The translations under genes were made by a program, and so were the position numbers. From assembly GCA_963674965.2 (NCBI GenBank), contig CAXXFL010000007.1:352001-416000 (forward strand): 64,000 nucleotides of DNA, in the 5' to 3' direction. The notes under the pieces were generated by a model. The model was not told where the DNA came from. It did not search any database and saw nothing but the letters and a program-made list of their open reading frames with translations. Origin of the DNA: a bacterium. GTDB taxonomy: Bacteria; RBG-13-61-14; DATKZS01. Positions 1 to 64,000 of this stretch are shown piece by piece; positions within the stretch are counted from its first letter, which is position 1; every line of letters starts with the position of its first letter.

Positions 1-128
1 GCCTCGCCGGGCGTGAGAATAACCGCGTCGCTTTCGCGGACAAGGGTCCTTGACTTACCCGCCGGAAGCGCTGATGGGATTGATAGAATGACAAGGAGAA
101 ATAAAAGGATCGGTCGTTTCATGTCCAT
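1..128 (-). CDS. 5' part of a secreted hypothetical protein, truncated by the window edge (MDMKRPILLFLLVILSIPSALPAGKSRTLVRESDAVILTPGE...)
   Basis: Manual translation; strong SD (AAGGAGGAG) before ATG at 128; basic then hydrophobic signal-peptide-like N-terminus; 33 bp downstream of the OYE gene, so probably co-transcribed. Confidence 0.7.
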   Translation of the reverse strand, partial: MDMKRPILLFLLVILSIPSALPAGKSRTLVRESDAVILTPGE

Positions 129-161
129 GCTCTCCTCCTTGAATCCGGCCCGACGCGAAGT

Positions 162-1379
162 TCACGTCCAGTAGTGCTCGACCTTGGGCGTCTTGCCCCG
201 GTAGCATTTAAGCCCCTTTACCTGGATGTGGGCGAGGCAGATGTTGCAGTTGACGCACTTCGAGGGCGACAGGTCTCCCGCCTCCACCCGGCTCGGGAAA
301 TTGGGCTCGGCGATGAGGGGTCTTCCCAGGCTGATCATGTCGGCCCATCCCTCGCTTACGAACTCCTCCATTTTGGCCGGGTCGCGAAGTCCTCCCACCG
401 ATATGACCGGAACGCCGACTTTTTTCTTCACTTCCCTGGAGTACTCGATGTTGTAGTTCTCGCGGAAGGGGAAGAGCCGCATGGCGATGGGGTCGGTCAG
501 GCCCAGGAGCCACTTGAGCGGGGCCGGCAAAGTGGCAAGCTCCTTGGCCGTGCGCATGACCAGCTTGAGGGGCAGCGGGCCCCGGATCAGGGTCATGCCC
601 GCCTCGTAGCAGCCGCAGCTTACCTCGAGGGCGTCGAACCCCAGGCCGCCAAGCATCTCCGCCGTGCGCAGGGCCTCGTTGAAGCGGACCCCTATGGGGA
701 TCGGAAAGCAGTCCGTGGCGTTTATCTTGATAATGAGAGGATAATCGTCGCCAACTTCCCGCCGGGCCGCGGCGTAAAGTTCCTGGACGAAGCGCCAGCG
801 GTTCTCGAGCTTTCCCCCGTACTCGTCCTTCCTGCGGTTCAAGGTGGGAGAGAGGAACTGGTTAACCATGTAGCCGTGGGCGCCGTGAATCTCGACGCCG
901 TCGTAACCGGCTTCCCTGGCGCGGGCGCAGGCGCGGGCCCAGCTCGCGATGGTTTTTTCTATGTCCTCCCCGGTCATCTCGCGAGGGATATGGAGGAATA
1001 TCGTGTGAGGAACCCGGGAAGGACCGCGAGGCTTGATCCCGCCGTTATAGTCCTCCTTGGCCTCCCGGCCGCAGTCGTTGATTTGAGCGAAGACCTTGCA
1101 GTCGCTCTCATGCACGGCGTCGGTCAACTCCTTGTGACCTTTGATCTGGAAGTCCTCGTCAATTCCCAGTTGGAGGGGCCAGTTATGCCCGTCCCAGCTA
1201 TGGAACATGTTGCCCACCAGGGCCATGCCCACGCCGCCCTTGCCCAGGCGCCGGAAGAACTCGACCGCCTGGGGCGTGACTTCGCCTTTGGGCCCGGCCA
1301 TGCTCTCGTGGGTGGCGGCCTTGACCAGCCTGTTTTTTATCTCGAGGTTCCCGATCTTAATCGGTTCGAACAGTTTCAT
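162..1379 (-). CDS. NADH:flavin oxidoreductase, Old Yellow Enzyme family, with C-terminal CxxCxxC-x10-C cluster motif
   Basis: LFEPIKIGNLEIKNR, GYDGVEIHGAHGY, NRRKDEYGG, GRPLIAEP and CVNCNIC motifs; SD AAGGAG. Confidence 0.9.
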   Translation of the reverse strand: MKLFEPIKIGNLEIKNRLVKAATHESMAGPKGEVTPQAVEFFRRLGKGGVGMALVGNMFHSWDGHNWPLQLGIDEDFQIKGHKELTDAVHESDCKVFAQINDCGREAKEDYNGGIKPRGPSRVPHTIFLHIPREMTGEDIEKTIASWARACARAREAGYDGVEIHGAHGYMVNQFLSPTLNRRKDEYGGKLENRWRFVQELYAAARREVGDDYPLIIKINATDCFPIPIGVRFNEALRTAEMLGGLGFDALEVSCGCYEAGMTLIRGPLPLKLVMRTAKELATLPAPLKWLLGLTDPIAMRLFPFRENYNIEYSREVKKKVGVPVISVGGLRDPAKMEEFVSEGWADMISLGRPLIAEPNFPSRVEAGDLSPSKCVNCNICLAHIQVKGLKCYRGKTPKVEHYWT

Positions 1380-1412
1380 GCCATCTCCTTTTTCGTGGAC
1401 CCTTGTCGCGAA

Positions 1413-1441
1413 ATTATATAACGATCGTTATTAAAGGGCAA
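1413..1441 (-). promoter_or_regulatory. Sigma70-type promoter of the OYE gene with a palindromic operator in the spacer
   Basis: Minus strand TTGCCC-N17-TATAAT; perfect palindrome ATAACGATCGTTAT at 1418-1431. Confidence 0.7.
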
Positions 1442-1571
1442 GAAGTAATTGGAACATGAAAACAAACGGCGCCGGCTCCTTCCAGCCGCGCGGGCTTTCC
1501 CAGTTGAAGATAGTATCGCTCCGGGCGTTTTTGGCCCCTCAAAAATTTCTCCAATTTTTTCGATGCATCGG

Positions 1572-1600
1572 TTGACCGCTTTATCGGTCTCGGTTAGATT
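1572..1600 (+). promoter_or_regulatory. Putative sigma70 promoter of the copper receptor
   Basis: TTGACC-N17-TAGATT 21 bp before ATG; inverted repeat GACCG-N6-CGGTC overlapping the -35 and spacer. Confidence 0.5.
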
Positions 1601-1621
1601 GAAAGTGGGAAGGAGAAAGAA

Positions 1622-3724
1622 ATGTCCGCAAAGAAGTATATCCAGATAATTGGCCTAATTTTTGGGTCCGTCTTTTTTCCTTTGGCGCCTTACGCCGAGG
1701 AATTTGAAGAAAGCGGCGAGAACGGCGCGGAAGTACCGGCAATAGTGGTGGAGGGGAACAGGATATGTCTTCCCGGCGAGGCCATGCTCGATCCGGACGA
1801 CCCGGAGCTGGGCGCGCCCATTGACAGCGGCGACCTTCTTCGGTGCGTTCCCGGCGTCTCCGGCTCCAGGATGGGCGGCCACGGCGTCGATCCCGTGATA
1901 CGGGGCCAGTCCGGTTCCCGGGTGAACGTTATTTTGGACGGGGCCTTACTTTACGGCGGCTGTCCCAACCGCATGGACCCGCCTGGGGCTTACGCGCCTT
2001 ACCAGAGTTACGACCGTATCCAGGTGCTGAAGGGCCCAAGGTCCCTGATCTATAGCGGAGGAAGCGGCGGCGCGATAATTTTCGACAGGAACTCGAGGCC
2101 CCTGAGCGGGGACGAAAAATGGCGAGCCAGGCTCTCGACCCTGTACGCGGACAATGGCGAGAGAAAGGGAGCGTCGGCGGACGCGGCGGGAGGGGTTTCC
2201 TCTGCCTACGTCCGCGCCATCTACGATTATCTCGAGGCCGGCGATTATAAGGACGGCGAGGGCGAGGAGGTCCCCTCCAGCTTCGTTTCCAGTCACGCCG
2301 CCTTCATGGGAGGATGGACCCCCGAGTCGGGCTTCGGGGTCCACGTGGGATGGGAGACCATGAACGTGGACGACGTCCTCTACCCGGGGGCGGGCATGGA
2401 CGCTCCCGTCAGCGACGCCGATATCTATCGGGCGAAGATCGAGTGGCGCGACCCCTCGGCGCCGTCCTCCGGCGTCAAGGCGGAGTTTTTTCAAAGCCAG
2501 GTCGATCATGTCATGGACAACTACTCGTTAAGGGAGCGAACGGCCCCAAGCCCCCTGCTGGCGGTGACCAGTTCGGACGCCCATGGAGGCAGGGTCGTCG
2601 TCGACCTGGCCAGGCGATCGACCCTTTTCACGGTGGGGGCCGATTTCCAGCAAAGCGAAAAAAACGCCCTGCGCTACGTGGGGCCGGATGAAGACCACGT
2701 CGATATCGTGCAGTCCGTTCTCTGGCCGGACGCTACTATTTCCCAATACGGCGCGTTCGGGATTCTCGAGGTCGGGCATGGACAAGACCTCAGCCTCTCC
2801 GTAGGCGCCCGCTACGACCGGGTCGAGGCCTCGGCGGGGGACGCCGACCTCGATCCGCCCGGCGGTCCCATGAGCCCGGAGGACCTTTACGCCCTGTATT
2901 ACGGGACCGGCGCCAATGACGCCGAGGAGGACAACGTGGGCGCTCTGGTTCGCCTCGCGGCCAGGCCCGGTGAGGACGGCCCTCTCCTCTCGGTCGACCT
3001 GAGCCGTACCGTCCGCTCGGCCGACGCGACCGAGCGATTCATGGCGTCCAACGGCATGACGCCGTCCGCTCGGTGGGTGGGGAACCCGGGGATAGAACCG
3101 GAGGTCCATTACCAGGCCGAAATCGGCTTTCTGGAAGAGGAGGAAGACTGGAGCCTTGCGGCGGCGGCTTATTACGATTGGGCGGAAAATTACATCATCC
3201 GGGACCGGGCGCGCGGGCAAGAAGGAATAATGCGAATTGACGGGGCCAATATCTATCGGAACGTTGACGCCGTTCTTTGGGGGGGAGAAGTCGAGGCCGG
3301 TTGGGACTGGACCCCGAGCCTTTCCAGCCGGGTGGCCCTGGCCTACGTTTACGGCAACGACGAAACCGACGACAGACCCCTGCCGCAAATACCGCCGCTC
3401 ACGGTCGACGCCTTGGTCGATTATAAAAGAGATAAATGGAGGGCCGGCGCCAGGCTTCGACACGCGGCCACGCAGACGCGAGTGGACGACGACCCCGCCT
3501 CGGGAAGCGGACTGGACGCGGGCAGGACCCCGGCCCATAGCGTGATCGACCTCTACGCCGCGGCGTTCCCGACTAAAAACCTGGAACTGCAAGTCGGAAT
3601 CGAAAACCTGTTCGACAAAACCTACGCCGACCACCTGAACAAGCCCAACGCCTTCGATCCCGAGCAAATCCAGGTGAACGAACCCGGAAGAACGGTATGG
3701 ATAAAGCTCGTGGCCGGACATTAA
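1622..3724 (+). CDS. oprC: TonB-dependent copper receptor, OprC/NosA type
   Basis: Signal peptide; plug motif GGCPNRMDPP (CxxxM) and DHVMDNYSLR (HxM) copper-site motifs; NLFDKTYADHLN...EPGRTVW C-terminus. Confidence 0.85.
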   Translation: MSAKKYIQIIGLIFGSVFFPLAPYAEEFEESGENGAEVPAIVVEGNRICLPGEAMLDPDDPELGAPIDSGDLLRCVPGVSGSRMGGHGVDPVIRGQSGSRVNVILDGALLYGGCPNRMDPPGAYAPYQSYDRIQVLKGPRSLIYSGGSGGAIIFDRNSRPLSGDEKWRARLSTLYADNGERKGASADAAGGVSSAYVRAIYDYLEAGDYKDGEGEEVPSSFVSSHAAFMGGWTPESGFGVHVGWETMNVDDVLYPGAGMDAPVSDADIYRAKIEWRDPSAPSSGVKAEFFQSQVDHVMDNYSLRERTAPSPLLAVTSSDAHGGRVVVDLARRSTLFTVGADFQQSEKNALRYVGPDEDHVDIVQSVLWPDATISQYGAFGILEVGHGQDLSLSVGARYDRVEASAGDADLDPPGGPMSPEDLYALYYGTGANDAEEDNVGALVRLAARPGEDGPLLSVDLSRTVRSADATERFMASNGMTPSARWVGNPGIEPEVHYQAEIGFLEEEEDWSLAAAAYYDWAENYIIRDRARGQEGIMRIDGANIYRNVDAVLWGGEVEAGWDWTPSLSSRVALAYVYGNDETDDRPLPQIPPLTVDALVDYKRDKWRAGARLRHAATQTRVDDDPASGSGLDAGRTPAHSVIDLYAAAFPTKNLELQVGIENLFDKTYADHLNKPNAFDPEQIQVNEPGRTVWIKLVAGH

Positions 3725-3897
3725 TAGGCGCCGAGAGTGAAGGAAAGGCCATAGGTCGTCTTCCTTCCCATTGGCCATGCTTTGACTTTTACCCACCCAG
3801 CGGCGGCAAGATGGAGAACGGCGGAATTATATGATATTCATAGCCGTCGGGGGTTCGGCGGGCAAAAGAGCCGGCCGGCCGCTCGGAAAGGATCACC

Positions 3898-5487
3898 ATG
3901 GCGCCACGCGTTCTTTTATCATCCGTTTTCAAGCCCTTCGCGGTCGACGACGCGTACTCGAGAAAAGAGTGCATTATGGAACTATGCCGCAACCAGCTCA
4001 CCAAGTCCCAGGGGCCGTTCTGCATCCGCACTTACCATAATACTTACGGGCTTCACGCCATCGCCAACAACGTCAGCGCGCCCACGACGGTGCTTGATTT
4101 TCCCACCCTCGATCGTTTCCGGAGGGAGTTGAAAAAAGGCTACGACATTATCGGTATCGGGGCGATCATGCCGAATTTTCTCAAGGTCAAGAAGATGGTG
4201 GAGGAGGCCCGGGAGCTGTCACCTCGCTCGACCGTCGTGGTGGGGGGCTTTTGCGCCACCATTCCCGACCTGGACAAGACGCTTGACGCCGACTATATCT
4301 GCTTGGGCGACGGCGTGAGCTTCATGCGTGACCTTCTGGGCGACCCTCCCGAGTTTCAGTTCAAGAACCCCAACGTGTTCGCCGAAAGCCGCCAGATATT
4401 CGGCGTGCCCCTTTTCGGTTTCCAGCAGAACCCCCATCTTATCGTGGGGCTGGGGTGTTCCTACGGGTGCGATTTCTGCTCGGTCACTCATTTCTTCGGA
4501 CGAAAGCACATTAAGTTCTTCAAGACCGGCAAGGCCCTTTTCGACGAGATGATCCGCCTGGAAAAGATATACCGCTCCAACGTCATCGTCTTCATCGGGG
4601 ACGACAACTTCTTTCTCGACCTCGGCCGGGCGGAGGAACTTCGCCAAGAAGTGGTGAAAAGCGGAAGGTTCTTTAAAATAATGGCCTTCGGATCGGCCGA
4701 CCGGCTGACCAGGTTCGGCGTCGAGCGCCTGGCTGAAATGGGCCTTGACACGGTATGGGTCGGAAGGGAAGGCAAGTTTTCAAACTACGGCAAAAACCGG
4801 GGCATGGACATGAAATCCCTGGTGGGAGACTTAAGGTCATACGGCATAAAAACCATTCTCAGCTCGATATTGTTGCTCGAGGAACACGACAAGGATAATA
4901 TATGGGAGGACGTGGACGACCACCTGTCCTGCAATCCGGCGTTCAGCCAGTTCGCCCATTATTCTCCCGCTCCCAACACCCCCCTCTGGGACAAAATGAA
5001 GGAGGAAGGCCGCCTGCTCGAGCATATCCCCCTCGAGGAGTGTCACGCCTTTAAGCAGCCCTGGTTCGTTCATCCTCACTTCAGTCTCGCCGAGGCCGAG
5101 AAGGTCCAGGACCTCGCCTATACTCGCGACTTCCTCGAGCTGGGTCCCGCGGTCCTCCGTTACGCCGAGGCCGAGTACCAGGGCTGGAAAAACTTGAAGG
5201 ATTCTCCCAAAGCGCATTTCAGGAAAAGAGCCGGGGCCTACGCTCGAGACATGTGGAAATACAGGGTCATATGCCGGCTCACTGAAGAACTGTCTCCCTC
5301 CGAGCGCGTGGCCGAGCTGGCCCGTGACCTGCGGTCCCGAATCGAGGCGTCCTTCGGCAAGACCTCGGCGGTCGAGAAGGCCATGGCCAGGGGTCTTTAC
5401 TTCACCAGCCGGCTGTGGGAGGCAAGGACCAGAAGATGGGGAGACGCCATTCAACCAAGAACGAGACTGGTCAAGTACAATCAATGA
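3898..5487 (+). CDS. B12-binding-domain radical SAM protein
   Basis: N-terminal Rossmann-like DIIGIG...VVVGG...ICLGDG region; CSYGCDFC (CxxxCxxC); DDNF; PAPNTPLW. Confidence 0.8.
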   Translation: MAPRVLLSSVFKPFAVDDAYSRKECIMELCRNQLTKSQGPFCIRTYHNTYGLHAIANNVSAPTTVLDFPTLDRFRRELKKGYDIIGIGAIMPNFLKVKKMVEEARELSPRSTVVVGGFCATIPDLDKTLDADYICLGDGVSFMRDLLGDPPEFQFKNPNVFAESRQIFGVPLFGFQQNPHLIVGLGCSYGCDFCSVTHFFGRKHIKFFKTGKALFDEMIRLEKIYRSNVIVFIGDDNFFLDLGRAEELRQEVVKSGRFFKIMAFGSADRLTRFGVERLAEMGLDTVWVGREGKFSNYGKNRGMDMKSLVGDLRSYGIKTILSSILLLEEHDKDNIWEDVDDHLSCNPAFSQFAHYSPAPNTPLWDKMKEEGRLLEHIPLEECHAFKQPWFVHPHFSLAEAEKVQDLAYTRDFLELGPAVLRYAEAEYQGWKNLKDSPKAHFRKRAGAYARDMWKYRVICRLTEELSPSERVAELARDLRSRIEASFGKTSAVEKAMARGLYFTSRLWEARTRRWGDAIQPRTRLVKYNQ

Positions 5488-5556
5488 AGTAATGGGACTT
5501 TAAACGTGTCCGCCCCCCGGAATGGAACCTCCCCGGGGATGGGCGGGTCTAAAGAT

Positions 5557-5585
5557 TTGACACCATATGCCTGGTGGCGTATAAA
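5557..5585 (+). promoter_or_regulatory. Putative sigma70 promoter of the PPIase gene
   Basis: TTGACA-N17-TATAAA. Confidence 0.55.
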
Positions 5586-5682
5586 TAATCTTGCGCGAAA
5601 GCGGCTAAATAGCGCGAAAAAGCCGGGGAAGGAAAGCCGGCGTTTTTTATGCCTTCAGGCGCATATTGAAAAGGAGACAATC

Positions 5683-6933
5683 ATGGAGTTTATCAAGCGC
5701 GCCGCGCCGGCGGCGCTGGCGGCGTTATTGGCGATTATGTCGTTCGCCGGATGCGACAAGGATAAAGACAATAGCGTCAAGACGGGAGGCGACTTAGTCC
5801 CCTCCGCGGGGGCCACGGTCGCCAAACCCGGAGAAGACCCGGTTTGGATTCGAGTTAACGGCAAGGAAATAAAAAAGTCCGACGTGGACGACAAGCTGGC
5901 CAAGATAAAGATGCAGATTTCCTCGCAGGTCCCTCCCGACCAGATGGCGGGCCTCGAGCCCCGGCTCCTGAGGGACACCATGATGATGCTGGTCGAGGTT
6001 AACGTGCTCGACGAGGCCGTGGCCGCGAACGGAATCACGGTGGGCGACACGGCGATCGACAAGGAAATGGAAGACCTCAAATCCCGCTACCCGGACGAGG
6101 CGACCTTCCAGGAGCAGATGACCATGGTGGGCGTGACCGAGGACCAGATCAGGGAGGACATCCGCCTTAACTTCGGACGCATGAAGTACCTCGAGGAACA
6201 CGTCGATATCCCCGACCCTCCCGAGGAGGACGTGAAAAAGATATACGAAATGACCAAGGACAGGAACCTCATCCCCGCCTCGGCCAAGACCGTCCATATC
6301 TTCTTCCAGTTCCCCAACATGGCGGCCCCGGAGGTAAAAACCGAAAAGCTCGAGCTGGCCAAGAGCGTTCTGGAACAGATTAAAAACGGCGCCGACATGG
6401 GAGAGCTGGCGAAGAAATACTCGGACGCGCCCAGCAAGTCCGACGGCGGTACCGAGACCTTCGAGCAAGGAAGGCTCATGCCGCCGGACTTCGACAACGC
6501 CCTTTTCGCCTTAAAGGCCGGGGAAGTGAGCGACGTAATCGAGTCTCCCATCGGCTATCATATCGTAAAGATGGTCGAGCTAACCCCCGAGAAACCCCAT
6601 GAGTTCGAGGAGGTCAAGGAGGAAATAGTCGAGTTCCTCAAAGACCAGAAACGCAAATCCGCCATGCAGCAACACATCGACGAGTTGGTCAAGAAAGCCA
6701 AGGTCGAGTATCTCGAGCCCCTGCCCAAGGTGGAGGACGACTTTGTCGATCAGATGAACGGGCTTCCCCCGCCCGAGGTCCCGGAGGGGGAGGGAGAAGA
6801 AGCGTCCGAGGCGCCCATGGAAAGCGAGGCCGACGGTAGCGAGGCCGACGGCGGCGCACCGCCCGAGATCAAGGAAGCGGCGCCGCCCGAGGCCGAGGAC
6901 GGCAAGCCGACCCTGCCGCCTCCCGGGGAGTGA
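5683..6933 (+). CDS. SurA/PrsA-like parvulin peptidyl-prolyl isomerase, lipoprotein, with acidic Pro-rich tail
   Basis: Start re-set to ATG 5683 (SD AAGGAG); lipobox FAGC; SurA-N-like VNGKEI region; rotamase motifs HIFF, LAKKYSD, ESPIGYHIVK. Confidence 0.85.
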   Translation: MEFIKRAAPAALAALLAIMSFAGCDKDKDNSVKTGGDLVPSAGATVAKPGEDPVWIRVNGKEIKKSDVDDKLAKIKMQISSQVPPDQMAGLEPRLLRDTMMMLVEVNVLDEAVAANGITVGDTAIDKEMEDLKSRYPDEATFQEQMTMVGVTEDQIREDIRLNFGRMKYLEEHVDIPDPPEEDVKKIYEMTKDRNLIPASAKTVHIFFQFPNMAAPEVKTEKLELAKSVLEQIKNGADMGELAKKYSDAPSKSDGGTETFEQGRLMPPDFDNALFALKAGEVSDVIESPIGYHIVKMVELTPEKPHEFEEVKEEIVEFLKDQKRKSAMQQHIDELVKKAKVEYLEPLPKVEDDFVDQMNGLPPPEVPEGEGEEASEAPMESEADGSEADGGAPPEIKEAAPPEAEDGKPTLPPPGE

Positions 6934-6959
6934 ATAAATATAGTTTGAATTAAACCCAG

Positions 6960-6991
6960 GCGGACGGGGTCTTTTCCTCGTCCGCTTTTTT
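6960..6991 (+). terminator. Intrinsic terminator
   Basis: GCGGACG...CGTCCGC stem followed by T6. Confidence 0.7.
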
Positions 6992-7679
6992 ATCGGCCGA
7001 GGATTTTTCCGGCGAGCTCGTCATATATCTTGGCCCCGAACATCTTCACCATTATGCCCTTGGACTTGATCAAAGCGTGGTCGTCCCTTTTTCCCTTCTT
7101 GGCCACGCAAGGGTGGGTCGCGCCTCCGCAGTCCAGGATTGTCTCCGACTCCCGGTTAACGGTGGTCACCACCACGTCGTCCCCGATGATAATGACCACG
7201 ACCGGGTAAAGGGAGCACACGTACGGCTTGACGTCGATGGGGTCCAGGCCTCGATCGAGAGCGTACCTGTGAAGGTAACATCCCTTGCCCCCGGGTATGG
7301 AGAGAACGCACTCGTCCGAGCTTTTCTTGCGCCTCATCATAAGCTCGAAGCCGTCCCCATACTTCCAGTAGCCTTGCCCGTCGAGGGTGGTTTTCAGGCG
7401 GGGCCATTTCTCCAAAATGGGCGGCAGGACCTTGTCCACGGCCTCGAGGTCCCGCCTGGTCAGCTCGAGGTCGTGTCCCCTGCAGCAAAAGGCCTTGGGC
7501 TTTCTCTCCCGGCAACCCTCGCACCGGAAGTACCCGTCCAGGTGGAGTCCGTCGAAAATAAGGTTGTCGATCACGATGGTCTCGGGCCGGGCCTTTAAGA
7601 ACTCCTTGTACCTGTCGTCGGTGTCCATGGACAGATCGTCGATCATGTCCTCATACTTCTTCTTGATGTTTCTCGTCAT
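6990..7679 (-). CDS. Cysteine-cluster protein, DUF3109/YkgJ-like (putative Zn/Fe-S binding)
   Basis: CEGC...FCC, CVL...GCYLH, KPYVCSLYPV motifs. Confidence 0.65.
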   Translation of the reverse strand: MTRNIKKKYEDMIDDLSMDTDDRYKEFLKARPETIVIDNLIFDGLHLDGYFRCEGCRERKPKAFCCRGHDLELTRRDLEAVDKVLPPILEKWPRLKTTLDGQGYWKYGDGFELMMRRKKSSDECVLSIPGGKGCYLHRYALDRGLDPIDVKPYVCSLYPVVVIIIGDDVVVTTVNRESETILDCGGATHPCVAKKGKRDDHALIKSKGIMVKMFGAKIYDELAGKILGR

Positions 7680-7746
7680 GCTTGTCTCCGGCGGGAACTC
7701 GGCGGGCGCCGGTCCAGGTCAAGGCGTCGTCTCGCGACGAACTCGG

Positions 7747-8904
7747 TCATCCCTTTTTAAGGTCCCTTAAGTATTTCCCGAGCCTCTCGAGTCCCCTCTC
7801 GATATTCTCCTCCGAGGTCGCGTAGGAAAAGCGAATGTAACCCTCGGCGTTGTCGCCAAAATCTATGCCCGGCGCCACCCCCACGTGGGTCTTGTCCAGG
7901 ATATCCATGCAGAACTTAAGCGAGTCGTCCGTATACTCGCGGGCGTTGGCCAGAACGTAAAAAGCGCCCGTGGGCTCGACCGTGACCCCCAGGCCCAGGT
8001 CCTTGATCCCCGCCAGCATGGTGAGCCGCCGACGGTTGTAAATCTCCCGCATCCTCTCCACGTCCGGCTCGGCCTCGCGGATGGCCGCGATCGCCGCCCA
8101 TTGCACGAAGTCGCCCGTCGAGATGAAGAAGTTCTGCTGCACCTTCTGGAGCGGGCGGACCATGGGCCGGGGAAGGATGCAGTAGCCTATCCGCCAGCCC
8201 GTCATGGCGTAGCGCTTGGAAAATCCGTTCAAGACTATGGCGTCGTCGGTATACTCGAGGATCGAGTGCTCCTCGCCCTCGTAAACCAGCCCGTGATATA
8301 TCTCGTCCGAGATCACCGTCTTGCCAAGCTCGGCCGCGGCGCGGGTCCTCTCCTCGGAGAGAAGGTTGCCCGTCGGGTTCGAGGGAGAGTTGATCAATAT
8401 GGCCCTGGTCTTGTCCGTGAGTTTTTCAGCGATCGTCTCGGGACGGTATTGAAAGCCGTCCTCCTCGAAGACCGGGACGCGAACCGGAGTGCCGCCAACG
8501 TACTCGATCATGTTCGGATAACAGGCGTAGGAGGGGTCAGAAAGGATCACCTCGTCGCCCCGCTCCAGTATCCCGGAGAAAACCAGGAACATGGCCGGCG
8601 ACGTGCCCGGCGTGACGATGATCTGGTCGGGATGGACATGGACCCCGTAACGCGACTCGTAATCCTCGCAAATGGCCTCGCGAAGCTCGATCACGCCCAG
8701 GCTGTGAGTATAATGGGTCCGGTGGCTGGACATGGCCCGGTGGGCAGCCTTCACTATGCACTCGGGCGTGTCGAAGTCGGGCTCGCCGACCGCGAGAACG
8801 ATCACGTCCTCCCCCGCCTTGACAAGCTCCTGGGCCCGGTCTATAACGTCAACCACTAAAAACGGCGGCATCGCCTCCGCCCGTCTGGACACTCTCGCGT
8901 CCAT
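7747..8904 (-). CDS. PLP-dependent aminotransferase class I/II (aspartate aminotransferase-like)
   Basis: GEPDFDTP, NSPSNPTG, SDEIY, FSKRYAMTGWRIG, YIRFSYA. Confidence 0.92.
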   Translation of the reverse strand: MDARVSRRAEAMPPFLVVDVIDRAQELVKAGEDVIVLAVGEPDFDTPECIVKAAHRAMSSHRTHYTHSLGVIELREAICEDYESRYGVHVHPDQIIVTPGTSPAMFLVFSGILERGDEVILSDPSYACYPNMIEYVGGTPVRVPVFEEDGFQYRPETIAEKLTDKTRAILINSPSNPTGNLLSEERTRAAAELGKTVISDEIYHGLVYEGEEHSILEYTDDAIVLNGFSKRYAMTGWRIGYCILPRPMVRPLQKVQQNFFISTGDFVQWAAIAAIREAEPDVERMREIYNRRRLTMLAGIKDLGLGVTVEPTGAFYVLANAREYTDDSLKFCMDILDKTHVGVAPGIDFGDNAEGYIRFSYATSEENIERGLERLGKYLRDLKKG

Positions 8905-8976
8905 GATTCACCTCCATGGAGCGCCCGCCGGCGCATGGCTTATTATCGGGGCATTTGGCGTCGGGGTCAAAGAAGG

Positions 8977-10470
8977 TCACTTTTTCTTCTCGAAACGATA
9001 TACGAAAAGCCAGTCGTATCTTCTTTTTCGAGCGACGATATAACCCGGACCGGGATATTTCTCCGGCTCCAAAAAGGGATCTCCCGCGCTGGGCCGATAC
9101 ACCAGCCAGTACCCGCCGGCCACCTCAATCTGGTCGAAGAAGCTCAGGTCGATCCTCTTGCCGACGATCGCCTCGAGAGGGACGCCAAGCGTGGCCAAGT
9201 CTTCTCGCGTCTCGTAATAGTCGTAAATATGATCGCGGCAATAATCCGGGTACACCAGCACCACGTCGCCGGCCGCGGCTGCCGACTCGAGATCGGACAC
9301 GGCCTCGCGCCAGGGCAGCTTCTCCGTATCCCTGAAATAGACGTAAACGTTCGGCAAGGAAAGAGCTATTATGGCCCCGGCCGCGAACCACCTGAGAGAC
9401 GGCCGGGACAGGCCGGCCACCCCTCCTCCCGCCAGGATGAAAAGGGGAAACGCCGCCGCGATGGCGTTCCTGGCCATGAATATGGGAGTAGTTAAAAGAG
9501 AGGCCGCGAAGGGTACCAGGACCGGCAAGATGAGCCAGAGGACCAGGAGGGAGACGTCTCCCGATAAAAGCCGGAGGAGGCAATGAACAAAAGAGTCCCC
9601 GGGAAGGACGCCGTCTTGTCCGCCGTCCCTTTCGCCATCTCCACGCTCTCTTCTCCAAACGGCCGCGGCGGTCAAGGCCAAAAGCGCGAGGAGGTATTTG
9701 CCTCCGGCGAATTTGATATAGGCGTCCAAGAGGGTTAGAGGGGACGGACGCCCGATCCAGAACCCCTTGGAAACGCGAGCCGCCTGCTCGATCTGCACGA
9801 GCGCCCAGGGCAGGAAAACCAGGGCCAGCGCGATCTGTAAGGTTATCCAGGTTTTAAGCGATGAGCGCGCCTTGTCCCTCCCGGCGATAAGCGCCAAGAA
9901 ATAATGGAGGTCCTGAAATAACACCGTGAATATGGAAAAGGGATGGGCGTACAAAAGAAGCGCCGTCGAGACAAGGTAGGCGCCGGCCGAGGCTCGCCCT
10001 CCCCCTTTGACCGTCCTTATGTAATAAAAGGTCGAGACCAGGCAAAGGAGCGCCATCAGGGAATAGCTCCTGGTTTCCTGCGCGAAATAGATCAGGAAAT
10101 AGGAAAAGGTCGCGAAGGCCGCGCCGAGCAGGCCGGCCGTTTTGCCCAGGGTTTCCTTGCCGACCAGGTAGATCATGGGAATGGAGAGCGTCCCGAAAAT
10201 GGCCGAGAGCGACCTGGCCGCCGCCTCCGATGCCCCGAAAAGCCCGATCCAGTAGTGAAGCAAAAGATAGTAAAGGGGAGGATGAACGTCGGCCGCCGAG
10301 GTCCGGATTATTTCCAGGGGCGAAAGCCCCGCCACGTCGAGGGAGAAGCCCTCGTCCAGCCAAAGGCTCTCGCCGCCGAGGTCGTGAAACCTTATCCCCG
10401 CCGCCATAAGAACGAGCGGCGCCAGAAGAAGGATATGCCCTGGAATTCTTTTCAACGATTCGATTCCCAT
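8977..10470 (-). CDS. GT39/PMT-like polytopic glycosyltransferase (GT-C fold)
   Basis: Start re-set to ATG 10470; SLWLDE, DVHPPLYY, QETRSYSL motifs; many TM helices. Confidence 0.8.
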   Translation of the reverse strand: MGIESLKRIPGHILLLAPLVLMAAGIRFHDLGGESLWLDEGFSLDVAGLSPLEIIRTSAADVHPPLYYLLLHYWIGLFGASEAAARSLSAIFGTLSIPMIYLVGKETLGKTAGLLGAAFATFSYFLIYFAQETRSYSLMALLCLVSTFYYIRTVKGGGRASAGAYLVSTALLLYAHPFSIFTVLFQDLHYFLALIAGRDKARSSLKTWITLQIALALVFLPWALVQIEQAARVSKGFWIGRPSPLTLLDAYIKFAGGKYLLALLALTAAAVWRRERGDGERDGGQDGVLPGDSFVHCLLRLLSGDVSLLVLWLILPVLVPFAASLLTTPIFMARNAIAAAFPLFILAGGGVAGLSRPSLRWFAAGAIIALSLPNVYVYFRDTEKLPWREAVSDLESAAAAGDVVLVYPDYCRDHIYDYYETREDLATLGVPLEAIVGKRIDLSFFDQIEVAGGYWLVYRPSAGDPFLEPEKYPGPGYIVARKRRYDWLFVYRFEKKK

Positions 10471-10557
10471 GCGCCCTTTCCGGACGGCCACCGCGAGGCC
10501 CGGAGGCCGCCGTTGAATAATCATGGCTCCTGTCCTAACATATTTCAACTTTTCATC

Positions 10558-11595
10558 ATGACCAAAAGGGAAGAAAGAGACGAGTACGACTGGATAGAAA
10601 CGGTCGTCAAGCTGGGCGAGTTTATCGGCCTTAACCCCGTTCGTACGCGCTGGAAGCTCCGGGCCTGGCAGGACCGGATGGCCAGGAAACGCGAGGGACT
10701 GGCGGAGGAGGCCCACCAGGTTACGCGCAGGCATAAGACCTGCTCCCGCTGCAACGCGATCAACGCGGTGGAGGACAAGCGCTGCCACAATTGCGGGGCC
10801 CGGCTTCACTCGAGGCCGGTGGACGTGTCGCTCCGTTTCCTTCGCCGTTTCGACGTGGGTCTCAGCGCCGAGACCTTCCTGGCCCTGGCCTTTATCGCCG
10901 TTTACGCGCTGGTGGCGATCAAGGGCCCAGGCTCGGGATGGATATCCCAATCGTCAAGAGACCTCATCGCCATGGGCGGCAATTACGGTCCCGCGGTATT
11001 CGACGGGCAATGGTATCGGCTCTGGACGTCGGTCCTGATGCACGGCGGCATATGGCACGTCGGGTTCAACGTCTACGCCCTGCTGTACATAGCTCCCCTC
11101 GTCCGTGAGGTCTATGGCTCCAATAAAACGGTCTTTTCCTTCGTGGTTACGGGCGTTCTCGCCTCGTGCGTTTCCCTGGCCTATAACTATTTCGACCCCT
11201 CCGCCGTGGTACCGATTCAGACGGAGGCGGGCGTCTTCCTTCATAAGTCCTATCCCGTCGGCATCGGGGCGTCGGGGGCCATCTGCGGACTGATAGGAAT
11301 GGCCGCGGCCTGGGGCCACAGGGACGGAACGTCGAGCGGGATCAACGTAAGGAACTCCCTCATCCGGTGGATATTTTACATACTGGTGTTCGGTTATTTC
11401 ATCGGGGCGGACAACGCCGCCCATATTGGCGGACTGGCGGCGGGGGCCGCCTTGTCTTTCGCCCTTCCCGCGAGTTGGAACGACAGGCAAAGCAATCTCG
11501 AGTTGGTCCTGGGCGCGGCCTCATGGCTGGCCGTTGCCGCCGGGGTGGCCATGGTTGCCTACCTGGCATTTACCGCCTTCCCCATTCCTCAATAA
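10558..11595 (+). CDS. Rhomboid intramembrane serine protease with N-terminal zinc ribbon
   Basis: Start re-set to ATG 10558; CSRC...CHNC; WYRLWTSVLMHGGIWHVGFN, GASG, AHIGG. Confidence 0.88.
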   Translation: MTKREERDEYDWIETVVKLGEFIGLNPVRTRWKLRAWQDRMARKREGLAEEAHQVTRRHKTCSRCNAINAVEDKRCHNCGARLHSRPVDVSLRFLRRFDVGLSAETFLALAFIAVYALVAIKGPGSGWISQSSRDLIAMGGNYGPAVFDGQWYRLWTSVLMHGGIWHVGFNVYALLYIAPLVREVYGSNKTVFSFVVTGVLASCVSLAYNYFDPSAVVPIQTEAGVFLHKSYPVGIGASGAICGLIGMAAAWGHRDGTSSGINVRNSLIRWIFYILVFGYFIGADNAAHIGGLAAGAALSFALPASWNDRQSNLELVLGAASWLAVAAGVAMVAYLAFTAFPIPQ

Positions 11596-11781
11596 TATTG
11601 CTATATGAGATATCCGCTCGCTCTTGTTATTTTTTTCCAAAGGCGTGGCCGCGTCCTTGCCCGTTTCTCCATATGTCCGAAACATAAGCAAATTTAGTCA
11701 TTAACGTCTGGCCCGGATCATTCAATTATCTTCCTGGCCCGGTTTGTGGGGGAACTTTGGCCGTGCTAGAATGCTCCAATT

Positions 11782-12471
11782 ATGAACATGAAAGAAGCAC
11801 TGGAAACCATCAATAATTTGTTCCCGCTCGCCGAAAAGGGCGGGATTGTCATGTGGCCCATCGCCATCCTCTCGATGTTCGCCCTGGCCATCATTCTGGA
11901 GCGGTTCTGGGTCCTGGTCCTGCGCGCCGACCGCATAATGTCCAAGGCCTTCATGCGCGAAATCGAGGCCATGCTGGACAAGGGAGAAATCGAGGAAACC
12001 GTGGTCGCCTGCCGCAAGCGCGACTCGATGATGTCCCGGGTCCTTCTCGCCGGCCTGGCCCTTCGCGGGGCCCCGCGCGGGATCATCCGGGAAGCCCTGG
12101 AGGACGAGGGACGAAAGGAAGCCCGGGAGTTGGAAAGATACCTGGGCGGCCTGGCCGCCATCGCCGGCGTCAGCCCTCTCCTGGGTCTTCTGGGCACGGT
12201 CTTCGGCATGATCGAGATATTCCAGAAAATCGAGAGCAACCCGGTGGGAAAGTTCGAGTCCCTGGCCGGGGGCATTTACGTGGCGCTTTACACCACCGCC
12301 GCCGGACTGGTCGTGGCGATTCCCACATATCTTGCCTACCGGGCCTTTTTAGGCATCGCCACCTACAGGACCAACGAGATGGAGGAGCAGGCCGTGAGCC
12401 TGTTGAACCATCTGGACCGTCCCGGAGGGGTATTCAACGGCGGCCCGGCGGAAGAACAAGATGAGGTTTAA
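11782..12471 (+). CDS. MotA/TolQ/ExbB proton channel protein
   Basis: SPLLGLLGTVFGMI and GIYVALYTTAAGLVVAIP. Confidence 0.9.
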   Translation: MNMKEALETINNLFPLAEKGGIVMWPIAILSMFALAIILERFWVLVLRADRIMSKAFMREIEAMLDKGEIEETVVACRKRDSMMSRVLLAGLALRGAPRGIIREALEDEGRKEARELERYLGGLAAIAGVSPLLGLLGTVFGMIEIFQKIESNPVGKFESLAGGIYVALYTTAAGLVVAIPTYLAYRAFLGIATYRTNEMEEQAVSLLNHLDRPGGVFNGGPAEEQDEV

Positions 12472-13090
12472 AACCAGCCCCCCGCCCGACGACCCGAGGC
12501 CCAATATCACCTCGCTGGTGGACGTGCTTTTCCTGCTCATCATATTTTTCACCGTCACCACCACCTTCGTCACCTCGGGGGGGATCGACGTGAACCTGCC
12601 CCAGGCCTCGACCCAGCGCCAGATTGAAAAAGTCGAGAAGCTCTTCGTCGTGGTGAACAAGAAGGGCGTCGCCTTCGTGCAGGGACAGAAAAAGTCCGAC
12701 GCCGAGCTGGCCGACCAGTTCAGTTCGCTTAAGACCGGCAACTCCGAGGCCATCGTGGTCATACAGGCTGACCAGGCCACCCACCACGGACGCGTGGTGG
12801 AAATAATGGACATGGCCCAGGCGGCCGGGCTCTCGCGGCTGGCCATAGCCACCGAGGCCAAAAGGGAACCGGCGCCGATAAAGATGGACGAGCCGGACAA
12901 GTCCGCGCCCGACGATCAAGCGGCGAGCGAAGACGAAAAAGACGACAAGGCGGATGAATCAACCGATGAAGCCGGAGCGTCAACCGAGGCGGACGAGACT
13001 TCCATGTCCCCCGACCCCGAAGCCGACTCGAATAAAAACGATACCGAGTCAAACCCCGACGAAAAAGAGACAAGCAATCCTCACGAATAA
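12461..13090 (+). CDS. ExbD/TolR protein with long acidic C-terminal extension
   Basis: NITSLVDVLFLLIIFF (conserved TM Asp), VNLP, IQAD...VVEIMD; overlaps the exbB-like gene. Confidence 0.88.
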   Translation: MRFKTSPPPDDPRPNITSLVDVLFLLIIFFTVTTTFVTSGGIDVNLPQASTQRQIEKVEKLFVVVNKKGVAFVQGQKKSDAELADQFSSLKTGNSEAIVVIQADQATHHGRVVEIMDMAQAAGLSRLAIATEAKREPAPIKMDEPDKSAPDDQAASEDEKDDKADESTDEAGASTEADETSMSPDPEADSNKNDTESNPDEKETSNPHE

Positions 13091-13153
13091 ATGATATAAT
13101 GAAATGGTAGCGGCGGGACCACCGCCGCGCGGCAAGCTGAAGCGGAGGTCGAG

Positions 13154-13450
13154 ATGAAGCTGAAAGTGGTCGTTGGCTTGTTGGTCCTATTAATCCTCGG
13201 ATACACCGTCCTGGGCGAGCACGGTCTCGTGCGCCTCGTCAGGTCTCAAAAACAAAAAAACGCCCTGCTCGAGGACAAGCAAAGGCTCGAGAGCGAGAAC
13301 GCCGAGTTGAAAAAGGAGATAGACCGTCTCCAAAACGATCCCGACTACATCGAGAGGGTGGCCCGCGAGGAACTGGGCATGGTCAAAAAGGGCGAGTTGG
13401 TCATCCAGTTCGCCGATCCCGACGAGTCCGGGGCGCCCACGTCGCCATGA
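13154..13450 (+). CDS. ftsB: Cell division protein FtsB/DivIC
   Basis: TM helix, coiled coil, YIERVAREELGMVKKGE. Confidence 0.85.
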   Translation: MKLKVVVGLLVLLILGYTVLGEHGLVRLVRSQKQKNALLEDKQRLESENAELKKEIDRLQNDPDYIERVAREELGMVKKGELVIQFADPDESGAPTSP

Positions 13451-15543
13451 CCTCCGCCCCGGCAAGGTCCGGCGTCCTCGCGGCCGTGGCCCTGGCCGTC
13501 AGGGTATGTTGCCCATTGGCCTTCGGCGCTTTACTGGCCCTTGGCCGCTTTTCCGATATCGGCGCTTATGGCCCGCTTCAATGGGGCGGACTGGCGCTCA
13601 TGGCCGCTTTGTTCGGGTTCGAGCTTTTCCTTGCCTTTTCATTAAGGACCATCACCAGGGCGTCCGGATTCTCTCTCGCTCTGGTGACCACGCTGGCGGT
13701 AAAGGCCGCGGCCCTGGCCGGGTTGGCGGCCGAGACCGACCTTTTTCCCCTGGTTCTTCTCGCCTTCACCGCCGCCGCCGGCTACGCGGGGATTTTACGC
13801 GCCGCCGCTCTATTGGCGATTTACGCGGGACTCGAGACCGCCTCGGCTTTCCTCGGGTCCGGCTCGCCTCCGGACTGGACCGTCCTTGCCCTCCGCGCCG
13901 CGGCCATGGCCGGGTTCGGAATCATGGTCACCGGGCTGGTCCGTCTCGAGCGCATAAAAGGTAGCCTGGCCGAGGACAAGCTGGCGAAAATCCAAAAAGG
14001 CGCCACCGAGTTCCAGCGGGACGACACGGTCCATCGCCTTTCCGGCTTGTCGGACAAGGGCAGGCACAAGGAGTCCATCCGCCGCGTCATCGACCTGGAC
14101 CAGAAGTTCTACTCCGAGCTCGAGGAGGCCAGGGCCGCGCTCAAGGCCGACGCCTGCGTCCTTTACTGGCGCGCCGAGCCGGACGAGGACTTCCATTTCC
14201 GGGAGGCGTCCTCCCAGCGGGAGGAGCTTAGCGACGCGGCCATGCTCCCCAAAGACGGAGGGACCCTGGCCCGAGCGGCGCTGGATGGAAAGACCATCTC
14301 CTTTTCCGGCGCGAAAAACCTGAAGGGTAAAATCCCCTATCTTTCATCCGGGAATTCCGCCGAGCACTTTATCGCCGGGCCAGTTATTGACGAGGACTGG
14401 GTCCAGGGGGTACTGGCGGCCGACCGCTCCTCGGGAGGGCCCTTCACCAGGAACGACGAAAAAGTCCTGGCCGCCATCGCCCGGAACGTGAAGGAAATCC
14501 ACTCCCACGCCCTGCTCATCAAGCGCAGCGAGGTCGAGGCGGCGCAGTTTAAAAGCCTGGCCCAGCTTGGCGGCCGTCTCAGCCGCTCCCTCGACCTGGC
14601 CGAGATCATGGAGGCGGTTGAAAGGACCGCCGGGGCCATAACCAATCAGGACGCGCTGGTGGTGATCGAGGGGTCCCTGGAGGGGGAACCGCGCGTGATC
14701 CACGCCGCCGGCGAGGTCGGGGAGGGCCTGGCCGGGGGAACCATCGATCAGGACCTTTCCCTGGCGGGCGAGGTGATCAGAAAGTCGCGTTACAAGGTCG
14801 TCAAGGACCTCGAGGCTTTTTCGCCGGTAAGGCCGGTGCTGGGTCCGGGCATGGACCCTCCTGGAATGAGGTCAGCCCTTATCCATCCCCTGCCCTTCGC
14901 CTCCGGCAAGCCCGGGGCGCTGGCTCTTTTCTCGAAACGGCCCGACGCCTTCGGGGCCTACGTGGCGGGGGTGACCGGCGTTCTGGCCGACATGGCCTCG
15001 GTCAGCGTCCGCAACGCGGCCCTTTATCGCGAGATGGCCAAGAAGGCGGTGACCGACGGGCTGACGGGCCTTCACAACCACCGCTGGTTCCAGGAGAGGC
15101 TCGAGGAGGAAATCGAGCGTGCCGAGCGCCTGGGCTCTCGCCTGGCCGTGGTGATGGCGGACGTGGACCACTTCAAGAAGGTCAACGACGCCCACGGGCA
15201 CCCGGTGGGCGACGAGGTGCTCAAGGCCGTGTCGGGCCTCCTTAAAAGGACGGCGCGCAAAGTGGACGCGGCCGCGAGGTACGGCGGCGAGGAGTTCGTG
15301 GTCATCCTGGTGGGCACGGACGGCCAGGGCGCCCTCGAGTTCGCCGAGCGGGTGAGGAAAGGCGTTTCCAAGCTGGCCTTCGACACCGGCGAGACCAGGT
15401 TCAAGGTCACCCTCTCCCTCGGCGTCTCCGTCTACCCCGACGACGCCCAGGCCAAGGACCGCCTCATCGAACTGGCCGACCAGGCCCTCTACCAGGCCAA
15501 GGAGTCCGGAAGGAACAGGACCATAAGGACGGGTAAAGGCTGA
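13447..15543 (+). CDS. dmxA: Membrane-anchored GAF-GAF-GGDEF diguanylate cyclase, DmxA-like
   Basis: About six N-terminal TM helices, two GAF-like domains, TDGLTGLHN, DVDHFKKVND, I-site RKVD and GGEEF; ATGA overlap with ftsB as in the Myxococcus ftsB-dmxA operon. Confidence 0.75.
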   Translation: MTSAPARSGVLAAVALAVRVCCPLAFGALLALGRFSDIGAYGPLQWGGLALMAALFGFELFLAFSLRTITRASGFSLALVTTLAVKAAALAGLAAETDLFPLVLLAFTAAAGYAGILRAAALLAIYAGLETASAFLGSGSPPDWTVLALRAAAMAGFGIMVTGLVRLERIKGSLAEDKLAKIQKGATEFQRDDTVHRLSGLSDKGRHKESIRRVIDLDQKFYSELEEARAALKADACVLYWRAEPDEDFHFREASSQREELSDAAMLPKDGGTLARAALDGKTISFSGAKNLKGKIPYLSSGNSAEHFIAGPVIDEDWVQGVLAADRSSGGPFTRNDEKVLAAIARNVKEIHSHALLIKRSEVEAAQFKSLAQLGGRLSRSLDLAEIMEAVERTAGAITNQDALVVIEGSLEGEPRVIHAAGEVGEGLAGGTIDQDLSLAGEVIRKSRYKVVKDLEAFSPVRPVLGPGMDPPGMRSALIHPLPFASGKPGALALFSKRPDAFGAYVAGVTGVLADMASVSVRNAALYREMAKKAVTDGLTGLHNHRWFQERLEEEIERAERLGSRLAVVMADVDHFKKVNDAHGHPVGDEVLKAVSGLLKRTARKVDAAARYGGEEFVVILVGTDGQGALEFAERVRKGVSKLAFDTGETRFKVTLSLGVSVYPDDAQAKDRLIELADQALYQAKESGRNRTIRTGKG

Positions 15544-15801
15544 AACGTCTCCGGATTAGCGGCTTAATAAAGCCCGGGGTTGGCCTTTGGATGGGAAGAA
15601 AATGGTGCAAGGAGTTCAAGCTAACGTCACTGCAAAGGCCAAACGCGAGACCCAGCTTCGCTGGACCAGGACTTTTTTTAAACCGGCCGGGCCACGCCCG
15701 CGCGCGAAACAAATAATACTTTACCCTGGCGCGCTCGTGAGCTACCCTAGTTGGAGGAAACTGGGACCGCGCCATGGAGCGCGTGAAAGGGGGCGAATGA
15801 G

Positions 15802-16317
15802 ATGAGTAACAAGAATCACCTGCGGGTTGTATATGACGACGACGCCTATCAGGCCGTTCGTCGCCGGGTTAAGAGGTGGGCCGAGGGAAAAGGCCGGGGC
15901 CATAAATATCTCGAGTACGTTCTATTGGCGCCGGACATGCTTCACCTTCTCGGCAAGCTGGTCATGGACAAGCGCGTTCCCTTCCGCTCGAAGGTTTCCC
16001 TGGGCATGGCGATCACCTATTTCGTCTCTCCCCTGGACCTTTTGCCCGAGGCCGTGTTCGGACCCATCGGATACCTGGACGATATAGTGGTGGCGGCCTG
16101 GGCCATTGACGACCTGATCTCGGCGACGGGCCCCGAGGTCGTTCGCGAGCACTGGGCGGGAGACGAGGACGTCCTTTTAACCATCGCCAAGATCAGCGCG
16201 GCCACGAACGAGATGCTGGGCACGGGCCTTGTGCGGCGTCTTCAGGAGGCCTTCCGGAGTCAGAGGACCTCGCTCGGCGGTCCGGGCGCGGCTCACAAGC
16301 TGCCGGCCGGGAAATAG
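15802..16317 (+). CDS. YkvA/DUF1232 family protein
   Basis: YFVSPLDLLPEAVFGPIGYLDD. Confidence 0.85.
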   Translation: MSNKNHLRVVYDDDAYQAVRRRVKRWAEGKGRGHKYLEYVLLAPDMLHLLGKLVMDKRVPFRSKVSLGMAITYFVSPLDLLPEAVFGPIGYLDDIVVAAWAIDDLISATGPEVVREHWAGDEDVLLTIAKISAATNEMLGTGLVRRLQEAFRSQRTSLGGPGAAHKLPAGK

Positions 16318-16336
16318 CGGTCCAGGGCGGGCGGGG

Positions 16337-16672
16337 TCAGTCGGGGTCTTCCTCCATCTCGTCCTCGTCTTCCTCCTCCAGGTCGCGATAGGGCTGCATG
16401 GACTCGTACCTTTCGGCCCAGAACTCGATGAAGAACTCCATGAGCTTTAAGTAGGCCTCGACGACCTCCTCGCCTTCCAGGTCCTCGACGGAGTTAAAGG
16501 CCACCTGGTACATGGTCCCCGGGTCCACCTCCATAATGCCACGCCCCCCGAGCCGGTCGAGGAAAAAGTCGAAGTACTCCTCGTAGGCCTCGAGGTGCTC
16601 GGCCGTGAACCCCTGCCTCTCGAGGTGCTTGAAAAAGGCGGTCTTGATAAACCGGTTGTCGTCTTTCTCCAT
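16337..16672 (-). CDS. Small, highly acidic protein resembling a stand-alone integrase SAM-like (core-binding) domain
   Basis: 111 aa, 34 D/E versus 10 K/R by hand count; helical pattern F..HL...GF...HL.AY...F..FL..L...I.EV...M...YL..M..F..F. Confidence 0.6.
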   Translation of the reverse strand: MEKDDNRFIKTAFFKHLERQGFTAEHLEAYEEYFDFFLDRLGGRGIMEVDPGTMYQVAFNSVEDLEGEEVVEAYLKLMEFFIEFWAERYESMQPYRDLEEEDEDEMEEDPD

Positions 16673-16727
16673 GGAAATTCCCGCTTCCTGAAGGGGCCGT
16701 TGGCCGCGCCGCCTCGGGCCCCCAACT

Positions 16728-16754
16728 AAAAAGGGGCGCCTTGACGCCCCCTTT
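16728..16754 (-). terminator. Intrinsic terminator of the EF-G2 gene
   Basis: Minus strand GGGGCG-loop-CGCCCC followed by T5. Confidence 0.7.
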
Positions 16755-16776
16755 ATTATTTATCTCTCGGCGGTCC

Positions 16777-18870
16777 TTATACTTCCTCGTCCTCGACCAT
16801 CTTGGACTCGGCCACGATTTTTTCCTGGATGTTGGCCGGGACTTCCTCGTAGTGATCGAACTCCATGGTGAACATGCCGCGGCCCGAGGTGATCGAGTCC
16901 AGGTCCGGGGAGTACCTCAGCATCTCGGCCAGGGGCACGTTGGCCTTAATGATCTGGTTGGCCCCGACCGAGTCGGTGCCCAAAAGCCTTCCGCGCCTTC
17001 TGTTCAGGTCTCCTATCACGTCTCCGGCGCTATCGGAGGGGACGGTGACCTCGGAGAGCATGATGGGCTCGAGGAGGGTGGGGCTGGCCTGCTCGGCTCC
17101 GTTCTTGAAGCCCAGTGACCCCGCTATCTGGAAGGCCATGTCCGAGCTGTCCACGTCGTGGTACTTACCGTCGTAAAGCTTGACCTTGACGTATTTGACC
17201 GGGTAACCGGCCAGAACGCCCTTTTTCATGCGGTCGATAACGCCCTTCTCGACCGATGGGATGTAGGTGTTGGGGATGGCCCCGCCCTTGATGGCGTCCT
17301 CGAACTCGAACTCGACTCCGGCCGAGATATCCAGAGGCGACAGCTCGATCCAGCACCATCCGTACTGGCCCCTGCCGCCGGCCTGTTTCCTGTATTTGCC
17401 CTCGGCCTTCACGGTCTTCCGTATGGTCTCGAGGTAGGGCACCTTGGGAGCGGACAGGTTGACCTCGACCCCCGACTTGCGCTTCATCTTCTCGAGGGTG
17501 GTCTCGATATGGACCTGGCCCATGCCCTCGATGATGAACTCGCCCGTCTGCTCGTCGCGGCGCACGTTAAGGGTGACGTCCTCCTCGAGGAGTCTGTTGA
17601 GGGCGGTCATGAGCTTGTCCTCATCTCCCTTGCTCTTGGGGGTGAGGGCGAAGCTGATGACGGGCGAGGCCTTGGGCAGGGCGGAAAGCTGGAACCCGTC
17701 CGCCTCCGCCGAGAGGGTGTCGCCCGTGGTGGTTTCCTTGAGCTTGGCCACGGCCACGATATCGCCCACCCCCGCGGGGTTGATCGACTCCGTGTTCTCG
17801 CCCGTGATCATTAGAAGCTGCCCAATCCTCTCCTTGCTCTCCTTGGTCGAGTTGAACACGTTCGAGTCGCCGTGAAGCTTGCCGGACATGATCCTCATGA
17901 CCGAGAGCTTGCCCCGGAAGGGATCGGAGATGGTCTTGAAAACCAGGGCCGAAAAAGGCGCGTCCTCCGCGCTCGCCCGCTCGGTCTCTTTGCCGTCCTT
18001 GTCCACGCCCTTGGCCGGGGCCCTGTCCAGGGGCGAGGGGCCGGCGTTGGCGATGACGTCGAGCAGGGGCTTGATCCCCACGTTGCGGATGGAGGAGCCC
18101 GTGAGCACGGGCACGATGGACCCGGACTTGACTCCCTCCCTGAGGGCGTCGGTGATCTCCTGGGGGCTGATTTCCTGCTCCTCCAGGTACTTCTCGAGAA
18201 GCTCGTCGTTGGACTCCGCCACCGCCTCCACCAACTGGCGCCGGGCGTCCTCCGCCGCCTCGGCCATGTCCGCCGGGACGTCCTGCTCGTTATATTTACC
18301 CGAGCCGTCCATTTCGTAGACCAGGGCCTTCATTTTAAGGAGGTCCACCACGCCCTTGAAGGCGGACTCGAGACCGATGGGGATAGTTATGGGGCAGGGC
18401 TGGACCCCCAGCACGGTCTGGATGTTCGAGAGGGTCTCCTCGAAGTTGGCCCGCTCCCTGTCCACTTTCGAGACGAAAATGAACCTGGCCTGAAGGCAGT
18501 CCTCACTCTCTTTCCACAGCTTGTCCGTCAGCACCTTGACCCCGTCGATGGCGTCAACCACGAACATGCCTATGTCCACGGCCCTGGTGGCGTTCCTGGC
18601 CTCGGCCACGAAGTTGGGATCGCCGGGAGTGTCGATCACCTCGAAGAGGCACTTGGCGTGCTCGAAGTGACAAAAGCCGGTGCTTACCGAGCTGACGCGC
18701 TTTTTTTCCTCGGGCTCGAAGTCGAGCACCGAGGTCCCCTCGTCAACCTTTCCCAGCCTCGTCACGGCGCCGGAAGAAAAAAGCATCGCCTCGGCGAGGG
18801 ACGTTTTACCCGCTCCACCGTGAGCGAAAAGTCCCACCGTCCGCACGTTACCACGCTCGAATTCCTTCAT
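16777..18870 (-). CDS. fusA2: Elongation factor G paralogue (EF-G2/FusA2-like)
   Basis: Full EF-G domain order; divergent G motifs AHGGAGKTS, RVSSV, DTPGD, SKVD; KQAGGRGQYG and YHDVDSS; not in an rpsL-rpsG-tuf context. Confidence 0.88.
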   Translation of the reverse strand: MKEFERGNVRTVGLFAHGGAGKTSLAEAMLFSSGAVTRLGKVDEGTSVLDFEPEEKKRVSSVSTGFCHFEHAKCLFEVIDTPGDPNFVAEARNATRAVDIGMFVVDAIDGVKVLTDKLWKESEDCLQARFIFVSKVDRERANFEETLSNIQTVLGVQPCPITIPIGLESAFKGVVDLLKMKALVYEMDGSGKYNEQDVPADMAEAAEDARRQLVEAVAESNDELLEKYLEEQEISPQEITDALREGVKSGSIVPVLTGSSIRNVGIKPLLDVIANAGPSPLDRAPAKGVDKDGKETERASAEDAPFSALVFKTISDPFRGKLSVMRIMSGKLHGDSNVFNSTKESKERIGQLLMITGENTESINPAGVGDIVAVAKLKETTTGDTLSAEADGFQLSALPKASPVISFALTPKSKGDEDKLMTALNRLLEEDVTLNVRRDEQTGEFIIEGMGQVHIETTLEKMKRKSGVEVNLSAPKVPYLETIRKTVKAEGKYRKQAGGRGQYGWCWIELSPLDISAGVEFEFEDAIKGGAIPNTYIPSVEKGVIDRMKKGVLAGYPVKYVKVKLYDGKYHDVDSSDMAFQIAGSLGFKNGAEQASPTLLEPIMLSEVTVPSDSAGDVIGDLNRRRGRLLGTDSVGANQIIKANVPLAEMLRYSPDLDSITSGRGMFTMEFDHYEEVPANIQEKIVAESKMVEDEEV

Positions 18871-19021
18871 ATCTTGAAGCTCCTTTTTGGAAATTGCCGA
18901 TTCGCTGAAATTTTTATATTAAATCTCCCCTCCCCCGGTGTCAACCGGGAAGAAGAAAAATGAAGGCGAGGTCCCTTTCAGCCGGGCCTTGCTTAATGCG
19001 TTCTCACTCGATCGAGGAAAA

Positions 19022-20337
19022 TCAGACGCTGACGTTGATCGCCACCAGCCGCCAAGTGGACCGCTCGTAGATGTATTTCAACGTGAATTCCACCGTGTAA
19101 ATCGAGGCTCGACAGTTCCCTTGCAGCGTCAGCCACCCGTTTTCGTCCAAGCCCGCGGGCTCGGTAAAAACCGGCGTCGCCGACTCCACTCCCCCAGATC
19201 AATCTTCTTGTCGATAAACTCCTGGAAGATATCCTCGAGCGTCCAGGGACTTATCTGGGCTTTCCAGGTGTTGGAAATTCCCTGGTAAAAGGACTCGAAG
19301 CTTCCGCTGGTAATGGCTCGGTTAAAGGCCGTAAGGTCCCGGGCGACCATTTTTTCCATCTCGGCGCGGCTAGGCATTGGCCCGCCCATTTCCGCCGACT
19401 TGTCCGCCGGATTCACGTTTATGGCCACCAGCTTCCACTTCTCATCCTCATAAGCGTATTTAAACTGGGCCATCACCTTGTAAATAGGCGTAACGAAATG
19501 GCATCTTACGCGCAGCCATCCGTCCTCGTCCATGTAAGGCTCCTCGTCGAGGACCGGCTCGGCCGTACCCATGCCCGTGAAATCCACGCCGTGATCGATA
19601 AAGCTTTGGAATATCGCTTTAAGCTGGGCGGGAGAGGTCTCCCTTTGCCAAAGGTTGGCCGTGTTTTGAAAAAACTCCGTGAAGTCCCTTGCGGCCATGG
19701 CCTTCTCGAACAAAAGAGCGCTCTGCCTGGCCATCCGCTTTATCTCCATTTCATCGGGCAGATAACCTTCCCCGGACTCACCCACCGGCACGGCGTGAAT
19801 ACCGAAATAGGTGAGCTTCCATCTTCCCTCTTCCGCCGCGTATTGAAGGTCGAACTTGACCTTGTAGTCTGGAGTAGGGAAATAGCCCTCCAATGAAAGC
19901 CTGTCCCCGTCCGCGAGATAGGGGTCGCGCGTGAAACTGGCCGCCGCGCCGGAAACGCCTGTAAGGTCCATTTTTTTCTCCATAAACTCCTTAAACGCGT
20001 TCTCCAGATCGGCGGCGGAGGTCCGGGCTTTCCAGGCGTCGGAAATCCCCGCGTAAAACATGGAGAAATTCCCGGCGTTGACGGCGCTCGCGAAGCTCAT
20101 GACGCTCATCCGGGCCAGGACCTCGGCTTCCTCGGTCGTCGGGACCCGGCCCGGGTCGGCGGGAATTGAAACGGAATCGCTAATATCCACCGGCGTGGCG
20201 GCCGCGGTAGTGGTCACTTCCGCTTCCCTCATGTAATAAAAATACCCTATGCCCGCGGCCCCTCCCACAAGGCCGATCAGAGCGACGACCGCTATCCCAA
20301 TTATCGCCGCGATAATGCATCCCGATTTATTATCCAA
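19022..20337 (-). pseudogene. Membrane-anchored protein with three tandem approximately 130-aa repeats, frameshifted in repeat 3 (or a sequencing indel)
   Basis: ORF 19129-20337 loses repeat similarity after DKKIDLG; adding one G to the G5 run (19191-19195) restores GGVESATPVFTEPAGLDENGWLTLQG...KYIYERSTWRLVAINVSV ending at TGA 19022-19024. Confidence 0.8.
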
Positions 20338-20469
20338 GTTCCCGTCCTCCCTGATAATCTTATATCTAATGGGAAGTATAGCACGGTCGGGGCTTCATTC
20401 ATTATTTTCGGCTCGCGTGATATCATGTCCACGTCCGATGGAAAAAACTTTATCGCGGGAGATGATCGC

Positions 20470-20982
20470 ATGCCTTCATTCGACGACTGGAGCAGGGAAG
20501 ACCTTATAAAGCTTATCGAGATTCACGCCAAGAACTGGCTCGCCCACGACGGCTGCTGGTTCCTGGCGGCTGAGAAGACCCACGGTCTGGAGGCGGCCAT
20601 CCGGCTGGACGAGCTTTCGTGGGAGAAGTTCACGGTGGTTGAGGCCCGCCGGATCATGGAGACCTTCTCGATCCAGGAGGGAGGAGGTCTCGATTCTCTG
20701 GCCAGGGCCCTGGAGTACCGGCTTTACGCCACTATCAACGTCCAGGAGATCGAGCGTCCATCCCCGGACAAGCTGATCTTCACCATGGTGGACTGCCGGG
20801 TGCAAACGGCCAGGAGGAGGAAGAAGCTTGCCGACTTCCCCTGCAAGTCGGTGGGAATTATCGAATACTCCGGTTTCGCTCGGACGATCGACCCCAGGAT
20901 CGAGACGCGCTGCCTGCACTGCCCGCCCGACGAGGGGGACAAGTCCATAGGATGCCGCTGGGAATTTACCCTTTCCGGCTGA
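20470..20982 (+). CDS. DUF6125 family protein (possible upstream start at 20425)
   Basis: KNWLAHDGCWF, CRVQ.AR.RK...FPCK.VG, CLHCPP...CRWEF. Confidence 0.75.
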   Translation: MPSFDDWSREDLIKLIEIHAKNWLAHDGCWFLAAEKTHGLEAAIRLDELSWEKFTVVEARRIMETFSIQEGGGLDSLARALEYRLYATINVQEIERPSPDKLIFTMVDCRVQTARRRKKLADFPCKSVGIIEYSGFARTIDPRIETRCLHCPPDEGDKSIGCRWEFTLSG

Positions 20983-20991
20983 GGCCCGGGA

Positions 20992-21624
20992 TTAAATCCA
21001 TTTCAGCCCGAAGGCGAAAAGGAGAAACAAAAAGGCGTCCACGCCGAGGATGGCCGACACGGCGATGATTTTATTCTTCATCTTCTCCATGTCGTGAACG
21101 AAGAAGGCGGCGGCCATGAAGGGCATGTAGCCCACCACCACTATGGGCAAGACAAAGGGGAAATTCCACCACCAGTAGTCCCAGACCAGGGCGTCGGCCC
21201 GGTTGAGTATGACCTCGATGGCGACGCACATAATGGAGTTGACCACTATCAGGAAGGGCCGGTTTGGAATCCCGAGTATTTTGGTCTTTTTATCCTTGGG
21301 CAGGGTCTTGAGGAAAGAGGGGCCCAGAACGGCGAACATGAGGCATATCTCGATATTGAGACCGCACAAAATAAGATAAGCCGTTTTGCCGGGCGCGAGC
21401 CAGCAGGCGGAGTATCGGGTGAAATGGAGCACGAGGCCGTTCCATATCTCGTTGAACCAATCCATGCCCCAGAAGGCCAGTCCGCCCAGGACGACGCTCC
21501 AGTTCCTTTTTCCGATCTCGGCTGAGTATATATAAAAGACGATCACGAAAATGGGTATGACGTACCATTGGAAAAGGGACGGGTCCCTGAGGATAGCGAG
21601 GGACTGTTTGGCCGACTCGGTCAT
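20992..21624 (-). CDS. Conserved hypothetical polytopic membrane protein
   Basis: About 6-7 hydrophobic helices; GMDWFNEIWN and GLNIEI polar intramembrane motifs; SD AAGGAGGAG. Confidence 0.75.
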   Translation of the reverse strand: MTESAKQSLAILRDPSLFQWYVIPIFVIVFYIYSAEIGKRNWSVVLGGLAFWGMDWFNEIWNGLVLHFTRYSACWLAPGKTAYLILCGLNIEICLMFAVLGPSFLKTLPKDKKTKILGIPNRPFLIVVNSIMCVAIEVILNRADALVWDYWWWNFPFVLPIVVVGYMPFMAAAFFVHDMEKMKNKIIAVSAILGVDAFLFLLFAFGLKWI

Positions 21625-21659
21625 GACGTAACTCCTCCTTGCTTCATCGGGCGGCGTCT

Positions 21660-23069
21660 TTAGAAATCGTCTTCCCCGTAGTCCTCGGTCTCCTCTTCCT
21701 GGGCAATGCCCAGTTTTTCCATCCTATAGCGCAGCGACCGAAAGGAAAGGCCCAAGAGCTTGGCCGCCTTGTTTTTGACGTTCCTGGATCTGCGCAGGGC
21801 CTCCTCGATGTATTCTCTTTCCATGCCGGCCAGCAAGAGGTCGAGGTCGACGCCTTCCTCGGGGAATTCCAGGCCCGCGAAGTCGCCGCAAAAGCCGCCG
21901 CCGGTCTTGATTCTCTCCGGCAGGTTCTCCGCCGCTATGGTCTCGGCGGTGGTCAGGCTCACGGCCCTCTCGATGGCGTTCTCCAGTTCCCTCACGTTTC
22001 CGGGCCATTTGTATTCCACCAGCAGCCGCTCGGCCTCGGGGGAAATATCGATAACTTTTTTTCCTATCTCGGCGGCAAACCTCTTGATGAAATGTCGGAC
22101 CAGCATGGGGATATCCTCTTGCCTGTCCCGGAGAGGAGGCATACGGAGCATGATCACGTTCAACCTGTAATAAAGGTCCTCCCGGAACTCGCCCGTCCGG
22201 ATGGCCTTTTCCATGTCCCGGTTGCTGGCGGCGATGACCCGCGCGTCCACGTTCACGTCCTCGACGCCGCCAATGGGCTTGAAGGCCTTTTCCTGAATGG
22301 CTCGGAGCAATTTGACCTGTATGGACAGGGGCGTGTCTCCAATCTCGTCCAGAAAGATAGTCCCTTTGTGGGCGACCTCGAAGAGCCCGCGCTTGTCGTT
22401 GTAGGCCCCCGTGAACGATCCCTTTTTATGCCCGAAAAGCTCGCTCTCGAGCAGCTCGGAAGGTATGGCGCCGCAGTTGACGGTAACGAAAGGCTTGTCT
22501 CTTCTGGGGCTGTTATAGTGGACGGCCTTGGCCACGAGTTCCTTTCCCGTGCCCGATTCTCCCAAGAGAAGCACGTTCGACCTGGTGGGGGCGATTTTCC
22601 TGATGAGATCGAACATCTCCTTCATGGGTGGACTGGCGCCCACGATATTGTCGAACATATACTTATGCTCGACTTCCTTTTGGAGCCTTATATTGTCCCT
22701 TACAAGGTATACCTTCTCGAGGGCCTTGCTGACGATGAGCTTTATCTCGTCCACCTGGAAGGGCTTGGTGATGTAATCGTAGGCGCCCATTTTCATGGCC
22801 TCGACCGCGCTTTCGGTCGAGGCGAAGGCGGTTATCATTATCACCGGCGTCAAGGGGTTAACTTTTTTCGAGCTTTTAAGTACCTCCATGCCGTTTCCCT
22901 TCGGCATCATGACGTCACAGACAATGAGGTCGTACTCGGAGTTTTTTATCCTCTCGATGGCCTCCTCTCCGTTCTTGACGGTCTCGACCGCGTAGCCTTC
23001 CTTTTGCAGGAGTATTTCCAGAAACTCCCGCATGCTCAGTTCGTCATCGGCGACTAAAATCCTTTCCAA
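21660..23069 (-). CDS. pilR: Sigma54-dependent response regulator PilR
   Basis: REC domain, GESGTGKE, GSFTGA, FLDEIG, Fis HTH; follows pilS. Confidence 0.88.
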   Translation of the reverse strand: MERILVADDELSMREFLEILLQKEGYAVETVKNGEEAIERIKNSEYDLIVCDVMMPKGNGMEVLKSSKKVNPLTPVIMITAFASTESAVEAMKMGAYDYITKPFQVDEIKLIVSKALEKVYLVRDNIRLQKEVEHKYMFDNIVGASPPMKEMFDLIRKIAPTRSNVLLLGESGTGKELVAKAVHYNSPRRDKPFVTVNCGAIPSELLESELFGHKKGSFTGAYNDKRGLFEVAHKGTIFLDEIGDTPLSIQVKLLRAIQEKAFKPIGGVEDVNVDARVIAASNRDMEKAIRTGEFREDLYYRLNVIMLRMPPLRDRQEDIPMLVRHFIKRFAAEIGKKVIDISPEAERLLVEYKWPGNVRELENAIERAVSLTTAETIAAENLPERIKTGGGFCGDFAGLEFPEEGVDLDLLLAGMEREYIEEALRRSRNVKNKAAKLLGLSFRSLRYRMEKLGIAQEEETEDYGEDDF

Positions 23070-23113
23070 TCCCGCTCCTCCTTGGCCTATCCTATCTGGT
23101 TAGCGCTCGTGTT

Positions 23114-24865
23114 TCAATCCTGGACTCCCCGGTCCGCGGCGAGATTTTTCGGTATTTCGACAATGAACCTCGCCCCCCCCCGGCTTCCTTCCTCTACCGT
23201 TATCTGTCCCTCCAGGGCCTCGACCACGCGATAGACCACGCTAAGTCCCAGTCCGGTCCCGCCGTCCCTCGTGGTGAAGAAAGGATCGAAGATTTTATCC
23301 TTGTTTTCGGGCGGGATACCCGGTCCATTGTCCTCGATCTCGAGCCGGACCATCTCTTTTTTCTCCTGATTTGTATTTATCCCCTCCAGTTCATCTTCCT
23401 TCATGAAGGAGGAGGCCCGCAAAAAAAGGTCGCCGCCCTCGGGCATGACCTGCACGGCGTTGTTCACGATATTCCACACGATCTGTTCCAGGAGCTTGGG
23501 GTCGGTCCGGACCACCAGGCCGGCCTCGACCTCCATGCCGCACTCGATATATTGAGGCACGTCCTTCCTGTTCTTGTAAACGTCCATGATCTCGAGCAGC
23601 AGGCCGCCCAGGTCCACGTTCTCGATGGTTTTGGGCGAAGGCCGCGCGAAAAGCAAAAAGTCCGTTATCAAACCGTCAAGCCTGTAAGTTTCCCGCAGCA
23701 CGATTCCCATCAGCCTGGCGCTGGTATCGTCCAGGCTGAGGTCGTGGGACAGCATCTGTATGGAGCCGCTCATCGAGGCCAGCGGGTTCCTGATCTCGTG
23801 AGCGATGCCGGCCGCCAGTTGTCCGACGGCCGCTAGTTTGTCCGTCCTTCTAAGTCTTTCCTCCATCTCGCGCAGGTCCGTGATGTCGTTGAGAATCACC
23901 AGGGTACCCAGCCTTTCTTTATCGGCGCCTCGCAACATGGAAAGACGAAACTCGAGGTATTTCTTTTTCCCGCCGGGGTCTATCCAGACGGCGTCGTTTC
24001 TGCTTGGAAGCCAATCGGAGTCGGAAGGAGAGTGCTTCATGAACTCATCGGCGTCCACAAAAAGCTCGGCGATTTTCTTGCCTCGGGCCTTTTGCCCTCC
24101 GATCCCGGTGATGGCCTCGGCGGCGGCGTTGAAAGAAGTCACTCGATCGTCAAGATCAAGAGTAATTATTCCGGACGAGAGCGAGCGCACGATGTTGTCG
24201 TTGAACGCCTCGAGCACGTCGCGGTCCCGGAGGGTCTCCTTGAGTTCTACTCCCGTGACCCGGAGCTTCTCCGTCAGATAACTGGTAAGGACGGCCATGC
24301 CGAACATGGCCGCGAGGTTGATAAAAAAGTTATATAAGGTGGTCCTGCCGCCCGGTTCGTACTCCCTCAAAAGATCGGGGAACCAACCCAGTTCCAGTCC
24401 AGCCAACAGCAACCCGTAGGCCAGGCTTCCAAGGGTCGCGGCCAGAAAAGCCCCCTTCCTGTATTGGAGTATCCCGCCCACGATAATCATGATCAGGTAA
24501 AGAAAAGAAAAGATGGACTCGAATTTCCCCGTGGTTATGTAAATAAGGGCGGTAACGAAAATGGTTTCCCAGGCTATATGGAAATAGGAGATGAAGTTAA
24601 GGCGCCGCGTCCATCTGAGGAGCAGCGCCGAGCCAAGGGTGATAAAATAGGTCGTTCCAGTAAGGAAATAAAGGGCCAACAGGGGAAGGGTGTAAAAGGT
24701 CTGGGACCTGGTAACGTGAATCACGATGGTCGCGGCGAGCAGGAAAGTGACCAGAATGACCCGCAACAATAGAGAAAGCTGCAGCCGCCGGTATAGTTCC
24801 TCCCCGGCGGCCGCTTTTTCGCGGGCCATCGGCTCGACGGCCCAGTCGATCTTTCTCTTCGTCAC
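23114..24865 (-). CDS. pilS: Sensor histidine kinase PilS
   Basis: Six TM helices, PAS, AHEIRNPL H-box, DNGPG and GTGLGL. Confidence 0.88.
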   Translation of the reverse strand: MTKRKIDWAVEPMAREKAAAGEELYRRLQLSLLLRVILVTFLLAATIVIHVTRSQTFYTLPLLALYFLTGTTYFITLGSALLLRWTRRLNFISYFHIAWETIFVTALIYITTGKFESIFSFLYLIMIIVGGILQYRKGAFLAATLGSLAYGLLLAGLELGWFPDLLREYEPGGRTTLYNFFINLAAMFGMAVLTSYLTEKLRVTGVELKETLRDRDVLEAFNDNIVRSLSSGIITLDLDDRVTSFNAAAEAITGIGGQKARGKKIAELFVDADEFMKHSPSDSDWLPSRNDAVWIDPGGKKKYLEFRLSMLRGADKERLGTLVILNDITDLREMEERLRRTDKLAAVGQLAAGIAHEIRNPLASMSGSIQMLSHDLSLDDTSARLMGIVLRETYRLDGLITDFLLFARPSPKTIENVDLGGLLLEIMDVYKNRKDVPQYIECGMEVEAGLVVRTDPKLLEQIVWNIVNNAVQVMPEGGDLFLRASSFMKEDELEGINTNQEKKEMVRLEIEDNGPGIPPENKDKIFDPFFTTRDGGTGLGLSVVYRVVEALEGQITVEEGSRGGARFIVEIPKNLAADRGVQD

Positions 24866-26097
24866 GAGGAAGCGAACTTGCCCGCCATCGAGAATATCGG
24901 CAAGTACATGGCGATGGCCACGCCGCCGACGCTTACGCCCAGGAAGACCATGAGCAGAGGCTCGATCATCGAGGTCAGCGCCTCGACGGCGTCGTCCACC
25001 TCCTCCTCGTAGAAGTCGGCGATCTTGCCCAGCATGGTGTCCAGGGCCCCCGTTTGTTCTCCAACGCCTATCATCTGCGTAACCATGTGGGGAAAGACCT
25101 TGCTTTCCTTCATGGGATCGGACAGGGTCTTGCCCTCGGCGATGGCGCTTCTCACCTTCTGGAGTTCCTCCTCGACGACCATGTTGCCGGCGACCTTGGC
25201 CACGATCTCCAGGCCGTCCATAATGGGAACGCCCGAGCTTATCAAGGTGCCCAGGGTGCGCGAGAAGCCGGCCACCGTCGTTTTCCTGATCAGGTCTCCG
25301 ACAATAGGAATTTTAAGGAAAACGCTGTGGAAGAAATACTTCCCCTTGGGCTGGGAATTGATAAGGTAATAAGACACGATCAAAACGGCGACCGTGCCGA
25401 TGATGATGGCCCATCCGAATTTAATCACCAGCCAGTTGCTAAGGTCCACCACCAACTGGGTAAGGGTGGGCAGGGTGGCGCCCATGTCCTCGAACATCTT
25501 GGCGAAAGTCGGGATAACGAAGATAAGCAAAATGGCCACGACGGCTATGGCGACGGTCATAACGATCGACGGGTAAATCATGGCGCTTTTAATCTGCTTT
25601 TTGAGCCTGGCCGTTTTTTCCATCGATAAGGCCAGACGGTTCAGAATCGTGTCCAGGATACCGCCGATCTCGCCCGCCTTGACCATCTGCACGTAGAGGT
25701 CGTTGAAGACCTTGGGATACTTGGCCAGCGAATCGGCGAAGGTCTGGCCCGACTCGACGCTTTCCTTGACGCCGAAAAGCACCTTCTTGAAAGTCTTGTT
25801 CTCCTGTTCGGTGCCCAGAAGGTCCAGGCACTGGACCAGCGGCAGGCCGGCGTCGATCATGGTCGCGAACTGTCTGGTGAAAATTATAAGGTCCTTGTCG
25901 CCCACGCCCGGCTCCATGCCTGGAATGTTGAGTTCCATGTCCATGCTGAAGCCGGCCTTTTCCTTAACCGAACCCTCAAGGGGCGAGATGTCCTCGGACC
26001 GAAGCCTGGCGTAGACGGCGTCAACGCTGTTGGCCTCCATGACGCCGGTTTCAACCTTGCCGGCCCTCGTCCTTCCCTTCCACTCGAACTTTGGCAT
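24862..26097 (-). CDS. pilC: Type IV pilus inner-membrane platform protein PilC
   Basis: FTRQFATMIDAGLPL, GEIGGILD, GEQTGALD. Confidence 0.95.
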   Translation of the reverse strand: MPKFEWKGRTRAGKVETGVMEANSVDAVYARLRSEDISPLEGSVKEKAGFSMDMELNIPGMEPGVGDKDLIIFTRQFATMIDAGLPLVQCLDLLGTEQENKTFKKVLFGVKESVESGQTFADSLAKYPKVFNDLYVQMVKAGEIGGILDTILNRLALSMEKTARLKKQIKSAMIYPSIVMTVAIAVVAILLIFVIPTFAKMFEDMGATLPTLTQLVVDLSNWLVIKFGWAIIIGTVAVLIVSYYLINSQPKGKYFFHSVFLKIPIVGDLIRKTTVAGFSRTLGTLISSGVPIMDGLEIVAKVAGNMVVEEELQKVRSAIAEGKTLSDPMKESKVFPHMVTQMIGVGEQTGALDTMLGKIADFYEEEVDDAVEALTSMIEPLLMVFLGVSVGGVAIAMYLPIFSMAGKFASS

Positions 26098-26159
26098 TGT
26101 AAACCCCCTTAATTATCAACTCGCGGCGCGGCCCGGCGGCGGGCGGCGCGTCTGCCCGC

Positions 26160-27254
26160 TTACTTGGCGCCGGGAGCCTTGCCCGGCGTTCCTCCCCTCT
26201 CGATGATCTGCTTTAGCTCTTCCACGTCGGAACTCCTACCCAGCGCGTCCTCCAAGGTTATCAGCCGCTTGAAATAAAGGTTCGCCAACGACTGGTTGAA
26301 CGTGAGCATGCCGAACTTTTCCTGTCCAACCTGCATCGAGGAATATATCTGATGGATCCTGTCCTCACGGATCAGGTTCCTGATCGCCGGGTTGGGTACC
26401 ATGACCTCCAGGGCCAGCGCCCGGCCGTGGCCGCTGGCCTTGGGAATAAGGTTCTGACAAAGCACGCCCTCCAGAACGAAGGAAAGCTGGGCCCTGACCT
26501 GCGACTGCTGGTAGGACGGGAAAACGTCGATGATGCGGTTCATGGTCTGCACCGCCGAGTTGGTGTGAAGGGTGGCGAAGACCAAGTGGCCCGTTTCCGA
26601 GCAGACGAGGGCCGCCTCGATCGTCTCCAGGTCCCGCATCTCGCCGATGAGCACCACGTCCGGGTCCTGCCGCAGAATGTACTTGAGCGCCGTTTTGAAG
26701 CTCTTGGTGTCGGCGTTTACCTCCCTCTGGTTGACGATGCAGTTCTTGTGGGGATGGAGGTACTCGATGGGGTCCTCGATGGTTATTATGTGCTCGTGCC
26801 GGTCGGTGTTGATTTTGTCCAGAATGGCCGCCAGGGTCGTGGACTTGCCCGAGCCCGTGGGTCCAGTTATCAGCACCAGTCCCCGGGGTTTTTTCGCCAG
26901 CGCCTCGACGACCGGGGGAAGACCGAGCTCATGGAAACCCATTATCTTGAAGGGAATGGTACGGAAGGCCCCCGCCACGGCGCCCCTTTGCATGAAGATG
27001 TTGGACCTGAATCGGGATAAGCCCTTGACGCCGAAACTGAGGTCGAGCTCGCTGTTTTCCTCGAACCTGTGCTTCTGGCTGTCCGTTAAAATGGAATAGC
27101 AAAGCTGTTTGGTCTCCGGCGCGGTTAGCGGCGGCGACTTGAGAGGATTGAGACGCCCGTCGATCCTGAGCTGGGGCGCGGCGCCGGTGGTTATGTGGAG
27201 GTCCGAGGCCCCCTTCTCGATCATGGCCTTGAGCAACTGGTGAAGATTGGGCAT
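26160..27254 (-). CDS. pilT: Type IV pilus retraction ATPase PilT
   Basis: GPTGSGKSTT, EDPIE, LRQDPD, AIRNLIRE. Confidence 0.97.
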   Translation of the reverse strand: MPNLHQLLKAMIEKGASDLHITTGAAPQLRIDGRLNPLKSPPLTAPETKQLCYSILTDSQKHRFEENSELDLSFGVKGLSRFRSNIFMQRGAVAGAFRTIPFKIMGFHELGLPPVVEALAKKPRGLVLITGPTGSGKSTTLAAILDKINTDRHEHIITIEDPIEYLHPHKNCIVNQREVNADTKSFKTALKYILRQDPDVVLIGEMRDLETIEAALVCSETGHLVFATLHTNSAVQTMNRIIDVFPSYQQSQVRAQLSFVLEGVLCQNLIPKASGHGRALALEVMVPNPAIRNLIREDRIHQIYSSMQVGQEKFGMLTFNQSLANLYFKRLITLEDALGRSSDVEELKQIIERGGTPGKAPGAK

Positions 27255-27281
27255 GGCAGATACCTGGTTCCTTCCTTATTT

Positions 27282-28982
27282 TTAGTCCGCCGCGGTCGAG
27301 CGCAGCACTTCCTCGACCGTCGTGGTTCCCTCGGCGAGCCTCCTTAAGCCGGCCTTCCGAAGGGACAGCATTCCCAGACGCTGGGCCTCGGCCTTGAGCT
27401 CGGACGTGGAGGCCCCGTTTAAAATGAATTCCTTGATCTCGTCGTAAATGTACATGACCTCGGAGAGCGCTATCCTGCCCTTGTATCCGGTTTCCGAGCA
27501 CACGTGGCATCCCTCGCCCTTGTAGCACTGCATCGACTCGGCCTCCTCGGAGCTCAGTCCAAGGTCGATGAGGGCCGAGGGCTCGACGTCGATGGGTATC
27601 TTGCAGTCCTCGTGTATTTTCCTGGCCAGACGCTGCGCCTGGATGATGTTCACGGCGCTGGCCACGAGGAAGGGCTCGACGCCCATGTTAAGAAGCCTGT
27701 TGACCGTTCCCGGCGCGTCGTTGGTGTGGAGGGTGGAGAGGACCAAGTGGCCGGTAAGGGCCGCCTTGACCGCTATCTCGGCCGTCTCGAAGTCTCGAAT
27801 CTCTCCCACCATGATGATGTCCGGGTCCTGCCGGAGGAAGGACCGGAGGGCGGCGGCGAAGTTAAGTCCGATCTCCTCCTTCATTTGCACCTGGTTGATG
27901 CCCATGAGGTTGAACTCGACCGGGTCCTCGGCGGTGGAGATGTTGGTCGTCGTCTTGTTGAGGTCCGAAAGAGCTGAGTAAAGCGTGGTCGTCTTTCCCG
28001 ACCCCGTGGGCCCCGTGACCAGGACCATGCCGTAGGGCTGGTGGATGGCCTTGAGAAACAGGTCCAACTGCTCGGGAAAGAAGCCCAGCTTGGTCATGTC
28101 GAGTTGGAGGTTGGACTTGTCCAAAAGCCGGCAGACCACCTTCTCGCCGAAGAGGGTGGGAAGGACCGAGACGCGGTAGTCCATTTCCTTTCCCTTGCCC
28201 AGCTTGATCTTGATGCGGCCGTCCTGGGGAAGACGCCTCTCGGCGATGTCCAGGTTGCTCATGATTTTTATCCTGGCCACGATGGGGTTCTTCAACTTCA
28301 TGGGGGGCTTCATCACCTCGTAGAGGACCCCGTCAATGCGGTAGCGCACCCTGAAGCTCTTCTCGTAGGGCTCGACGTGAATATCGGAGGCGTTCTTTTT
28401 GATGGCGTCGGTGAGAATCAGGTTGACCAGCCTGATGACGGGGGCGTCGTCGGACGCCCTCTCCAGGTCGTTGATATTGACGTCGTCCTCGTCGTCGTCG
28501 CCCAGGGCGATGTCCAGGTCCTCGAAGTCTCCCAGCATGTCGTCGAGACTTTCGGATGATTGCGAGTAATATCCCTCGATGGCGTCGTTGATGGTATTCT
28601 CGGGGGCAACCACCACCTCGACCTTGTAGCCGGTCAGAAACTCGATGTCGCTGATGGCGAACATGTTCGAGGGATCGGCCATGGCCACCACCAATGTGCT
28701 CCCCGCCCGGTTGATCGGGATCAGCATGTGCTTCTTGGCCTGTTCTTCAGGGACGAGCTTGATAACTTCCTGGTCGATCTCGAACTCCGCCAGATTGATG
28801 GAGGGCACCCCGAACTGCTTGCTTAAAAAATCGGCCAACTCCTCTTCTTTAAGAAAGCCCAGGCGAGTCAGGTTCGCCCCCAGACGGCCTCCCCGCTTCT
28901 TTTGTTCCTCCAGCGCCTGCTGGAGCTCAGCCGGCGTAATCAGGTTCTCCCTGACTAACAACTCCCCCAATTTTTGGGCCAT
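27282..28982 (-). CDS. pilB: Type IV pilus assembly ATPase PilB with N-terminal MshEN domain
   Basis: KLGELLV...RLGANL tandem MshEN motifs; RLPQDGR, GPTGSGKTTT, Cys tetrad. Confidence 0.96.
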   Translation of the reverse strand: MAQKLGELLVRENLITPAELQQALEEQKKRGGRLGANLTRLGFLKEEELADFLSKQFGVPSINLAEFEIDQEVIKLVPEEQAKKHMLIPINRAGSTLVVAMADPSNMFAISDIEFLTGYKVEVVVAPENTINDAIEGYYSQSSESLDDMLGDFEDLDIALGDDDEDDVNINDLERASDDAPVIRLVNLILTDAIKKNASDIHVEPYEKSFRVRYRIDGVLYEVMKPPMKLKNPIVARIKIMSNLDIAERRLPQDGRIKIKLGKGKEMDYRVSVLPTLFGEKVVCRLLDKSNLQLDMTKLGFFPEQLDLFLKAIHQPYGMVLVTGPTGSGKTTTLYSALSDLNKTTTNISTAEDPVEFNLMGINQVQMKEEIGLNFAAALRSFLRQDPDIIMVGEIRDFETAEIAVKAALTGHLVLSTLHTNDAPGTVNRLLNMGVEPFLVASAVNIIQAQRLARKIHEDCKIPIDVEPSALIDLGLSSEEAESMQCYKGEGCHVCSETGYKGRIALSEVMYIYDEIKEFILNGASTSELKAEAQRLGMLSLRKAGLRRLAEGTTTVEEVLRSTAAD

Positions 28983-29048
28983 TACATTCCCCCTAAACGA
29001 TTTCAGTTCGCAAGAAACCCATCCTAGGATAATGGTTTCCAGATTATC

Positions 29049-29078
29049 TATTGTAATTAATTATATATAGCCGTGTCA
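29049..29078 (-). promoter_or_regulatory. Putative sigma70 promoter of the pilBTCSR operon
   Basis: Minus strand TTGACA-N18-TACAAT in AT-rich sequence. Confidence 0.5.
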
Positions 29079-29360
29079 AGGCGGTCTTTAATTTGTTTTT
29101 AATAATAACGCCCATAAGCGGCAAAATCGCGATTTCCAACCACTCCCGAAAGGCACTAAGCCCTCCAGGACTCCACTCTTGCAACTCGGAAAATACGCCT
29201 TCCACGTCCGCGTTACTAAACGAGAGCGGCCGCCGCCGACCTCAAGGTCCTTAAACGACTCGAGCTATGCTGGCTCGATCTTTCGTTAACGCTTATTAGA
29301 TGATTTCAGTTCCAATAGGGATTCTACATTGAGGAAGCGTTTTGTTCCCCCCGACAATAA

Positions 29361-30629
29361 CTACGGGGAGCGGCCATCTCCATTCGCCTTTTCCTTATCC
29401 TCCTCAACTAGCACCTCAGTGATGGTCCTTTCGTTAGATTCCGAGATCGTGAAAACCAAATCCTTGTACCTTACGCGCTCGTCCTTGCGGGGAACGCGGC
29501 GGAAAAGGCTAAGCAGGAACCCGCCCATGGTTTCGTAATTGCCCTCGGGCAGGTCCCAGCCGAAAAGCTCGTTCAGGTCCCAGATCTCCATGCGGGCGCT
29601 GATGACCAGGCGCCCGTCCTCGAGACGTCGGTAAAGCACCACGTGGTCGTCGTGCTCATCCTCGATTTCACCGACGATTTCCTCGACTACGTCCTCCCTG
29701 GTTATTACCCCGACGCATCCGCCGAACTCGTCGACCACCACGGCGAAATCGTAAGAATCGCGGCGCATTGACATCAGCAGTTCATCTATCGGTTTATTGT
29801 AAGGAACGTATCTTGCCGATTTTATTATTTGCGAGATACTCGCCGACCGATCCTCCAGGTCGAGAAGGTCCCTGGTGCGAAGCACGCCGGTAACGTTGTC
29901 CACCCGGTCCCGAAAAGCCGGGTATCTGCTGTACATTCCGTTCGAGACCCGCCGCAGGGCCTCCCCCGCCGTGGCCGACTCGGAGATGGCCTCGACTTCT
30001 ATTAAAGGAATCATGACGTCCTCGACCACCGTCTCGTTAAAGGCGAATATCCTGTCGATTAAATGCCGGTCATCCTCGCTGAACGCGATCTGAGCGCTGG
30101 GGTCGGTGAGCATTATTTTCAACTCGTCCCTCGTGTACCACAGGGCGTCCAGGTTCCTGCCCCCGCTCAGGACGGCCTTTAAGAGAAGCGAAAGGACCGT
30201 CAAGGGAAGAACGACGGGAAAGAGGAGGAAAAGAAATATCCGCAGGGCCGAGAGCATGGGAAGAGCAAGGTCGTTGGCTCGCGGACGAGCGTACACCTTG
30301 GGCAGCACGTTGCCGAAAAGAATAAACAGAGGCCATGCCCCGGCTAAAGCGGCCGCCGGCCCCCATGGTCCCAGCCTGGCGCTCAGCCAGATGAAGGAGG
30401 GGATAACCGCCAGCACGACGCACAGGGTGGACCCGACGATGGTGGTGGCTAAAAACCACTGAGGCCTTTTGAGAAATCCCTCCGTGAGCGGCCGGGGGGA
30501 GCGCTCGGTCTCGGCCCTCCTTACGATAAGGGCCCAGTCCGCCGATAATATAGCTATTTCCGCCCCCGCGAAAAAGGAGGAGAAAAGCAGGCAAAAGAAC
30601 ACGAGCGCGGCTACCTCGAGGCCGCTCAT
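29361..30629 (-). CDS. CNNM/CorB (hemolysin-family) protein: DUF21, CBS pair, CorC domain
   Basis: FFAGAEIA, YSRYP, VVDEFGG, EEIVGEIEDE, YETMGG. Confidence 0.88.
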   Translation of the reverse strand: MSGLEVAALVFFCLLFSSFFAGAEIAILSADWALIVRRAETERSPRPLTEGFLKRPQWFLATTIVGSTLCVVLAVIPSFIWLSARLGPWGPAAALAGAWPLFILFGNVLPKVYARPRANDLALPMLSALRIFLFLLFPVVLPLTVLSLLLKAVLSGGRNLDALWYTRDELKIMLTDPSAQIAFSEDDRHLIDRIFAFNETVVEDVMIPLIEVEAISESATAGEALRRVSNGMYSRYPAFRDRVDNVTGVLRTRDLLDLEDRSASISQIIKSARYVPYNKPIDELLMSMRRDSYDFAVVVDEFGGCVGVITREDVVEEIVGEIEDEHDDHVVLYRRLEDGRLVISARMEIWDLNELFGWDLPEGNYETMGGFLLSLFRRVPRKDERVRYKDLVFTISESNERTITEVLVEEDKEKANGDGRSP

Positions 30630-31912
30630 TGGCCTGGCCCCCTTTTTATTTCGATTTTATTGACGATGATCCCCTTGGCCTCGACTATTTTGAAGACCAG
30701 GCCCTCGATGGTCACTTCCTGGCCGGGCCGCGGCCTTTTTCCCAGCCTGGATATGACCAGCCCCGCCAGGGTGGCGTTGCCGTTCGCGGGAAGCGAGGCC
30801 CCCGTCCTGGCGTTGAATTCCTCCACGTCCATGCTTCCAAGCGCCATCCAATGGCTGTCGCCCAAGTTCAAGAGCTCGGGCTGGCCCGAGTGGGCCACCT
30901 CGCCGAATATCTCCTCGAGCACGTCCTCCAACGTGACCAGGCCGGCAAGGGCGCCGAACTCGTCCATCACGAAGGCGATGTGGGTCCTCTCCCGCCTGAA
31001 ATCCACCAAGAGGTCGCGAACGCGGCGGCTCTCGGGGGCGAAAAGAGGGATCCGCGTTACGTCCCTCAAGGTCAAGGGATGATCGGAGTCCTCGGAAAGC
31101 TTGAGACGGATAAGGTCCTTGGCCGTGACCACTCCCACTATCTCGTCCCGGTCGTTCTCGAAAACGGGGTACCTGGTATAGCCCTCCTCCCGCAGGACAC
31201 GGCGAGCCTCGTCCGCGCCCGAGGAGACCCGGATGGCCTTGATCTCGTGGCGGGGAGTCATCACGTCAAAGGCCGTCTTGTCACCGGAGGAAATTATGTT
31301 GGCCAACAGCTCCCGCTCGGTCAGGTCGAGAAGGCCCTCTCGTGACCCCTCCTCCACGATCCGCCTGATGTCATCCTCCTCCAGCACTTCAGCGGCCCCT
31401 GAGGGAACGCCAAGCGCAAGAAGAAACAATTCCGACCCCTTGAGGAAGGCCCATCGTAATGGAAAAAACAGGCGAGAGAAAAAAAAGACGGGATAGGAAA
31501 AAACCGGGGCCAGGGCGCTGGAAAAATAAACCCCCAGGGCCTTGGGCAGCGTCTGAGCGAAAACGAGAATCAATATCGTCGACGCGGCCATGGCGGAAAC
31601 GAGGGGGGCCGCCCCCTCGCTCACGGCCCCGCCCCAGGAAAAGGCTTTTTCCGGAAAACGAGCGACGTAAACCCAGGCGATGAGAATAACGCAGGCCAGG
31701 TCCGCCGTTTCGCTGCCCAGCGCCAGGGTGGCCAAAAGCCGGCGGGGATGGTCGAGCAGGGCCTTTATTAACGAGGCCGACCTTTTGCCCGAGCTTTCGA
31801 GTTTGGCCAGCCTGGCCGAGTTAAGCGAGAAGAGCGCGGCCTCGGCGGCGGAGAAAAATCCGCTGATAAACACCAGCGCGGCGACGATCGCCCACGCGGC
31901 CGGCCAGCTCAT
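30626..31912 (-). CDS. Second CNNM/CorB (hemolysin-family) protein
   Basis: FFSAAEAALFS, VMTPR, YTRYPV, DEFG..GLVTLEDVLEEIFGE. Confidence 0.88.
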   Translation of the reverse strand: MSWPAAWAIVAALVFISGFFSAAEAALFSLNSARLAKLESSGKRSASLIKALLDHPRRLLATLALGSETADLACVILIAWVYVARFPEKAFSWGGAVSEGAAPLVSAMAASTILILVFAQTLPKALGVYFSSALAPVFSYPVFFFSRLFFPLRWAFLKGSELFLLALGVPSGAAEVLEEDDIRRIVEEGSREGLLDLTERELLANIISSGDKTAFDVMTPRHEIKAIRVSSGADEARRVLREEGYTRYPVFENDRDEIVGVVTAKDLIRLKLSEDSDHPLTLRDVTRIPLFAPESRRVRDLLVDFRRERTHIAFVMDEFGALAGLVTLEDVLEEIFGEVAHSGQPELLNLGDSHWMALGSMDVEEFNARTGASLPANGNATLAGLVISRLGKRPRPGQEVTIEGLVFKIVEAKGIIVNKIEIKRGPGQ

Positions 31913-33000
31913 TTGGACGCCCCCCCCGCCTCGGGCTCGAAATGCATGAAGATGGGGCGAGGCGGCTCGATTTCCTCGCCCTTACCGTTTAGTATCCTGA
32001 CCCCTTCCCCACCCGTGATCTCCCCGATCCTGGTTATCCGGGTACCCAGGCTCGACGATATTTTAGCGACGGCCTTCTCCGCGGATAATGGAGCGGTGAA
32101 TAATAGCTCGTAATCCTCGCCGCCCGTCAGCGCGGCGGCCAGGGCTTTTTCCCCGAGTCGATCCCTTACGTGAAAATATTCCTTGAAAGCGTCGGACAAG
32201 GGAAGGGAATCCGCGTAAACGTTGACGCCGACCCGGCGGGACTCCTCCGCTATCCGCGCCACGTCGTGGAACAGGCCGTCCGACACGTCGATCATCGAGG
32301 TGGCCGGACCGGCCAGGGCCTTTCCCTCCTCCACCCTGGCGGGAGGGTCCAGATGCCTGAGCAGAGGACCGCCAAGCTTGTCGGTCCCGACCATATCCTC
32401 CGTTACGGGAGCGGGGATTTCCATTAGCCGGATAAAGCCAAGGGCCGAGTCGCCCACGGTCCCCGTCACGAAAAGCCCGTCGCCCGGCCTCGCCCCGGAG
32501 CGGTAAACGGGAGAAGACTTCGCGGCCGATCCCATGGCGGTGATCGAGATTACCATTTTTTCCGACCGGCACGTGTCGCCGCCCGCAAGGGAAACGCCAA
32601 GGTCCAGGGCCCGTTCCATGACCCCCTCCAGAAAAAGCTCCAGGTCTCGTTGGGGGTAGCTCGGCGGAAGGCCCGCCGCCAGGAAGATGAACCTCGGGTC
32701 GCAGCCCATGGCCGAAAGGTCCGAGACGTTCACGGCCACGGATTTCCGGCCGAGAAGGCGGGGCGGGGTTCGATCGAGCTTGAAATGGACGTCCTCGATG
32801 AGAAGGTCGGTGGTGACGACCGTTTTTCCGTCCCCGGCCAACACGGCGGCGTCGTCCCCAATGCCCCTGATAAGGAAGGGATCGGGCCTCCCGGCGGCCA
32901 GCCGGGCCATGGAGACAATGCCCGACTCGCCAAGCGCCGCGATGGAACGCGTTCGGTCGGGGCCGGTACGGGAACCAGGGTCCTCGTCGCTATTCATCAT
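31909..33000 (-). CDS. thiL: Thiamine-monophosphate kinase
   Basis: GIGDDAA, NVSDLSAMG, GGDT, DVSDGL, GGEDYELLFT. Confidence 0.93.
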   Translation of the reverse strand: MMNSDEDPGSRTGPDRTRSIAALGESGIVSMARLAAGRPDPFLIRGIGDDAAVLAGDGKTVVTTDLLIEDVHFKLDRTPPRLLGRKSVAVNVSDLSAMGCDPRFIFLAAGLPPSYPQRDLELFLEGVMERALDLGVSLAGGDTCRSEKMVISITAMGSAAKSSPVYRSGARPGDGLFVTGTVGDSALGFIRLMEIPAPVTEDMVGTDKLGGPLLRHLDPPARVEEGKALAGPATSMIDVSDGLFHDVARIAEESRRVGVNVYADSLPLSDAFKEYFHVRDRLGEKALAAALTGGEDYELLFTAPLSAEKAVAKISSSLGTRITRIGEITGGEGVRILNGKGEEIEPPRPIFMHFEPEAGGASK

Positions 33001-33143
33001 TTTCCGTGGAATTCATTTTCCGATAAGACACGAGCCATAAAACCCTACCGTTAATTGTAAGCACATCGAGGGGTTAAAATCAACGAGCAAGGCCGGAAAT
33101 CGAGAGGGCGGGGAAATTTCCCCCGCCCCCGACCTTTTGCGCG

Positions 33144-35729
33144 TCAACTTCTTCGCGAGGAAGATTTTTTCGTTCCAGCCGCGACCTTTTTCTTGCCCGA
33201 TATTTTGACGCCGGCTTTTTTAGCGGCTTTTTTCTTTTTGGACGCCTTTTCCGCCGGTTTTTTCGCATTGGCCTTGCCCGCCGACTTCTTCTTGCCGGGC
33301 GCCCCGCCGACCAGGGCGGCCTCGAGCACGTCGTCCACGGTCCTGGCGAAGATAAAGTTGATCTGTTTTCTCAGTTCCTCGGGGATGTCCTCGAGGTCCT
33401 TCTTGTTCCTTTCCGGGGCGATGATGTTGGTGATGTTGTTACGGAGGGCCGCCAGCGACTTCTCCTTCAGCCCGCCGATGGGCAGGACCCTTCCCCTCAG
33501 GGTTATCTCTCCGGTCATGGCCACGTCCTTGCGGATGGGCCTGGCGCTCATGGCGCTTATAAGGGAGGTGGCCATGGTGACCCCCGCCGAGGGCCCATCC
33601 TTGGGGATGGCCCCCGCGGGCACGTGGACGTGGACCGAGTGCTTGTCGAAAAAGTCGTCGGGCTTGCCGAAGTCGGCCAGTTTCCTCTTGGCGTAGCTGA
33701 GCGCGGCCTGGGCCGACTCCCGCATAACGTCCCCCAGGTGTCCGGTCAGGGTCAGGGATTTGGCCCCCTTGGTGATGCTGGACTCGACCATCAGAATCTC
33801 GCCGCCCGTGGCGGTCCAGGCCAGTCCCGTGGCCACTCCCACCTCGTCGGTATCCAGTTCCTCCTCCCCCAGGAAGCGGGGAACGCCCAGGTAGCTGGAG
33901 ACGCCGTCCGCGTCGATTATCTTCTTTTTCTTCTCGCCCTCGGCCACCTTCCTGGCGACCTTGCGGGACACGTTGCCTATCTCCCGCTCGAGGTTTCGAA
34001 GCCCGGCCTCCCTGGTGTACTGCTCGATGATGGTCCTGATCCCGGCGTCGGTGAACTCGACGTCCTTTTTGGTGATCCCGTTTTCCTTGGTCTGCTTGGG
34101 AATAAGGTACCGCTTGGCGATATGCACCTTCTCCTCGAGGATATAGCCCGGAAGCTCGAGGAACTCCATCCTGTCGCGCAGAGCGCTGGGGATGGGATCG
34201 GCCAGGTTGGCCGTGGTGATGAACATGACCTTGGACAGGTCGAAGGGCAGGTTCACGTAGTGGTCCCGGAAGGAGTTGTTCTGCTCGGGATCGAGCACCT
34301 CGAGGAGCGCCGAGCTGGGATCGCCCCTGAAGTCGGAGCCCAGCTTGTCGATCTCGTCGAGCATGAACACGGGGTTGTTCGAGCCGGCCGTCTTCATGCC
34401 CTGGATGATGCGCCCGGGCAAAGCCCCCACGTAGGTGCGGCGGTGCCCCCTGATCTCGGCCTCGTCCCGGACCCCGCCCAGGCTCATGCGGATGAACTCC
34501 CGGCCCATGGCGCGGGCGATGCTGCGTCCCAGGCTGGTCTTGCCCACGCCCGGAGGCCCCACGAAGCAAAGGATGGGGCCCTTCATGTCCTTGTTGAGTT
34601 TCCTGACCGCCAGGTACTCGAGTATCCTTTCCTTGACCTTGTCGAGGTCATAGTGGTCCTCGTCCAGTATCTTCTTGGCCTTCTTTAAATCGAGCCTGTC
34701 CTTGGTGCTTGTAGACCAGGGAAGCTCGACCAGCCACTCGAGGTAACTCCGGACCTGCCCCGCCTCGATGGCCTCGGAGTGCATCATCTCGAGTTTCTTA
34801 AGCTGCTTTAACGCCTCCTTTTCCACCTCCTCGGGCATCTTGGACTTGGCGATCTTTTCCTTGAGTTCCTCTATCTCGGCCGCCTTCTCGTCCACCTCGC
34901 CCAGCTCCTGCTGAATCTGCCGGAGCTGCTCCCGCAGGTAATATTCCTTCTGGGTCTTGTTCATTTCCTCCTTGGCCTGGTTTTGAATCTGGGCCTGGAC
35001 CTCGATCAGCTCGAGTTCCTTTTGCACCAGTTCGTTGACTCTTCTCAGCCTGCTCACGGGATCGATCATCTCGAGGAGGGACTCGGCGTCCTTGACCCCG
35101 AGCCCCATGTTTGCGGCCACCAGGTCGGCGAAGCGGCCCGGGTCGGTGAGGCTTTCGAGGACCATGACCAGGTCGGGTGGAATCATCTTTCCGAACTGGA
35201 TGATCTTGTCCAGGCTCTCCCTGATGTTACGCATGAGGGCCTCGACCTCGAGGGTCGCCTCGGTTGGTCCCTCCTCCTGGACCTCGACCTGGACCGAGTA
35301 ATGGGGGTCCGTCTTCGAGTATTGAACGATCTTGCCCCGGGCCAGGCCCTGGACCAGTATCTTCACTCTCCCGTCCGGGAGCTTGAGCATGCGCATGATC
35401 ATGGCCACCGTGCCCATGTCGAAAATGTCGTCGGGGGCGGGGTCCTCCTGGGCCACCTCCCGCTGGGAGGCCAGGAGGATGATCCTGTCCCTGGAGAGGG
35501 CCTCGTTGACCGCGTTGACCGAGTTCTCCCGGCCCACGAAAAGAGGAAGTATCATAAAGGGAAAAATAACCACGTCCCTCACCGGCAATAGCGGCATCTC
35601 CGTGGGTATCTTGAGCTGCTGAGGCTCGGCTGGAATGCGGGGGTCTGGGTCCTCGCCTCCCGTCCCTTCGCCGGGTTTTATCTGCTCGACTTTAATCTCG
35701 TCATTATTATTGTTGTTATTATCTTCCAT
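33144..35729 (-). CDS. lon: ATP-dependent protease Lon (LonA) with Lys/Ala-rich C-terminal tail
   Basis: LON-N domain, GPPGVGKTS, RRTYVGA, PKDGPSAG catalytic Ser, GGLKEK. Confidence 0.97.
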   Translation of the reverse strand: MEDNNNNNNDEIKVEQIKPGEGTGGEDPDPRIPAEPQQLKIPTEMPLLPVRDVVIFPFMILPLFVGRENSVNAVNEALSRDRIILLASQREVAQEDPAPDDIFDMGTVAMIMRMLKLPDGRVKILVQGLARGKIVQYSKTDPHYSVQVEVQEEGPTEATLEVEALMRNIRESLDKIIQFGKMIPPDLVMVLESLTDPGRFADLVAANMGLGVKDAESLLEMIDPVSRLRRVNELVQKELELIEVQAQIQNQAKEEMNKTQKEYYLREQLRQIQQELGEVDEKAAEIEELKEKIAKSKMPEEVEKEALKQLKKLEMMHSEAIEAGQVRSYLEWLVELPWSTSTKDRLDLKKAKKILDEDHYDLDKVKERILEYLAVRKLNKDMKGPILCFVGPPGVGKTSLGRSIARAMGREFIRMSLGGVRDEAEIRGHRRTYVGALPGRIIQGMKTAGSNNPVFMLDEIDKLGSDFRGDPSSALLEVLDPEQNNSFRDHYVNLPFDLSKVMFITTANLADPIPSALRDRMEFLELPGYILEEKVHIAKRYLIPKQTKENGITKKDVEFTDAGIRTIIEQYTREAGLRNLEREIGNVSRKVARKVAEGEKKKKIIDADGVSSYLGVPRFLGEEELDTDEVGVATGLAWTATGGEILMVESSITKGAKSLTLTGHLGDVMRESAQAALSYAKRKLADFGKPDDFFDKHSVHVHVPAGAIPKDGPSAGVTMATSLISAMSARPIRKDVAMTGEITLRGRVLPIGGLKEKSLAALRNNITNIIAPERNKKDLEDIPEELRKQINFIFARTVDDVLEAALVGGAPGKKKSAGKANAKKPAEKASKKKKAAKKAGVKISGKKKVAAGTKKSSSRRS

Positions 35730-35843
35730 GACCGCCTCCGCGAGTCCGCTGTATTTTCATTTCCCGCCTTAGCTCCAAACCGTTCCTACCTTCTCGTTAT
35801 AGACGCGGGAGGCCCCGGTTCGATTCATTTTTCGGGCCAGGCC

Positions 35844-36299
35844 CTACTCGATCCTGACCCTTCTTTTTTCCTCGGGCTCCTTTTTTTGCGCGTCCACCGT
35901 GATTAATAGTACGCCGTTACGGAACCTGGCCACCGGCGTGGAAGGGTCGAAATGCTCGGGCAGCTTGATGCTCCTTTGAAACCTTCCGAATTTTCGCTCG
36001 ATTTGAAGATAAGAGATACGCTCGCCCCGAGACCCCTCGGCGCGGGCTATATCTCCTTTAATGCCCTCGATGGTAAGGACGTGACCGGTGACGAACACGG
36101 CGATGTTGTCTTTCTTCATGCCCGGAAGCTCGAGCTCGATAGTGAGCTTTCCGCCCTGCTCGTATACGTCCATGGAGGGAAGATAGGCCTCCGTGTCGGC
36201 GCTGGGAAGATTGGCCGACCACATGGCGCGAATTCTTGGGCGGGAACCAATTCCGGACTTCCCTCCCCCTCCGCTTTTCGGATTGTTCGAAGAGCTCAT
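35844..36299 (-). CDS. Hsp20/alpha-crystallin small heat-shock protein (alternative start 36329)
   Basis: MDVYE, ELPG, ERKFGRFQRSIKLP, NGVL, C-terminal V-x-I. Confidence 0.88.
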   Translation of the reverse strand: MSSSNNPKSGGGGKSGIGSRPRIRAMWSANLPSADTEAYLPSMDVYEQGGKLTIELELPGMKKDNIAVFVTGHVLTIEGIKGDIARAEGSRGERISYLQIERKFGRFQRSIKLPEHFDPSTPVARFRNGVLLITVDAQKKEPEEKRRVRIE

Positions 36300-36360
36300 G
36301 ACTTGTCCCTTCCAGCCGGACTGTTTCATCCGTCTCGTAATCTAATTCCGACTATAAGAA

Positions 36361-36389
36361 AATGTAAGCTTTATCGAGCGCGCTGTCAA
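36361..36389 (-). promoter_or_regulatory. Sigma70-type promoter of hsp20-lon
   Basis: Minus strand TTGACA-N17-TACATT; no CIRCE seen. Confidence 0.55.
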
Positions 36390-36513
36390 GGATTTATTGG
36401 GAAAGGTTCGGCGGACTGGGCCATCGCCTTTCGCCACGAAAGAGAAGCGCGCGAATAACGGCTTTAGTAACGGCATGTTAGTACTGATATGCGCCTTTCG
36501 CCGCAAGGAAAAC

Positions 36514-36560
36514 AAAAAAGAAGCGCGAAGGCCAATTTCCGGTTATCAGCCCTCGCGCTC
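36514..36560 (-). terminator. Intrinsic terminator after the CsgG-like gene
   Basis: 16-bp stem GAGCGCGAGGGCTGAT/ATTGGCCTTCGCGCTT followed by a T run. Confidence 0.75.
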
Positions 36561-36604
36561 CTGCATTCTTGTATTTACTAAACGCTTTTAATCACATGGA
36601 TTAT

Positions 36605-37522
36605 TTAAAATGGAAGCCCACCCGTATAGGGCAGCCTGAGGAGCATTCCCTCCGGCTCGGCGATCACCACGTCGCCGGGTTTTACCTCCTCGCAGACTTT
36701 TTTCTTGAGCTTGGCGCTTGACATTTCCGCCTGGACCTCGTTGACCTTGTCCGAGGCTATCTTTTCGTTGTTGGCCAGGGGCTCGCCCGTAACCGGGTGA
36801 GTCATGGTCTCTCCCGCCCTGTAGATGGTGAACTTTCTGCCGGGCTTTATTCCCAGGTCCGATCCGAAATCGATCCAGGCGATCCTGTCCTCGACCTTAA
36901 TGATGTAGCCGGTAAGGGGGAATTCGGCCTGGACCTTGCGATATAGTCCGTCCACCGCGCTTATGGTCGCCCGGTCGATGGCGGGCCCGACGTGGGGGTC
37001 GGTGACGCATACCAGGCTCTGGTTGGGGCTATAGCTTTCCGAGTCGTAACCTACAAGGGTATCGGTCATGGCCACCGACCCCGTCTCGACGTCCACTATC
37101 TTCACGTTCACGCTCACGCTGGCCCTGCCCGCGCAGTTGTGGACGATAACTCCCTTAACGTTGGTCTTGCTCTGCTCGACCGCGTAATCGGCCTTGGTTA
37201 CCGATCCCACCACCACCAGGTTGGCTCCGAGCTTCTTGCCTATCTGGGAGGCCGCCGACTCGCATAACTCCGCCGAGGCGCCGCCCGCGTCCTGGTAGGC
37301 CTTGTCCGCCGCGCCGGAGTCCACCAGGTTGAAGTATTTCAGTTCCGCGAATATGTCCCGCGCGATCTTCGTCGCCTTCGGGCCAAGCCCCTTGCCGGTC
37401 TGGTCGTAAAATCCGGCCACCGCCACCGTACGCTTCTCATGGGCCCGCGCAATCCTCGGCGGGGCCGCCGCGGCCAATACAAAGACCACCGTCATGAAAA
37501 AGGAAAAAAACCTCACCTTCAT
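36605..37522 (-). CDS. Secreted CsgG/HfaB/TolB-N-like protein with FlgT-C-like domain
   Basis: Signal peptide; VAVAGF, IGKKLGANLVVVGSV, VKIVDVETG; IDFGSDLGIKPG...HPVTGE. Confidence 0.7.
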   Translation of the reverse strand: MKVRFFSFFMTVVFVLAAAAPPRIARAHEKRTVAVAGFYDQTGKGLGPKATKIARDIFAELKYFNLVDSGAADKAYQDAGGASAELCESAASQIGKKLGANLVVVGSVTKADYAVEQSKTNVKGVIVHNCAGRASVSVNVKIVDVETGSVAMTDTLVGYDSESYSPNQSLVCVTDPHVGPAIDRATISAVDGLYRKVQAEFPLTGYIIKVEDRIAWIDFGSDLGIKPGRKFTIYRAGETMTHPVTGEPLANNEKIASDKVNEVQAEMSSAKLKKKVCEEVKPGDVVIAEPEGMLLRLPYTGGLPF

Positions 37523-37676
37523 TTTCGTCTCCTCCTTGTGCTGGGTTGCATACTATGATCGAAAAGCCGCGAACCGATTCAATTACAACTTTATCCTTAC
37601 ATTTACACCTCCCCGCCATTTCGCCCGACGCTTTAGCGACGTACTTTTTTGGCCCTAAATCTCCATATCACTATTT

Positions 37677-38417
37677 TCAGTACCTGAGATTCATCCCGCT
37701 CTCCTTTGCCTTCCATTTGCCCTCTTCCTTGACAAGGAGCGCAAAACCACTATGCCCGCACAATTCGCCGCAAACCGCGCCGCCATGGAGCAAGGCGGAT
37801 TTTTTATCTTTGCTTAGCCCAACGCGGGTAAAGTACCAAATCCGGTCAGCACCCGGATAATCCTCACGAAAACTTCGCCATCCTTCCATTCCGCTTGAAA
37901 AATATCTATCTCTTTCAAACTCTCCCATGACGTGGTAGTCAAAGGATAAATCGAAATGACGGCCCAGGGCGTAGCCTTGACGGTTCTTTTCCTCATAGTC
38001 TGAAAGAATCTCGGGCGTGAGGCTGGGCATCTCCTCGAACAATCGTTTTTTTAGTTCCTCCGAGGTCGGCTCCGGGTCCCCCTTGCCCGTGTTGCCTCCT
38101 ATAATGATCATTGCCCGCTGACTTTCGGGCGTGGATGAATTAAGCAAATCGGAGATCACGGCGTAGTCCACGGAGCCCGGCGGGAGAAGAGGATACTTAT
38201 CCACGTCGGAAAGACAAAGGAGTTCCAGTTCTCCTTTGCCTTCTTCATCCTGACTGGTCCCGTCGTCGAGCTTCCTGGCCACGATGCAGTCGGACGCGCC
38301 CGAATCATCCCGGGGGCCTTTCGATAAATGACGTCGGACGGCCGCCAAGCCGCCAAGTATGAAAGCCGCGGCAAGGAATATCGAAAGTAACCCGCTCCTC
38401 TTTGATCGCCTAATCAT
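37677..38417 (-). CDS. Hypothetical membrane-anchored protein
   Basis: N-terminal TM helix; C-terminal TRVGLSKD..ALL....CGELCG.SG..LL.K..G.W pattern; start and SD uncertain. Confidence 0.6.
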   Translation of the reverse strand: MIRRSKRSGLLSIFLAAAFILGGLAAVRRHLSKGPRDDSGASDCIVARKLDDGTSQDEEGKGELELLCLSDVDKYPLLPPGSVDYAVISDLLNSSTPESQRAMIIIGGNTGKGDPEPTSEELKKRLFEEMPSLTPEILSDYEEKNRQGYALGRHFDLSFDYHVMGEFERDRYFSSGMEGWRSFREDYPGADRIWYFTRVGLSKDKKSALLHGGAVCGELCGHSGFALLVKEEGKWKAKESGMNLRY

Positions 38418-38837
38418 TTTCTATCAAAATGGAAATATCAGTCCCAAGTTTGTAAATGGCACGGTCGCTCATCTGGATTCATCCCGACTCGCGCTTTGGC
38501 GCCTCGCGTCGCCTTCTCGAGACTTGAGCGTCGCTTCCCAGCCTGGCGGATGAATAATATCACGTTCCTCGCGCGGCGTTCAAGCCGCTTAAAAGAATCC
38601 CTCGCGGGTTATCGGATATGGCTGGATTTACCATTTGGCCGCGGGTGATAAATCGCGCTTTGTCAGTTCGACGTTTGAAATGCCTGTCGCGCTTGGATAT
38701 GCGCGCCTCACTTCCCATCGCTTTCTTCAGGCTTCACGTCGCCGTGACGCCCTCGCGATTCTGATTGTCTTCCCCCTGGCCGGGGCGACGCTTGCTTCTT
38801 CCAGCAAGCCGGGTTTGCCCGCTTCGCCGGGCTGACG

Positions 38838-38865
38838 AAAATGGGCGGACGTTTCCGTCCGCCCA
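38838..38865 (-). terminator. Intrinsic terminator of the lipoprotein gene
   Basis: 10-bp perfect stem TGGGCGGACG, GAAA loop, then TTTT on the minus strand. Confidence 0.75.
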
Positions 38866-38885
38866 AGTTTGGCAGTCGCCTATTT

Positions 38886-39983
38886 TCAGGGCGCGGTTTC
38901 AGTATAAAAGCATTGATAGAGTAAATCTATCCCCACGTCATCTCCTCCTATGAGATCTGACATGTCTCCATCGTCCATGTAAGCCCCCTGATCGATCGGG
39001 TTCCCGCTTAAATCCTGAGAAAGAGCGACGTCAGGCGGAATAAGGCCAAAATTGTCTTCATCGATGGTCAAATCGTCTCCGTTTTTATCGAAAATGACGA
39101 GTTGATATTGAGAGTTATAATCCAGTTCTATATTAGTCAGGGAAAAGTCCGTTCCGAGCGAGAAAGTGTAAGTATAATTCCCGCTTGACTCGGAAACGGC
39201 GCTGTTGGTAAGAGGAATTGGCGTCGAGTTCGTCACGTCCCATAACAAGGCGTATAACACGCCCATCTTTTCGTTGAAAGTAACCTGTGGCGAAAAAGTC
39301 GTGCTCACTCGATAAGCCACGTCCGGATCGCAGGTAAAGTTCAAACCGGTAATTTCCGGTTCGGCGTCATCGCTATTGTCTCCCGCCCTGAAGTGAAACT
39401 GCTTTTCATCGCTCATATACCAGTTGTTTGCTCCGCCGTTTACTCTCCAGATCGAGTGGCCATATTCATCCGTGGGATGGACGAAGGCGGTGTAGATCGT
39501 CTGGTCATATCCGGTCGTGTTTTCAATGTCCTCCACGCTGATGCAAAGCTGAGGCGTTTTTGTATTGTAGTATACCCATGACATATAGGCCATTGAATAA
39601 TCGACCGCGGGCTTAAACGTGACGTATTCGTTGTCCGCTATGGCGTCGAGAGCGTCGGCGGCTTCCGTGCCATCCGTTACGTTCAGCCAGTCCGATCCGT
39701 CCCATACCAGAAGATCACGATCGCCCGTGCCCCCGATATCCAGATTAAGGCAAAACAGGTCCTCAGGTTTCTGAGCGCCCTGGTTCATTATGCCGTTAAT
39801 CATGTACTTGCTGGTGAAGTCCCCGTGAGATCCTGAAATATACTGGGGCCCAGGCCCTACTTCCAAGGGCGACTCGGCCGACGTGCTCACGAAAAACGCC
39901 GGCGTACAAGCGAACGCCGCGATTCCCACCAGAATCGTTAGAGCTATAAAATTGACGTACTTAGTGACTTTTTGTTTCTTCAT
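38886..39983 (-). CDS. Putative acidic lipoprotein with C-terminal SbsA/Big_5 Ig-like domain
   Basis: Start re-set to ATG 39983 (SD AAGGGG); lipobox AFAC; PQVTFNEKM...LDYNSQYQLVI...DLSGNPI...FYTE; visibly lower GC than neighbours. Confidence 0.65.
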   Translation of the reverse strand: MKKQKVTKYVNFIALTILVGIAAFACTPAFFVSTSAESPLEVGPGPQYISGSHGDFTSKYMINGIMNQGAQKPEDLFCLNLDIGGTGDRDLLVWDGSDWLNVTDGTEAADALDAIADNEYVTFKPAVDYSMAYMSWVYYNTKTPQLCISVEDIENTTGYDQTIYTAFVHPTDEYGHSIWRVNGGANNWYMSDEKQFHFRAGDNSDDAEPEITGLNFTCDPDVAYRVSTTFSPQVTFNEKMGVLYALLWDVTNSTPIPLTNSAVSESSGNYTYTFSLGTDFSLTNIELDYNSQYQLVIFDKNGDDLTIDEDNFGLIPPDVALSQDLSGNPIDQGAYMDDGDMSDLIGGDDVGIDLLYQCFYTETAP

Positions 39984-40024
39984 CGAAAAATCCCCTTTCT
40001 TCAAGAGTGTTATGAAATCGCTCC

Positions 40025-40037
40025 TAAGCCTTTGATA
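40025..40037 (-). promoter_or_regulatory. Candidate IHF site
   Basis: TATCAAAGGCTTA matches WATCAANNNNTTR. Confidence 0.35.
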
Positions 40038-40194
40038 ATTTATTGGCCAACATGGTTGACGCCACTCTTTGCGCGCGCACCTTCTCCACTCCAGACTGAA
40101 AGCCCGGAGAAATTTGATAAATGATTGCCGTGTCAGTACTACCTTAATCTCAAGCGCTTTATAGAATCCGCGGCGGATACCCCCAGAAAGCATT

Positions 40195-40800
40195 GTAGTG
40201 ATTAATGAGCGCTATTAGTAAATTTTATTATAATGAATGTTATTATATTATATTTTACTGATTCTTATGTTTTATATATCTCATTTCGATAATGTTGTCA
40301 AGGATATTTTTTATAGTTATTAATTAAATTTGTTATGATTATCATTATTAATCATATAGATCAATTTCAAACCACTTGGTCAAGCCCCTGACAGGAGGCC
40401 AAGCAAGACGCAAGACGGCCGGTAATACTATGATATCATACATTTTATTATTTTATTGAGCGCGCTTTTCCTCGCGCGAGCGCATGGATTCGATATTATA
40501 AATAATATAATCATATCATTTCTTTACAATTTTCGATCCTTGCCTTTAGCTCTCCACAAATCCCTCTATCCATTTCAAGCATTTCAATATAACTACCATT
40601 AATAGATAGTGATTTCATTACTCCGAACAAACTCTTCGCGTTAAGATAAAAATACATTTGTTTTACTATTATCCTGACCGTCTTCTCATGCGCCATAGAC
40701 TTAAAAAGCGAATGTCAACGATCATTTCCTTTACTAATCGCGTTATTTATCCAAAATTTCTAAAATACAATATATCAAAACTAAAACATGGATACTCTCC
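40195..40800. other. Very AT-rich non-coding segment
   Basis: Long A/T tracts in an otherwise GC-rich window. Confidence 0.85.
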
Positions 40801-40917
40801 GCCCTTACGGCCTTTTATCAACGCGTTTTAAAAGTCGACCCAATTAAAAAGGCCCAGCCGGACTTTTGCGCTTGTCAGGCGTTATTGTACGGGTTAATCT
40901 TTATCAGGAGACACATT

Positions 40918-42339
40918 ATGCTTGACAAGGACATGTTTCCCATAATCCTGGACAGCGTGGCGGAGGGCGTATTCACGGTGGACCTTGATTTCATCGTGAC
41001 TTACTTCAACCGGGCGGCCGAGCGCATAACCGGCTTCACGTCCGAGGAGGCCGTTGGTCAGAGCTGCCACAACGTTTTCCGGGGCTCGGTCTGCCAGGGC
41101 GGCTGCGTCCTGAGGCGGACCCTTTCCACGGGGGAGACCATCAAGGGCATGGAGATCACCATCCTTAACCGGGAGAACAAGGAGATACCCATCAGCGTCT
41201 CGACCGCCCTTCTTCGCGACCGCCTTGGCCGGGTGGTCGGGGGCGTCGAGACCTTCCGGGACCTGTCGGACCTGGCGGCCCTTCGCGCCGAGGTGGGCCG
41301 GTCCTATCGCCTGGGTGACATGGTCAGCAAGAACCACCGGGTGCAGGAGATATTCGCCCTGGCCCCGGACGTGGCCGAGAGTTCGGCCTCGGTCATGCTG
41401 CTGGGCGAGACGGGCTCGGGCAAGGAGGTCCTGGCCAGGGCCCTCCACGGCGAGGGCCCCAGGGCGGACAAGGCATTCGTGCCCGTGAACTGCGCGGCCC
41501 TTCCCGACGCCCTGCTCGAGGCCGAGCTTTTCGGCCACGCCGCGGGGGCCTTCACGGACGCTCGCCGGGCCAGGAAGGGCAGGTTCGCCGCGGCCCACGG
41601 CGGGACCCTATTCCTGGACGAGGTGGGCGACCTCTCGCCCGCCATGCAGGTCAAGCTCCTCCGCGTCCTGGAGGACAAGGCGGTCGAGCCGCTGGGATCG
41701 AACGAGCCGGAGCCGGCCGACGCCCGGATAATTTCGGCCACCCATCGGGACCCTCGCGAGCTTATGCGGCTCGGCCTTTTCAGGGAGGACCTCTTTTATC
41801 GGCTGAACACGGTGGTAATCGAAATCCCTCCCCTCCGGAAGAGGAGGGAGGACGTGCCGCTGCTGGTCGAGCGCTTTATCGAGCTTTTCAACTCGAGGAC
41901 CGGCAAGACCATCGCGACCGCTTCCCCCGAGGCCATGGAGATACTTCTTCGCTACGCCTGGCCCGGCAACGTAAGGGAACTCAAGCACGCCATCGAGCAC
42001 GCCTTCGTGCTCGCGAAGGGACAGACCATCGAGGCGTCCAATTTGCCCCGCGAGGTCGTGGCCGGAGACGCGACCCCCGACTTTTGCCGGCCGGCCGCGG
42101 TGGATAAAGAAGAGCCAGTCCGGGAATTCGCGCGGCCGACAACTTCCGTTCAAAAGAATAACGCGCCCCCTGGCCTGTCGGCCCTCGAGCTTGCCGAGCG
42201 TCCGGTCGTTTTAGCGGCCCTTGAAAGGAACCACTGGAAGCGGGACGCGGCGGCAAAAGAGCTTGGTCTTTCCCGGGCCACTCTCTGGCGGAAGATGAAG
42301 AGGCTCGGGATCGACGACCCGAGGAGAAAAGAGAAATAG
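40918..42339 (+). CDS. PAS-AAA-Fis sigma54 activator, OrpR-like
   Basis: ATG 40918 with SD AGGAG; PAS with [14 protein letters not shown] (C-x8-C-x3-C); [25 protein letters not shown]. Confidence 0.85.
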
Positions 42340-42365
42340 AAAGACGCCCGGGGCCGCCGGGCGCC
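42334..42365 (-). terminator. Terminator of the oxidoreductase operon
   Basis: Minus strand GGCGCCCGG/CCGGGCGTC stem then TTTCTATTT. Confidence 0.55.
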
Positions 42366-42383
42366 ATGATAAGTCTTAATCCG

Positions 42384-43727
42384 TTATTTTTGCGCCCGGG
42401 CTTTTTTCCTTAGTTTTCGCATGATCATGAATTCCTTGACCACTCTTGGAAAGTTGACGTGGTTTTCGGTGGGCGCGATCTTGTGGCCCGAGATGATCTT
42501 GCCCGCCCGCCACAGGTTGTGCCCGGCGTAGCCCCGCATGACGTCGGTCAGCGCCATGTCCACCTCCACGGGTCCGAGAAGCCGCTGGAGCACCAGTCCC
42601 ACGTCCAGGGGCCGGGGCATGCAGCCGGGAACGAACGTTCCCCTGTTCTTGTAGGGCTCGGCGCAGTCGCCCAGCACGATGGTGATCTCGGGGTCCAGGT
42701 CGTCGGGCACGTGCCCGATGGGTTTTCCCACGATGAGGTTCATGGGCTGAAGGTTATCGGCCCCGTAGCGGTCAACGTAGGCGTCGACGGCCCCCTGCAC
42801 CAGCCCGGCGCAGCCCCAGGGGCAGCAGAACTCGGCCCCCTCGAATACGCGCAGCCTGGGACTGAGGTCCTTTAAGGAAACCACGGGCCGCTTGAAGGGC
42901 CGGGCCCGGCCGAGCAACTCGGCCCCGTCGATATCGATGCCCTCCATCTCGCCCGGGCCGTACCCGGCCTCGATGAGCAGCTTAAGGTGCTCGACCTCGT
43001 GGGGCTCGTAGCCGGTAAGGTGGCAGGCCACGCGGTCCACGGCCACGGCGTTGGTCCCGCCCAGAATCAGTCCCAGGTCGACGGGGTCGGCCATGAGCGG
43101 TCCCTGTCCCTCTCCCGCCACCACGCAGTCGGAGATTACCAGGTCCGGCGGCCTGACCTTGTAAAGGTCGGCCAGCTTCTTGTGCAGGTTGTGGTTGTGA
43201 TGGAGGAGCCGGTCTCGCTGGCGGAGCATGCCCAGGTTGTTCTTGACGCTGAGGGTGACCTCGGCGAACATGTTGGTCTTTATCTTGGGCAGGCTGACGT
43301 AAAGGTCGGCGTCAAGCCACAGCCTCGGCACGGGGAACCTGGCCTGGATGAACGGGTCCTTGACCTCGACCTCGACGGTCTCGCGCTCGTCGAGGAAAAC
43401 CGGCTCGGCCAGTCCCTTGAGCATGCCCATGATGCCCACCGAGTAAAAGGACACCCGGCTGGGCCCGATCACGCTCGACTCGCACATGAGCACGCGCCTG
43501 GCCCCCAGCTCGCGCAGGGCCATGCACACGCCCACGGCGAAGCGGGGCTGGGTGATGATGCCCCTCACGATCTCGCTCCGGGATGGATAGACGAAGCTGG
43601 GCTTGACCAGCACCGTCTTGCCGCCCGGGTCGACGCCCGAGGCCTTGAAAATCTCCAAGGCGGTCGAGGCGATCTCCTTCTCGTCGTAGTCCTTTTGGTC
43701 CCTTAGAAAAACCCTGGGCTTATCCAT
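42384..43727 (-). CDS. DUF362 domain protein (putative Fe-S protein)
   Basis: Start ATG 43727 with SD GGAGG; VLVKP, SLPKIKT, TLSVKN, GEGQGP, AVAVD; C-terminal CCPWGC...GDC...PGCMP. Confidence 0.85.
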   Translation of the reverse strand: MDKPRVFLRDQKDYDEKEIASTALEIFKASGVDPGGKTVLVKPSFVYPSRSEIVRGIITQPRFAVGVCMALRELGARRVLMCESSVIGPSRVSFYSVGIMGMLKGLAEPVFLDERETVEVEVKDPFIQARFPVPRLWLDADLYVSLPKIKTNMFAEVTLSVKNNLGMLRQRDRLLHHNHNLHKKLADLYKVRPPDLVISDCVVAGEGQGPLMADPVDLGLILGGTNAVAVDRVACHLTGYEPHEVEHLKLLIEAGYGPGEMEGIDIDGAELLGRARPFKRPVVSLKDLSPRLRVFEGAEFCCPWGCAGLVQGAVDAYVDRYGADNLQPMNLIVGKPIGHVPDDLDPEITIVLGDCAEPYKNRGTFVPGCMPRPLDVGLVLQRLLGPVEVDMALTDVMRGYAGHNLWRAGKIISGHKIAPTENHVNFPRVVKEFMIMRKLRKKARAQK

Positions 43728-43818
43728 CCTGACCTCCACGCGCCCCTCCCGGGGGTCATGAAGCCTTAGTGGGGGCGCCTCGAACGAGCGGCGCCGGTTA
43801 TGTATTTTCGCTTGGAGG

Positions 43819-44373
43819 TCAGACCATGCCGTTATTGACGGCGTAGGCCTTGCCCTTCTCGAAGGCCTCCTTGGCCACGGCGAAGCGGTCCTCCCCCGAG
43901 TCCTTCTCCATGGCCTTGAACACCAGCTCCTCCGTGAGCACGCCGGAAATTTCACGGTAGGCCCCCAGCATGATCATGTTGGCCATCTGGGGTTTTCCCA
44001 TCTCCTGGGCCAGGTCCGTTACCGGTATCCGTAAGGTCTTGTACTCGTCGGTCTCGGTCAGCTTGGTCACTATCGAGGAGTTGACCAGCAGCCGTCCCCC
44101 CGGGTTGACCTCCTTTTTCAGGCGGTTGTAGGCCCCCGACTCCATGGCGATGGCGTTGTCCGAGCTCGAGAGGATGGGAGCCGGTATCTCCTCGTCGGAG
44201 AAGATGACCGTGGCCAGGGCCGGTCCTCCCCTCTGGGTGGCCATGTAAATGGGGAAACGGGTGACGTACTTGTATTTCTCCGAGGCCGCCGCGGCGATGG
44301 CGTAGGCGATGGTAATGACGCCCTGCCCTCCGGTGCCCCCGACAATCAACTCGTGTCTTTTTTCTTCGCTCAT
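43819..44373 (-). CDS. 2-oxoacid:ferredoxin oxidoreductase gamma subunit
   Basis: GGTGGQGV, QRGG, NMIMLGA. Confidence 0.9.
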   Translation of the reverse strand: MSEEKRHELIVGGTGGQGVITIAYAIAAAASEKYKYVTRFPIYMATQRGGPALATVIFSDEEIPAPILSSSDNAIAMESGAYNRLKKEVNPGGRLLVNSSIVTKLTETDEYKTLRIPVTDLAQEMGKPQMANMIMLGAYREISGVLTEELVFKAMEKDSGEDRFAVAKEAFEKGKAYAVNNGMV

Positions 44374-44391
44374 GATCGCGTCTCCAGTCCG

Positions 44392-45153
44392 TCACGCTGG
44401 ACGGTCGGTATTTTTGAACTCGCCGAGGGGGAACTCCCCGATCAGCTTGTCGACCAGGGCCAGGCTGTCCTTGGGCTTGACGTGGTGCCCGGGCGGACAG
44501 GCCGAGAGTATCTCGACGAAGGAGTAGCCGGCGTTTTCCTTGTTCTTCAGGATGGCCGTTACCAGGGCCTTCCTGGTCTGGTTGTAACGCTTGTGAGTGT
44601 TGACCGCGCCGCGGAAGGAATAGACCACTCCCTTGACGTTGGTCATGAGCTCGGCCATGTGGATGGGAAAGCCGGCCACGTCCGTGTCCTTGCCCAGGGG
44701 CGTGGTCGGCGTGACCTGCCCGGGCAGCGACGTGGGGGCCGCCTGTCCGCCGGTGGTACCGAAGTTGGCGTTGTTGAGGAAGATGGTCATCAGCTTCTCG
44801 AAGCGGTTGGCCGCCCCCATGATCTCGCCCATGCCGATGGCCGACAGGTCCCCGTCTCCCTGCATGGTTATGACCAGCTTGTCCTTGCCGAGTGAACGCT
44901 TGACGCCGGTGGCCACCGCGGGGGCCCGGCCGTGAAGCGCCACCACTCCCTCCAGCCCCTTGATGTAGTGCATGCTCACCATCGAGCAGCCGATGCCGGT
45001 GACCAGCACCGAGTCCTGCACCACTCCCGTTTCCTCGAGGGCCTCGGCGAAGCAGCGCAGGATGGTCCCGTAATGGCAGCCGGGGCAGAAATGCGGCTGC
45101 ATCATGGCGTTGAACAGCGCCGGGTTGCCGTGTCTGACTTTTTTATCGGTCAT
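44392..45153 (-). CDS. 2-oxoacid:ferredoxin oxidoreductase beta (TPP-binding) subunit
   Basis: FCPGC, GIGC, HGRAPAVATG, GDGD, NNANFGTTGGQ, SACP; ATGA overlap with alpha. Confidence 0.92.
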   Translation of the reverse strand: MTDKKVRHGNPALFNAMMQPHFCPGCHYGTILRCFAEALEETGVVQDSVLVTGIGCSMVSMHYIKGLEGVVALHGRAPAVATGVKRSLGKDKLVITMQGDGDLSAIGMGEIMGAANRFEKLMTIFLNNANFGTTGGQAAPTSLPGQVTPTTPLGKDTDVAGFPIHMAELMTNVKGVVYSFRGAVNTHKRYNQTRKALVTAILKNKENAGYSFVEILSACPPGHHVKPKDSLALVDKLIGEFPLGEFKNTDRPA

Positions 45154-46229
45154 ATCTCGATCCTCCTCAATTCCTCGATGATCGGCTTCGGATAGAGGAG
45201 CCCCATGCCGCCGGGCTGGTCGCGCTTGTCGATGCCCAAAAAGGAAATGGGCTTTTTGCCCTCGAGCGCCCACTCGACGTCCTGGAGCATCTGTCCCTGG
45301 TTGTCCTCGACCACCAGCACGTGTTTGACGTTGGACGCGGCCTTTTGCAGGGCCTCCTTGGGGAAGGGGTAGAGAGTGATGGGACGGAAAAGTCCCACCT
45401 TCAATCCCTCGGCCCTCGCCTTGGCGATGGCCTCGAGGGACGTGCGGGCCGTCGAGCCCCACGACGCGATCAGTATGTCCGCGTCCTGGGTCATCTTCTC
45501 CTCGTAGCGTATTTCGTTTTGCTCGATCTGGTCGGTCTTCCTCTTGATGATGGGGAAATAGGAGGCGTAATTAAAGGGCATGAAGGAGTCCAGCACCAGG
45601 CGGGCGCCCTTCTTCTCGCCCGAGGTGGCGATGGCCCAGGTCTTTTTCGGCAGTTCCTCCTCGAAGTCGATGGTCTTGACGGTCATCATCTCGGCGCTTT
45701 GTCCGACGATGGCGTCGGGCAGGACCACGCAGAGTATCCTGTACTTGTCGGCCAGGTGGAAGGCCAGCTGCACCAGGTCGTGGCATTCCTGGGGGGACGA
45801 CGGGGCGAGCACGATGCTTTTGCATCCGCCGTGTCCGGCGCTTTTGACGGCGAAGTTGTAGTCCGTCTGGGCGGTGGCGATGGACCCCGACCCCGGCCCT
45901 CCCCTTTGCACGTCGACCACCACGGCGGGAAGCTGCATGGCGTGCATGCAGGAGATGCCCTCCTGCATGAGGCTGTAGCCCGGGCTCGAGGTGGTGGTTA
46001 TTCCTCTTTTGCCGGTGGCCACGAAGCCCAGCAGCATGTTAATGGAAGATATCTCGCTTTCCACCTGGACGAAGGTCCCGCCGTGCTCGGGCAGGTTCTT
46101 GGCGAACCAGGCCGGGATTTCGTTCTGCGGGGTAATGGGATACCCGCAAAAGAACTCGCACCCCGCGGCCACGGCGCCCCATCCGATGGCGTCGTTGCCG
46201 GTGCATAACATCCTTTTTTCTTCAATCAT
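45150..46229 (-). CDS. 2-oxoacid:ferredoxin oxidoreductase alpha subunit (Vor/Kor-like)
   Basis: GYPITPQ, ESEI, TTSSPGYSLMQE, QRGGPG, RPITLYPFP. Confidence 0.92.
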   Translation of the reverse strand: MIEEKRMLCTGNDAIGWGAVAAGCEFFCGYPITPQNEIPAWFAKNLPEHGGTFVQVESEISSINMLLGFVATGKRGITTTSSPGYSLMQEGISCMHAMQLPAVVVDVQRGGPGSGSIATAQTDYNFAVKSAGHGGCKSIVLAPSSPQECHDLVQLAFHLADKYRILCVVLPDAIVGQSAEMMTVKTIDFEEELPKKTWAIATSGEKKGARLVLDSFMPFNYASYFPIIKRKTDQIEQNEIRYEEKMTQDADILIASWGSTARTSLEAIAKARAEGLKVGLFRPITLYPFPKEALQKAASNVKHVLVVEDNQGQMLQDVEWALEGKKPISFLGIDKRDQPGGMGLLYPKPIIEELRRIEI

Positions 46230-46250
46230 TTTTTCCTCCAGCAACCGGCG

Positions 46251-46481
46251 TCAAGACCCGGTCTCCTCCAGCGGCTCGTAGACGGTGACGGCGAAGTCCG
46301 GACAGAGCTTCACGCAGGCCCCGCACCCGGTGCAGTCCTCCGCCTTGACCATGGCCGGGTAGTAGTAGCCGGCCTGGTTGAAGTTTGAAGAAATCTCGAG
46401 ACAATCCTTGGGGCAAGATATGACGCATATGCCGCATCCCTTGCATCTCTTGTCGTCGATGACGACCTCATATACAGCCAT
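46251..46481 (-). CDS. 2x[4Fe-4S] ferredoxin, OFOR delta subunit
   Basis: CKGCGICVISCP and CTGCGACVKLCP; SD AAGGAGG. Confidence 0.92.
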   Translation of the reverse strand: MAVYEVVIDDKRCKGCGICVISCPKDCLEISSNFNQAGYYYPAMVKAEDCTGCGACVKLCPDFAVTVYEPLEETGS

Positions 46482-46502
46482 GAGTCCTCCTTTCAATCGA
46501 AT

Positions 46503-48269
46503 TCAAAGCCTGACGTTGCCGTTGATTATGTCCGCGTAAAGGTCCTCCTCCAGGGGCACGTACTTCTTCGCGTGCCGGTCCCAGAAGTAAACCGGGTCCT
46601 TGATCTTGCCCGGGTCGAAGCCGTCCTTTCTCAGCCCGTACTTGATGTGCTTCATGGTCACCGTGGTGGGAAGCTCCTTGCAAAGGCGGATGAAAAGGGG
46701 ACGGGCGTAATGGGGAAGACACTCGTCAACGTACTCGGACACCGCGTCGCGGTCCCACTCGCAATCGAGCACCACCGCCGCCATGCCCGCCGCGCCCTCC
46801 TGGCCGGGAATCTGGACGCCGTAGACGTTAACGTCCGACACGCCCGGGCAGGAGTCCAGGATATACTCGACCTCCTTGGTGGCCACGTTCTCCGACTTCC
46901 AGCGGAAGGTGTCGCCCGACCGGTCCACGAAGCTTATCCAGTTGTCCTCATGCAGCTTGACCACGTCGCCGGTCACGAAGAACTCGTCCCACGAGTTGAA
47001 AACGCCCTTGACCAGTTTCTTCCTCGTCTCCTCGTCGTCGATGTATCCGTCAAAGCCAAGGAGGTTGAAGATGGAGTTGATGCGGCCGATGAGCATCCCT
47101 TCCTCGCCCTGCTCGACCTTGTCGCACCTTCCCTTTTCGTTCCTCATCAGGGCCTCGTTCTCCGGGTCCCATTTAACCACGTAGGCCTGGAGGGGCAGCA
47201 GCTTCCCCAGGAAACCGGGCCTGCCCTCGACGTTCATCACGCCCACGCTGGTCTCGGTGGCCCCGTAGAACTCGAATATCTTTTCGATCTCGAACCTCTT
47301 CTGGAAGGCCGTCCATATATTCGAGCGCAGGCCCACGGTGATGATCCTTTTGATCTTGTGCTTCTTCTCCTCGGGAGACTCGGGCTGGGCCATCAGGTAC
47401 CTGGGCATCTCGCCGATAAATGTCGCGCCCGTGGCCCCGAAGCGGATGGCCTCCTTCCAGTAATCCGAGGCCGAGAACCAGCGCCGAAGGCCTATGGCCG
47501 CGCCCGTGGCCATGGACCCGCCCCATCCCACGAACATGGCGATCGAGTGGTAAAGGGGAAGAGGAACGTAGATGACGTCGTCGTTCGAGAACTTGGACAG
47601 GGCGTAACCCAGGGCGTAGCCCGAGAAGAAAACCCGGCGGTTGCTCACGCGCGCCGCCTTGGGAAGCCCCGTGGTGCCCGAGGTGTAGATGTTCATGATG
47701 TGGTCGTCGAACTTGGGCTTGACCTTGTTTTTCGGCTCCGAGGCGGCGGCGCAGGAAACGGCCTTGCCCAGGTCGCGCGCCGCGTAGTCGCCCTCCGCCT
47801 CGCCGTCCCAAATCCAGACGTCCGACTTGGCCAGGGGCACGTCGCTCATGACGGCGTCCACGTGCTCGATGAGCGAGCGGCCCGACACGATCCATTTGGG
47901 GCCGCAAATGGTAAAGGCGTGGACAAGGGTCTTCTGCCGCAGGTTGGTGTTGATAAGCGACGCGACCATGCCGATCTTGTTAAGGCCGATTATAAGGGCC
48001 AGGTACTCGGGGCAGTTCTCCATGTAGACCGCCGCCACGTCGCCCTTTTTTCCGCCCAGGGCCGTGAAGTGGTTGGCCACCTTGTTGGCCAGGACGTTGA
48101 GTTCCTTATAGGTGAGTTTCCGGTCCTCGAAGAATATGGCCGTGTTGTCCGGCGTTTTGCTCGCCCACTTCTCGATGGTCGCGTACGTCGAGCACTCCCC
48201 TTTAATCAGGTGGTAAAAGGACACCAGAAGCCGCGCCCCTACCTTTACTTCCTCCCAACTAATAAACAT
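46503..48269 (-). CDS. Long-chain acyl-CoA synthetase, FATP/very-long-chain type
   Basis: Start ATG 48269; IYTSGTTGLPKAA, LPLYHS, EFYGATE, DRSGDTFRWKSENV. Confidence 0.9.
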   Translation of the reverse strand: MFISWEEVKVGARLLVSFYHLIKGECSTYATIEKWASKTPDNTAIFFEDRKLTYKELNVLANKVANHFTALGGKKGDVAAVYMENCPEYLALIIGLNKIGMVASLINTNLRQKTLVHAFTICGPKWIVSGRSLIEHVDAVMSDVPLAKSDVWIWDGEAEGDYAARDLGKAVSCAAASEPKNKVKPKFDDHIMNIYTSGTTGLPKAARVSNRRVFFSGYALGYALSKFSNDDVIYVPLPLYHSIAMFVGWGGSMATGAAIGLRRWFSASDYWKEAIRFGATGATFIGEMPRYLMAQPESPEEKKHKIKRIITVGLRSNIWTAFQKRFEIEKIFEFYGATETSVGVMNVEGRPGFLGKLLPLQAYVVKWDPENEALMRNEKGRCDKVEQGEEGMLIGRINSIFNLLGFDGYIDDEETRKKLVKGVFNSWDEFFVTGDVVKLHEDNWISFVDRSGDTFRWKSENVATKEVEYILDSCPGVSDVNVYGVQIPGQEGAAGMAAVVLDCEWDRDAVSEYVDECLPHYARPLFIRLCKELPTTVTMKHIKYGLRKDGFDPGKIKDPVYFWDRHAKKYVPLEEDLYADIINGNVRL

Positions 48270-48353
48270 GCCGACCGTCCTTTCATCGGCGCCCCGTTGG
48301 CGCCTTCTCCCGTTCTCCGCGCCGCTTTCGCGGCGGCCCATTCGGCCCCGATG

Positions 48354-49688
48354 CTAGAGTTGTTCCTTCATATAGGGGGTCCATTTCCTTTGTTTCGCCT
48401 TTTCGGCGACCACCTCGATAAACGCGTCTATCCTGCTCATGGTCTGGGCCTCGTTGAAGCTGGAGGGATCGACCATGTCGCTCTCGAGGAGGAGGCTGGG
48501 CGCTCCCAGTTCCTCCATCAAGGTATGCTGTATCTCCATCTGGTTGACGTAAAGAGCCCGGCAGGTGGGCGTGTAGCTGAGGATGGCCCCGTCGCAGTTG
48601 TAGTCCACCACCGCCTTGACCACCGAGGCCACCATGCCGTTCATGCCCCATTTCTCCGGCTCCCGGTTGGGGTTGCCGCTGGACTGGGCGGCGCAGCCGT
48701 AGGCCGTGTCGATGACCACTACCCCGCCCTTTTGCTCGAAGTAGTTGATCAGTCCCAGGTTGTACCAGAAGGGTATGCCGCTCCAGACCAGGCGGAACTT
48801 CTCATCCTCGACGATGCCGATCTTGTTATCCATCCGCTCCTTGACCTCGGCCCGAAGCCGGGAGTAAAAGTCGTCGGCCAGGGGCGTGCCCGGCATGTAC
48901 ATCCCCGGAAACATGGCCGCGAAGGCGTCGGCCGACCCCATGGGCGTGGGAATGGCCTTCCTGTACTCGTTGATCTCCCGCCTGATTTTGCTGACCCTGC
49001 CGCTGGCCTTCTGAATCTCGGCCAGGCGCTTGGCGTCCATTTTTTTGCCGCACACGTCCTCGAGGAACTTGATATAGCCGGCGTAGTTCTGGCCGCCGAA
49101 GCCCATGGTATGGGGGGCGTCCTTCCTGCCTATCTGGATGCCGGCCGTCTCCATGTCGCCGCCCGTGATGGTGGCGCCCTTCCTGCCGATGGGAGGCATC
49201 TCGGGGGCCTCGAGAACGTAAACGGGAACCTCCAGCATTTCGCCCATCAGCTCCCACCACTTGACCCGCGTGTCGCAAACGGCCGTGGTGGTGATGAGCA
49301 TGTCGGGCCGCTTCATGCCGCCGAGGGGAGCGTCCTCGGGGAACCCCTCGAGGATGTAGCCGATGGTGATGCGGGCGTAGCCGCACATCTCGCGGGAAAG
49401 TCCCCACTCCTCGGCGCGGCTGATGAAGCGGAACGGGTTGCCCCGGGTCGCCACCACCGTGCCGTACTGCTCCGGATAATAGGCCAGAACGTCCATGGCC
49501 TGCATGGGCTGCTTGGGCACCGCCACCCCGCACCAGGCTATCTTCTGGCCCGGGTCCCCCACCTTCTCCGCCCGCTCGGCGTAATAGTCCTTGACTATCT
49601 GAGATATCTCCTGAGTGGTCTTAAGGTGCTTTTTGCCCCGCATGCGGTTGGCTTTTTTTACCTCTTCCGAGTCCTTTAATTCGCTCAT
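48354..49688 (-). CDS. 2-hydroxyacyl-CoA dehydratase / class I benzoyl-CoA reductase family subunit (HgdA/FldB/BzdO-like)
   Basis: YYPEQ, MCGY, CDTRVKWW, TCR, ESDMVD, RIDAFIE. Confidence 0.85.
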   Translation of the reverse strand: MSELKDSEEVKKANRMRGKKHLKTTQEISQIVKDYYAERAEKVGDPGQKIAWCGVAVPKQPMQAMDVLAYYPEQYGTVVATRGNPFRFISRAEEWGLSREMCGYARITIGYILEGFPEDAPLGGMKRPDMLITTTAVCDTRVKWWELMGEMLEVPVYVLEAPEMPPIGRKGATITGGDMETAGIQIGRKDAPHTMGFGGQNYAGYIKFLEDVCGKKMDAKRLAEIQKASGRVSKIRREINEYRKAIPTPMGSADAFAAMFPGMYMPGTPLADDFYSRLRAEVKERMDNKIGIVEDEKFRLVWSGIPFWYNLGLINYFEQKGGVVVIDTAYGCAAQSSGNPNREPEKWGMNGMVASVVKAVVDYNCDGAILSYTPTCRALYVNQMEIQHTLMEELGAPSLLLESDMVDPSSFNEAQTMSRIDAFIEVVAEKAKQRKWTPYMKEQL

Positions 49689-50815
49689 TCCCCAAGTATC
49701 TCCGTGAACGCTTTTACGCGGTTGGTTATGGCCTCGTTAATCCCCGCCGTCTGGTCGCCCTGGATGTAGAGGACCTTGTGGCCCGCCTCCCGGGTCCGCT
49801 GGTTTAAAAGGGGATACTGGAACAACTGGGCGTCGCAGCAGCGCAGGATGTAGAAGATCACCCCGTCCACGGCGTAGTCGTCTCCCAGCGACAGGATATG
49901 CTCCCTCCTGGGCGCCATGGAGCCGACGCTTCGGGGACAGGGCAGCTTGTTAAGGTATCTTTTGGCCAGGGCGTCGATGGGCTTCTCGAGGTCTTCTCCC
50001 ACCTCGTCCCAGAAATAGCGGCTGCCGGTGCACACGTCGTCGGCCACCACCCAGGCTCCCGAGTCCTCGATCGCCCCGATCAGGTCCAGGTCCTCGAGCA
50101 TGCTGGCGGTCACGAGCACGCGGGGGCGTCTTTCCAGGCTCGACTCTTTCCCCTCCATTTCCGCCAGGTAATCCCTTGCCCATCGGTTGAAGTCTTCCCT
50201 CGGGGCCAGGATCGAGGCCAGGGCGACGGTAAAGGCGTCGCGGCCGCTGATGACGGGAGGGTTCGAGGCCCGGAGCCGGTAGACGCGCTTCATGAGCCTC
50301 CTGGTCTCGTCGTATATCTTGATGGCCTCCCGCAGGGAGTCGTCGGATATCTCAGTCCCCAGGTGGTTCTCGAGCTCCTTTTTCAGGCGCTTTATCTCGC
50401 CCACCATGACCGCCTGGGCGTTCTTGTCGAACACCTTGTGGGGCACCCACACGTAATGTATGAAATCGGGCGATTCCATGCGGTAGGCCCACAGGTCGTA
50501 CATCTTGGTTATCACGTCGCAGGCGTGAGGCACGACCAGCCCGTCCAGGTAGTCGAAGACTCCCTGCAGGGCCTGCTCGAAACAGCGTCGGGAAAAGGAG
50601 CAGACGTTGGACTGGAGGTGGTTGTCCGCTTTTTCCACGTTGCCCACCCCGCCGGTTATACGGATGGTATCGTAGCCCGCCGCGTAAAGGACCTCCTCGG
50701 GCACGTAGTCGCAGAAGTAACCCGCCAGCTTGCGGCCGGTCTCCTTTTTACGCCCGGCTATCCACTCGTGACGATTGGACACGACCTCGCGAAAGGGCGC
50801 CATTTTGTCGCTCAT
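49685..50815 (-). CDS. 2-hydroxyacyl-CoA dehydratase / class I benzoyl-CoA reductase family subunit (HgdB/FldC/BzdN-like)
   Basis: CDYVPEEVLYAAG, VCSF, ACD, DDVCTGSRYF, CCD, RVKAFTE; ATGA overlaps at both ends. Confidence 0.85.
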   Translation of the reverse strand: MSDKMAPFREVVSNRHEWIAGRKKETGRKLAGYFCDYVPEEVLYAAGYDTIRITGGVGNVEKADNHLQSNVCSFSRRCFEQALQGVFDYLDGLVVPHACDVITKMYDLWAYRMESPDFIHYVWVPHKVFDKNAQAVMVGEIKRLKKELENHLGTEISDDSLREAIKIYDETRRLMKRVYRLRASNPPVISGRDAFTVALASILAPREDFNRWARDYLAEMEGKESSLERRPRVLVTASMLEDLDLIGAIEDSGAWVVADDVCTGSRYFWDEVGEDLEKPIDALAKRYLNKLPCPRSVGSMAPRREHILSLGDDYAVDGVIFYILRCCDAQLFQYPLLNQRTREAGHKVLYIQGDQTAGINEAITNRVKAFTEILGE

Positions 50816-52638
50816 CTCCACGTCTCCAATACCTGCTCCCTCCCGTTTTGCCTGAACTCGTTCACCAGCGATTCCAAGTCGGATTTCATAAAGGGCCTGT
50901 ACCCGTCAAGGCCGCGCCTGGTGTGCCAAATGGTCCCCTCCGGCGCGTACTCGAGGTTGTAGTACTCGTGCTTGAGAGGACGGACCAGAATCTTCTGGGT
51001 GCGGGTGTACTCGAAATCGCTCACCACCCTGACGAAGTCGGGTTTCCATTTTCTGTCCATGTCCCCGCCCGAGGCCTGTCTTTCCATGTAGTCGTTGAAG
51101 GCGGCGGGATCGAAGGATTTTCCCTCCTTCATCTGGAGGGCGACCATGACCCACTCGTCCGACACCGGGCAGGGCACTCCGAAGGCCACGGCCAGCTCGG
51201 CGTCGGGAAAGGCGGCCGCCACCGAGGCCACGTTCTCGGCCGAGAAGTTCTCTCCGTCCTTTCTGATCCAGTCGTCGGTCCTGCCGTCGAAATACAGATA
51301 CCTTTTATTCGCCACCACCCTGATGTGGCCCAGGTCTCCCGAGTGGTAGACGCCGTCGCGTATTTTCGAGGAGGTGGCCTCGGGGTTGTTATGGTAGCCC
51401 TCGAAGGAGGGCAGGGCCCCGCCCTCCCTTACTATCTCTCCCACCGCCTCCTGGTAGTTGAGGAAGCGGCCCTTCTCGTCGTACTCGGCGGGCGGGCACT
51501 CCCGGCCGTGCTCGTTGAAAATCTTCACGTTGCGGTCCATGATGAAGCCCACGCTTCCGGGCGGGTCTCCCAGCCTTCTCACGGTGGCGATGGCCATCTC
51601 GGTGGTGCCGTATCCCTCCATCATGTCCTCGAGCCCGAAGTAGCGGGTGAACTTTTCCTGGTCCACCTGGGAGGCCCCGTTGCCGTAGGCCACGCGGAGC
51701 TTGTTGGCCGGGCTTTGGGCCACGTTTCTTACGATCTCCTCCTCGCTCCCGTACTTTTTCTCGAGGGCCAGGATAACGTAATGCACCGGCTGGCCCACGT
51801 AGTTCCAGTAGGTCACCCCGTATTTCAGGACGTCCTCGGAGAAGCCGCCGGCGCTGAAGCGGTCGCGGAGCACGGTCGAGGCGTTCCAGTGAAAGGCGCT
51901 CATCACGCCCAGGAACATGGCGTTCGAGTGGAAAAGGGGCATGCAGACGTAGCCCCGGTCGTTCTCCTTGAGCTGGAGGGCCACGCCCGTGGCCATGCCC
52001 AGGTTCATGAGCTTGCCTTGCGAGTTCCTGATGCCCTTGGGCAGCCCGGTGGTCCCCGAGGTGTAGATGATCATGAGGGTCGAGTCCATGGCCACCTCGG
52101 CCTCGGGCCGGACGAGGGCCTCGTCGCCCATCTCGCCTCTCAAGTCCGAAACCGCTTTGTCCAGGGGGGGAAGATCGGGGGGCACGAAGCCCTCCTTGCC
52201 CGTGTCCACCAGATAGGTCCGCTCGGGCGTTATGTACTCGAGGTTGTCCATGACGTCCATTACGCGGTCCTGGTGGCGGTCGTCGGTGATGAGGCTCCTG
52301 GCCTCGGACTGGTTGAGGACGTCCGCCAGCACCTGCCCCCTCAGGCCGGCGTTGACCCCGAACAGGGTCCCGCCGTTCAGGGCGCAGCCTCCATAGGCGA
52401 AGATAAAGGAGGGGTGGTTGTCCATGAACACGGCGGCGCGGGGGGCCCGATTGCCTCCGCCCGCTTTATTATGGTCCCTCCTGAAGAGGTGGGCGAAGGT
52501 GGAGGACTCCCGGTAAAAGTCCGCGTAAGCGTACTCCTTGTCCTGGAAGATGAAAAAGGTCTTGTCCTTTATTTTTTCGTCCAGGGCCTTGGCCTCCATC
52601 TGGTCGGCCACGGTCCTTTGAAACTTCTTTTCCGCCAT
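50812..52638 (-). CDS. AMP-forming acyl-CoA ligase (FadD17/FATP-related)
   Basis: Start ATG 52638; IYTSGTTGLPKG, MPLFHSNA, EGYGTTE, SGDLG, GRTDDWIRKDGEN. Confidence 0.88.
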   Translation of the reverse strand: MAEKKFQRTVADQMEAKALDEKIKDKTFFIFQDKEYAYADFYRESSTFAHLFRRDHNKAGGGNRAPRAAVFMDNHPSFIFAYGGCALNGGTLFGVNAGLRGQVLADVLNQSEARSLITDDRHQDRVMDVMDNLEYITPERTYLVDTGKEGFVPPDLPPLDKAVSDLRGEMGDEALVRPEAEVAMDSTLMIIYTSGTTGLPKGIRNSQGKLMNLGMATGVALQLKENDRGYVCMPLFHSNAMFLGVMSAFHWNASTVLRDRFSAGGFSEDVLKYGVTYWNYVGQPVHYVILALEKKYGSEEEIVRNVAQSPANKLRVAYGNGASQVDQEKFTRYFGLEDMMEGYGTTEMAIATVRRLGDPPGSVGFIMDRNVKIFNEHGRECPPAEYDEKGRFLNYQEAVGEIVREGGALPSFEGYHNNPEATSSKIRDGVYHSGDLGHIRVVANKRYLYFDGRTDDWIRKDGENFSAENVASVAAAFPDAELAVAFGVPCPVSDEWVMVALQMKEGKSFDPAAFNDYMERQASGGDMDRKWKPDFVRVVSDFEYTRTQKILVRPLKHEYYNLEYAPEGTIWHTRRGLDGYRPFMKSDLESLVNEFRQNGREQVLETWR

Positions 52639-52679
52639 GTCTGGTCCCTTCGCGGTTATTTTTATTGGGGGTGGGCCGT

Positions 52680-53657
52680 TCAGGCCTCGCCCTTTTCCCT
52701 GGCCACCTCGGCCAGGCGCTTGGCCTCGATGGTCTTGACCAGCCCATACATGGTCTCGTTGACCGGCGTGGGCACGCCGTGCTCCTGGCCCAGCTTGATG
52801 ATGGCGCCGTTTATATAGTCGATCTCGGTGACGCGTCCGGCCTCGATATCCTGGAGCATGCTCGGCTTGGGGGGGGAGAAGGTCTTGACCTTGGCCGCCA
52901 TCTTCGCGCCCATCATGATCATGTCGATGAAGTTGCGCTGGTGCTTGATCTTCACGCCCATGGCGTCGGACAGGGCGAAGTACTCGTTGGCCAGGCCCTT
53001 GAAGACGGGCCCGATGGACTCGGTGTTGGCCATGTCGATGACGTTCATGCCCGTGACCGCGGCGGTGCAGTTGAGGACGGCGTTCCACAGTATCTTGTTC
53101 CACACCACCTCGTCGGCGGTGTCGTAAATCTTCACCGGCAGCTTGAGGGCCTTGAGGGCCGCGGCCAACTCCTCGAGGCGGGGCGTCTTGCCGCCGGCCA
53201 TGGGGCCCAGGTCCACGCCGTCGGCGCCGGGGAAATAGACGATGTGAGTGGGGGCCTCGACCAGGAAGTTATGGGCCGTGGTCACGGCCACAATGCGCTC
53301 GGGCTTGCCCACGGCCTCCTCGATGACCTTGAGGTTTCCGTAGCCGTTCTGGAAGCTGGCCACCATGGTATCGTCGCCGATCACGGACCTGGCGCCCTCA
53401 ACGGCGGCCTTGGTGTGGTAGGCCTTGGTGCCCAGTATGACCACGTCCGGCTTGCCGGCGTCGGCCAGGTTGGCGGTGATGTTGACCTTGTACTCGCCGC
53501 TTTTACCGCCGGCCTGGCTGATGGTAAGGCCCTTTTCCTTTACCTGCCTGACGTAGTCCTCGCGCACGTCGTAAAGGGTCACGTCGGCCCCGGCCTCAGT
53601 TAAAAAGGCCCCGACGAAACCGCCCAAAGCTCCCGCGCCAACGATCAATAACTTCAT
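52680..53657 (-). CDS. PanE/ApbA-family ketopantoate reductase-like 2-oxoacid reductase
   Basis: GAGALG, TKAY, QNG, WNK...N, SMLQD...TEIDYING. Confidence 0.9.
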   Translation of the reverse strand: MKLLIVGAGALGGFVGAFLTEAGADVTLYDVREDYVRQVKEKGLTISQAGGKSGEYKVNITANLADAGKPDVVILGTKAYHTKAAVEGARSVIGDDTMVASFQNGYGNLKVIEEAVGKPERIVAVTTAHNFLVEAPTHIVYFPGADGVDLGPMAGGKTPRLEELAAALKALKLPVKIYDTADEVVWNKILWNAVLNCTAAVTGMNVIDMANTESIGPVFKGLANEYFALSDAMGVKIKHQRNFIDMIMMGAKMAAKVKTFSPPKPSMLQDIEAGRVTEIDYINGAIIKLGQEHGVPTPVNETMYGLVKTIEAKRLAEVAREKGEA

Positions 53658-53773
53658 GTTCTTACCTCCATGCGTCTGATGGATAATCGCGCCGTCCCGT
53701 GCCCTTTGGGCCTTGGAACGTTAGCCGGTTTTAATTAATGTCCGGCTTATCTCAATTTTAAATATCTTAGCCT

Positions 53774-53961
53774 GGAGCCTCTTGCAAAATTCCCGCTTTG
53801 GAGTGCGGCGGCTCGACGCCGCTTTTCTTCCGAGCGGCTTGACGCGAGGCAAGCCGGTGTATTAATAGGCCTTGTCAAGCCAAAGCCCTCGAAAGCGGTC
53901 TCAAGCGACCGCACTCCAAAGCGGCTATGCCGCAAAGAAAAGGACTTTTGCAAGAAGCTCC
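53774..53961. mobile_element. MITE-like element (about 188 bp) enclosing a REP doublet (REPIN)
   Basis: 20-bp TIRs GGAGCCTCTTGCAAAATTCC and GGACTTTTGCAAGAAGCTCC (18/20); inner inverted 33-bp REP copies at 53793-53825 and 53892-53924. Confidence 0.7.
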
Positions 53962-53985
53962 CTAGTCTCGTATTTCTTATCCATA

Positions 53986-54013
53986 AATATATCAAACGTT
54001 ATTTCCAGTTCAA
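53986..54013 (-). promoter_or_regulatory. Proximal promoter/operator of the operon
   Basis: Minus strand TTGAAC-N16-TATATT with extended -10 TG; operator ATATCAAACGTTAT at 53989-54002. Confidence 0.6.
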
Positions 54014-54125
54014 CAAAAAAACGGCCCTTTCAAAACGACAATTAATGAGGCCTGTATTTTCCGATCCCGCCGCCGCGACTCGCGTTCTCCTCGTCCCGCA
54101 AGTTAGAGCCTTTTAATGAAGCATT

Positions 54126-54153
54126 AATATATCAAACGTTATCTGGATGTCAA
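54126..54153 (-). promoter_or_regulatory. Distal promoter/operator of the operon
   Basis: Minus strand TTGACA-N16-TATATT with extended -10 TG; identical 17-mer AATATATCAAACGTTAT 140 bp from the proximal copy. Confidence 0.65.
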
Positions 54154-54223
54154 CCCCGAATAACAAGAAGCGAAAATATTATGCCCGCCGGAAACCAAAA
54201 ACCAAAAAAACGCCGCGGCGGGG

Positions 54224-54703
54224 TCAAGGAAACCAAAGATCGCGCTCCACGTTTTCCAGATTTCCCTTTTCGTCAATGGTCCAGACGTCGCATTGGAGGT
54301 CGGGGTCAACGTTGCCGACGCCGTATATGGGAAAGCCCGTCCTGGAAGGAGTGGGAGGATCGAAATCGCATACCCAAAATTTCCGCGTCGCCTCGATCAT
54401 ATCGGACCCGCAATAGTAGCTATAACTGATGTTTCCCTCAGGTCCCCAGCCCAAGGCGGAAAAACAATCCGGCCCCGAGGCGAAAACGCCGTTAGCCGCG
54501 TGATAATTTTCCTGGGCCTTGTAGATGTCCCGGAGAATGTGTTTAACCTCGGCTTGAACGGTCTTGGCGTTTTGATCCTCGGCCACCTTGACCACGAACA
54601 TGATAACCAATACCCAGATTATGGGGGGAACCTGTATCGAAACGGCGATTATAAGATATCGCCTCTTTTTGGAAGGCGCCCGGTATTGCCCCATCTGGCC
54701 CAT
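54224..54703 (-). CDS. Pilin-like protein (Myxococcus PilA-like head) lacking the G|FxxxE prepilin site
   Basis: TM helix then QAEVKHILRDIYKAQENY...LGWGPEG...YSY...GNVDPD..CDVWTI. Confidence 0.6.
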   Translation of the reverse strand: MGQMGQYRAPSKKRRYLIIAVSIQVPPIIWVLVIMFVVKVAEDQNAKTVQAEVKHILRDIYKAQENYHAANGVFASGPDCFSALGWGPEGNISYSYYCGSDMIEATRKFWVCDFDPPTPSRTGFPIYGVGNVDPDLQCDVWTIDEKGNLENVERDLWFP

Positions 54704-54718
54704 CCGCAAAGGTCCTTG

Positions 54719-55600
54719 TTACAAGTCGGGATTGATAAGATACTCGTCGATGCCCACGCCCTTCTGGCCCGTCTCGAGGTTAACGAAGTCGGCGAAGTTC
54801 TCGTGGATCACCACGCCCTCTCCTTTTTCCTTCATGGGCAGGAAGAGGCCGGAGAACTTTTTGCTCTCGAATTTCCAGGCCCCACCGTCCTCGTCAACCC
54901 CATGGTAGCGCGAGCCCGAGGGTACCCCGTTTTCGAAGTCCGTGTTCTCGACGTTCATGCGGACGATCCTCTTGTTGCCCTCGGCCGAGCTGATGAAGCC
55001 CGACCCAATAAAGGCCTTGCCGATGACCGCGCGGTAAAGATTGGCCGTCTTGTCCTCCATCTGGATGGCGACCCAGTTCCAGGCCGTGACCTTGCTCTCG
55101 TTCCTGTAGCCCCAGGAATGGTCGCGATGGCCCAGGCAGCTTATCTTGCGCTCCTTGCCGTCCTTCTCGATCGAGCCCTCGCAGGTAAGGGCCTGCTCGT
55201 AGTGCTCCATCGAGGCCGCCTTGCCCGGCTTGTGGCGCTTGGCCATGGCGTAGTCGAAGATGGGAAAACGGGCCGCGTAGTTAAGCTCGACCTTGTGGCG
55301 TGGGCCGTCGAAGGTAAGGCGGAATTTCTTGAAGGGCTCGAGGAACTCGAACTTGAGCTTGCCGTCCGTCAGCTCGTCCATTTTGTCCTCGATATCTATC
55401 ATTTGGGAGTACATTAGGACTTCGCCGTCCACCACGTGGAAGGCCGAGAACCTTCCCTGCCGCCGGTGGCGCATGAGGGACACGTGGTTGATGCCCCAGG
55501 CGTTATTTGGCTTGTCGATAAAATTGAAGTACCAGTTTTCCTTCCAGTGGGAATCCAGGGGCTTGGGATAATCGTGGATGTACTCGTCTCTTGCTTCCAT
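54719..55600 (-). CDS. Hypothetical protein, AttH/CrtC/tocopherol-cyclase-like beta-barrel fold
   Basis: WKENWYF, EHYEQ, GHRDHSWG.R motifs; SD AAGGAG. Confidence 0.6.
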   Translation of the reverse strand: MEARDEYIHDYPKPLDSHWKENWYFNFIDKPNNAWGINHVSLMRHRRQGRFSAFHVVDGEVLMYSQMIDIEDKMDELTDGKLKFEFLEPFKKFRLTFDGPRHKVELNYAARFPIFDYAMAKRHKPGKAASMEHYEQALTCEGSIEKDGKERKISCLGHRDHSWGYRNESKVTAWNWVAIQMEDKTANLYRAVIGKAFIGSGFISSAEGNKRIVRMNVENTDFENGVPSGSRYHGVDEDGGAWKFESKKFSGLFLPMKEKGEGVVIHENFADFVNLETGQKGVGIDEYLINPDL

Positions 55601-55727
55601 GTCCGTCTCCTTCTCTCCGCCGACGCGGGTTATTCTGGGCCATGACTCTCGGCCCCGCTTTAACGCCGCCGATTACAACATGGAATTATTTCGTTGTAAA
55701 GAAAGGGCACATAACGAAACGGGAGCC

Positions 55728-57461
55728 TCAGGGCTTGGCGACCGTTACTCCCTCGAATTTTCCCTCATCGATCTCGCAGACCCGGCCCCCGTCCAGGACC
55801 AGGCTTCCCTCCAGCTTGCCCAGGATGTTGCCCTCGTAGATCACGCCGAGACCTGCCGCCGCGGCCTCTCCGCCGTTGACGATGAAGCTGACGGTCATGA
55901 AGTCGCTCCGTACCATGCCGGTGAAGAAGTAATTATTGCCGTGCTGGTCCGCGGGCGAGTCGGTAAGGGACGACTGAAAGATTATGCCCGACTGCTCGAC
56001 CGTGATGGTGTCCCCCGTGGCGGTGGTCAGCTCGAGCTTGAAGCCGGGGTCTTCGCCGGCCCCGAGGGGCGGGTCGCAGGCGACGGCGTCCCCCGAGAAG
56101 GTCAAGGTCCAGAAGTCCTCTGAAAAGTCCGAGCCGTCGGTCTCGTGCCTTCCCGCCAGGAACTCTCCCTTTTCCTCGCAGTTGCCGTCCTTGCTGAGGC
56201 CGGTGAAAATCCCCGCGGCCGACCCGGGCCACTGCTCGGTGGCGGCGAAGGAGGTGTAGAAGTCCGTGTAGTTGGCCTCCCATATCTGGAAGTTGTAAAT
56301 GGCCAGGTCGGGAAGATAGCCGGCGGTCCTGCCGTCCACCACGTCCTCGAGGCCGGTCTTGCCCTCCATGGAGATAATCATTCCCTTCATGCCGCGCCTG
56401 GCGCCTCCCGCGAACCGGGCCGAGTAGGAACCCTCGAGCGCCCCGTTGGCCGAGACGCAGAGGCTGCCCACCTCCCAGTCCGGCCCCCTGGCCTCGAAGA
56501 GCGCGGCGAGGGGCGCGGCGGGCCAGCACCCACCGCCCGGGCCGGCCTCGAAGCCCTCGGTGAAAACGGTCGTTCCCGCCACCGCCAGCGAGACCTGGTC
56601 CACCACCGCGGACTCTCCAACCTCGGAGAGCCCGGCGATGAAGTCCACCCGGATGAACGGATATGACGCGGCAAAGGTCAGGCTAACCTCCCGGTCCCCC
56701 GAGCTCATGGCGTCTCCCCTCAGGTACTCGAGGTCCAGGTTGTCGGCCCCGTTTTGCGCGATGACCCGGAAGAAATCCCCTCCGTCCCCGTCGGCCGAGA
56801 CGGACCTCCTATAGGACAGGGTGATAGTATCGCCCACGCCGATTACCGGCTGGGTAAGGTAGAGGCTGAGCGCGTGCTGCTCGGGTATGACGGCGCTGAT
56901 GGAATTGGAGGACTGTTCTATGTCCACCGAGTACAGATAGCCGTTCTGGCCCATGTTCATCTCGAGACCCAGGGAAGGGCCGTTAACGGCCCCCGCCAGG
57001 ACGGAACCGTCGCAGGAGCCGCTTTGGCAAAGGTGAAAGCCCGAGCTTTGCACGAGGCCCACGGTGGAGAGGACGGCGCCGACGGGCACGGGGTCTCCCG
57101 GCACGGAGCCGGTGAAGGCGATGGTCCAGGCGTCTCCCGCGACGAGGTTGAATCCCGGGGTATCGCCAAAGGACACCTTGGCGCCGCATCCGCCCAGGTC
57201 GATGGACGTCCCGGCGAAGACGGTGACCGTGTCGAACCAGAGCGGTCCGGTGATCGAGGCCTTGGCCGTTCCCGAGCCGCCTCCGGTCTCGACGCTCACG
57301 GTGAAGGTCCCGGGAGACTCGACCCTCTCGGAGAATATAAAGTCCCAGACGCCGCTTAAGTCGGAGTAGCCGAGCCTGTCGCCCGACCCCTTGTCGTCGC
57401 AGAAATAGGCCGTCATGGCCGCGACGACCGCCAGAATAAGGACCCCGATTTTTCTCATCAT
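55728..57461 (-). CDS. Gly-rich, beta-rich secreted protein, probable lipoprotein
   Basis: Basic and hydrophobic N-terminus ending AYFC-DD; acidic, Gly/Ser-rich, paired Cys; 12 bp downstream of the TolC gene. Confidence 0.65.
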   Translation of the reverse strand: MMRKIGVLILAVVAAMTAYFCDDKGSGDRLGYSDLSGVWDFIFSERVESPGTFTVSVETGGGSGTAKASITGPLWFDTVTVFAGTSIDLGGCGAKVSFGDTPGFNLVAGDAWTIAFTGSVPGDPVPVGAVLSTVGLVQSSGFHLCQSGSCDGSVLAGAVNGPSLGLEMNMGQNGYLYSVDIEQSSNSISAVIPEQHALSLYLTQPVIGVGDTITLSYRRSVSADGDGGDFFRVIAQNGADNLDLEYLRGDAMSSGDREVSLTFAASYPFIRVDFIAGLSEVGESAVVDQVSLAVAGTTVFTEGFEAGPGGGCWPAAPLAALFEARGPDWEVGSLCVSANGALEGSYSARFAGGARRGMKGMIISMEGKTGLEDVVDGRTAGYLPDLAIYNFQIWEANYTDFYTSFAATEQWPGSAAGIFTGLSKDGNCEEKGEFLAGRHETDGSDFSEDFWTLTFSGDAVACDPPLGAGEDPGFKLELTTATGDTITVEQSGIIFQSSLTDSPADQHGNNYFFTGMVRSDFMTVSFIVNGGEAAAAGLGVIYEGNILGKLEGSLVLDGGRVCEIDEGKFEGVTVAKP

Positions 57462-57473
57462 TCTTCTCCCGCC

Positions 57474-59285
57474 TCAAGGAAGGCTAATGCCGTAGGCGCT
57501 TGCGTCGAAGCCGGCCGGCAGAGACCCTGAAAGTGAATCGAGGGCGCTCGCGTCGATGGCCGAGCTGCTCGTCCCGAGCGAGCCCATGGACGACAGGGAG
57601 GACGCGGAGGACAAGGAGGCGGCCGAGCCCGACAGGTATCCTTTCCTCGCCCTCTCCATCTTTCCCCGGCTCTTGGCGTAATCGATGAGCGCCCCGATCT
57701 CGGCGCCGCGGGCGTCGGAATAGGACTCCTCCGCCTGCAGCACCTCGTAGCTGGTGTTCATGCCGAGCTTGTATTTCTTTTCCTCCGTGGCCAGGTTCTG
57801 TTCCTGGAGCCTCCTGGCCTCCCGGGCCGCTATGTAGGACCGGCGCGAGGCCTCGAGGTCGTACATGAGGTTGATCAGGTTGAAGTATGCCTCCCTCTTC
57901 AAGTTGTTGAGGTCGGCGTTGAGCTTCTCGTAATTGATCAGGCTCCTTCTCAAGTCGGCCTTGGCCGCCCGGTTGCCCACGGGCATGTTGAAGGTCACGC
58001 CGGTGGACCAGGACATGTCGTCTCCCTGGAACATCCTGTCCAGGGCGTCCTCATAGCCCCCCTCGAACTCGGATTCCTGACCCGGAACGATCATCGTCTC
58101 GAGCATGTAGGGGGCGGGGAACTCGTCGGTGGGATTGGGATTGGGAATAACGAACCCCGTCTGCACCACCTGGTCCTGAGGTTTCGAGGTACCCGCCAGT
58201 CCGGAGACGCTCACGCTGCCGCGGAGGTCCAGTTGGGGAAGGGTCTTGTTCCTGGCCTGCTCGTTGGAAATCTCGGCGTTTCGAATCTGGAGCCGGGTCT
58301 GGCGGATGCCGAAGTTATTGGCCAGGGCCTCGTTCATCACCGCGTCCCGGTCGAGGTCGTAGGACTCGTATTCGGGGAGGTCGGTGGGCACTATCTCGAG
58401 GGCCCACAAGTCGGCGTACTCGAGGTTGAGCACTATCTTCAAGGTGGCCTGGTTTTTCCGGTACTCGTTCTCGCTTCTTATCAGGCTGGCCCTGGCGCTG
58501 GCCACGTTGGCCTCGGTCTGGAGGGTGGCCACCCTGGGCTGGGTACCGGCGTCGACCTGGGCCTTGGTTATCACGTCCATCCTCTCGGACAGGGCCAGGG
58601 ACTTCCTCTTCAGATCGAGGTCGAGCCCGGACCTGACCAGGTTCCAGTAGGCGTCCTCAATCTGCGACTCGACCTCGAGCGACTTGGACTCCAGGGCCAG
58701 CTTGGTCCGGTGGTAGTCGTTCTTGGTCTGGTCAAGGTCCATCTCGCGGGCGTCGCGGTAGGCGTTCTTGAGCAGGGGCTGCTTGACGTTAAGGGAGAGG
58801 TCCGTGTCGTATGATGGGTTCAAGGTCGAGAAGTAGGAGTCCGACTCCTGCCGGGTGTTTTTAAAGTCCACGGACATGGACCCTCCGGTTGGCGTGTTGA
58901 CCCCCGAGGAAAAGTTCCAGGTCGAGGTCTCGCTCTCGGTGCCGAACACGCTCTGGCTTTGGGCCTGCTGGCTTTTCTGGTAGTTGGCGTCGATCTGCAC
59001 GTAAGGGTCGTAGCCGGACTTGGCCCTGGTTATCTCGAGGATGGCCAGGTCCAGGTCCCGCCTGGCGTTCATGACGTCGATGTTGTTGGACATGCCAAGT
59101 TTCCTGGCCTCCTTCAAGCTCATGAAGCTCTGGCGGGTGAAGTCGGACAGTCCCGAGGGCTCGGCCGCGCTCTCGGCCGGGGCCTCGGCGGGGACGGCGG
59201 GCGTCTCGGCGCCGGCCATCCCGGCCGGTCCAAACAGGAGCGCCAACGCGAGCGGCGCCATAAGAAAAATCGTCACGGGTCTCAT
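57474..59285 (-). CDS. TolC-family outer membrane protein with Ser-rich tail
   Basis: Signal peptide; KQPLL, IEDAYWNL, LPQLDL, FNMPVGNR, EEKKYKLG. Confidence 0.88.
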   Translation of the reverse strand: MRPVTIFLMAPLALALLFGPAGMAGAETPAVPAEAPAESAAEPSGLSDFTRQSFMSLKEARKLGMSNNIDVMNARRDLDLAILEITRAKSGYDPYVQIDANYQKSQQAQSQSVFGTESETSTWNFSSGVNTPTGGSMSVDFKNTRQESDSYFSTLNPSYDTDLSLNVKQPLLKNAYRDAREMDLDQTKNDYHRTKLALESKSLEVESQIEDAYWNLVRSGLDLDLKRKSLALSERMDVITKAQVDAGTQPRVATLQTEANVASARASLIRSENEYRKNQATLKIVLNLEYADLWALEIVPTDLPEYESYDLDRDAVMNEALANNFGIRQTRLQIRNAEISNEQARNKTLPQLDLRGSVSVSGLAGTSKPQDQVVQTGFVIPNPNPTDEFPAPYMLETMIVPGQESEFEGGYEDALDRMFQGDDMSWSTGVTFNMPVGNRAAKADLRRSLINYEKLNADLNNLKREAYFNLINLMYDLEASRRSYIAAREARRLQEQNLATEEKKYKLGMNTSYEVLQAEESYSDARGAEIGALIDYAKSRGKMERARKGYLSGSAASLSSASSLSSMGSLGTSSSAIDASALDSLSGSLPAGFDASAYGISLP

Positions 59286-59461
59286 AAGTCGCCTCCATTG
59301 GCCTGGAAATCACTCGAACGGAGCTTTCGCGGCGGTCGGCAAGGTATTAATAAACCACATCCTTTCCCTGGCCGCAATCTTTATTTAACCTGGAGAGGAA
59401 CAAAGCGGGGCAAGCTGGACCTTCCCGCGCCTTCCGTCCGGGCGGCCGCCTTGGGGCTCTC

Positions 59462-59490
59462 TTGAATGGAGGGCAAGGCGAGACTATCAT
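59462..59490 (+). promoter_or_regulatory. Promoter of lptFG, positioned for a leaderless transcript
   Basis: TTGAAT-N17-TATCAT with ATG starting 7 nt after the -10. Confidence 0.5.
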
Positions 59491-59496
59491 GAATGG

Positions 59497-60711
59497 ATGC
59501 GAGTCATTCGAGATTACCTCCTCCGCGAGATACTCGCGCTGTTTTCCCTTTCCCTGGCGATCATCACCATGCTCTTCATGAGCCAGCGCATCATCCAGCT
59601 CACGGAGTGGGCGATCAACAAGGGGATCGGCCCGGCGGACATCGTCAAGTTCATGGGGTATCGTCTTCCCGAGGTCCTGCTTATCGTGGTTCCCATGGTG
59701 ACCCTGTTCTCGATCCTGCTGGCGGTGGGCAGGCTGTCGGGAGACAACGAGATAGTGGCGCTAAAGGCCTCGGGCGTGAGCCTGTTCAAGCTTTATCCGC
59801 CCATCGTGCTCTTCGCCGCCTTCGGGGGTTCCCTCGCCCTTTTCACCACCCAGGTCCTGGCGCCCCGCGCCATCAGGGCCTCGCGCATACTCGAGTACAG
59901 GATCGTGCAGACCAAGACCGACGCCGCCATCAGCGAGCGGGTCTTTATGGACCTCATGAAGGGATCGACCTTTTACATCCGGGAGAAAAGGCCGGATGGA
60001 GAACTCCTGGGCATCCTGGCGGCCATGGAAACGTGGCGGGGCGACTCGACCTGGCAGGACAGGAGGATCGTGTTCGCCCGATCGGGCAGGTTCGCCCACG
60101 ATCCTTATTCCCTGACCAACGAGCTTTGGCTGATGGACGGGATCATGATCAGCGAGGACAGGGCCAACGGGAGAGACGACTTCGCCCGCTTCGAGACGGC
60201 CCGTTTCCGGATCGACCTTTCCCGGGAGAAAGTATCCCTCCTCAAGGAGATCAAGGAATTTGGCTTCTTCGATATGTATAATATGCTGACGAGCGATAAG
60301 CCCCTGCACCGAAACGTTACGGTCGAGGAAAGGGCCAGGCGCGAGATGGGCATACTGATGCAGGAGAGGCTCGCCTGGCCCCTGGGCTGCCTGGCCCTTT
60401 GCTTCTGGGCCATTCCCCTTGGGATTCAGCCGCCCCGGGCGGGCAGGGCCCGCTCGATCGTGGTGTCGGTGCTCCTGGCGGCGGCCTTTTATTATCTTAT
60501 GATCCTTGGCAGGTTCATGGCGCTCAAGGATTACGCCTCCCCCCAGGTGGCCATCTGGATACCGAACCTGGTGATATTTCTCACCGGCCTTTACATGCTG
60601 CGCCAGAAGAACCTGGAGAGGCCCATCTTCCTCGTCTCCAGGATCGAGGACGACCTTTATTACCTGGCCGACAAGATCAAGGAGAGGAGGAAGAGGAAGG
60701 CGAGCGAATGA
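59497..60711 (+). CDS. lptF: LPS export ABC permease LptF
   Basis: YLLRE, GRLSGDNEIVALKASGVS, WIPNL. Confidence 0.88.
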   Translation: MRVIRDYLLREILALFSLSLAIITMLFMSQRIIQLTEWAINKGIGPADIVKFMGYRLPEVLLIVVPMVTLFSILLAVGRLSGDNEIVALKASGVSLFKLYPPIVLFAAFGGSLALFTTQVLAPRAIRASRILEYRIVQTKTDAAISERVFMDLMKGSTFYIREKRPDGELLGILAAMETWRGDSTWQDRRIVFARSGRFAHDPYSLTNELWLMDGIMISEDRANGRDDFARFETARFRIDLSREKVSLLKEIKEFGFFDMYNMLTSDKPLHRNVTVEERARREMGILMQERLAWPLGCLALCFWAIPLGIQPPRAGRARSIVVSVLLAAAFYYLMILGRFMALKDYASPQVAIWIPNLVIFLTGLYMLRQKNLERPIFLVSRIEDDLYYLADKIKERRKRKASE

Positions 60712-61805
60712 AAATCCTCGACCGTTATATCCTGGTCAACTTCATGGCCGTGTTCATAGGGTCCCTGGTCTCGGTCAGCTTCCTGTTCGAGGTCATCAGC
60801 ATCCTGGACAGCCTCGAGCGTCTCATGGCCAAGCAGGGGGCCTCCCTCGCGGCCATCGTCAAGTACTATTCCTACCAGCTTCCTCAAACCATTTACATGG
60901 GGGCGCCCATAGCCGCCCTCCTTTCCTCGATGATCGTCCTGGGGGCCATGAGCCAGTCCAACGAGCTGACGGCCATCCGGGCCTCGGGCATATCTCTGGC
61001 CCGGACCGCCATGCCCATTCTGGCGGCGTCAGTCTTGATCGGGACCGCCCTCTTTTGGCTGGGCAACTCGCTGGTGCCGGTCGGCAACCGCTTCTTCCTC
61101 TCGGCCAAGCAGGAGATCAAGGGGGAGGCCGACGAGGAGGAGGAAGAGGGCAACCGGGTCTGGTACGTGAGCGAGGAAAAGGGCAAGCCTCCCGTAATCC
61201 TCAGGATCGAGGACGTGGACCGGGAGACGGGCAAGCTCAAGGGAGTGACCGTGTTCAAAACGGGGCCCGAGTTCGCGCTCGAGACTCAAACGGTGGCCCT
61301 TTTCGGCTCGCCCCTGCCGGAGGGCGGATGGGCGCTCGAGAAGGCCAGGATAAGGGACTTCAGCGGTAACGGGCCGCCAGCCATCAAGACGATGGAGAGG
61401 ACGACGCTGAATATCCCTGACGGTACCGAGGAGTTCCTGCGCGTGCAGAGGGCCCCGGAGGAGATGACCCTGCCCGAGCTCAGCCGGCAAATGGACAGGA
61501 TCAAGAAACACGGGCTGCCCGACGCGGCCTACCGGGTCGAGTGGCATACCCGTTTCGCCATACCCATGGCCACCCTCATCCTGGTGATGGTGGGAGCGCC
61601 CCTGGCGGTAAGGCCGGTGCGGACCAGCGGGACGGCGCTCTCCATTTTGGGGGCGGTGCTGGTGGGGTTTTCCTATTACGTGATCATCGCCGAGTTCATC
61701 TCCCTGGGGAAAGGATCGATCGTCAAGCCCGCGCCGGCGGCCTGGTCGGCCAACGCCATTTACGCCGTGATCGGCCTGGGGCTATACTCGAGGCTGAGAA
61801 AATAG
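60708..61805 (+). CDS. lptG: LPS export ABC permease LptG
   Basis: Start ATG 60708 (ATGA overlap); MKILDRYI, NELTAIRASGIS, AAWSAN. Confidence 0.88.
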   Translation: MKILDRYILVNFMAVFIGSLVSVSFLFEVISILDSLERLMAKQGASLAAIVKYYSYQLPQTIYMGAPIAALLSSMIVLGAMSQSNELTAIRASGISLARTAMPILAASVLIGTALFWLGNSLVPVGNRFFLSAKQEIKGEADEEEEEGNRVWYVSEEKGKPPVILRIEDVDRETGKLKGVTVFKTGPEFALETQTVALFGSPLPEGGWALEKARIRDFSGNGPPAIKTMERTTLNIPDGTEEFLRVQRAPEEMTLPELSRQMDRIKKHGLPDAAYRVEWHTRFAIPMATLILVMVGAPLAVRPVRTSGTALSILGAVLVGFSYYVIIAEFISLGKGSIVKPAPAAWSANAIYAVIGLGLYSRLRK

Positions 61806-61844
61806 GCGCCCGGCGGCGGAAATATTATTCGATTGGAGGAAAAG

Positions 61845-62549
61845 ATGGAGTGGATCGATATCAAAATCGAGGATGGCGTGGCCCTGGCCACCATGAACCA
61901 GGCGGACGAGAACCGGCTTAACGGCCCCTTTTGCGCCGAGCTGAGGAAGGCCCTGGCCGCCCTGGAAAAGGACGAGGCCGTAAAAGCGTTGGCGCTGACC
62001 GGGTCCCACGAGAAATATTTCTGCAACGGCCTGGACCTGGGCTGGATGATGGCGCAAAGCAAGGAAACGCTCTACGAGTTCCTCCTGGACGTGGCCGCCC
62101 TTCTCAAGGACACGGCCCTATTCGGAAAACCCCTCGTGGGCGCCATTAACGGACACGCCTTCGGGCTGGGCGCCATCTGGTCCAGCGGCTTCGACTTCAG
62201 GCTTATGAGAGAAGACCGGGGATGGGCCTGCTTCCCGGAGATGGACATCAATATTCCCTTCCTGCCCGGCATGCTGGCCATCTGCGAGCACGGCCTGGGC
62301 GCTCCCACTTGCCGCGAGATGATGTGGACCGCCAAGCGTTACACCGGCCCCGAGGCGGTCGAGGTCGGCTTCGCCAGGAGCGCTCATCCCAAGGACGAGC
62401 TCCTGCCCAAGGCCCTCGAGCTGGCCGCGTTCATGGCCGCGAAAAAGCAGCCGGCCTTCTCGCTCACGAAGAAACGCTGGGCCGCCTGGGTGGCTCGAAC
62501 GATCGATGAACTCGATCCCGAGGCCATCAAAAACACGCCTCTTGGCTGA
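61845..62549 (+). CDS. Enoyl-CoA hydratase/isomerase family, resembling delta3-delta2-enoyl-CoA isomerase
   Basis: FCNGLDL, AINGHAFGLG, FPEMDINIPF; SD GGAGG. Confidence 0.85.
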   Translation: MEWIDIKIEDGVALATMNQADENRLNGPFCAELRKALAALEKDEAVKALALTGSHEKYFCNGLDLGWMMAQSKETLYEFLLDVAALLKDTALFGKPLVGAINGHAFGLGAIWSSGFDFRLMREDRGWACFPEMDINIPFLPGMLAICEHGLGAPTCREMMWTAKRYTGPEAVEVGFARSAHPKDELLPKALELAAFMAAKKQPAFSLTKKRWAAWVARTIDELDPEAIKNTPLG

Positions 62550-62639
62550 AGGCCCCTTTTGTCAGGAAGGAGGGGCCGCTCAGGTTTTTCCCGCCCGGCT
62601 AATATTCGGCGCTCCCTTTGCGGGCTTGATATAGTTGGC

Positions 62640-62684
62640 TTGACAATTTCTTGGGCTGCATATAACATTCATAACGATCGTTAC
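62640..62684 (+). promoter_or_regulatory. Thiolase promoter with operator at the start site
   Basis: TTGACA-N17-TAACAT; ATAACGATCGTTAC at 62671-62684. Confidence 0.65.
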
Positions 62685-62779
62685 GCGGAGGATGCGGCCT
62701 GAGGCAAATTCATCTTTTTCCGCCGCAGCGATCGAAAGCGGACGCCATTTACTTTGCTCGCGAAGGAAGGCAAAGCAAG

Positions 62780-62793
62780 ATATCAAACGTAAT
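62780..62793 (+). promoter_or_regulatory. Second operator copy in the thiolase leader
   Basis: ATATCAAACGTAAT, 13/14 identical to the copies at 53989 and 54129. Confidence 0.55.
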
Positions 62794-62807
62794 TGAAGGG
62801 GGAACAA

Positions 62808-63986
62808 ATGAAAGACGTATTTATCGTTAGCGCGTGCAGGACGCCGGTGGGAAAAAGGAACGGCTATTTAAGGAACACCCTGGTGCCGGAGCTGTTGGGA
62901 TTTACTCTCAACAAGGTGGTCGAGCGTATAGACCTTGACCCGGCGGTGGTGGAGGACGTTATCACGGGCACGGTTTACCAGGTTGGCGAGCAGGGCTTCA
63001 CCCTCTCGAGGATGGGCGTTTTCGCCTCCAAGTTCCCCAACCACGTGGCCGCCGTCAGCGTTAACCGCCAGTGCGGCAGCTCTCTTACCGCCATTCAAAT
63101 AGGAAGCGCCATGATCGCCTCGGGCATGATGGACATAACCATCGGGGCCGGTTGCGAGCTTATGAGCAAGTATCCCATCGGCTGCGACTGCGACGGCAAG
63201 CTCCCGAACGGCAATCCTCAGCGCAACCCCATCGGCAAGTATTACATGGACCGGGTCCAGAACAAGCTTTACAACCAGGGCATGGCGGCCCAGGCCATCG
63301 GCGAGCAATGGGGCATCACCCGCGAGGACTGCGAGGAGTTCGCCGTTTCCAGCCATACCAAGGCCCACCAGGCCACGGAGAAGGGATACTTCAAAAACGA
63401 AATCATTCCCACCGAGGGCCTCGACGACGAGGGCAACAAGGTCACGGTGGACAAGGACCAGACCATAAGGCCGGACACGAACAAGGAAAAGCTGGCCACC
63501 CTAAAGCCGGCCCTCGGCTCGAAGTGGATTCACGCGGGTATCTCGAGCCCCATCACCGACGGGGCCTCGGCCGTGGTCCTGGCCTCGGAGGAAGCGGTTA
63601 AGGAACATAACCTCAAGCCTTTGGCCAAGATCAAAGCCAACGCGGTTATCGGTTCCGATCCCATCCTCATGCTGACCGGTCCCCTCGACTCCACGCCCAA
63701 GGTGCTCAAGAAAGCGGGGCTGGCCATGGACGACATCGACATCTTCGAGGTCAACGAGGCCTTCGCTCCCGTTCCCCTCGCCTGGGTCAAAGAACTGGGC
63801 GCGGACATCGACAAGCTGAACGTCAACGGCGGCGCCCTGGCGCTGGGCCACCCCGTGGGCAACTCCGGCTCGAGGCTCACGGTGACGGCCATTTACGAAT
63901 TGATGCGCCGGCAGGGAAAGTACGCGCTGATCACGCTTTGCACCGGCGGCGCCCAGGCCCCCGCGACCATCATCGAGAGTGTATAG
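62808..63986 (+). CDS. Acetyl-CoA C-acyltransferase (thiolase)
   Basis: RTP, NRQCGSS, NEAF, GHPVG, CTGG. Confidence 0.95.
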   Translation: MKDVFIVSACRTPVGKRNGYLRNTLVPELLGFTLNKVVERIDLDPAVVEDVITGTVYQVGEQGFTLSRMGVFASKFPNHVAAVSVNRQCGSSLTAIQIGSAMIASGMMDITIGAGCELMSKYPIGCDCDGKLPNGNPQRNPIGKYYMDRVQNKLYNQGMAAQAIGEQWGITREDCEEFAVSSHTKAHQATEKGYFKNEIIPTEGLDDEGNKVTVDKDQTIRPDTNKEKLATLKPALGSKWIHAGISSPITDGASAVVLASEEAVKEHNLKPLAKIKANAVIGSDPILMLTGPLDSTPKVLKKAGLAMDDIDIFEVNEAFAPVPLAWVKELGADIDKLNVNGGALALGHPVGNSGSRLTVTAIYELMRRQGKYALITLCTGGAQAPATIIESV

Positions 63987-64000
63987 CGGCGGCGCTAATA

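Follow-up and report, generated by a model that had tools for sequence, protein, structure and literature searches.

Gene Organization of the Locus

On the minus strand of the window, by which we mean the whole 64-kb stretch of DNA that was analysed, ten co-oriented genes (g01 to g10, positions 42384-53657) follow one another with gaps of at most 91 nt and three ATGA overlaps, and all ten gave strong Pfam matches (E-values 1e-12 to 1e-89). A gap of 41 nt separates g01 from g02, ATGA overlaps join g02 to g03 and g03 to g04, 84 nt lie between g04 and g05 (or 12 nt if the longer form of g05 is taken), gaps of 6 nt each flank g06, g07 and g08 share the third ATGA overlap, and 18 nt and 91 nt precede g09 and g10, respectively. 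At 42365-42343 on the same strand, 19 nt past the g10 stop and between g10 and a convergent sigma-54 activator gene, a stem of 9 pairs (8 G-C) with a T-run behind it makes up a terminator-like hairpin, which belongs to a class of sites that is not enriched here (18 in the region versus 13.4 +/- 3.5 in shuffles). Upstream of g01, two minus-strand sites (54153-54126 and 54013-53986), each containing a copy of ATAACGTTTGATATATT, resemble sigma-70 promoters by consensus match only, with four such sites found in the region and 2.9 +/- 1.6 expected. Gene calls, Pfam matches and the hairpin thus bear out the layout described in the initial annotation, which had noted ten co-oriented genes with short gaps or ATGA overlaps ending at one terminator, and the Pfam matches likewise confirm its gene content of a PanE-like reductase, two CoA ligases, a dehydratase-type pair, an OFOR and a DUF362 protein. 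The outer coordinates given there follow from taking g10 at its longest ORF; agreement with the database protein puts the g10 start at 43727.

Predicted Functions of the Flanking Enzymes

The first gene, g01 (52680-53657, minus strand), encodes a 325-aa NAD(P)H oxidoreductase of the PanE/ApbA family (Pfam ApbA 113.8 bits, ApbA_C 112.8 bits) that scores 230 against TIGR00745 (cut-off 141.35) and reaches no equivalog cut-off in NCBIfam. Among 13 genomes of the small phylum, orthologues (65-71% identity) occur only in the three other genomes that bear the operon, whereas a paralogue about 30% identical to g01 is present in all 13. Because the extra paralogue is confined to operon-bearing genomes and the other is found in every genome, a housekeeping role as ketopantoate reductase is unlikely for g01. 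This distribution weakens the objection, anticipated in the initial annotation, that the enzyme serves ketopantoate, as far as a housekeeping role is concerned. A preprint places D-2-hydroxyisocaproate and D-mandelate dehydrogenases within the PanE family (bioRxiv 10.1101/2024.01.05.573888), and g01 is a predicted 2-oxoacid/(R)-2-hydroxyacid reductase.

Two genes encode AMP-forming acyl-CoA ligases. The product of g02 (50812-52638, minus strand; 608 aa; Pfam AMP-binding 159 bits) is FadD17/CasI/FATP-like: its top NCBIfam model is CasI (327.6, cut-off 900, with no cut-off reached) and its top PDB match is FATP2 (119.5 bits). Orthologues with 63-68% identity are found in the same three other operon-bearing genomes. 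The second ligase, g05 (46503-48269, minus strand, alternative start 48341; 588 aa; AMP-binding 186 bits, AMP-binding_C 44.9 bits), is of the FATP or very-long-chain type, scoring 625 against NF006134, whose NCBIfam cut-off is 625, and 382.8 bits against FATP2 in the PDB.

A four-subunit OFOR is encoded by g06 to g09, all on the minus strand. The delta subunit g06 (46251-46496; 81 aa) is of the 2x[4Fe-4S] ferredoxin type (Pfam Fer4 family) and scores 63.5 against OGOR_delta (cut-off 125), while the alpha subunit g07 (45150-46244; 364 aa; POR_N 156 bits, PFOR_II 72.1 bits) scores 392.7 against the VorB subfamily model NF005507 (cut-off 399) and has orthologues 71-77% identical in the same three genomes. 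The TPP-binding beta subunit g08 (44392-45153; 253 aa; TPP_enzyme_C 58.2 bits) scores 112.4 against PRK11866 (cut-off 402), and the gamma subunit g09 (43819-44373; 184 aa) matches POR with 109.2 bits.

The last gene, g10 (42384-43727, minus strand), encodes a 447-aa DUF362 protein (Pfam DUF362 123.6 bits). Its AF2 model (pLDDT 93.5) adopts a two-domain fold that, as modelled, is LarA-like, a feature beyond the scope of the initial annotation: twelve LarA-family PDB entries match with Z of 13.3-15.8, and the next entry reaches 6.2. No match to Lar_N was found at the sequence level, hhalign giving only an E of 0.14, and this weak alignment pairs the LarA Lys with K162 of g10 and the LarA His with an Asn. 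Four conserved cysteines in the C-terminal half (C302, C306 and C355 invariant, C369 nearly so) suggest an Fe-S site. The LarA superfamily is described as nickel-pincer 2-hydroxyacid racemases and epimerases (PMC11770544). Besides the fold, g10 shares with it a Pfam clan (CL0471, which covers both DUF362 and DUF2088), and the host genome also encodes LarA and LarC; unlike the superfamily, g10 has cysteines suggestive of an Fe-S site, and the DUF362 family is uncharacterised.

The HGD-D Subunit Pair

At the center of the operon lie two HGD-D paralogues of the BCR/HAD family, g03 and g04, both on the minus strand. The beta subunit g03 (49685-50815; 376 aa; Pfam HGD-D 298.6 bits) is of the BzdN/HadC type, and its NCBIfam scores are led by double_cubane (203.8, cut-off 350), followed by HadC (190.7, cut-off 700), BzdN (189.8, cut-off 453.8) and BcrC (167.8, cut-off 421). 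Against the PDB, BzdN is the best match (181.2 bits, versus 162.3 for HadC). Six cysteines of g03, an observation that goes beyond the initial annotation, align with BzdN Cys36, 73, 100, 263, 293 and 327 and are conserved in 59 orthologues; in BzdN, these six ligate an [8Fe-9S] site (PDB 8S02; PMC11971306). Two of the six are missing from HadC, the one dehydratase beta subunit whose structure is known, and two are also missing from MbdN, a true BCR subunit. Because MbdN lacks two, and because the relative at locus L044, which sits among dehydrogenase and CoA-transferase genes, has all six, the six-cysteine pattern does not separate dehydratase from reductase activity.

A quick beta-subunit tree of 70 rows, none of them a BcrC-type reference, recovered a 20-row g03 orthogroup with 100% support, apart from a 7-row BzdN clade that includes the two proteins passing TIGR03190. 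The clade nearest to the orthogroup contains L044, L054 and L050, with a support of only 81. An AU test did not reject joining the g03 orthogroup with the BzdN clade (p-AU 0.219, log-likelihood difference 19.09). Neither subunit reaches the curated NCBIfam cut-off for HadBC, BzdNO, BcrBC or DCCP. The possibility, named in the initial annotation, that the subunits fall inside bona fide BCR clades is therefore not what we observe, since both score below the curated cut-offs and the beta subunit stands outside the BzdN clade, its sister position to that clade being unrejected.

The alpha subunit g04 (48354-49688; 444 aa; Pfam HGD-D 182.3 bits), of the substrate-binding HadB/BzdO type, is nearer to HadB than to BzdO or MbdO by sequence, profile and model. 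Its NCBIfam scores are 142.6 for HadB (cut-off 750), 90.8 for BzdO (cut-off 448.6) and 68.8 for BcrB (cut-off 486.6); phmmer against the PDB gives 115.6 for HadB versus 82.5 and 75.8 for BCR subunits; a 31-sequence profile gives 152.6, 121.5 and 115.1 bits for HadB, MbdO and BzdO, respectively; and structural comparison gives Z of 35.7 to HadB versus 32.4-32.7 to BzdO/MbdO, a lead of about 3 Z units in a model with a pLDDT of only 70.7. The three cluster cysteines are conserved, the position of BzdO His131 is an Arg, and an insert of about 19 residues is specific to the orthogroup. A scan of the 115 nearest alpha representatives turned up no curated label.

Conservation and Genomic Context

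Four of the 13 phylum genomes, the same ones each time, contain orthologues of g01, g02, g04 and g07, and the gene order is kept on metagenome contigs; the operon is an all-or-none accessory module. Co-distribution and conserved order together uphold the expectation that the gene combination recurs in other genomes. Where close loci reach far enough, ligase 1 is present in 10 of 11, the PanE gene in 7 of 8, ligase 2 in 6 of 8 (it is missing in L034) and the OFOR in 5 of 5. The DUF362 gene follows the OFOR in two of four syntenic loci reaching far enough and is missing in L011 and L034. In a group with 51-54% identity, the pair is surrounded by unrelated genes only. No ATPase gene was found in the window, in any of 15 close loci or in the 8 loci that show this 51-54% identity. 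A stand-alone activase is encoded in all 13 phylum genomes, and another locus of the same genome carries a four-gene set with two ATPases.

At L043, L044 and L054, which make up the clade nearest to the g03 orthogroup, more distant relatives of the pair have as neighbors a four-subunit OFOR, between one and four CoA-transferases of family III and a 2-hydroxyacid dehydrogenase of the D-isomer type, a context that is classical dehydratase gene logic. These three loci are not independent: a single contig carries both L044 and L054, L043 is a mirror of L044, and one or two organisms are the probable source of all three. Like the operon, they have a CDxR motif in the alpha subunit, an OFOR whose alpha and beta chains share 43-50% identity with g07 and g08, and no adjacent activator; the beta subunit has six cysteines in L044 and has lost one in L054. 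They differ in having only 33-35% identity to g03 and a canonical dehydrogenase with CoA-transferases in place of PanE and ligases, and they are themselves uncharacterised metagenomic clusters.

Comparison With Known Systems

In the had operon of Clostridioides difficile, a 2-oxoacid reductase is encoded alongside HadBC. HadBC with its activator HadI (PDB 3O3M/N/O) resembles g03/g04 as a heterodimer of two HGD-D paralogues, and HadB, the best solved relative of g04, shares with it three cysteines for a [4Fe-4S] cluster and a conserved Glu. Identity is, however, about 24%, scores fall far under the HadB and HadC equivalog cut-offs, and HadC has four of the six cysteines present in g03. The reductase in had belongs to the D-2-hydroxyacid dehydrogenase family instead of the PanE type, and had uses a CoA-transferase where the operon has ATP-dependent FATP-like ligases; the operon lacks an activator, an acyl-CoA dehydrogenase and Etf, includes an OFOR, and carries the g04 insert.

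In BzdNO, which forms the catalytic module of the Bzd-type class I benzoyl-CoA reductase (PDB 8S02; PMC11971306), the subunit architecture is the same; g03 aligns with the six BzdN cysteine ligands and g04 with three BzdO cysteines, and no solved relative of g03 matches it better than BzdN. Unlike BzdNO, g03 and g04 score under the TIGR03190/03191 cut-offs, g03 lies outside the BzdN clade, and the neighboring genes include none for BzdPQ-like ATPases.

Peroxisomal alpha-oxidation of phytanic acid employs a FATP2-type ligase, an O2-dependent 2-hydroxylase and a TPP-dependent lyase that releases formyl-CoA. The common ground is a FATP-type ligase and a TPP enzyme for removing C1 from an acid with a 2-substituent, which makes it an analogy only: the chemistry differs throughout, homology ends at the ligase, and the operon would rely on a radical dehydratase and an OFOR linked to ferredoxin.

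A Proposed Route and Its Alternatives

We hypothesize, as somewhat better than an even guess, that in its host, an uncultured anaerobe, the operon converts a 2-oxo or 2-hydroxy acid to an enoyl-CoA, with ligases in place of the CoA-transferase. Gene content, operon structure, conservation, family placement and folds are observations; we infer every catalytic step of this route, its direction and its substrate. Using NAD(P)H, g01 would interconvert the 2-oxo acid and the (R)-2-hydroxy acid. A FATP-like ligase (g02 and/or g05) would then spend ATP to form the 2-hydroxyacyl-CoA, taking the part that a family III CoA-transferase plays in the classical had/fld pathways, since the product would remain a CoA ester. 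The g03/g04 heterodimer, started with a single low-potential electron by a stand-alone ATPase activator encoded elsewhere in the genome, would remove water to yield the 2-enoyl-CoA, which would enter beta-oxidation. The OFOR would oxidatively decarboxylate the same 2-oxo acid to an acyl-CoA one carbon shorter, producing the reduced ferredoxin needed by the activator, and g10 would be an accessory LarA-fold iron-sulfur protein that may have the hydroxy acid as its substrate or take part in electron delivery. If this route holds, the substrate leans slightly toward a lipophilic acid, whether of medium or long chain or bulky in some other way, the ligase families being the sole ground for that lean; otherwise it would be a branched-chain or aromatic 2-oxo acid from amino acids. 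Known dehydratase pathways rely on CoA-transferases instead of FATP-like ligases, and the proposed route does not explain why two of the latter would be required.

That the pair is instead an ATP-dependent two-electron reductase, BCR- or DCCP-like, whose substrate is some aromatic, alicyclic or unsaturated acyl-CoA supplied by the ligases, strikes us as unlikely. The OFOR and ferredoxin would then only supply low-potential electrons, for which there is precedent in Thauera, g01 would reduce a keto group elsewhere in the pathway, and ligases would fit, since aromatic acid degradation uses these and not transferases as a rule. The conserved BzdN/DCCP double-cubane cysteines of g03, its top NCBIfam and PDB matches, and its unrejected position beside the BzdN clade all fit such an enzyme. 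Such reductases, however, need ATPases in stoichiometric amounts, yet no copy of the operon pairs ATPases with the catalytic genes and the same genome keeps its two-ATPase set at another locus; every BCR equivalog score is far below its cut-off, g04 is nearer to HadB by four measures and has Arg for BzdO His131, and the cysteines are not diagnostic, given the loss of two in MbdN and the presence of all six in L044. Because g04 is HadB-like, the relatives have a dehydrogenase/CoA-transferase context and operon copies lack an ATPase, we favor a dehydratase over the BCR alternative, as the initial annotation had done; its further scheme of anaerobic alpha-oxidation or one-carbon elongation is unsupported speculation.

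More doubtful still is the view that the ten genes are co-transcribed without forming one pathway, with, for example, the OFOR and DUF362 protein serving as a general ferredoxin-reducing unit. The irregular presence of DUF362 and ligase 2, foreign insertions tolerated between g04, g05 and g06 in L027 and L028, and an OFOR paralogue (58-70% identical) that stands alone elsewhere in the genome without pathway neighbors would suit it, but the OFOR follows the pair in every close locus reaching far enough, a homologous OFOR recurs beside the distant relatives, and all tested parts have orthologues in the same four genomes. Least probable in our view is the same chemistry run in the synthetic direction, the OFOR carboxylating an acyl-CoA to a 2-oxo acid that is reduced, re-activated, dehydrated and then reduced again elsewhere, for a net one-carbon elongation. 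In principle, both OFORs and dehydratases of this kind can work in either direction, the gene set covers every step but the enoyl-CoA reductase, and L011 has two NMO/FabK-like genes directly after the OFOR. Each carbon would nonetheless cost one ATP (to AMP) and reduced ferredoxin without obvious gain, crotonase genes directly upstream of PanE in L009, L027 and L028 fit degradation, and a patchy accessory module is typical of catabolic islands. Returning to the dehydratase route, we consider it somewhat more probable than not that the operon is an accessory catabolic module built around an oxygen-sensitive ketyl-radical enzyme of the 2-hydroxyacyl-CoA dehydratase type.

Operon Layout and Flanking Signals

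The initial annotation described ten co-oriented genes at 42384–53657 ending at one terminator, and both observations were borne out: each of the ten minus-strand genes (g01–g10, numbered from the upstream end) has a strong Pfam match, and g10 is followed after 19 nt by a G+C-rich hairpin and a T-run. The operon begins with a PanE/ApbA-family gene (g01) and an AMP-binding ligase (g02, ligase 1), followed by two adjacent HGD-D (PF06050) paralogues that encode the beta (g03, start 50815, Pfam 298.6 bits) and alpha (g04, 182.3 bits) subunits of a BCR/HAD-family pair. A second AMP-binding ligase (g05, ligase 2) precedes a 2-oxoacid:ferredoxin oxidoreductase (OFOR), encoded as a 2x[4Fe-4S] ferredoxin or delta subunit (g06), an alpha subunit with POR_N and PFOR_II domains (g07), a TPP-type beta subunit (g08, start 45153) and a POR-type gamma subunit (g09), and the last gene encodes a DUF362 protein (g10, 42384–43727, start 43727). 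From g01 to g10 the junctions are 41 nt, ATGA, ATGA, 84 nt (or 12), 6, 6, ATGA, 18, and 91 nt, the second ATGA overlap joining g03 to g04.

Two sigma-70-like promoter matches lie upstream of g01 (53986–54153, minus strand), each containing one copy of the 17-mer ATAACGTTTGATATATT; the copies stand ~140 nt apart and may represent promoters in tandem or a repeated operator. Because neither class of signal is enriched over shuffles, the terminator hairpin and the sigma-70-like sites are given as positions and not as proof. A sigma-54 pattern search returned 42 matches vs 47 expected, with zero upstream of g01, and an Rfam search of 41000–56000 returned zero matches at E 0.1 or better. A PAS/sigma-54 activator/HTH_8 regulator gene with many paralogues in the genome (40885–42339, plus strand) converges on the operon end; since none of 46 related loci has a match to it beside the operon, we do not tie this regulator to the operon.

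Conservation and Genomic Context

The genome around the window comprises 6.5 Mb in 7 contigs, and the collection contains just 13 species genomes from its phylum. The operon module is all-or-none and occurs in four of the 13, the carriers being kin and not independent samples. The same three other genomes hold orthologues of g04 (81–85% identity), g01 (65–71%), g02 (63–68%), and g07 (71–77%). Within a library of 1.84 billion proteins, the alpha orthogroup forms one 50% cluster among 1446 family matches.

For a wider comparison, 46 related loci were compared by tblastn, 15 of which encode g03 at 59% identity or more, and synteny was counted only in loci that extend far enough. Ligase 1 stands upstream of g03 in 10 of 11 such loci (L032 lacks it and L033 has a 45% version), PanE upstream of ligase 1 in 7/8, ligase 2 downstream of g04 in 6/8 (L034 and L032 lack it), and the OFOR downstream in all five. 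DUF362 follows the OFOR in two of four loci, L009 and L037, which seemingly derive from one organism; where it would stand, L011 has two NMO/FabK-like genes and an APH kinase, and L034 has a PMT_2 gene. In a group of eight loci at 51–54% identity, the pair occurs by itself among unrelated neighbors. Operon copies broken by foreign insertions are found in L027 (12485–14124 and 16158–17700) and L028, in which the g04–g05 interval holds a D12 DNA methyltransferase and one ORF, and the g05–g06 interval holds three small ORFs.

Several flanking genes recur with the operon or its relatives. A crotonase gene lies directly upstream of PanE in L009, L027, and L028. A DUF7065 gene (54719–55600, minus strand) is kept next to the operon in L010, L027, and L028 at 67–69% identity, on the opposite strand and alongside an APH-family kinase, a small ORF, and a crotonase. 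ECH and APH genes also stand near a 46% paralogue of ligase 1 elsewhere in the window's own genome (C1:501515). The lva and ACAD10/11 systems use APH kinases that act on 4-hydroxyacyl-CoAs, so the neighborhood of the operon could be a catabolic island for hydroxy acids. A 161-aa ORF (54224–54709, minus strand) separates the DUF7065 gene from the operon promoter region; it looks type IV pilin-like, has no Pfam match, and is followed by a T-rich hairpin. Crotonase and thiolase genes lie on the opposite, plus strand (61833–63986), 8 kb upstream of the operon.

The g03/g04 Pair

The initial annotation had proposed an anaerobic operon for 2-hydroxy/2-oxo fatty acids, with a BCR-like reductase as its alternative, and the relationships of the two HGD-D proteins bear directly on this choice. 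By sequence and in its predicted structure, the alpha subunit g04 resembles HadB more closely than the BCR subunits in each comparison. It reaches no NCBIfam cut-off (HadB 142.6/750, BzdO 90.8/448.6, BcrB 68.8/486.55), and HadB also scores highest against the PDB with phmmer (HadB 115.6, MbdO 82.5, BzdO 75.8 bits) and with a 31-sequence profile (152.6, 121.5, and 115.1 bits, respectively). An AF2 model, with a pLDDT of only 70.7, gives Z 35.7 to HadB vs 32.4–32.7 to BCR subunits. The three cluster cysteines of g04 align with those of HadB and with BzdO Cys95/128/380, as expected of a dehydratase alpha subunit, in which three Cys ligands leave one Fe site open; they are invariant in 31 orthologues, and the Glu common to HadB and BzdO (BzdO Glu65) is retained. 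The BzdO His131 position is an invariant Arg in g04, which also carries an insert of ~19 residues specific to its orthogroup. Of the 115 nearest alpha representatives scanned (of the top 150), none reaches any NCBIfam model at E 1e-95 or better.

The beta subunit g03 likewise falls under every NCBIfam cut-off, with scores of 203.8/350 for double_cubane (NF040772), 190.7/700 for HadC, 189.8/453.8 for BzdN, and 167.8/421.15 for BcrC; HgdAB, FldBC, and LcdAB models were not among the NCBIfam matches listed. The double_cubane score under cut-off, together with the distinct alpha partner, separates g03 from DCCP/YjiM proteins, which are single-gene homodimers. Six BzdN cysteines are listed by residue number as ligands of the [8Fe-9S] double-cubane cluster (PMC11971306). 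All six are matched in the g03 alignment and conserved in 59 orthologues, and the six-Cys pattern is found in 13 of 17 sampled relatives. HadC lacks two of the six, as does MbdN, and MbdO lacks the BzdO His131. Because of these MbdN and MbdO differences, the six cysteines and BzdO His131/Glu65 do not define the BCR family. The six-Cys pattern was rejected as a reductase marker, since the losses in HadC and MbdN show that it does not tell reductases and dehydratases apart.

A quick maximum-likelihood tree of beta subunits (70 rows, with no labelled BcrC-type or HgdB/FldC-type reference) places the g03 orthogroup (20 rows, 100% support) apart from the BzdN clade (seven rows, 100% support), which contains both proteins passing TIGR03190. 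The nearest clade to the g03 orthogroup consists of L044, L054, and L050, with support of only 81. A Fusobacterium activase-alpha-beta locus falls on a long branch with poor alignment at the Cys columns, and nothing was drawn from it. In the tree g03 thus lies outside the BzdN clade, but a topology that unites the two as sisters is not rejected by an AU test (p-AU 0.219).

In three relatives, L043, L044, and L054, the pair is accompanied by a D-isomer 2-hydroxyacid dehydrogenase, by between one and four CoA-transferases of family III, and by an OFOR of four subunits, of which alpha and beta are 43–50% identical to g07 and g08 (L044 and L054 share a contig, and the L043 locus mirrors that of L044). 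Apart from the added OFOR, this set follows the textbook gene logic of 2-hydroxyacyl-CoA dehydratase pathways. Unlike them, the window operon has no CoA-transferase, and a PanE-family reductase and two ligases replace the dehydrogenase and transferases.

The genome as a whole has twelve HGD-D genes, and the BCR and HadBC equivalog cut-offs are missed by every member of the HGD-D/BcrAD_BadFG set. One true DCCP is encoded at C1:1567283 (499.1 bits vs cut-off 350), and two very long ORFs of 1422 and 1556 aa are fused ATPase-HGD proteins.

Ligases, PanE-Like Reductase, and OFOR

A lipophilic substrate is suggested only by the similarities of the two ligases. Ligase 2 scores 625 against NF006134, exactly at its cut-off of 625, and matches FATP2 over residues 31–581 (382.8 bits), and ligase 1 is nearest to CasI, FadD1, and FadD17, far under their cut-offs, with a weak FATP2 match (119.5 bits).

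The g01 protein has both ApbA N- and C-terminal domains and scores 230 against TIGR00745 (subfamily cut-off 141.35), with no equivalog cut-off reached. The genome has three strong ApbA paralogues, g01 among them, and none lies next to panBC. A role for g01 as the housekeeping PanE is unlikely, since g01 is confined to operon carriers and a ~30% identical paralogue is present in every genome of the phylum. The PanE family includes D-2-hydroxyisocaproate and D-mandelate dehydrogenases (bioRxiv 10.1101/2024.01.05.573888).

The OFOR is complete, its alpha, beta, gamma, and delta subunits being encoded together. The alpha subunit scores just under the cut-off of the VorB subfamily model (392.7 vs 399), and the other three subunits are far under every substrate-class cut-off. 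A second four-subunit OFOR, 58–70% identical to g06–g09, stands alone at C3:366355–369040 of the same genome; it adjoins a MerR/TetR-type regulator gene and has one in-frame TAG in the alpha match.

Activating ATPases and the DUF362 Protein

The genome contains 11 BcrAD_BadFG matches, none within the window. Among the 46 related loci, activase queries match only L055, L061, and L062, and none of the operon-bearing or 51–54% identity loci. Three stand-alone activases in the genome pass TIGR00241; none is in the operon, and one is kept in 13/13 phylum genomes. The same genome encodes a four-gene BzdNOPQ-like set with two ATPases (C5:761.5–765.6 kb), suggesting that ATPases needed in bulk are encoded alongside their catalytic genes. 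An operon lacking ATPase genes fits catalytic rather than bulk activation.

At C2:602517–604192, a stand-alone activase of the archerase type is followed 8–11 nt on by a DUF362-Fer4 gene. The activase with a directly following DUF362-Fer4 gene is found in 7/13 phylum genomes, and the activase alone in 13/13. This adjacency hints at a role for DUF362 proteins in the activation system.

The g10 model is confident (pLDDT 93.5) and is predicted to adopt the LarA two-domain fold. LarA-family structures occupy 13 of the first 14 Foldseek ranks, and 12 LarA-family entries align with Z 13.3–15.8 and rmsd 3.1–4.4 over 209–229 residues, the next entry scoring 6.2. A weak hhalign alignment to LarA (E 0.14) pairs the cofactor-binding Lys of LarA with K162, and one LarA His with an Asn. 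Residues K148, K150, H177, D200, D231, C302, C306, and C355 are invariant in the g10 subfamily. A sequence search of the PDB gave zero matches at E 1 or better, and a profile search gave as its sole match the Cys motif of the [NiFe] hydrogenase small subunit at E 2, which is not significant. The C-terminal half of g10 has a conserved GDCA...PGCPPxP that resembles the cluster-binding motif of that subunit. An ESM Atlas search returned only DUF362 clusters. Pfam assigns g10 to DUF362 and not to Lar_N; DUF362 and the LarA N-domain belong to one Pfam clan, CL0471 (PMC11770544). The genome carries LarC and LarA genes and 14 DUF362 genes.

Proposed Function of the Operon

We consider the chances slightly better than even that the operon is a ligase-fed module that takes 2-oxo/2-hydroxy acids to enoyl-CoA with a dedicated OFOR. 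That g03/g04 instead form an ATP-dependent reductase seems improbable to us: the two ATPase subunits of a class I BCR are absent from the window, every BCR equivalog cut-off is missed by both proteins, and g03 falls outside the BzdN clade, to set against the AU result that leaves a sister position to that clade standing.

A more specific version, itself speculative and in our view rather unlikely, is that g03/g04 represent a new functional class of the BCR/HAD family: a dehydratase that would store electrons in an [8Fe-9S] double cubane and whose (R)-2-hydroxyacyl-CoA substrates would be long-chain or bulky. Acting with the FATP-type ligases, the PanE-type dehydrogenase, and the OFOR, such an enzyme might allow strict anaerobes to consume the 2-hydroxy fatty acids found in sphingolipids and in lipid A. 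These acids would pass intact into β-oxidation or lose C1 without O2 in an anaerobic α-oxidation, and the LarA-fold DUF362 protein would serve as a hydroxyacid racemase or as an electron link to the activating ATPase.

A description of the ten-gene set was not found in the literature searched, at title and abstract level. To our knowledge, every 2-hydroxyacyl-CoA dehydratase pathway described so far belongs to amino-acid fermentation in Clostridia and Fusobacteria and recycles CoA via a transferase. If the dehydratase reading is right, the operon would differ from these pathways in its ATP-dependent ligase entry, its non-orthologous reductase, the OFOR that it includes, and the double cubane predicted for its beta subunit. 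DUF362, a large uncharacterized family, is connected here with the LarA fold, and conserved gene adjacency connects it with an activating ATPase. Were the dehydratase reading true, radical dehydration chemistry would extend to sediment degraders that live by respiration or syntrophy, an [8Fe-9S] cluster would cease to mark an enzyme as a reductase, and an anoxic fate of 2-hydroxy acids would become testable.
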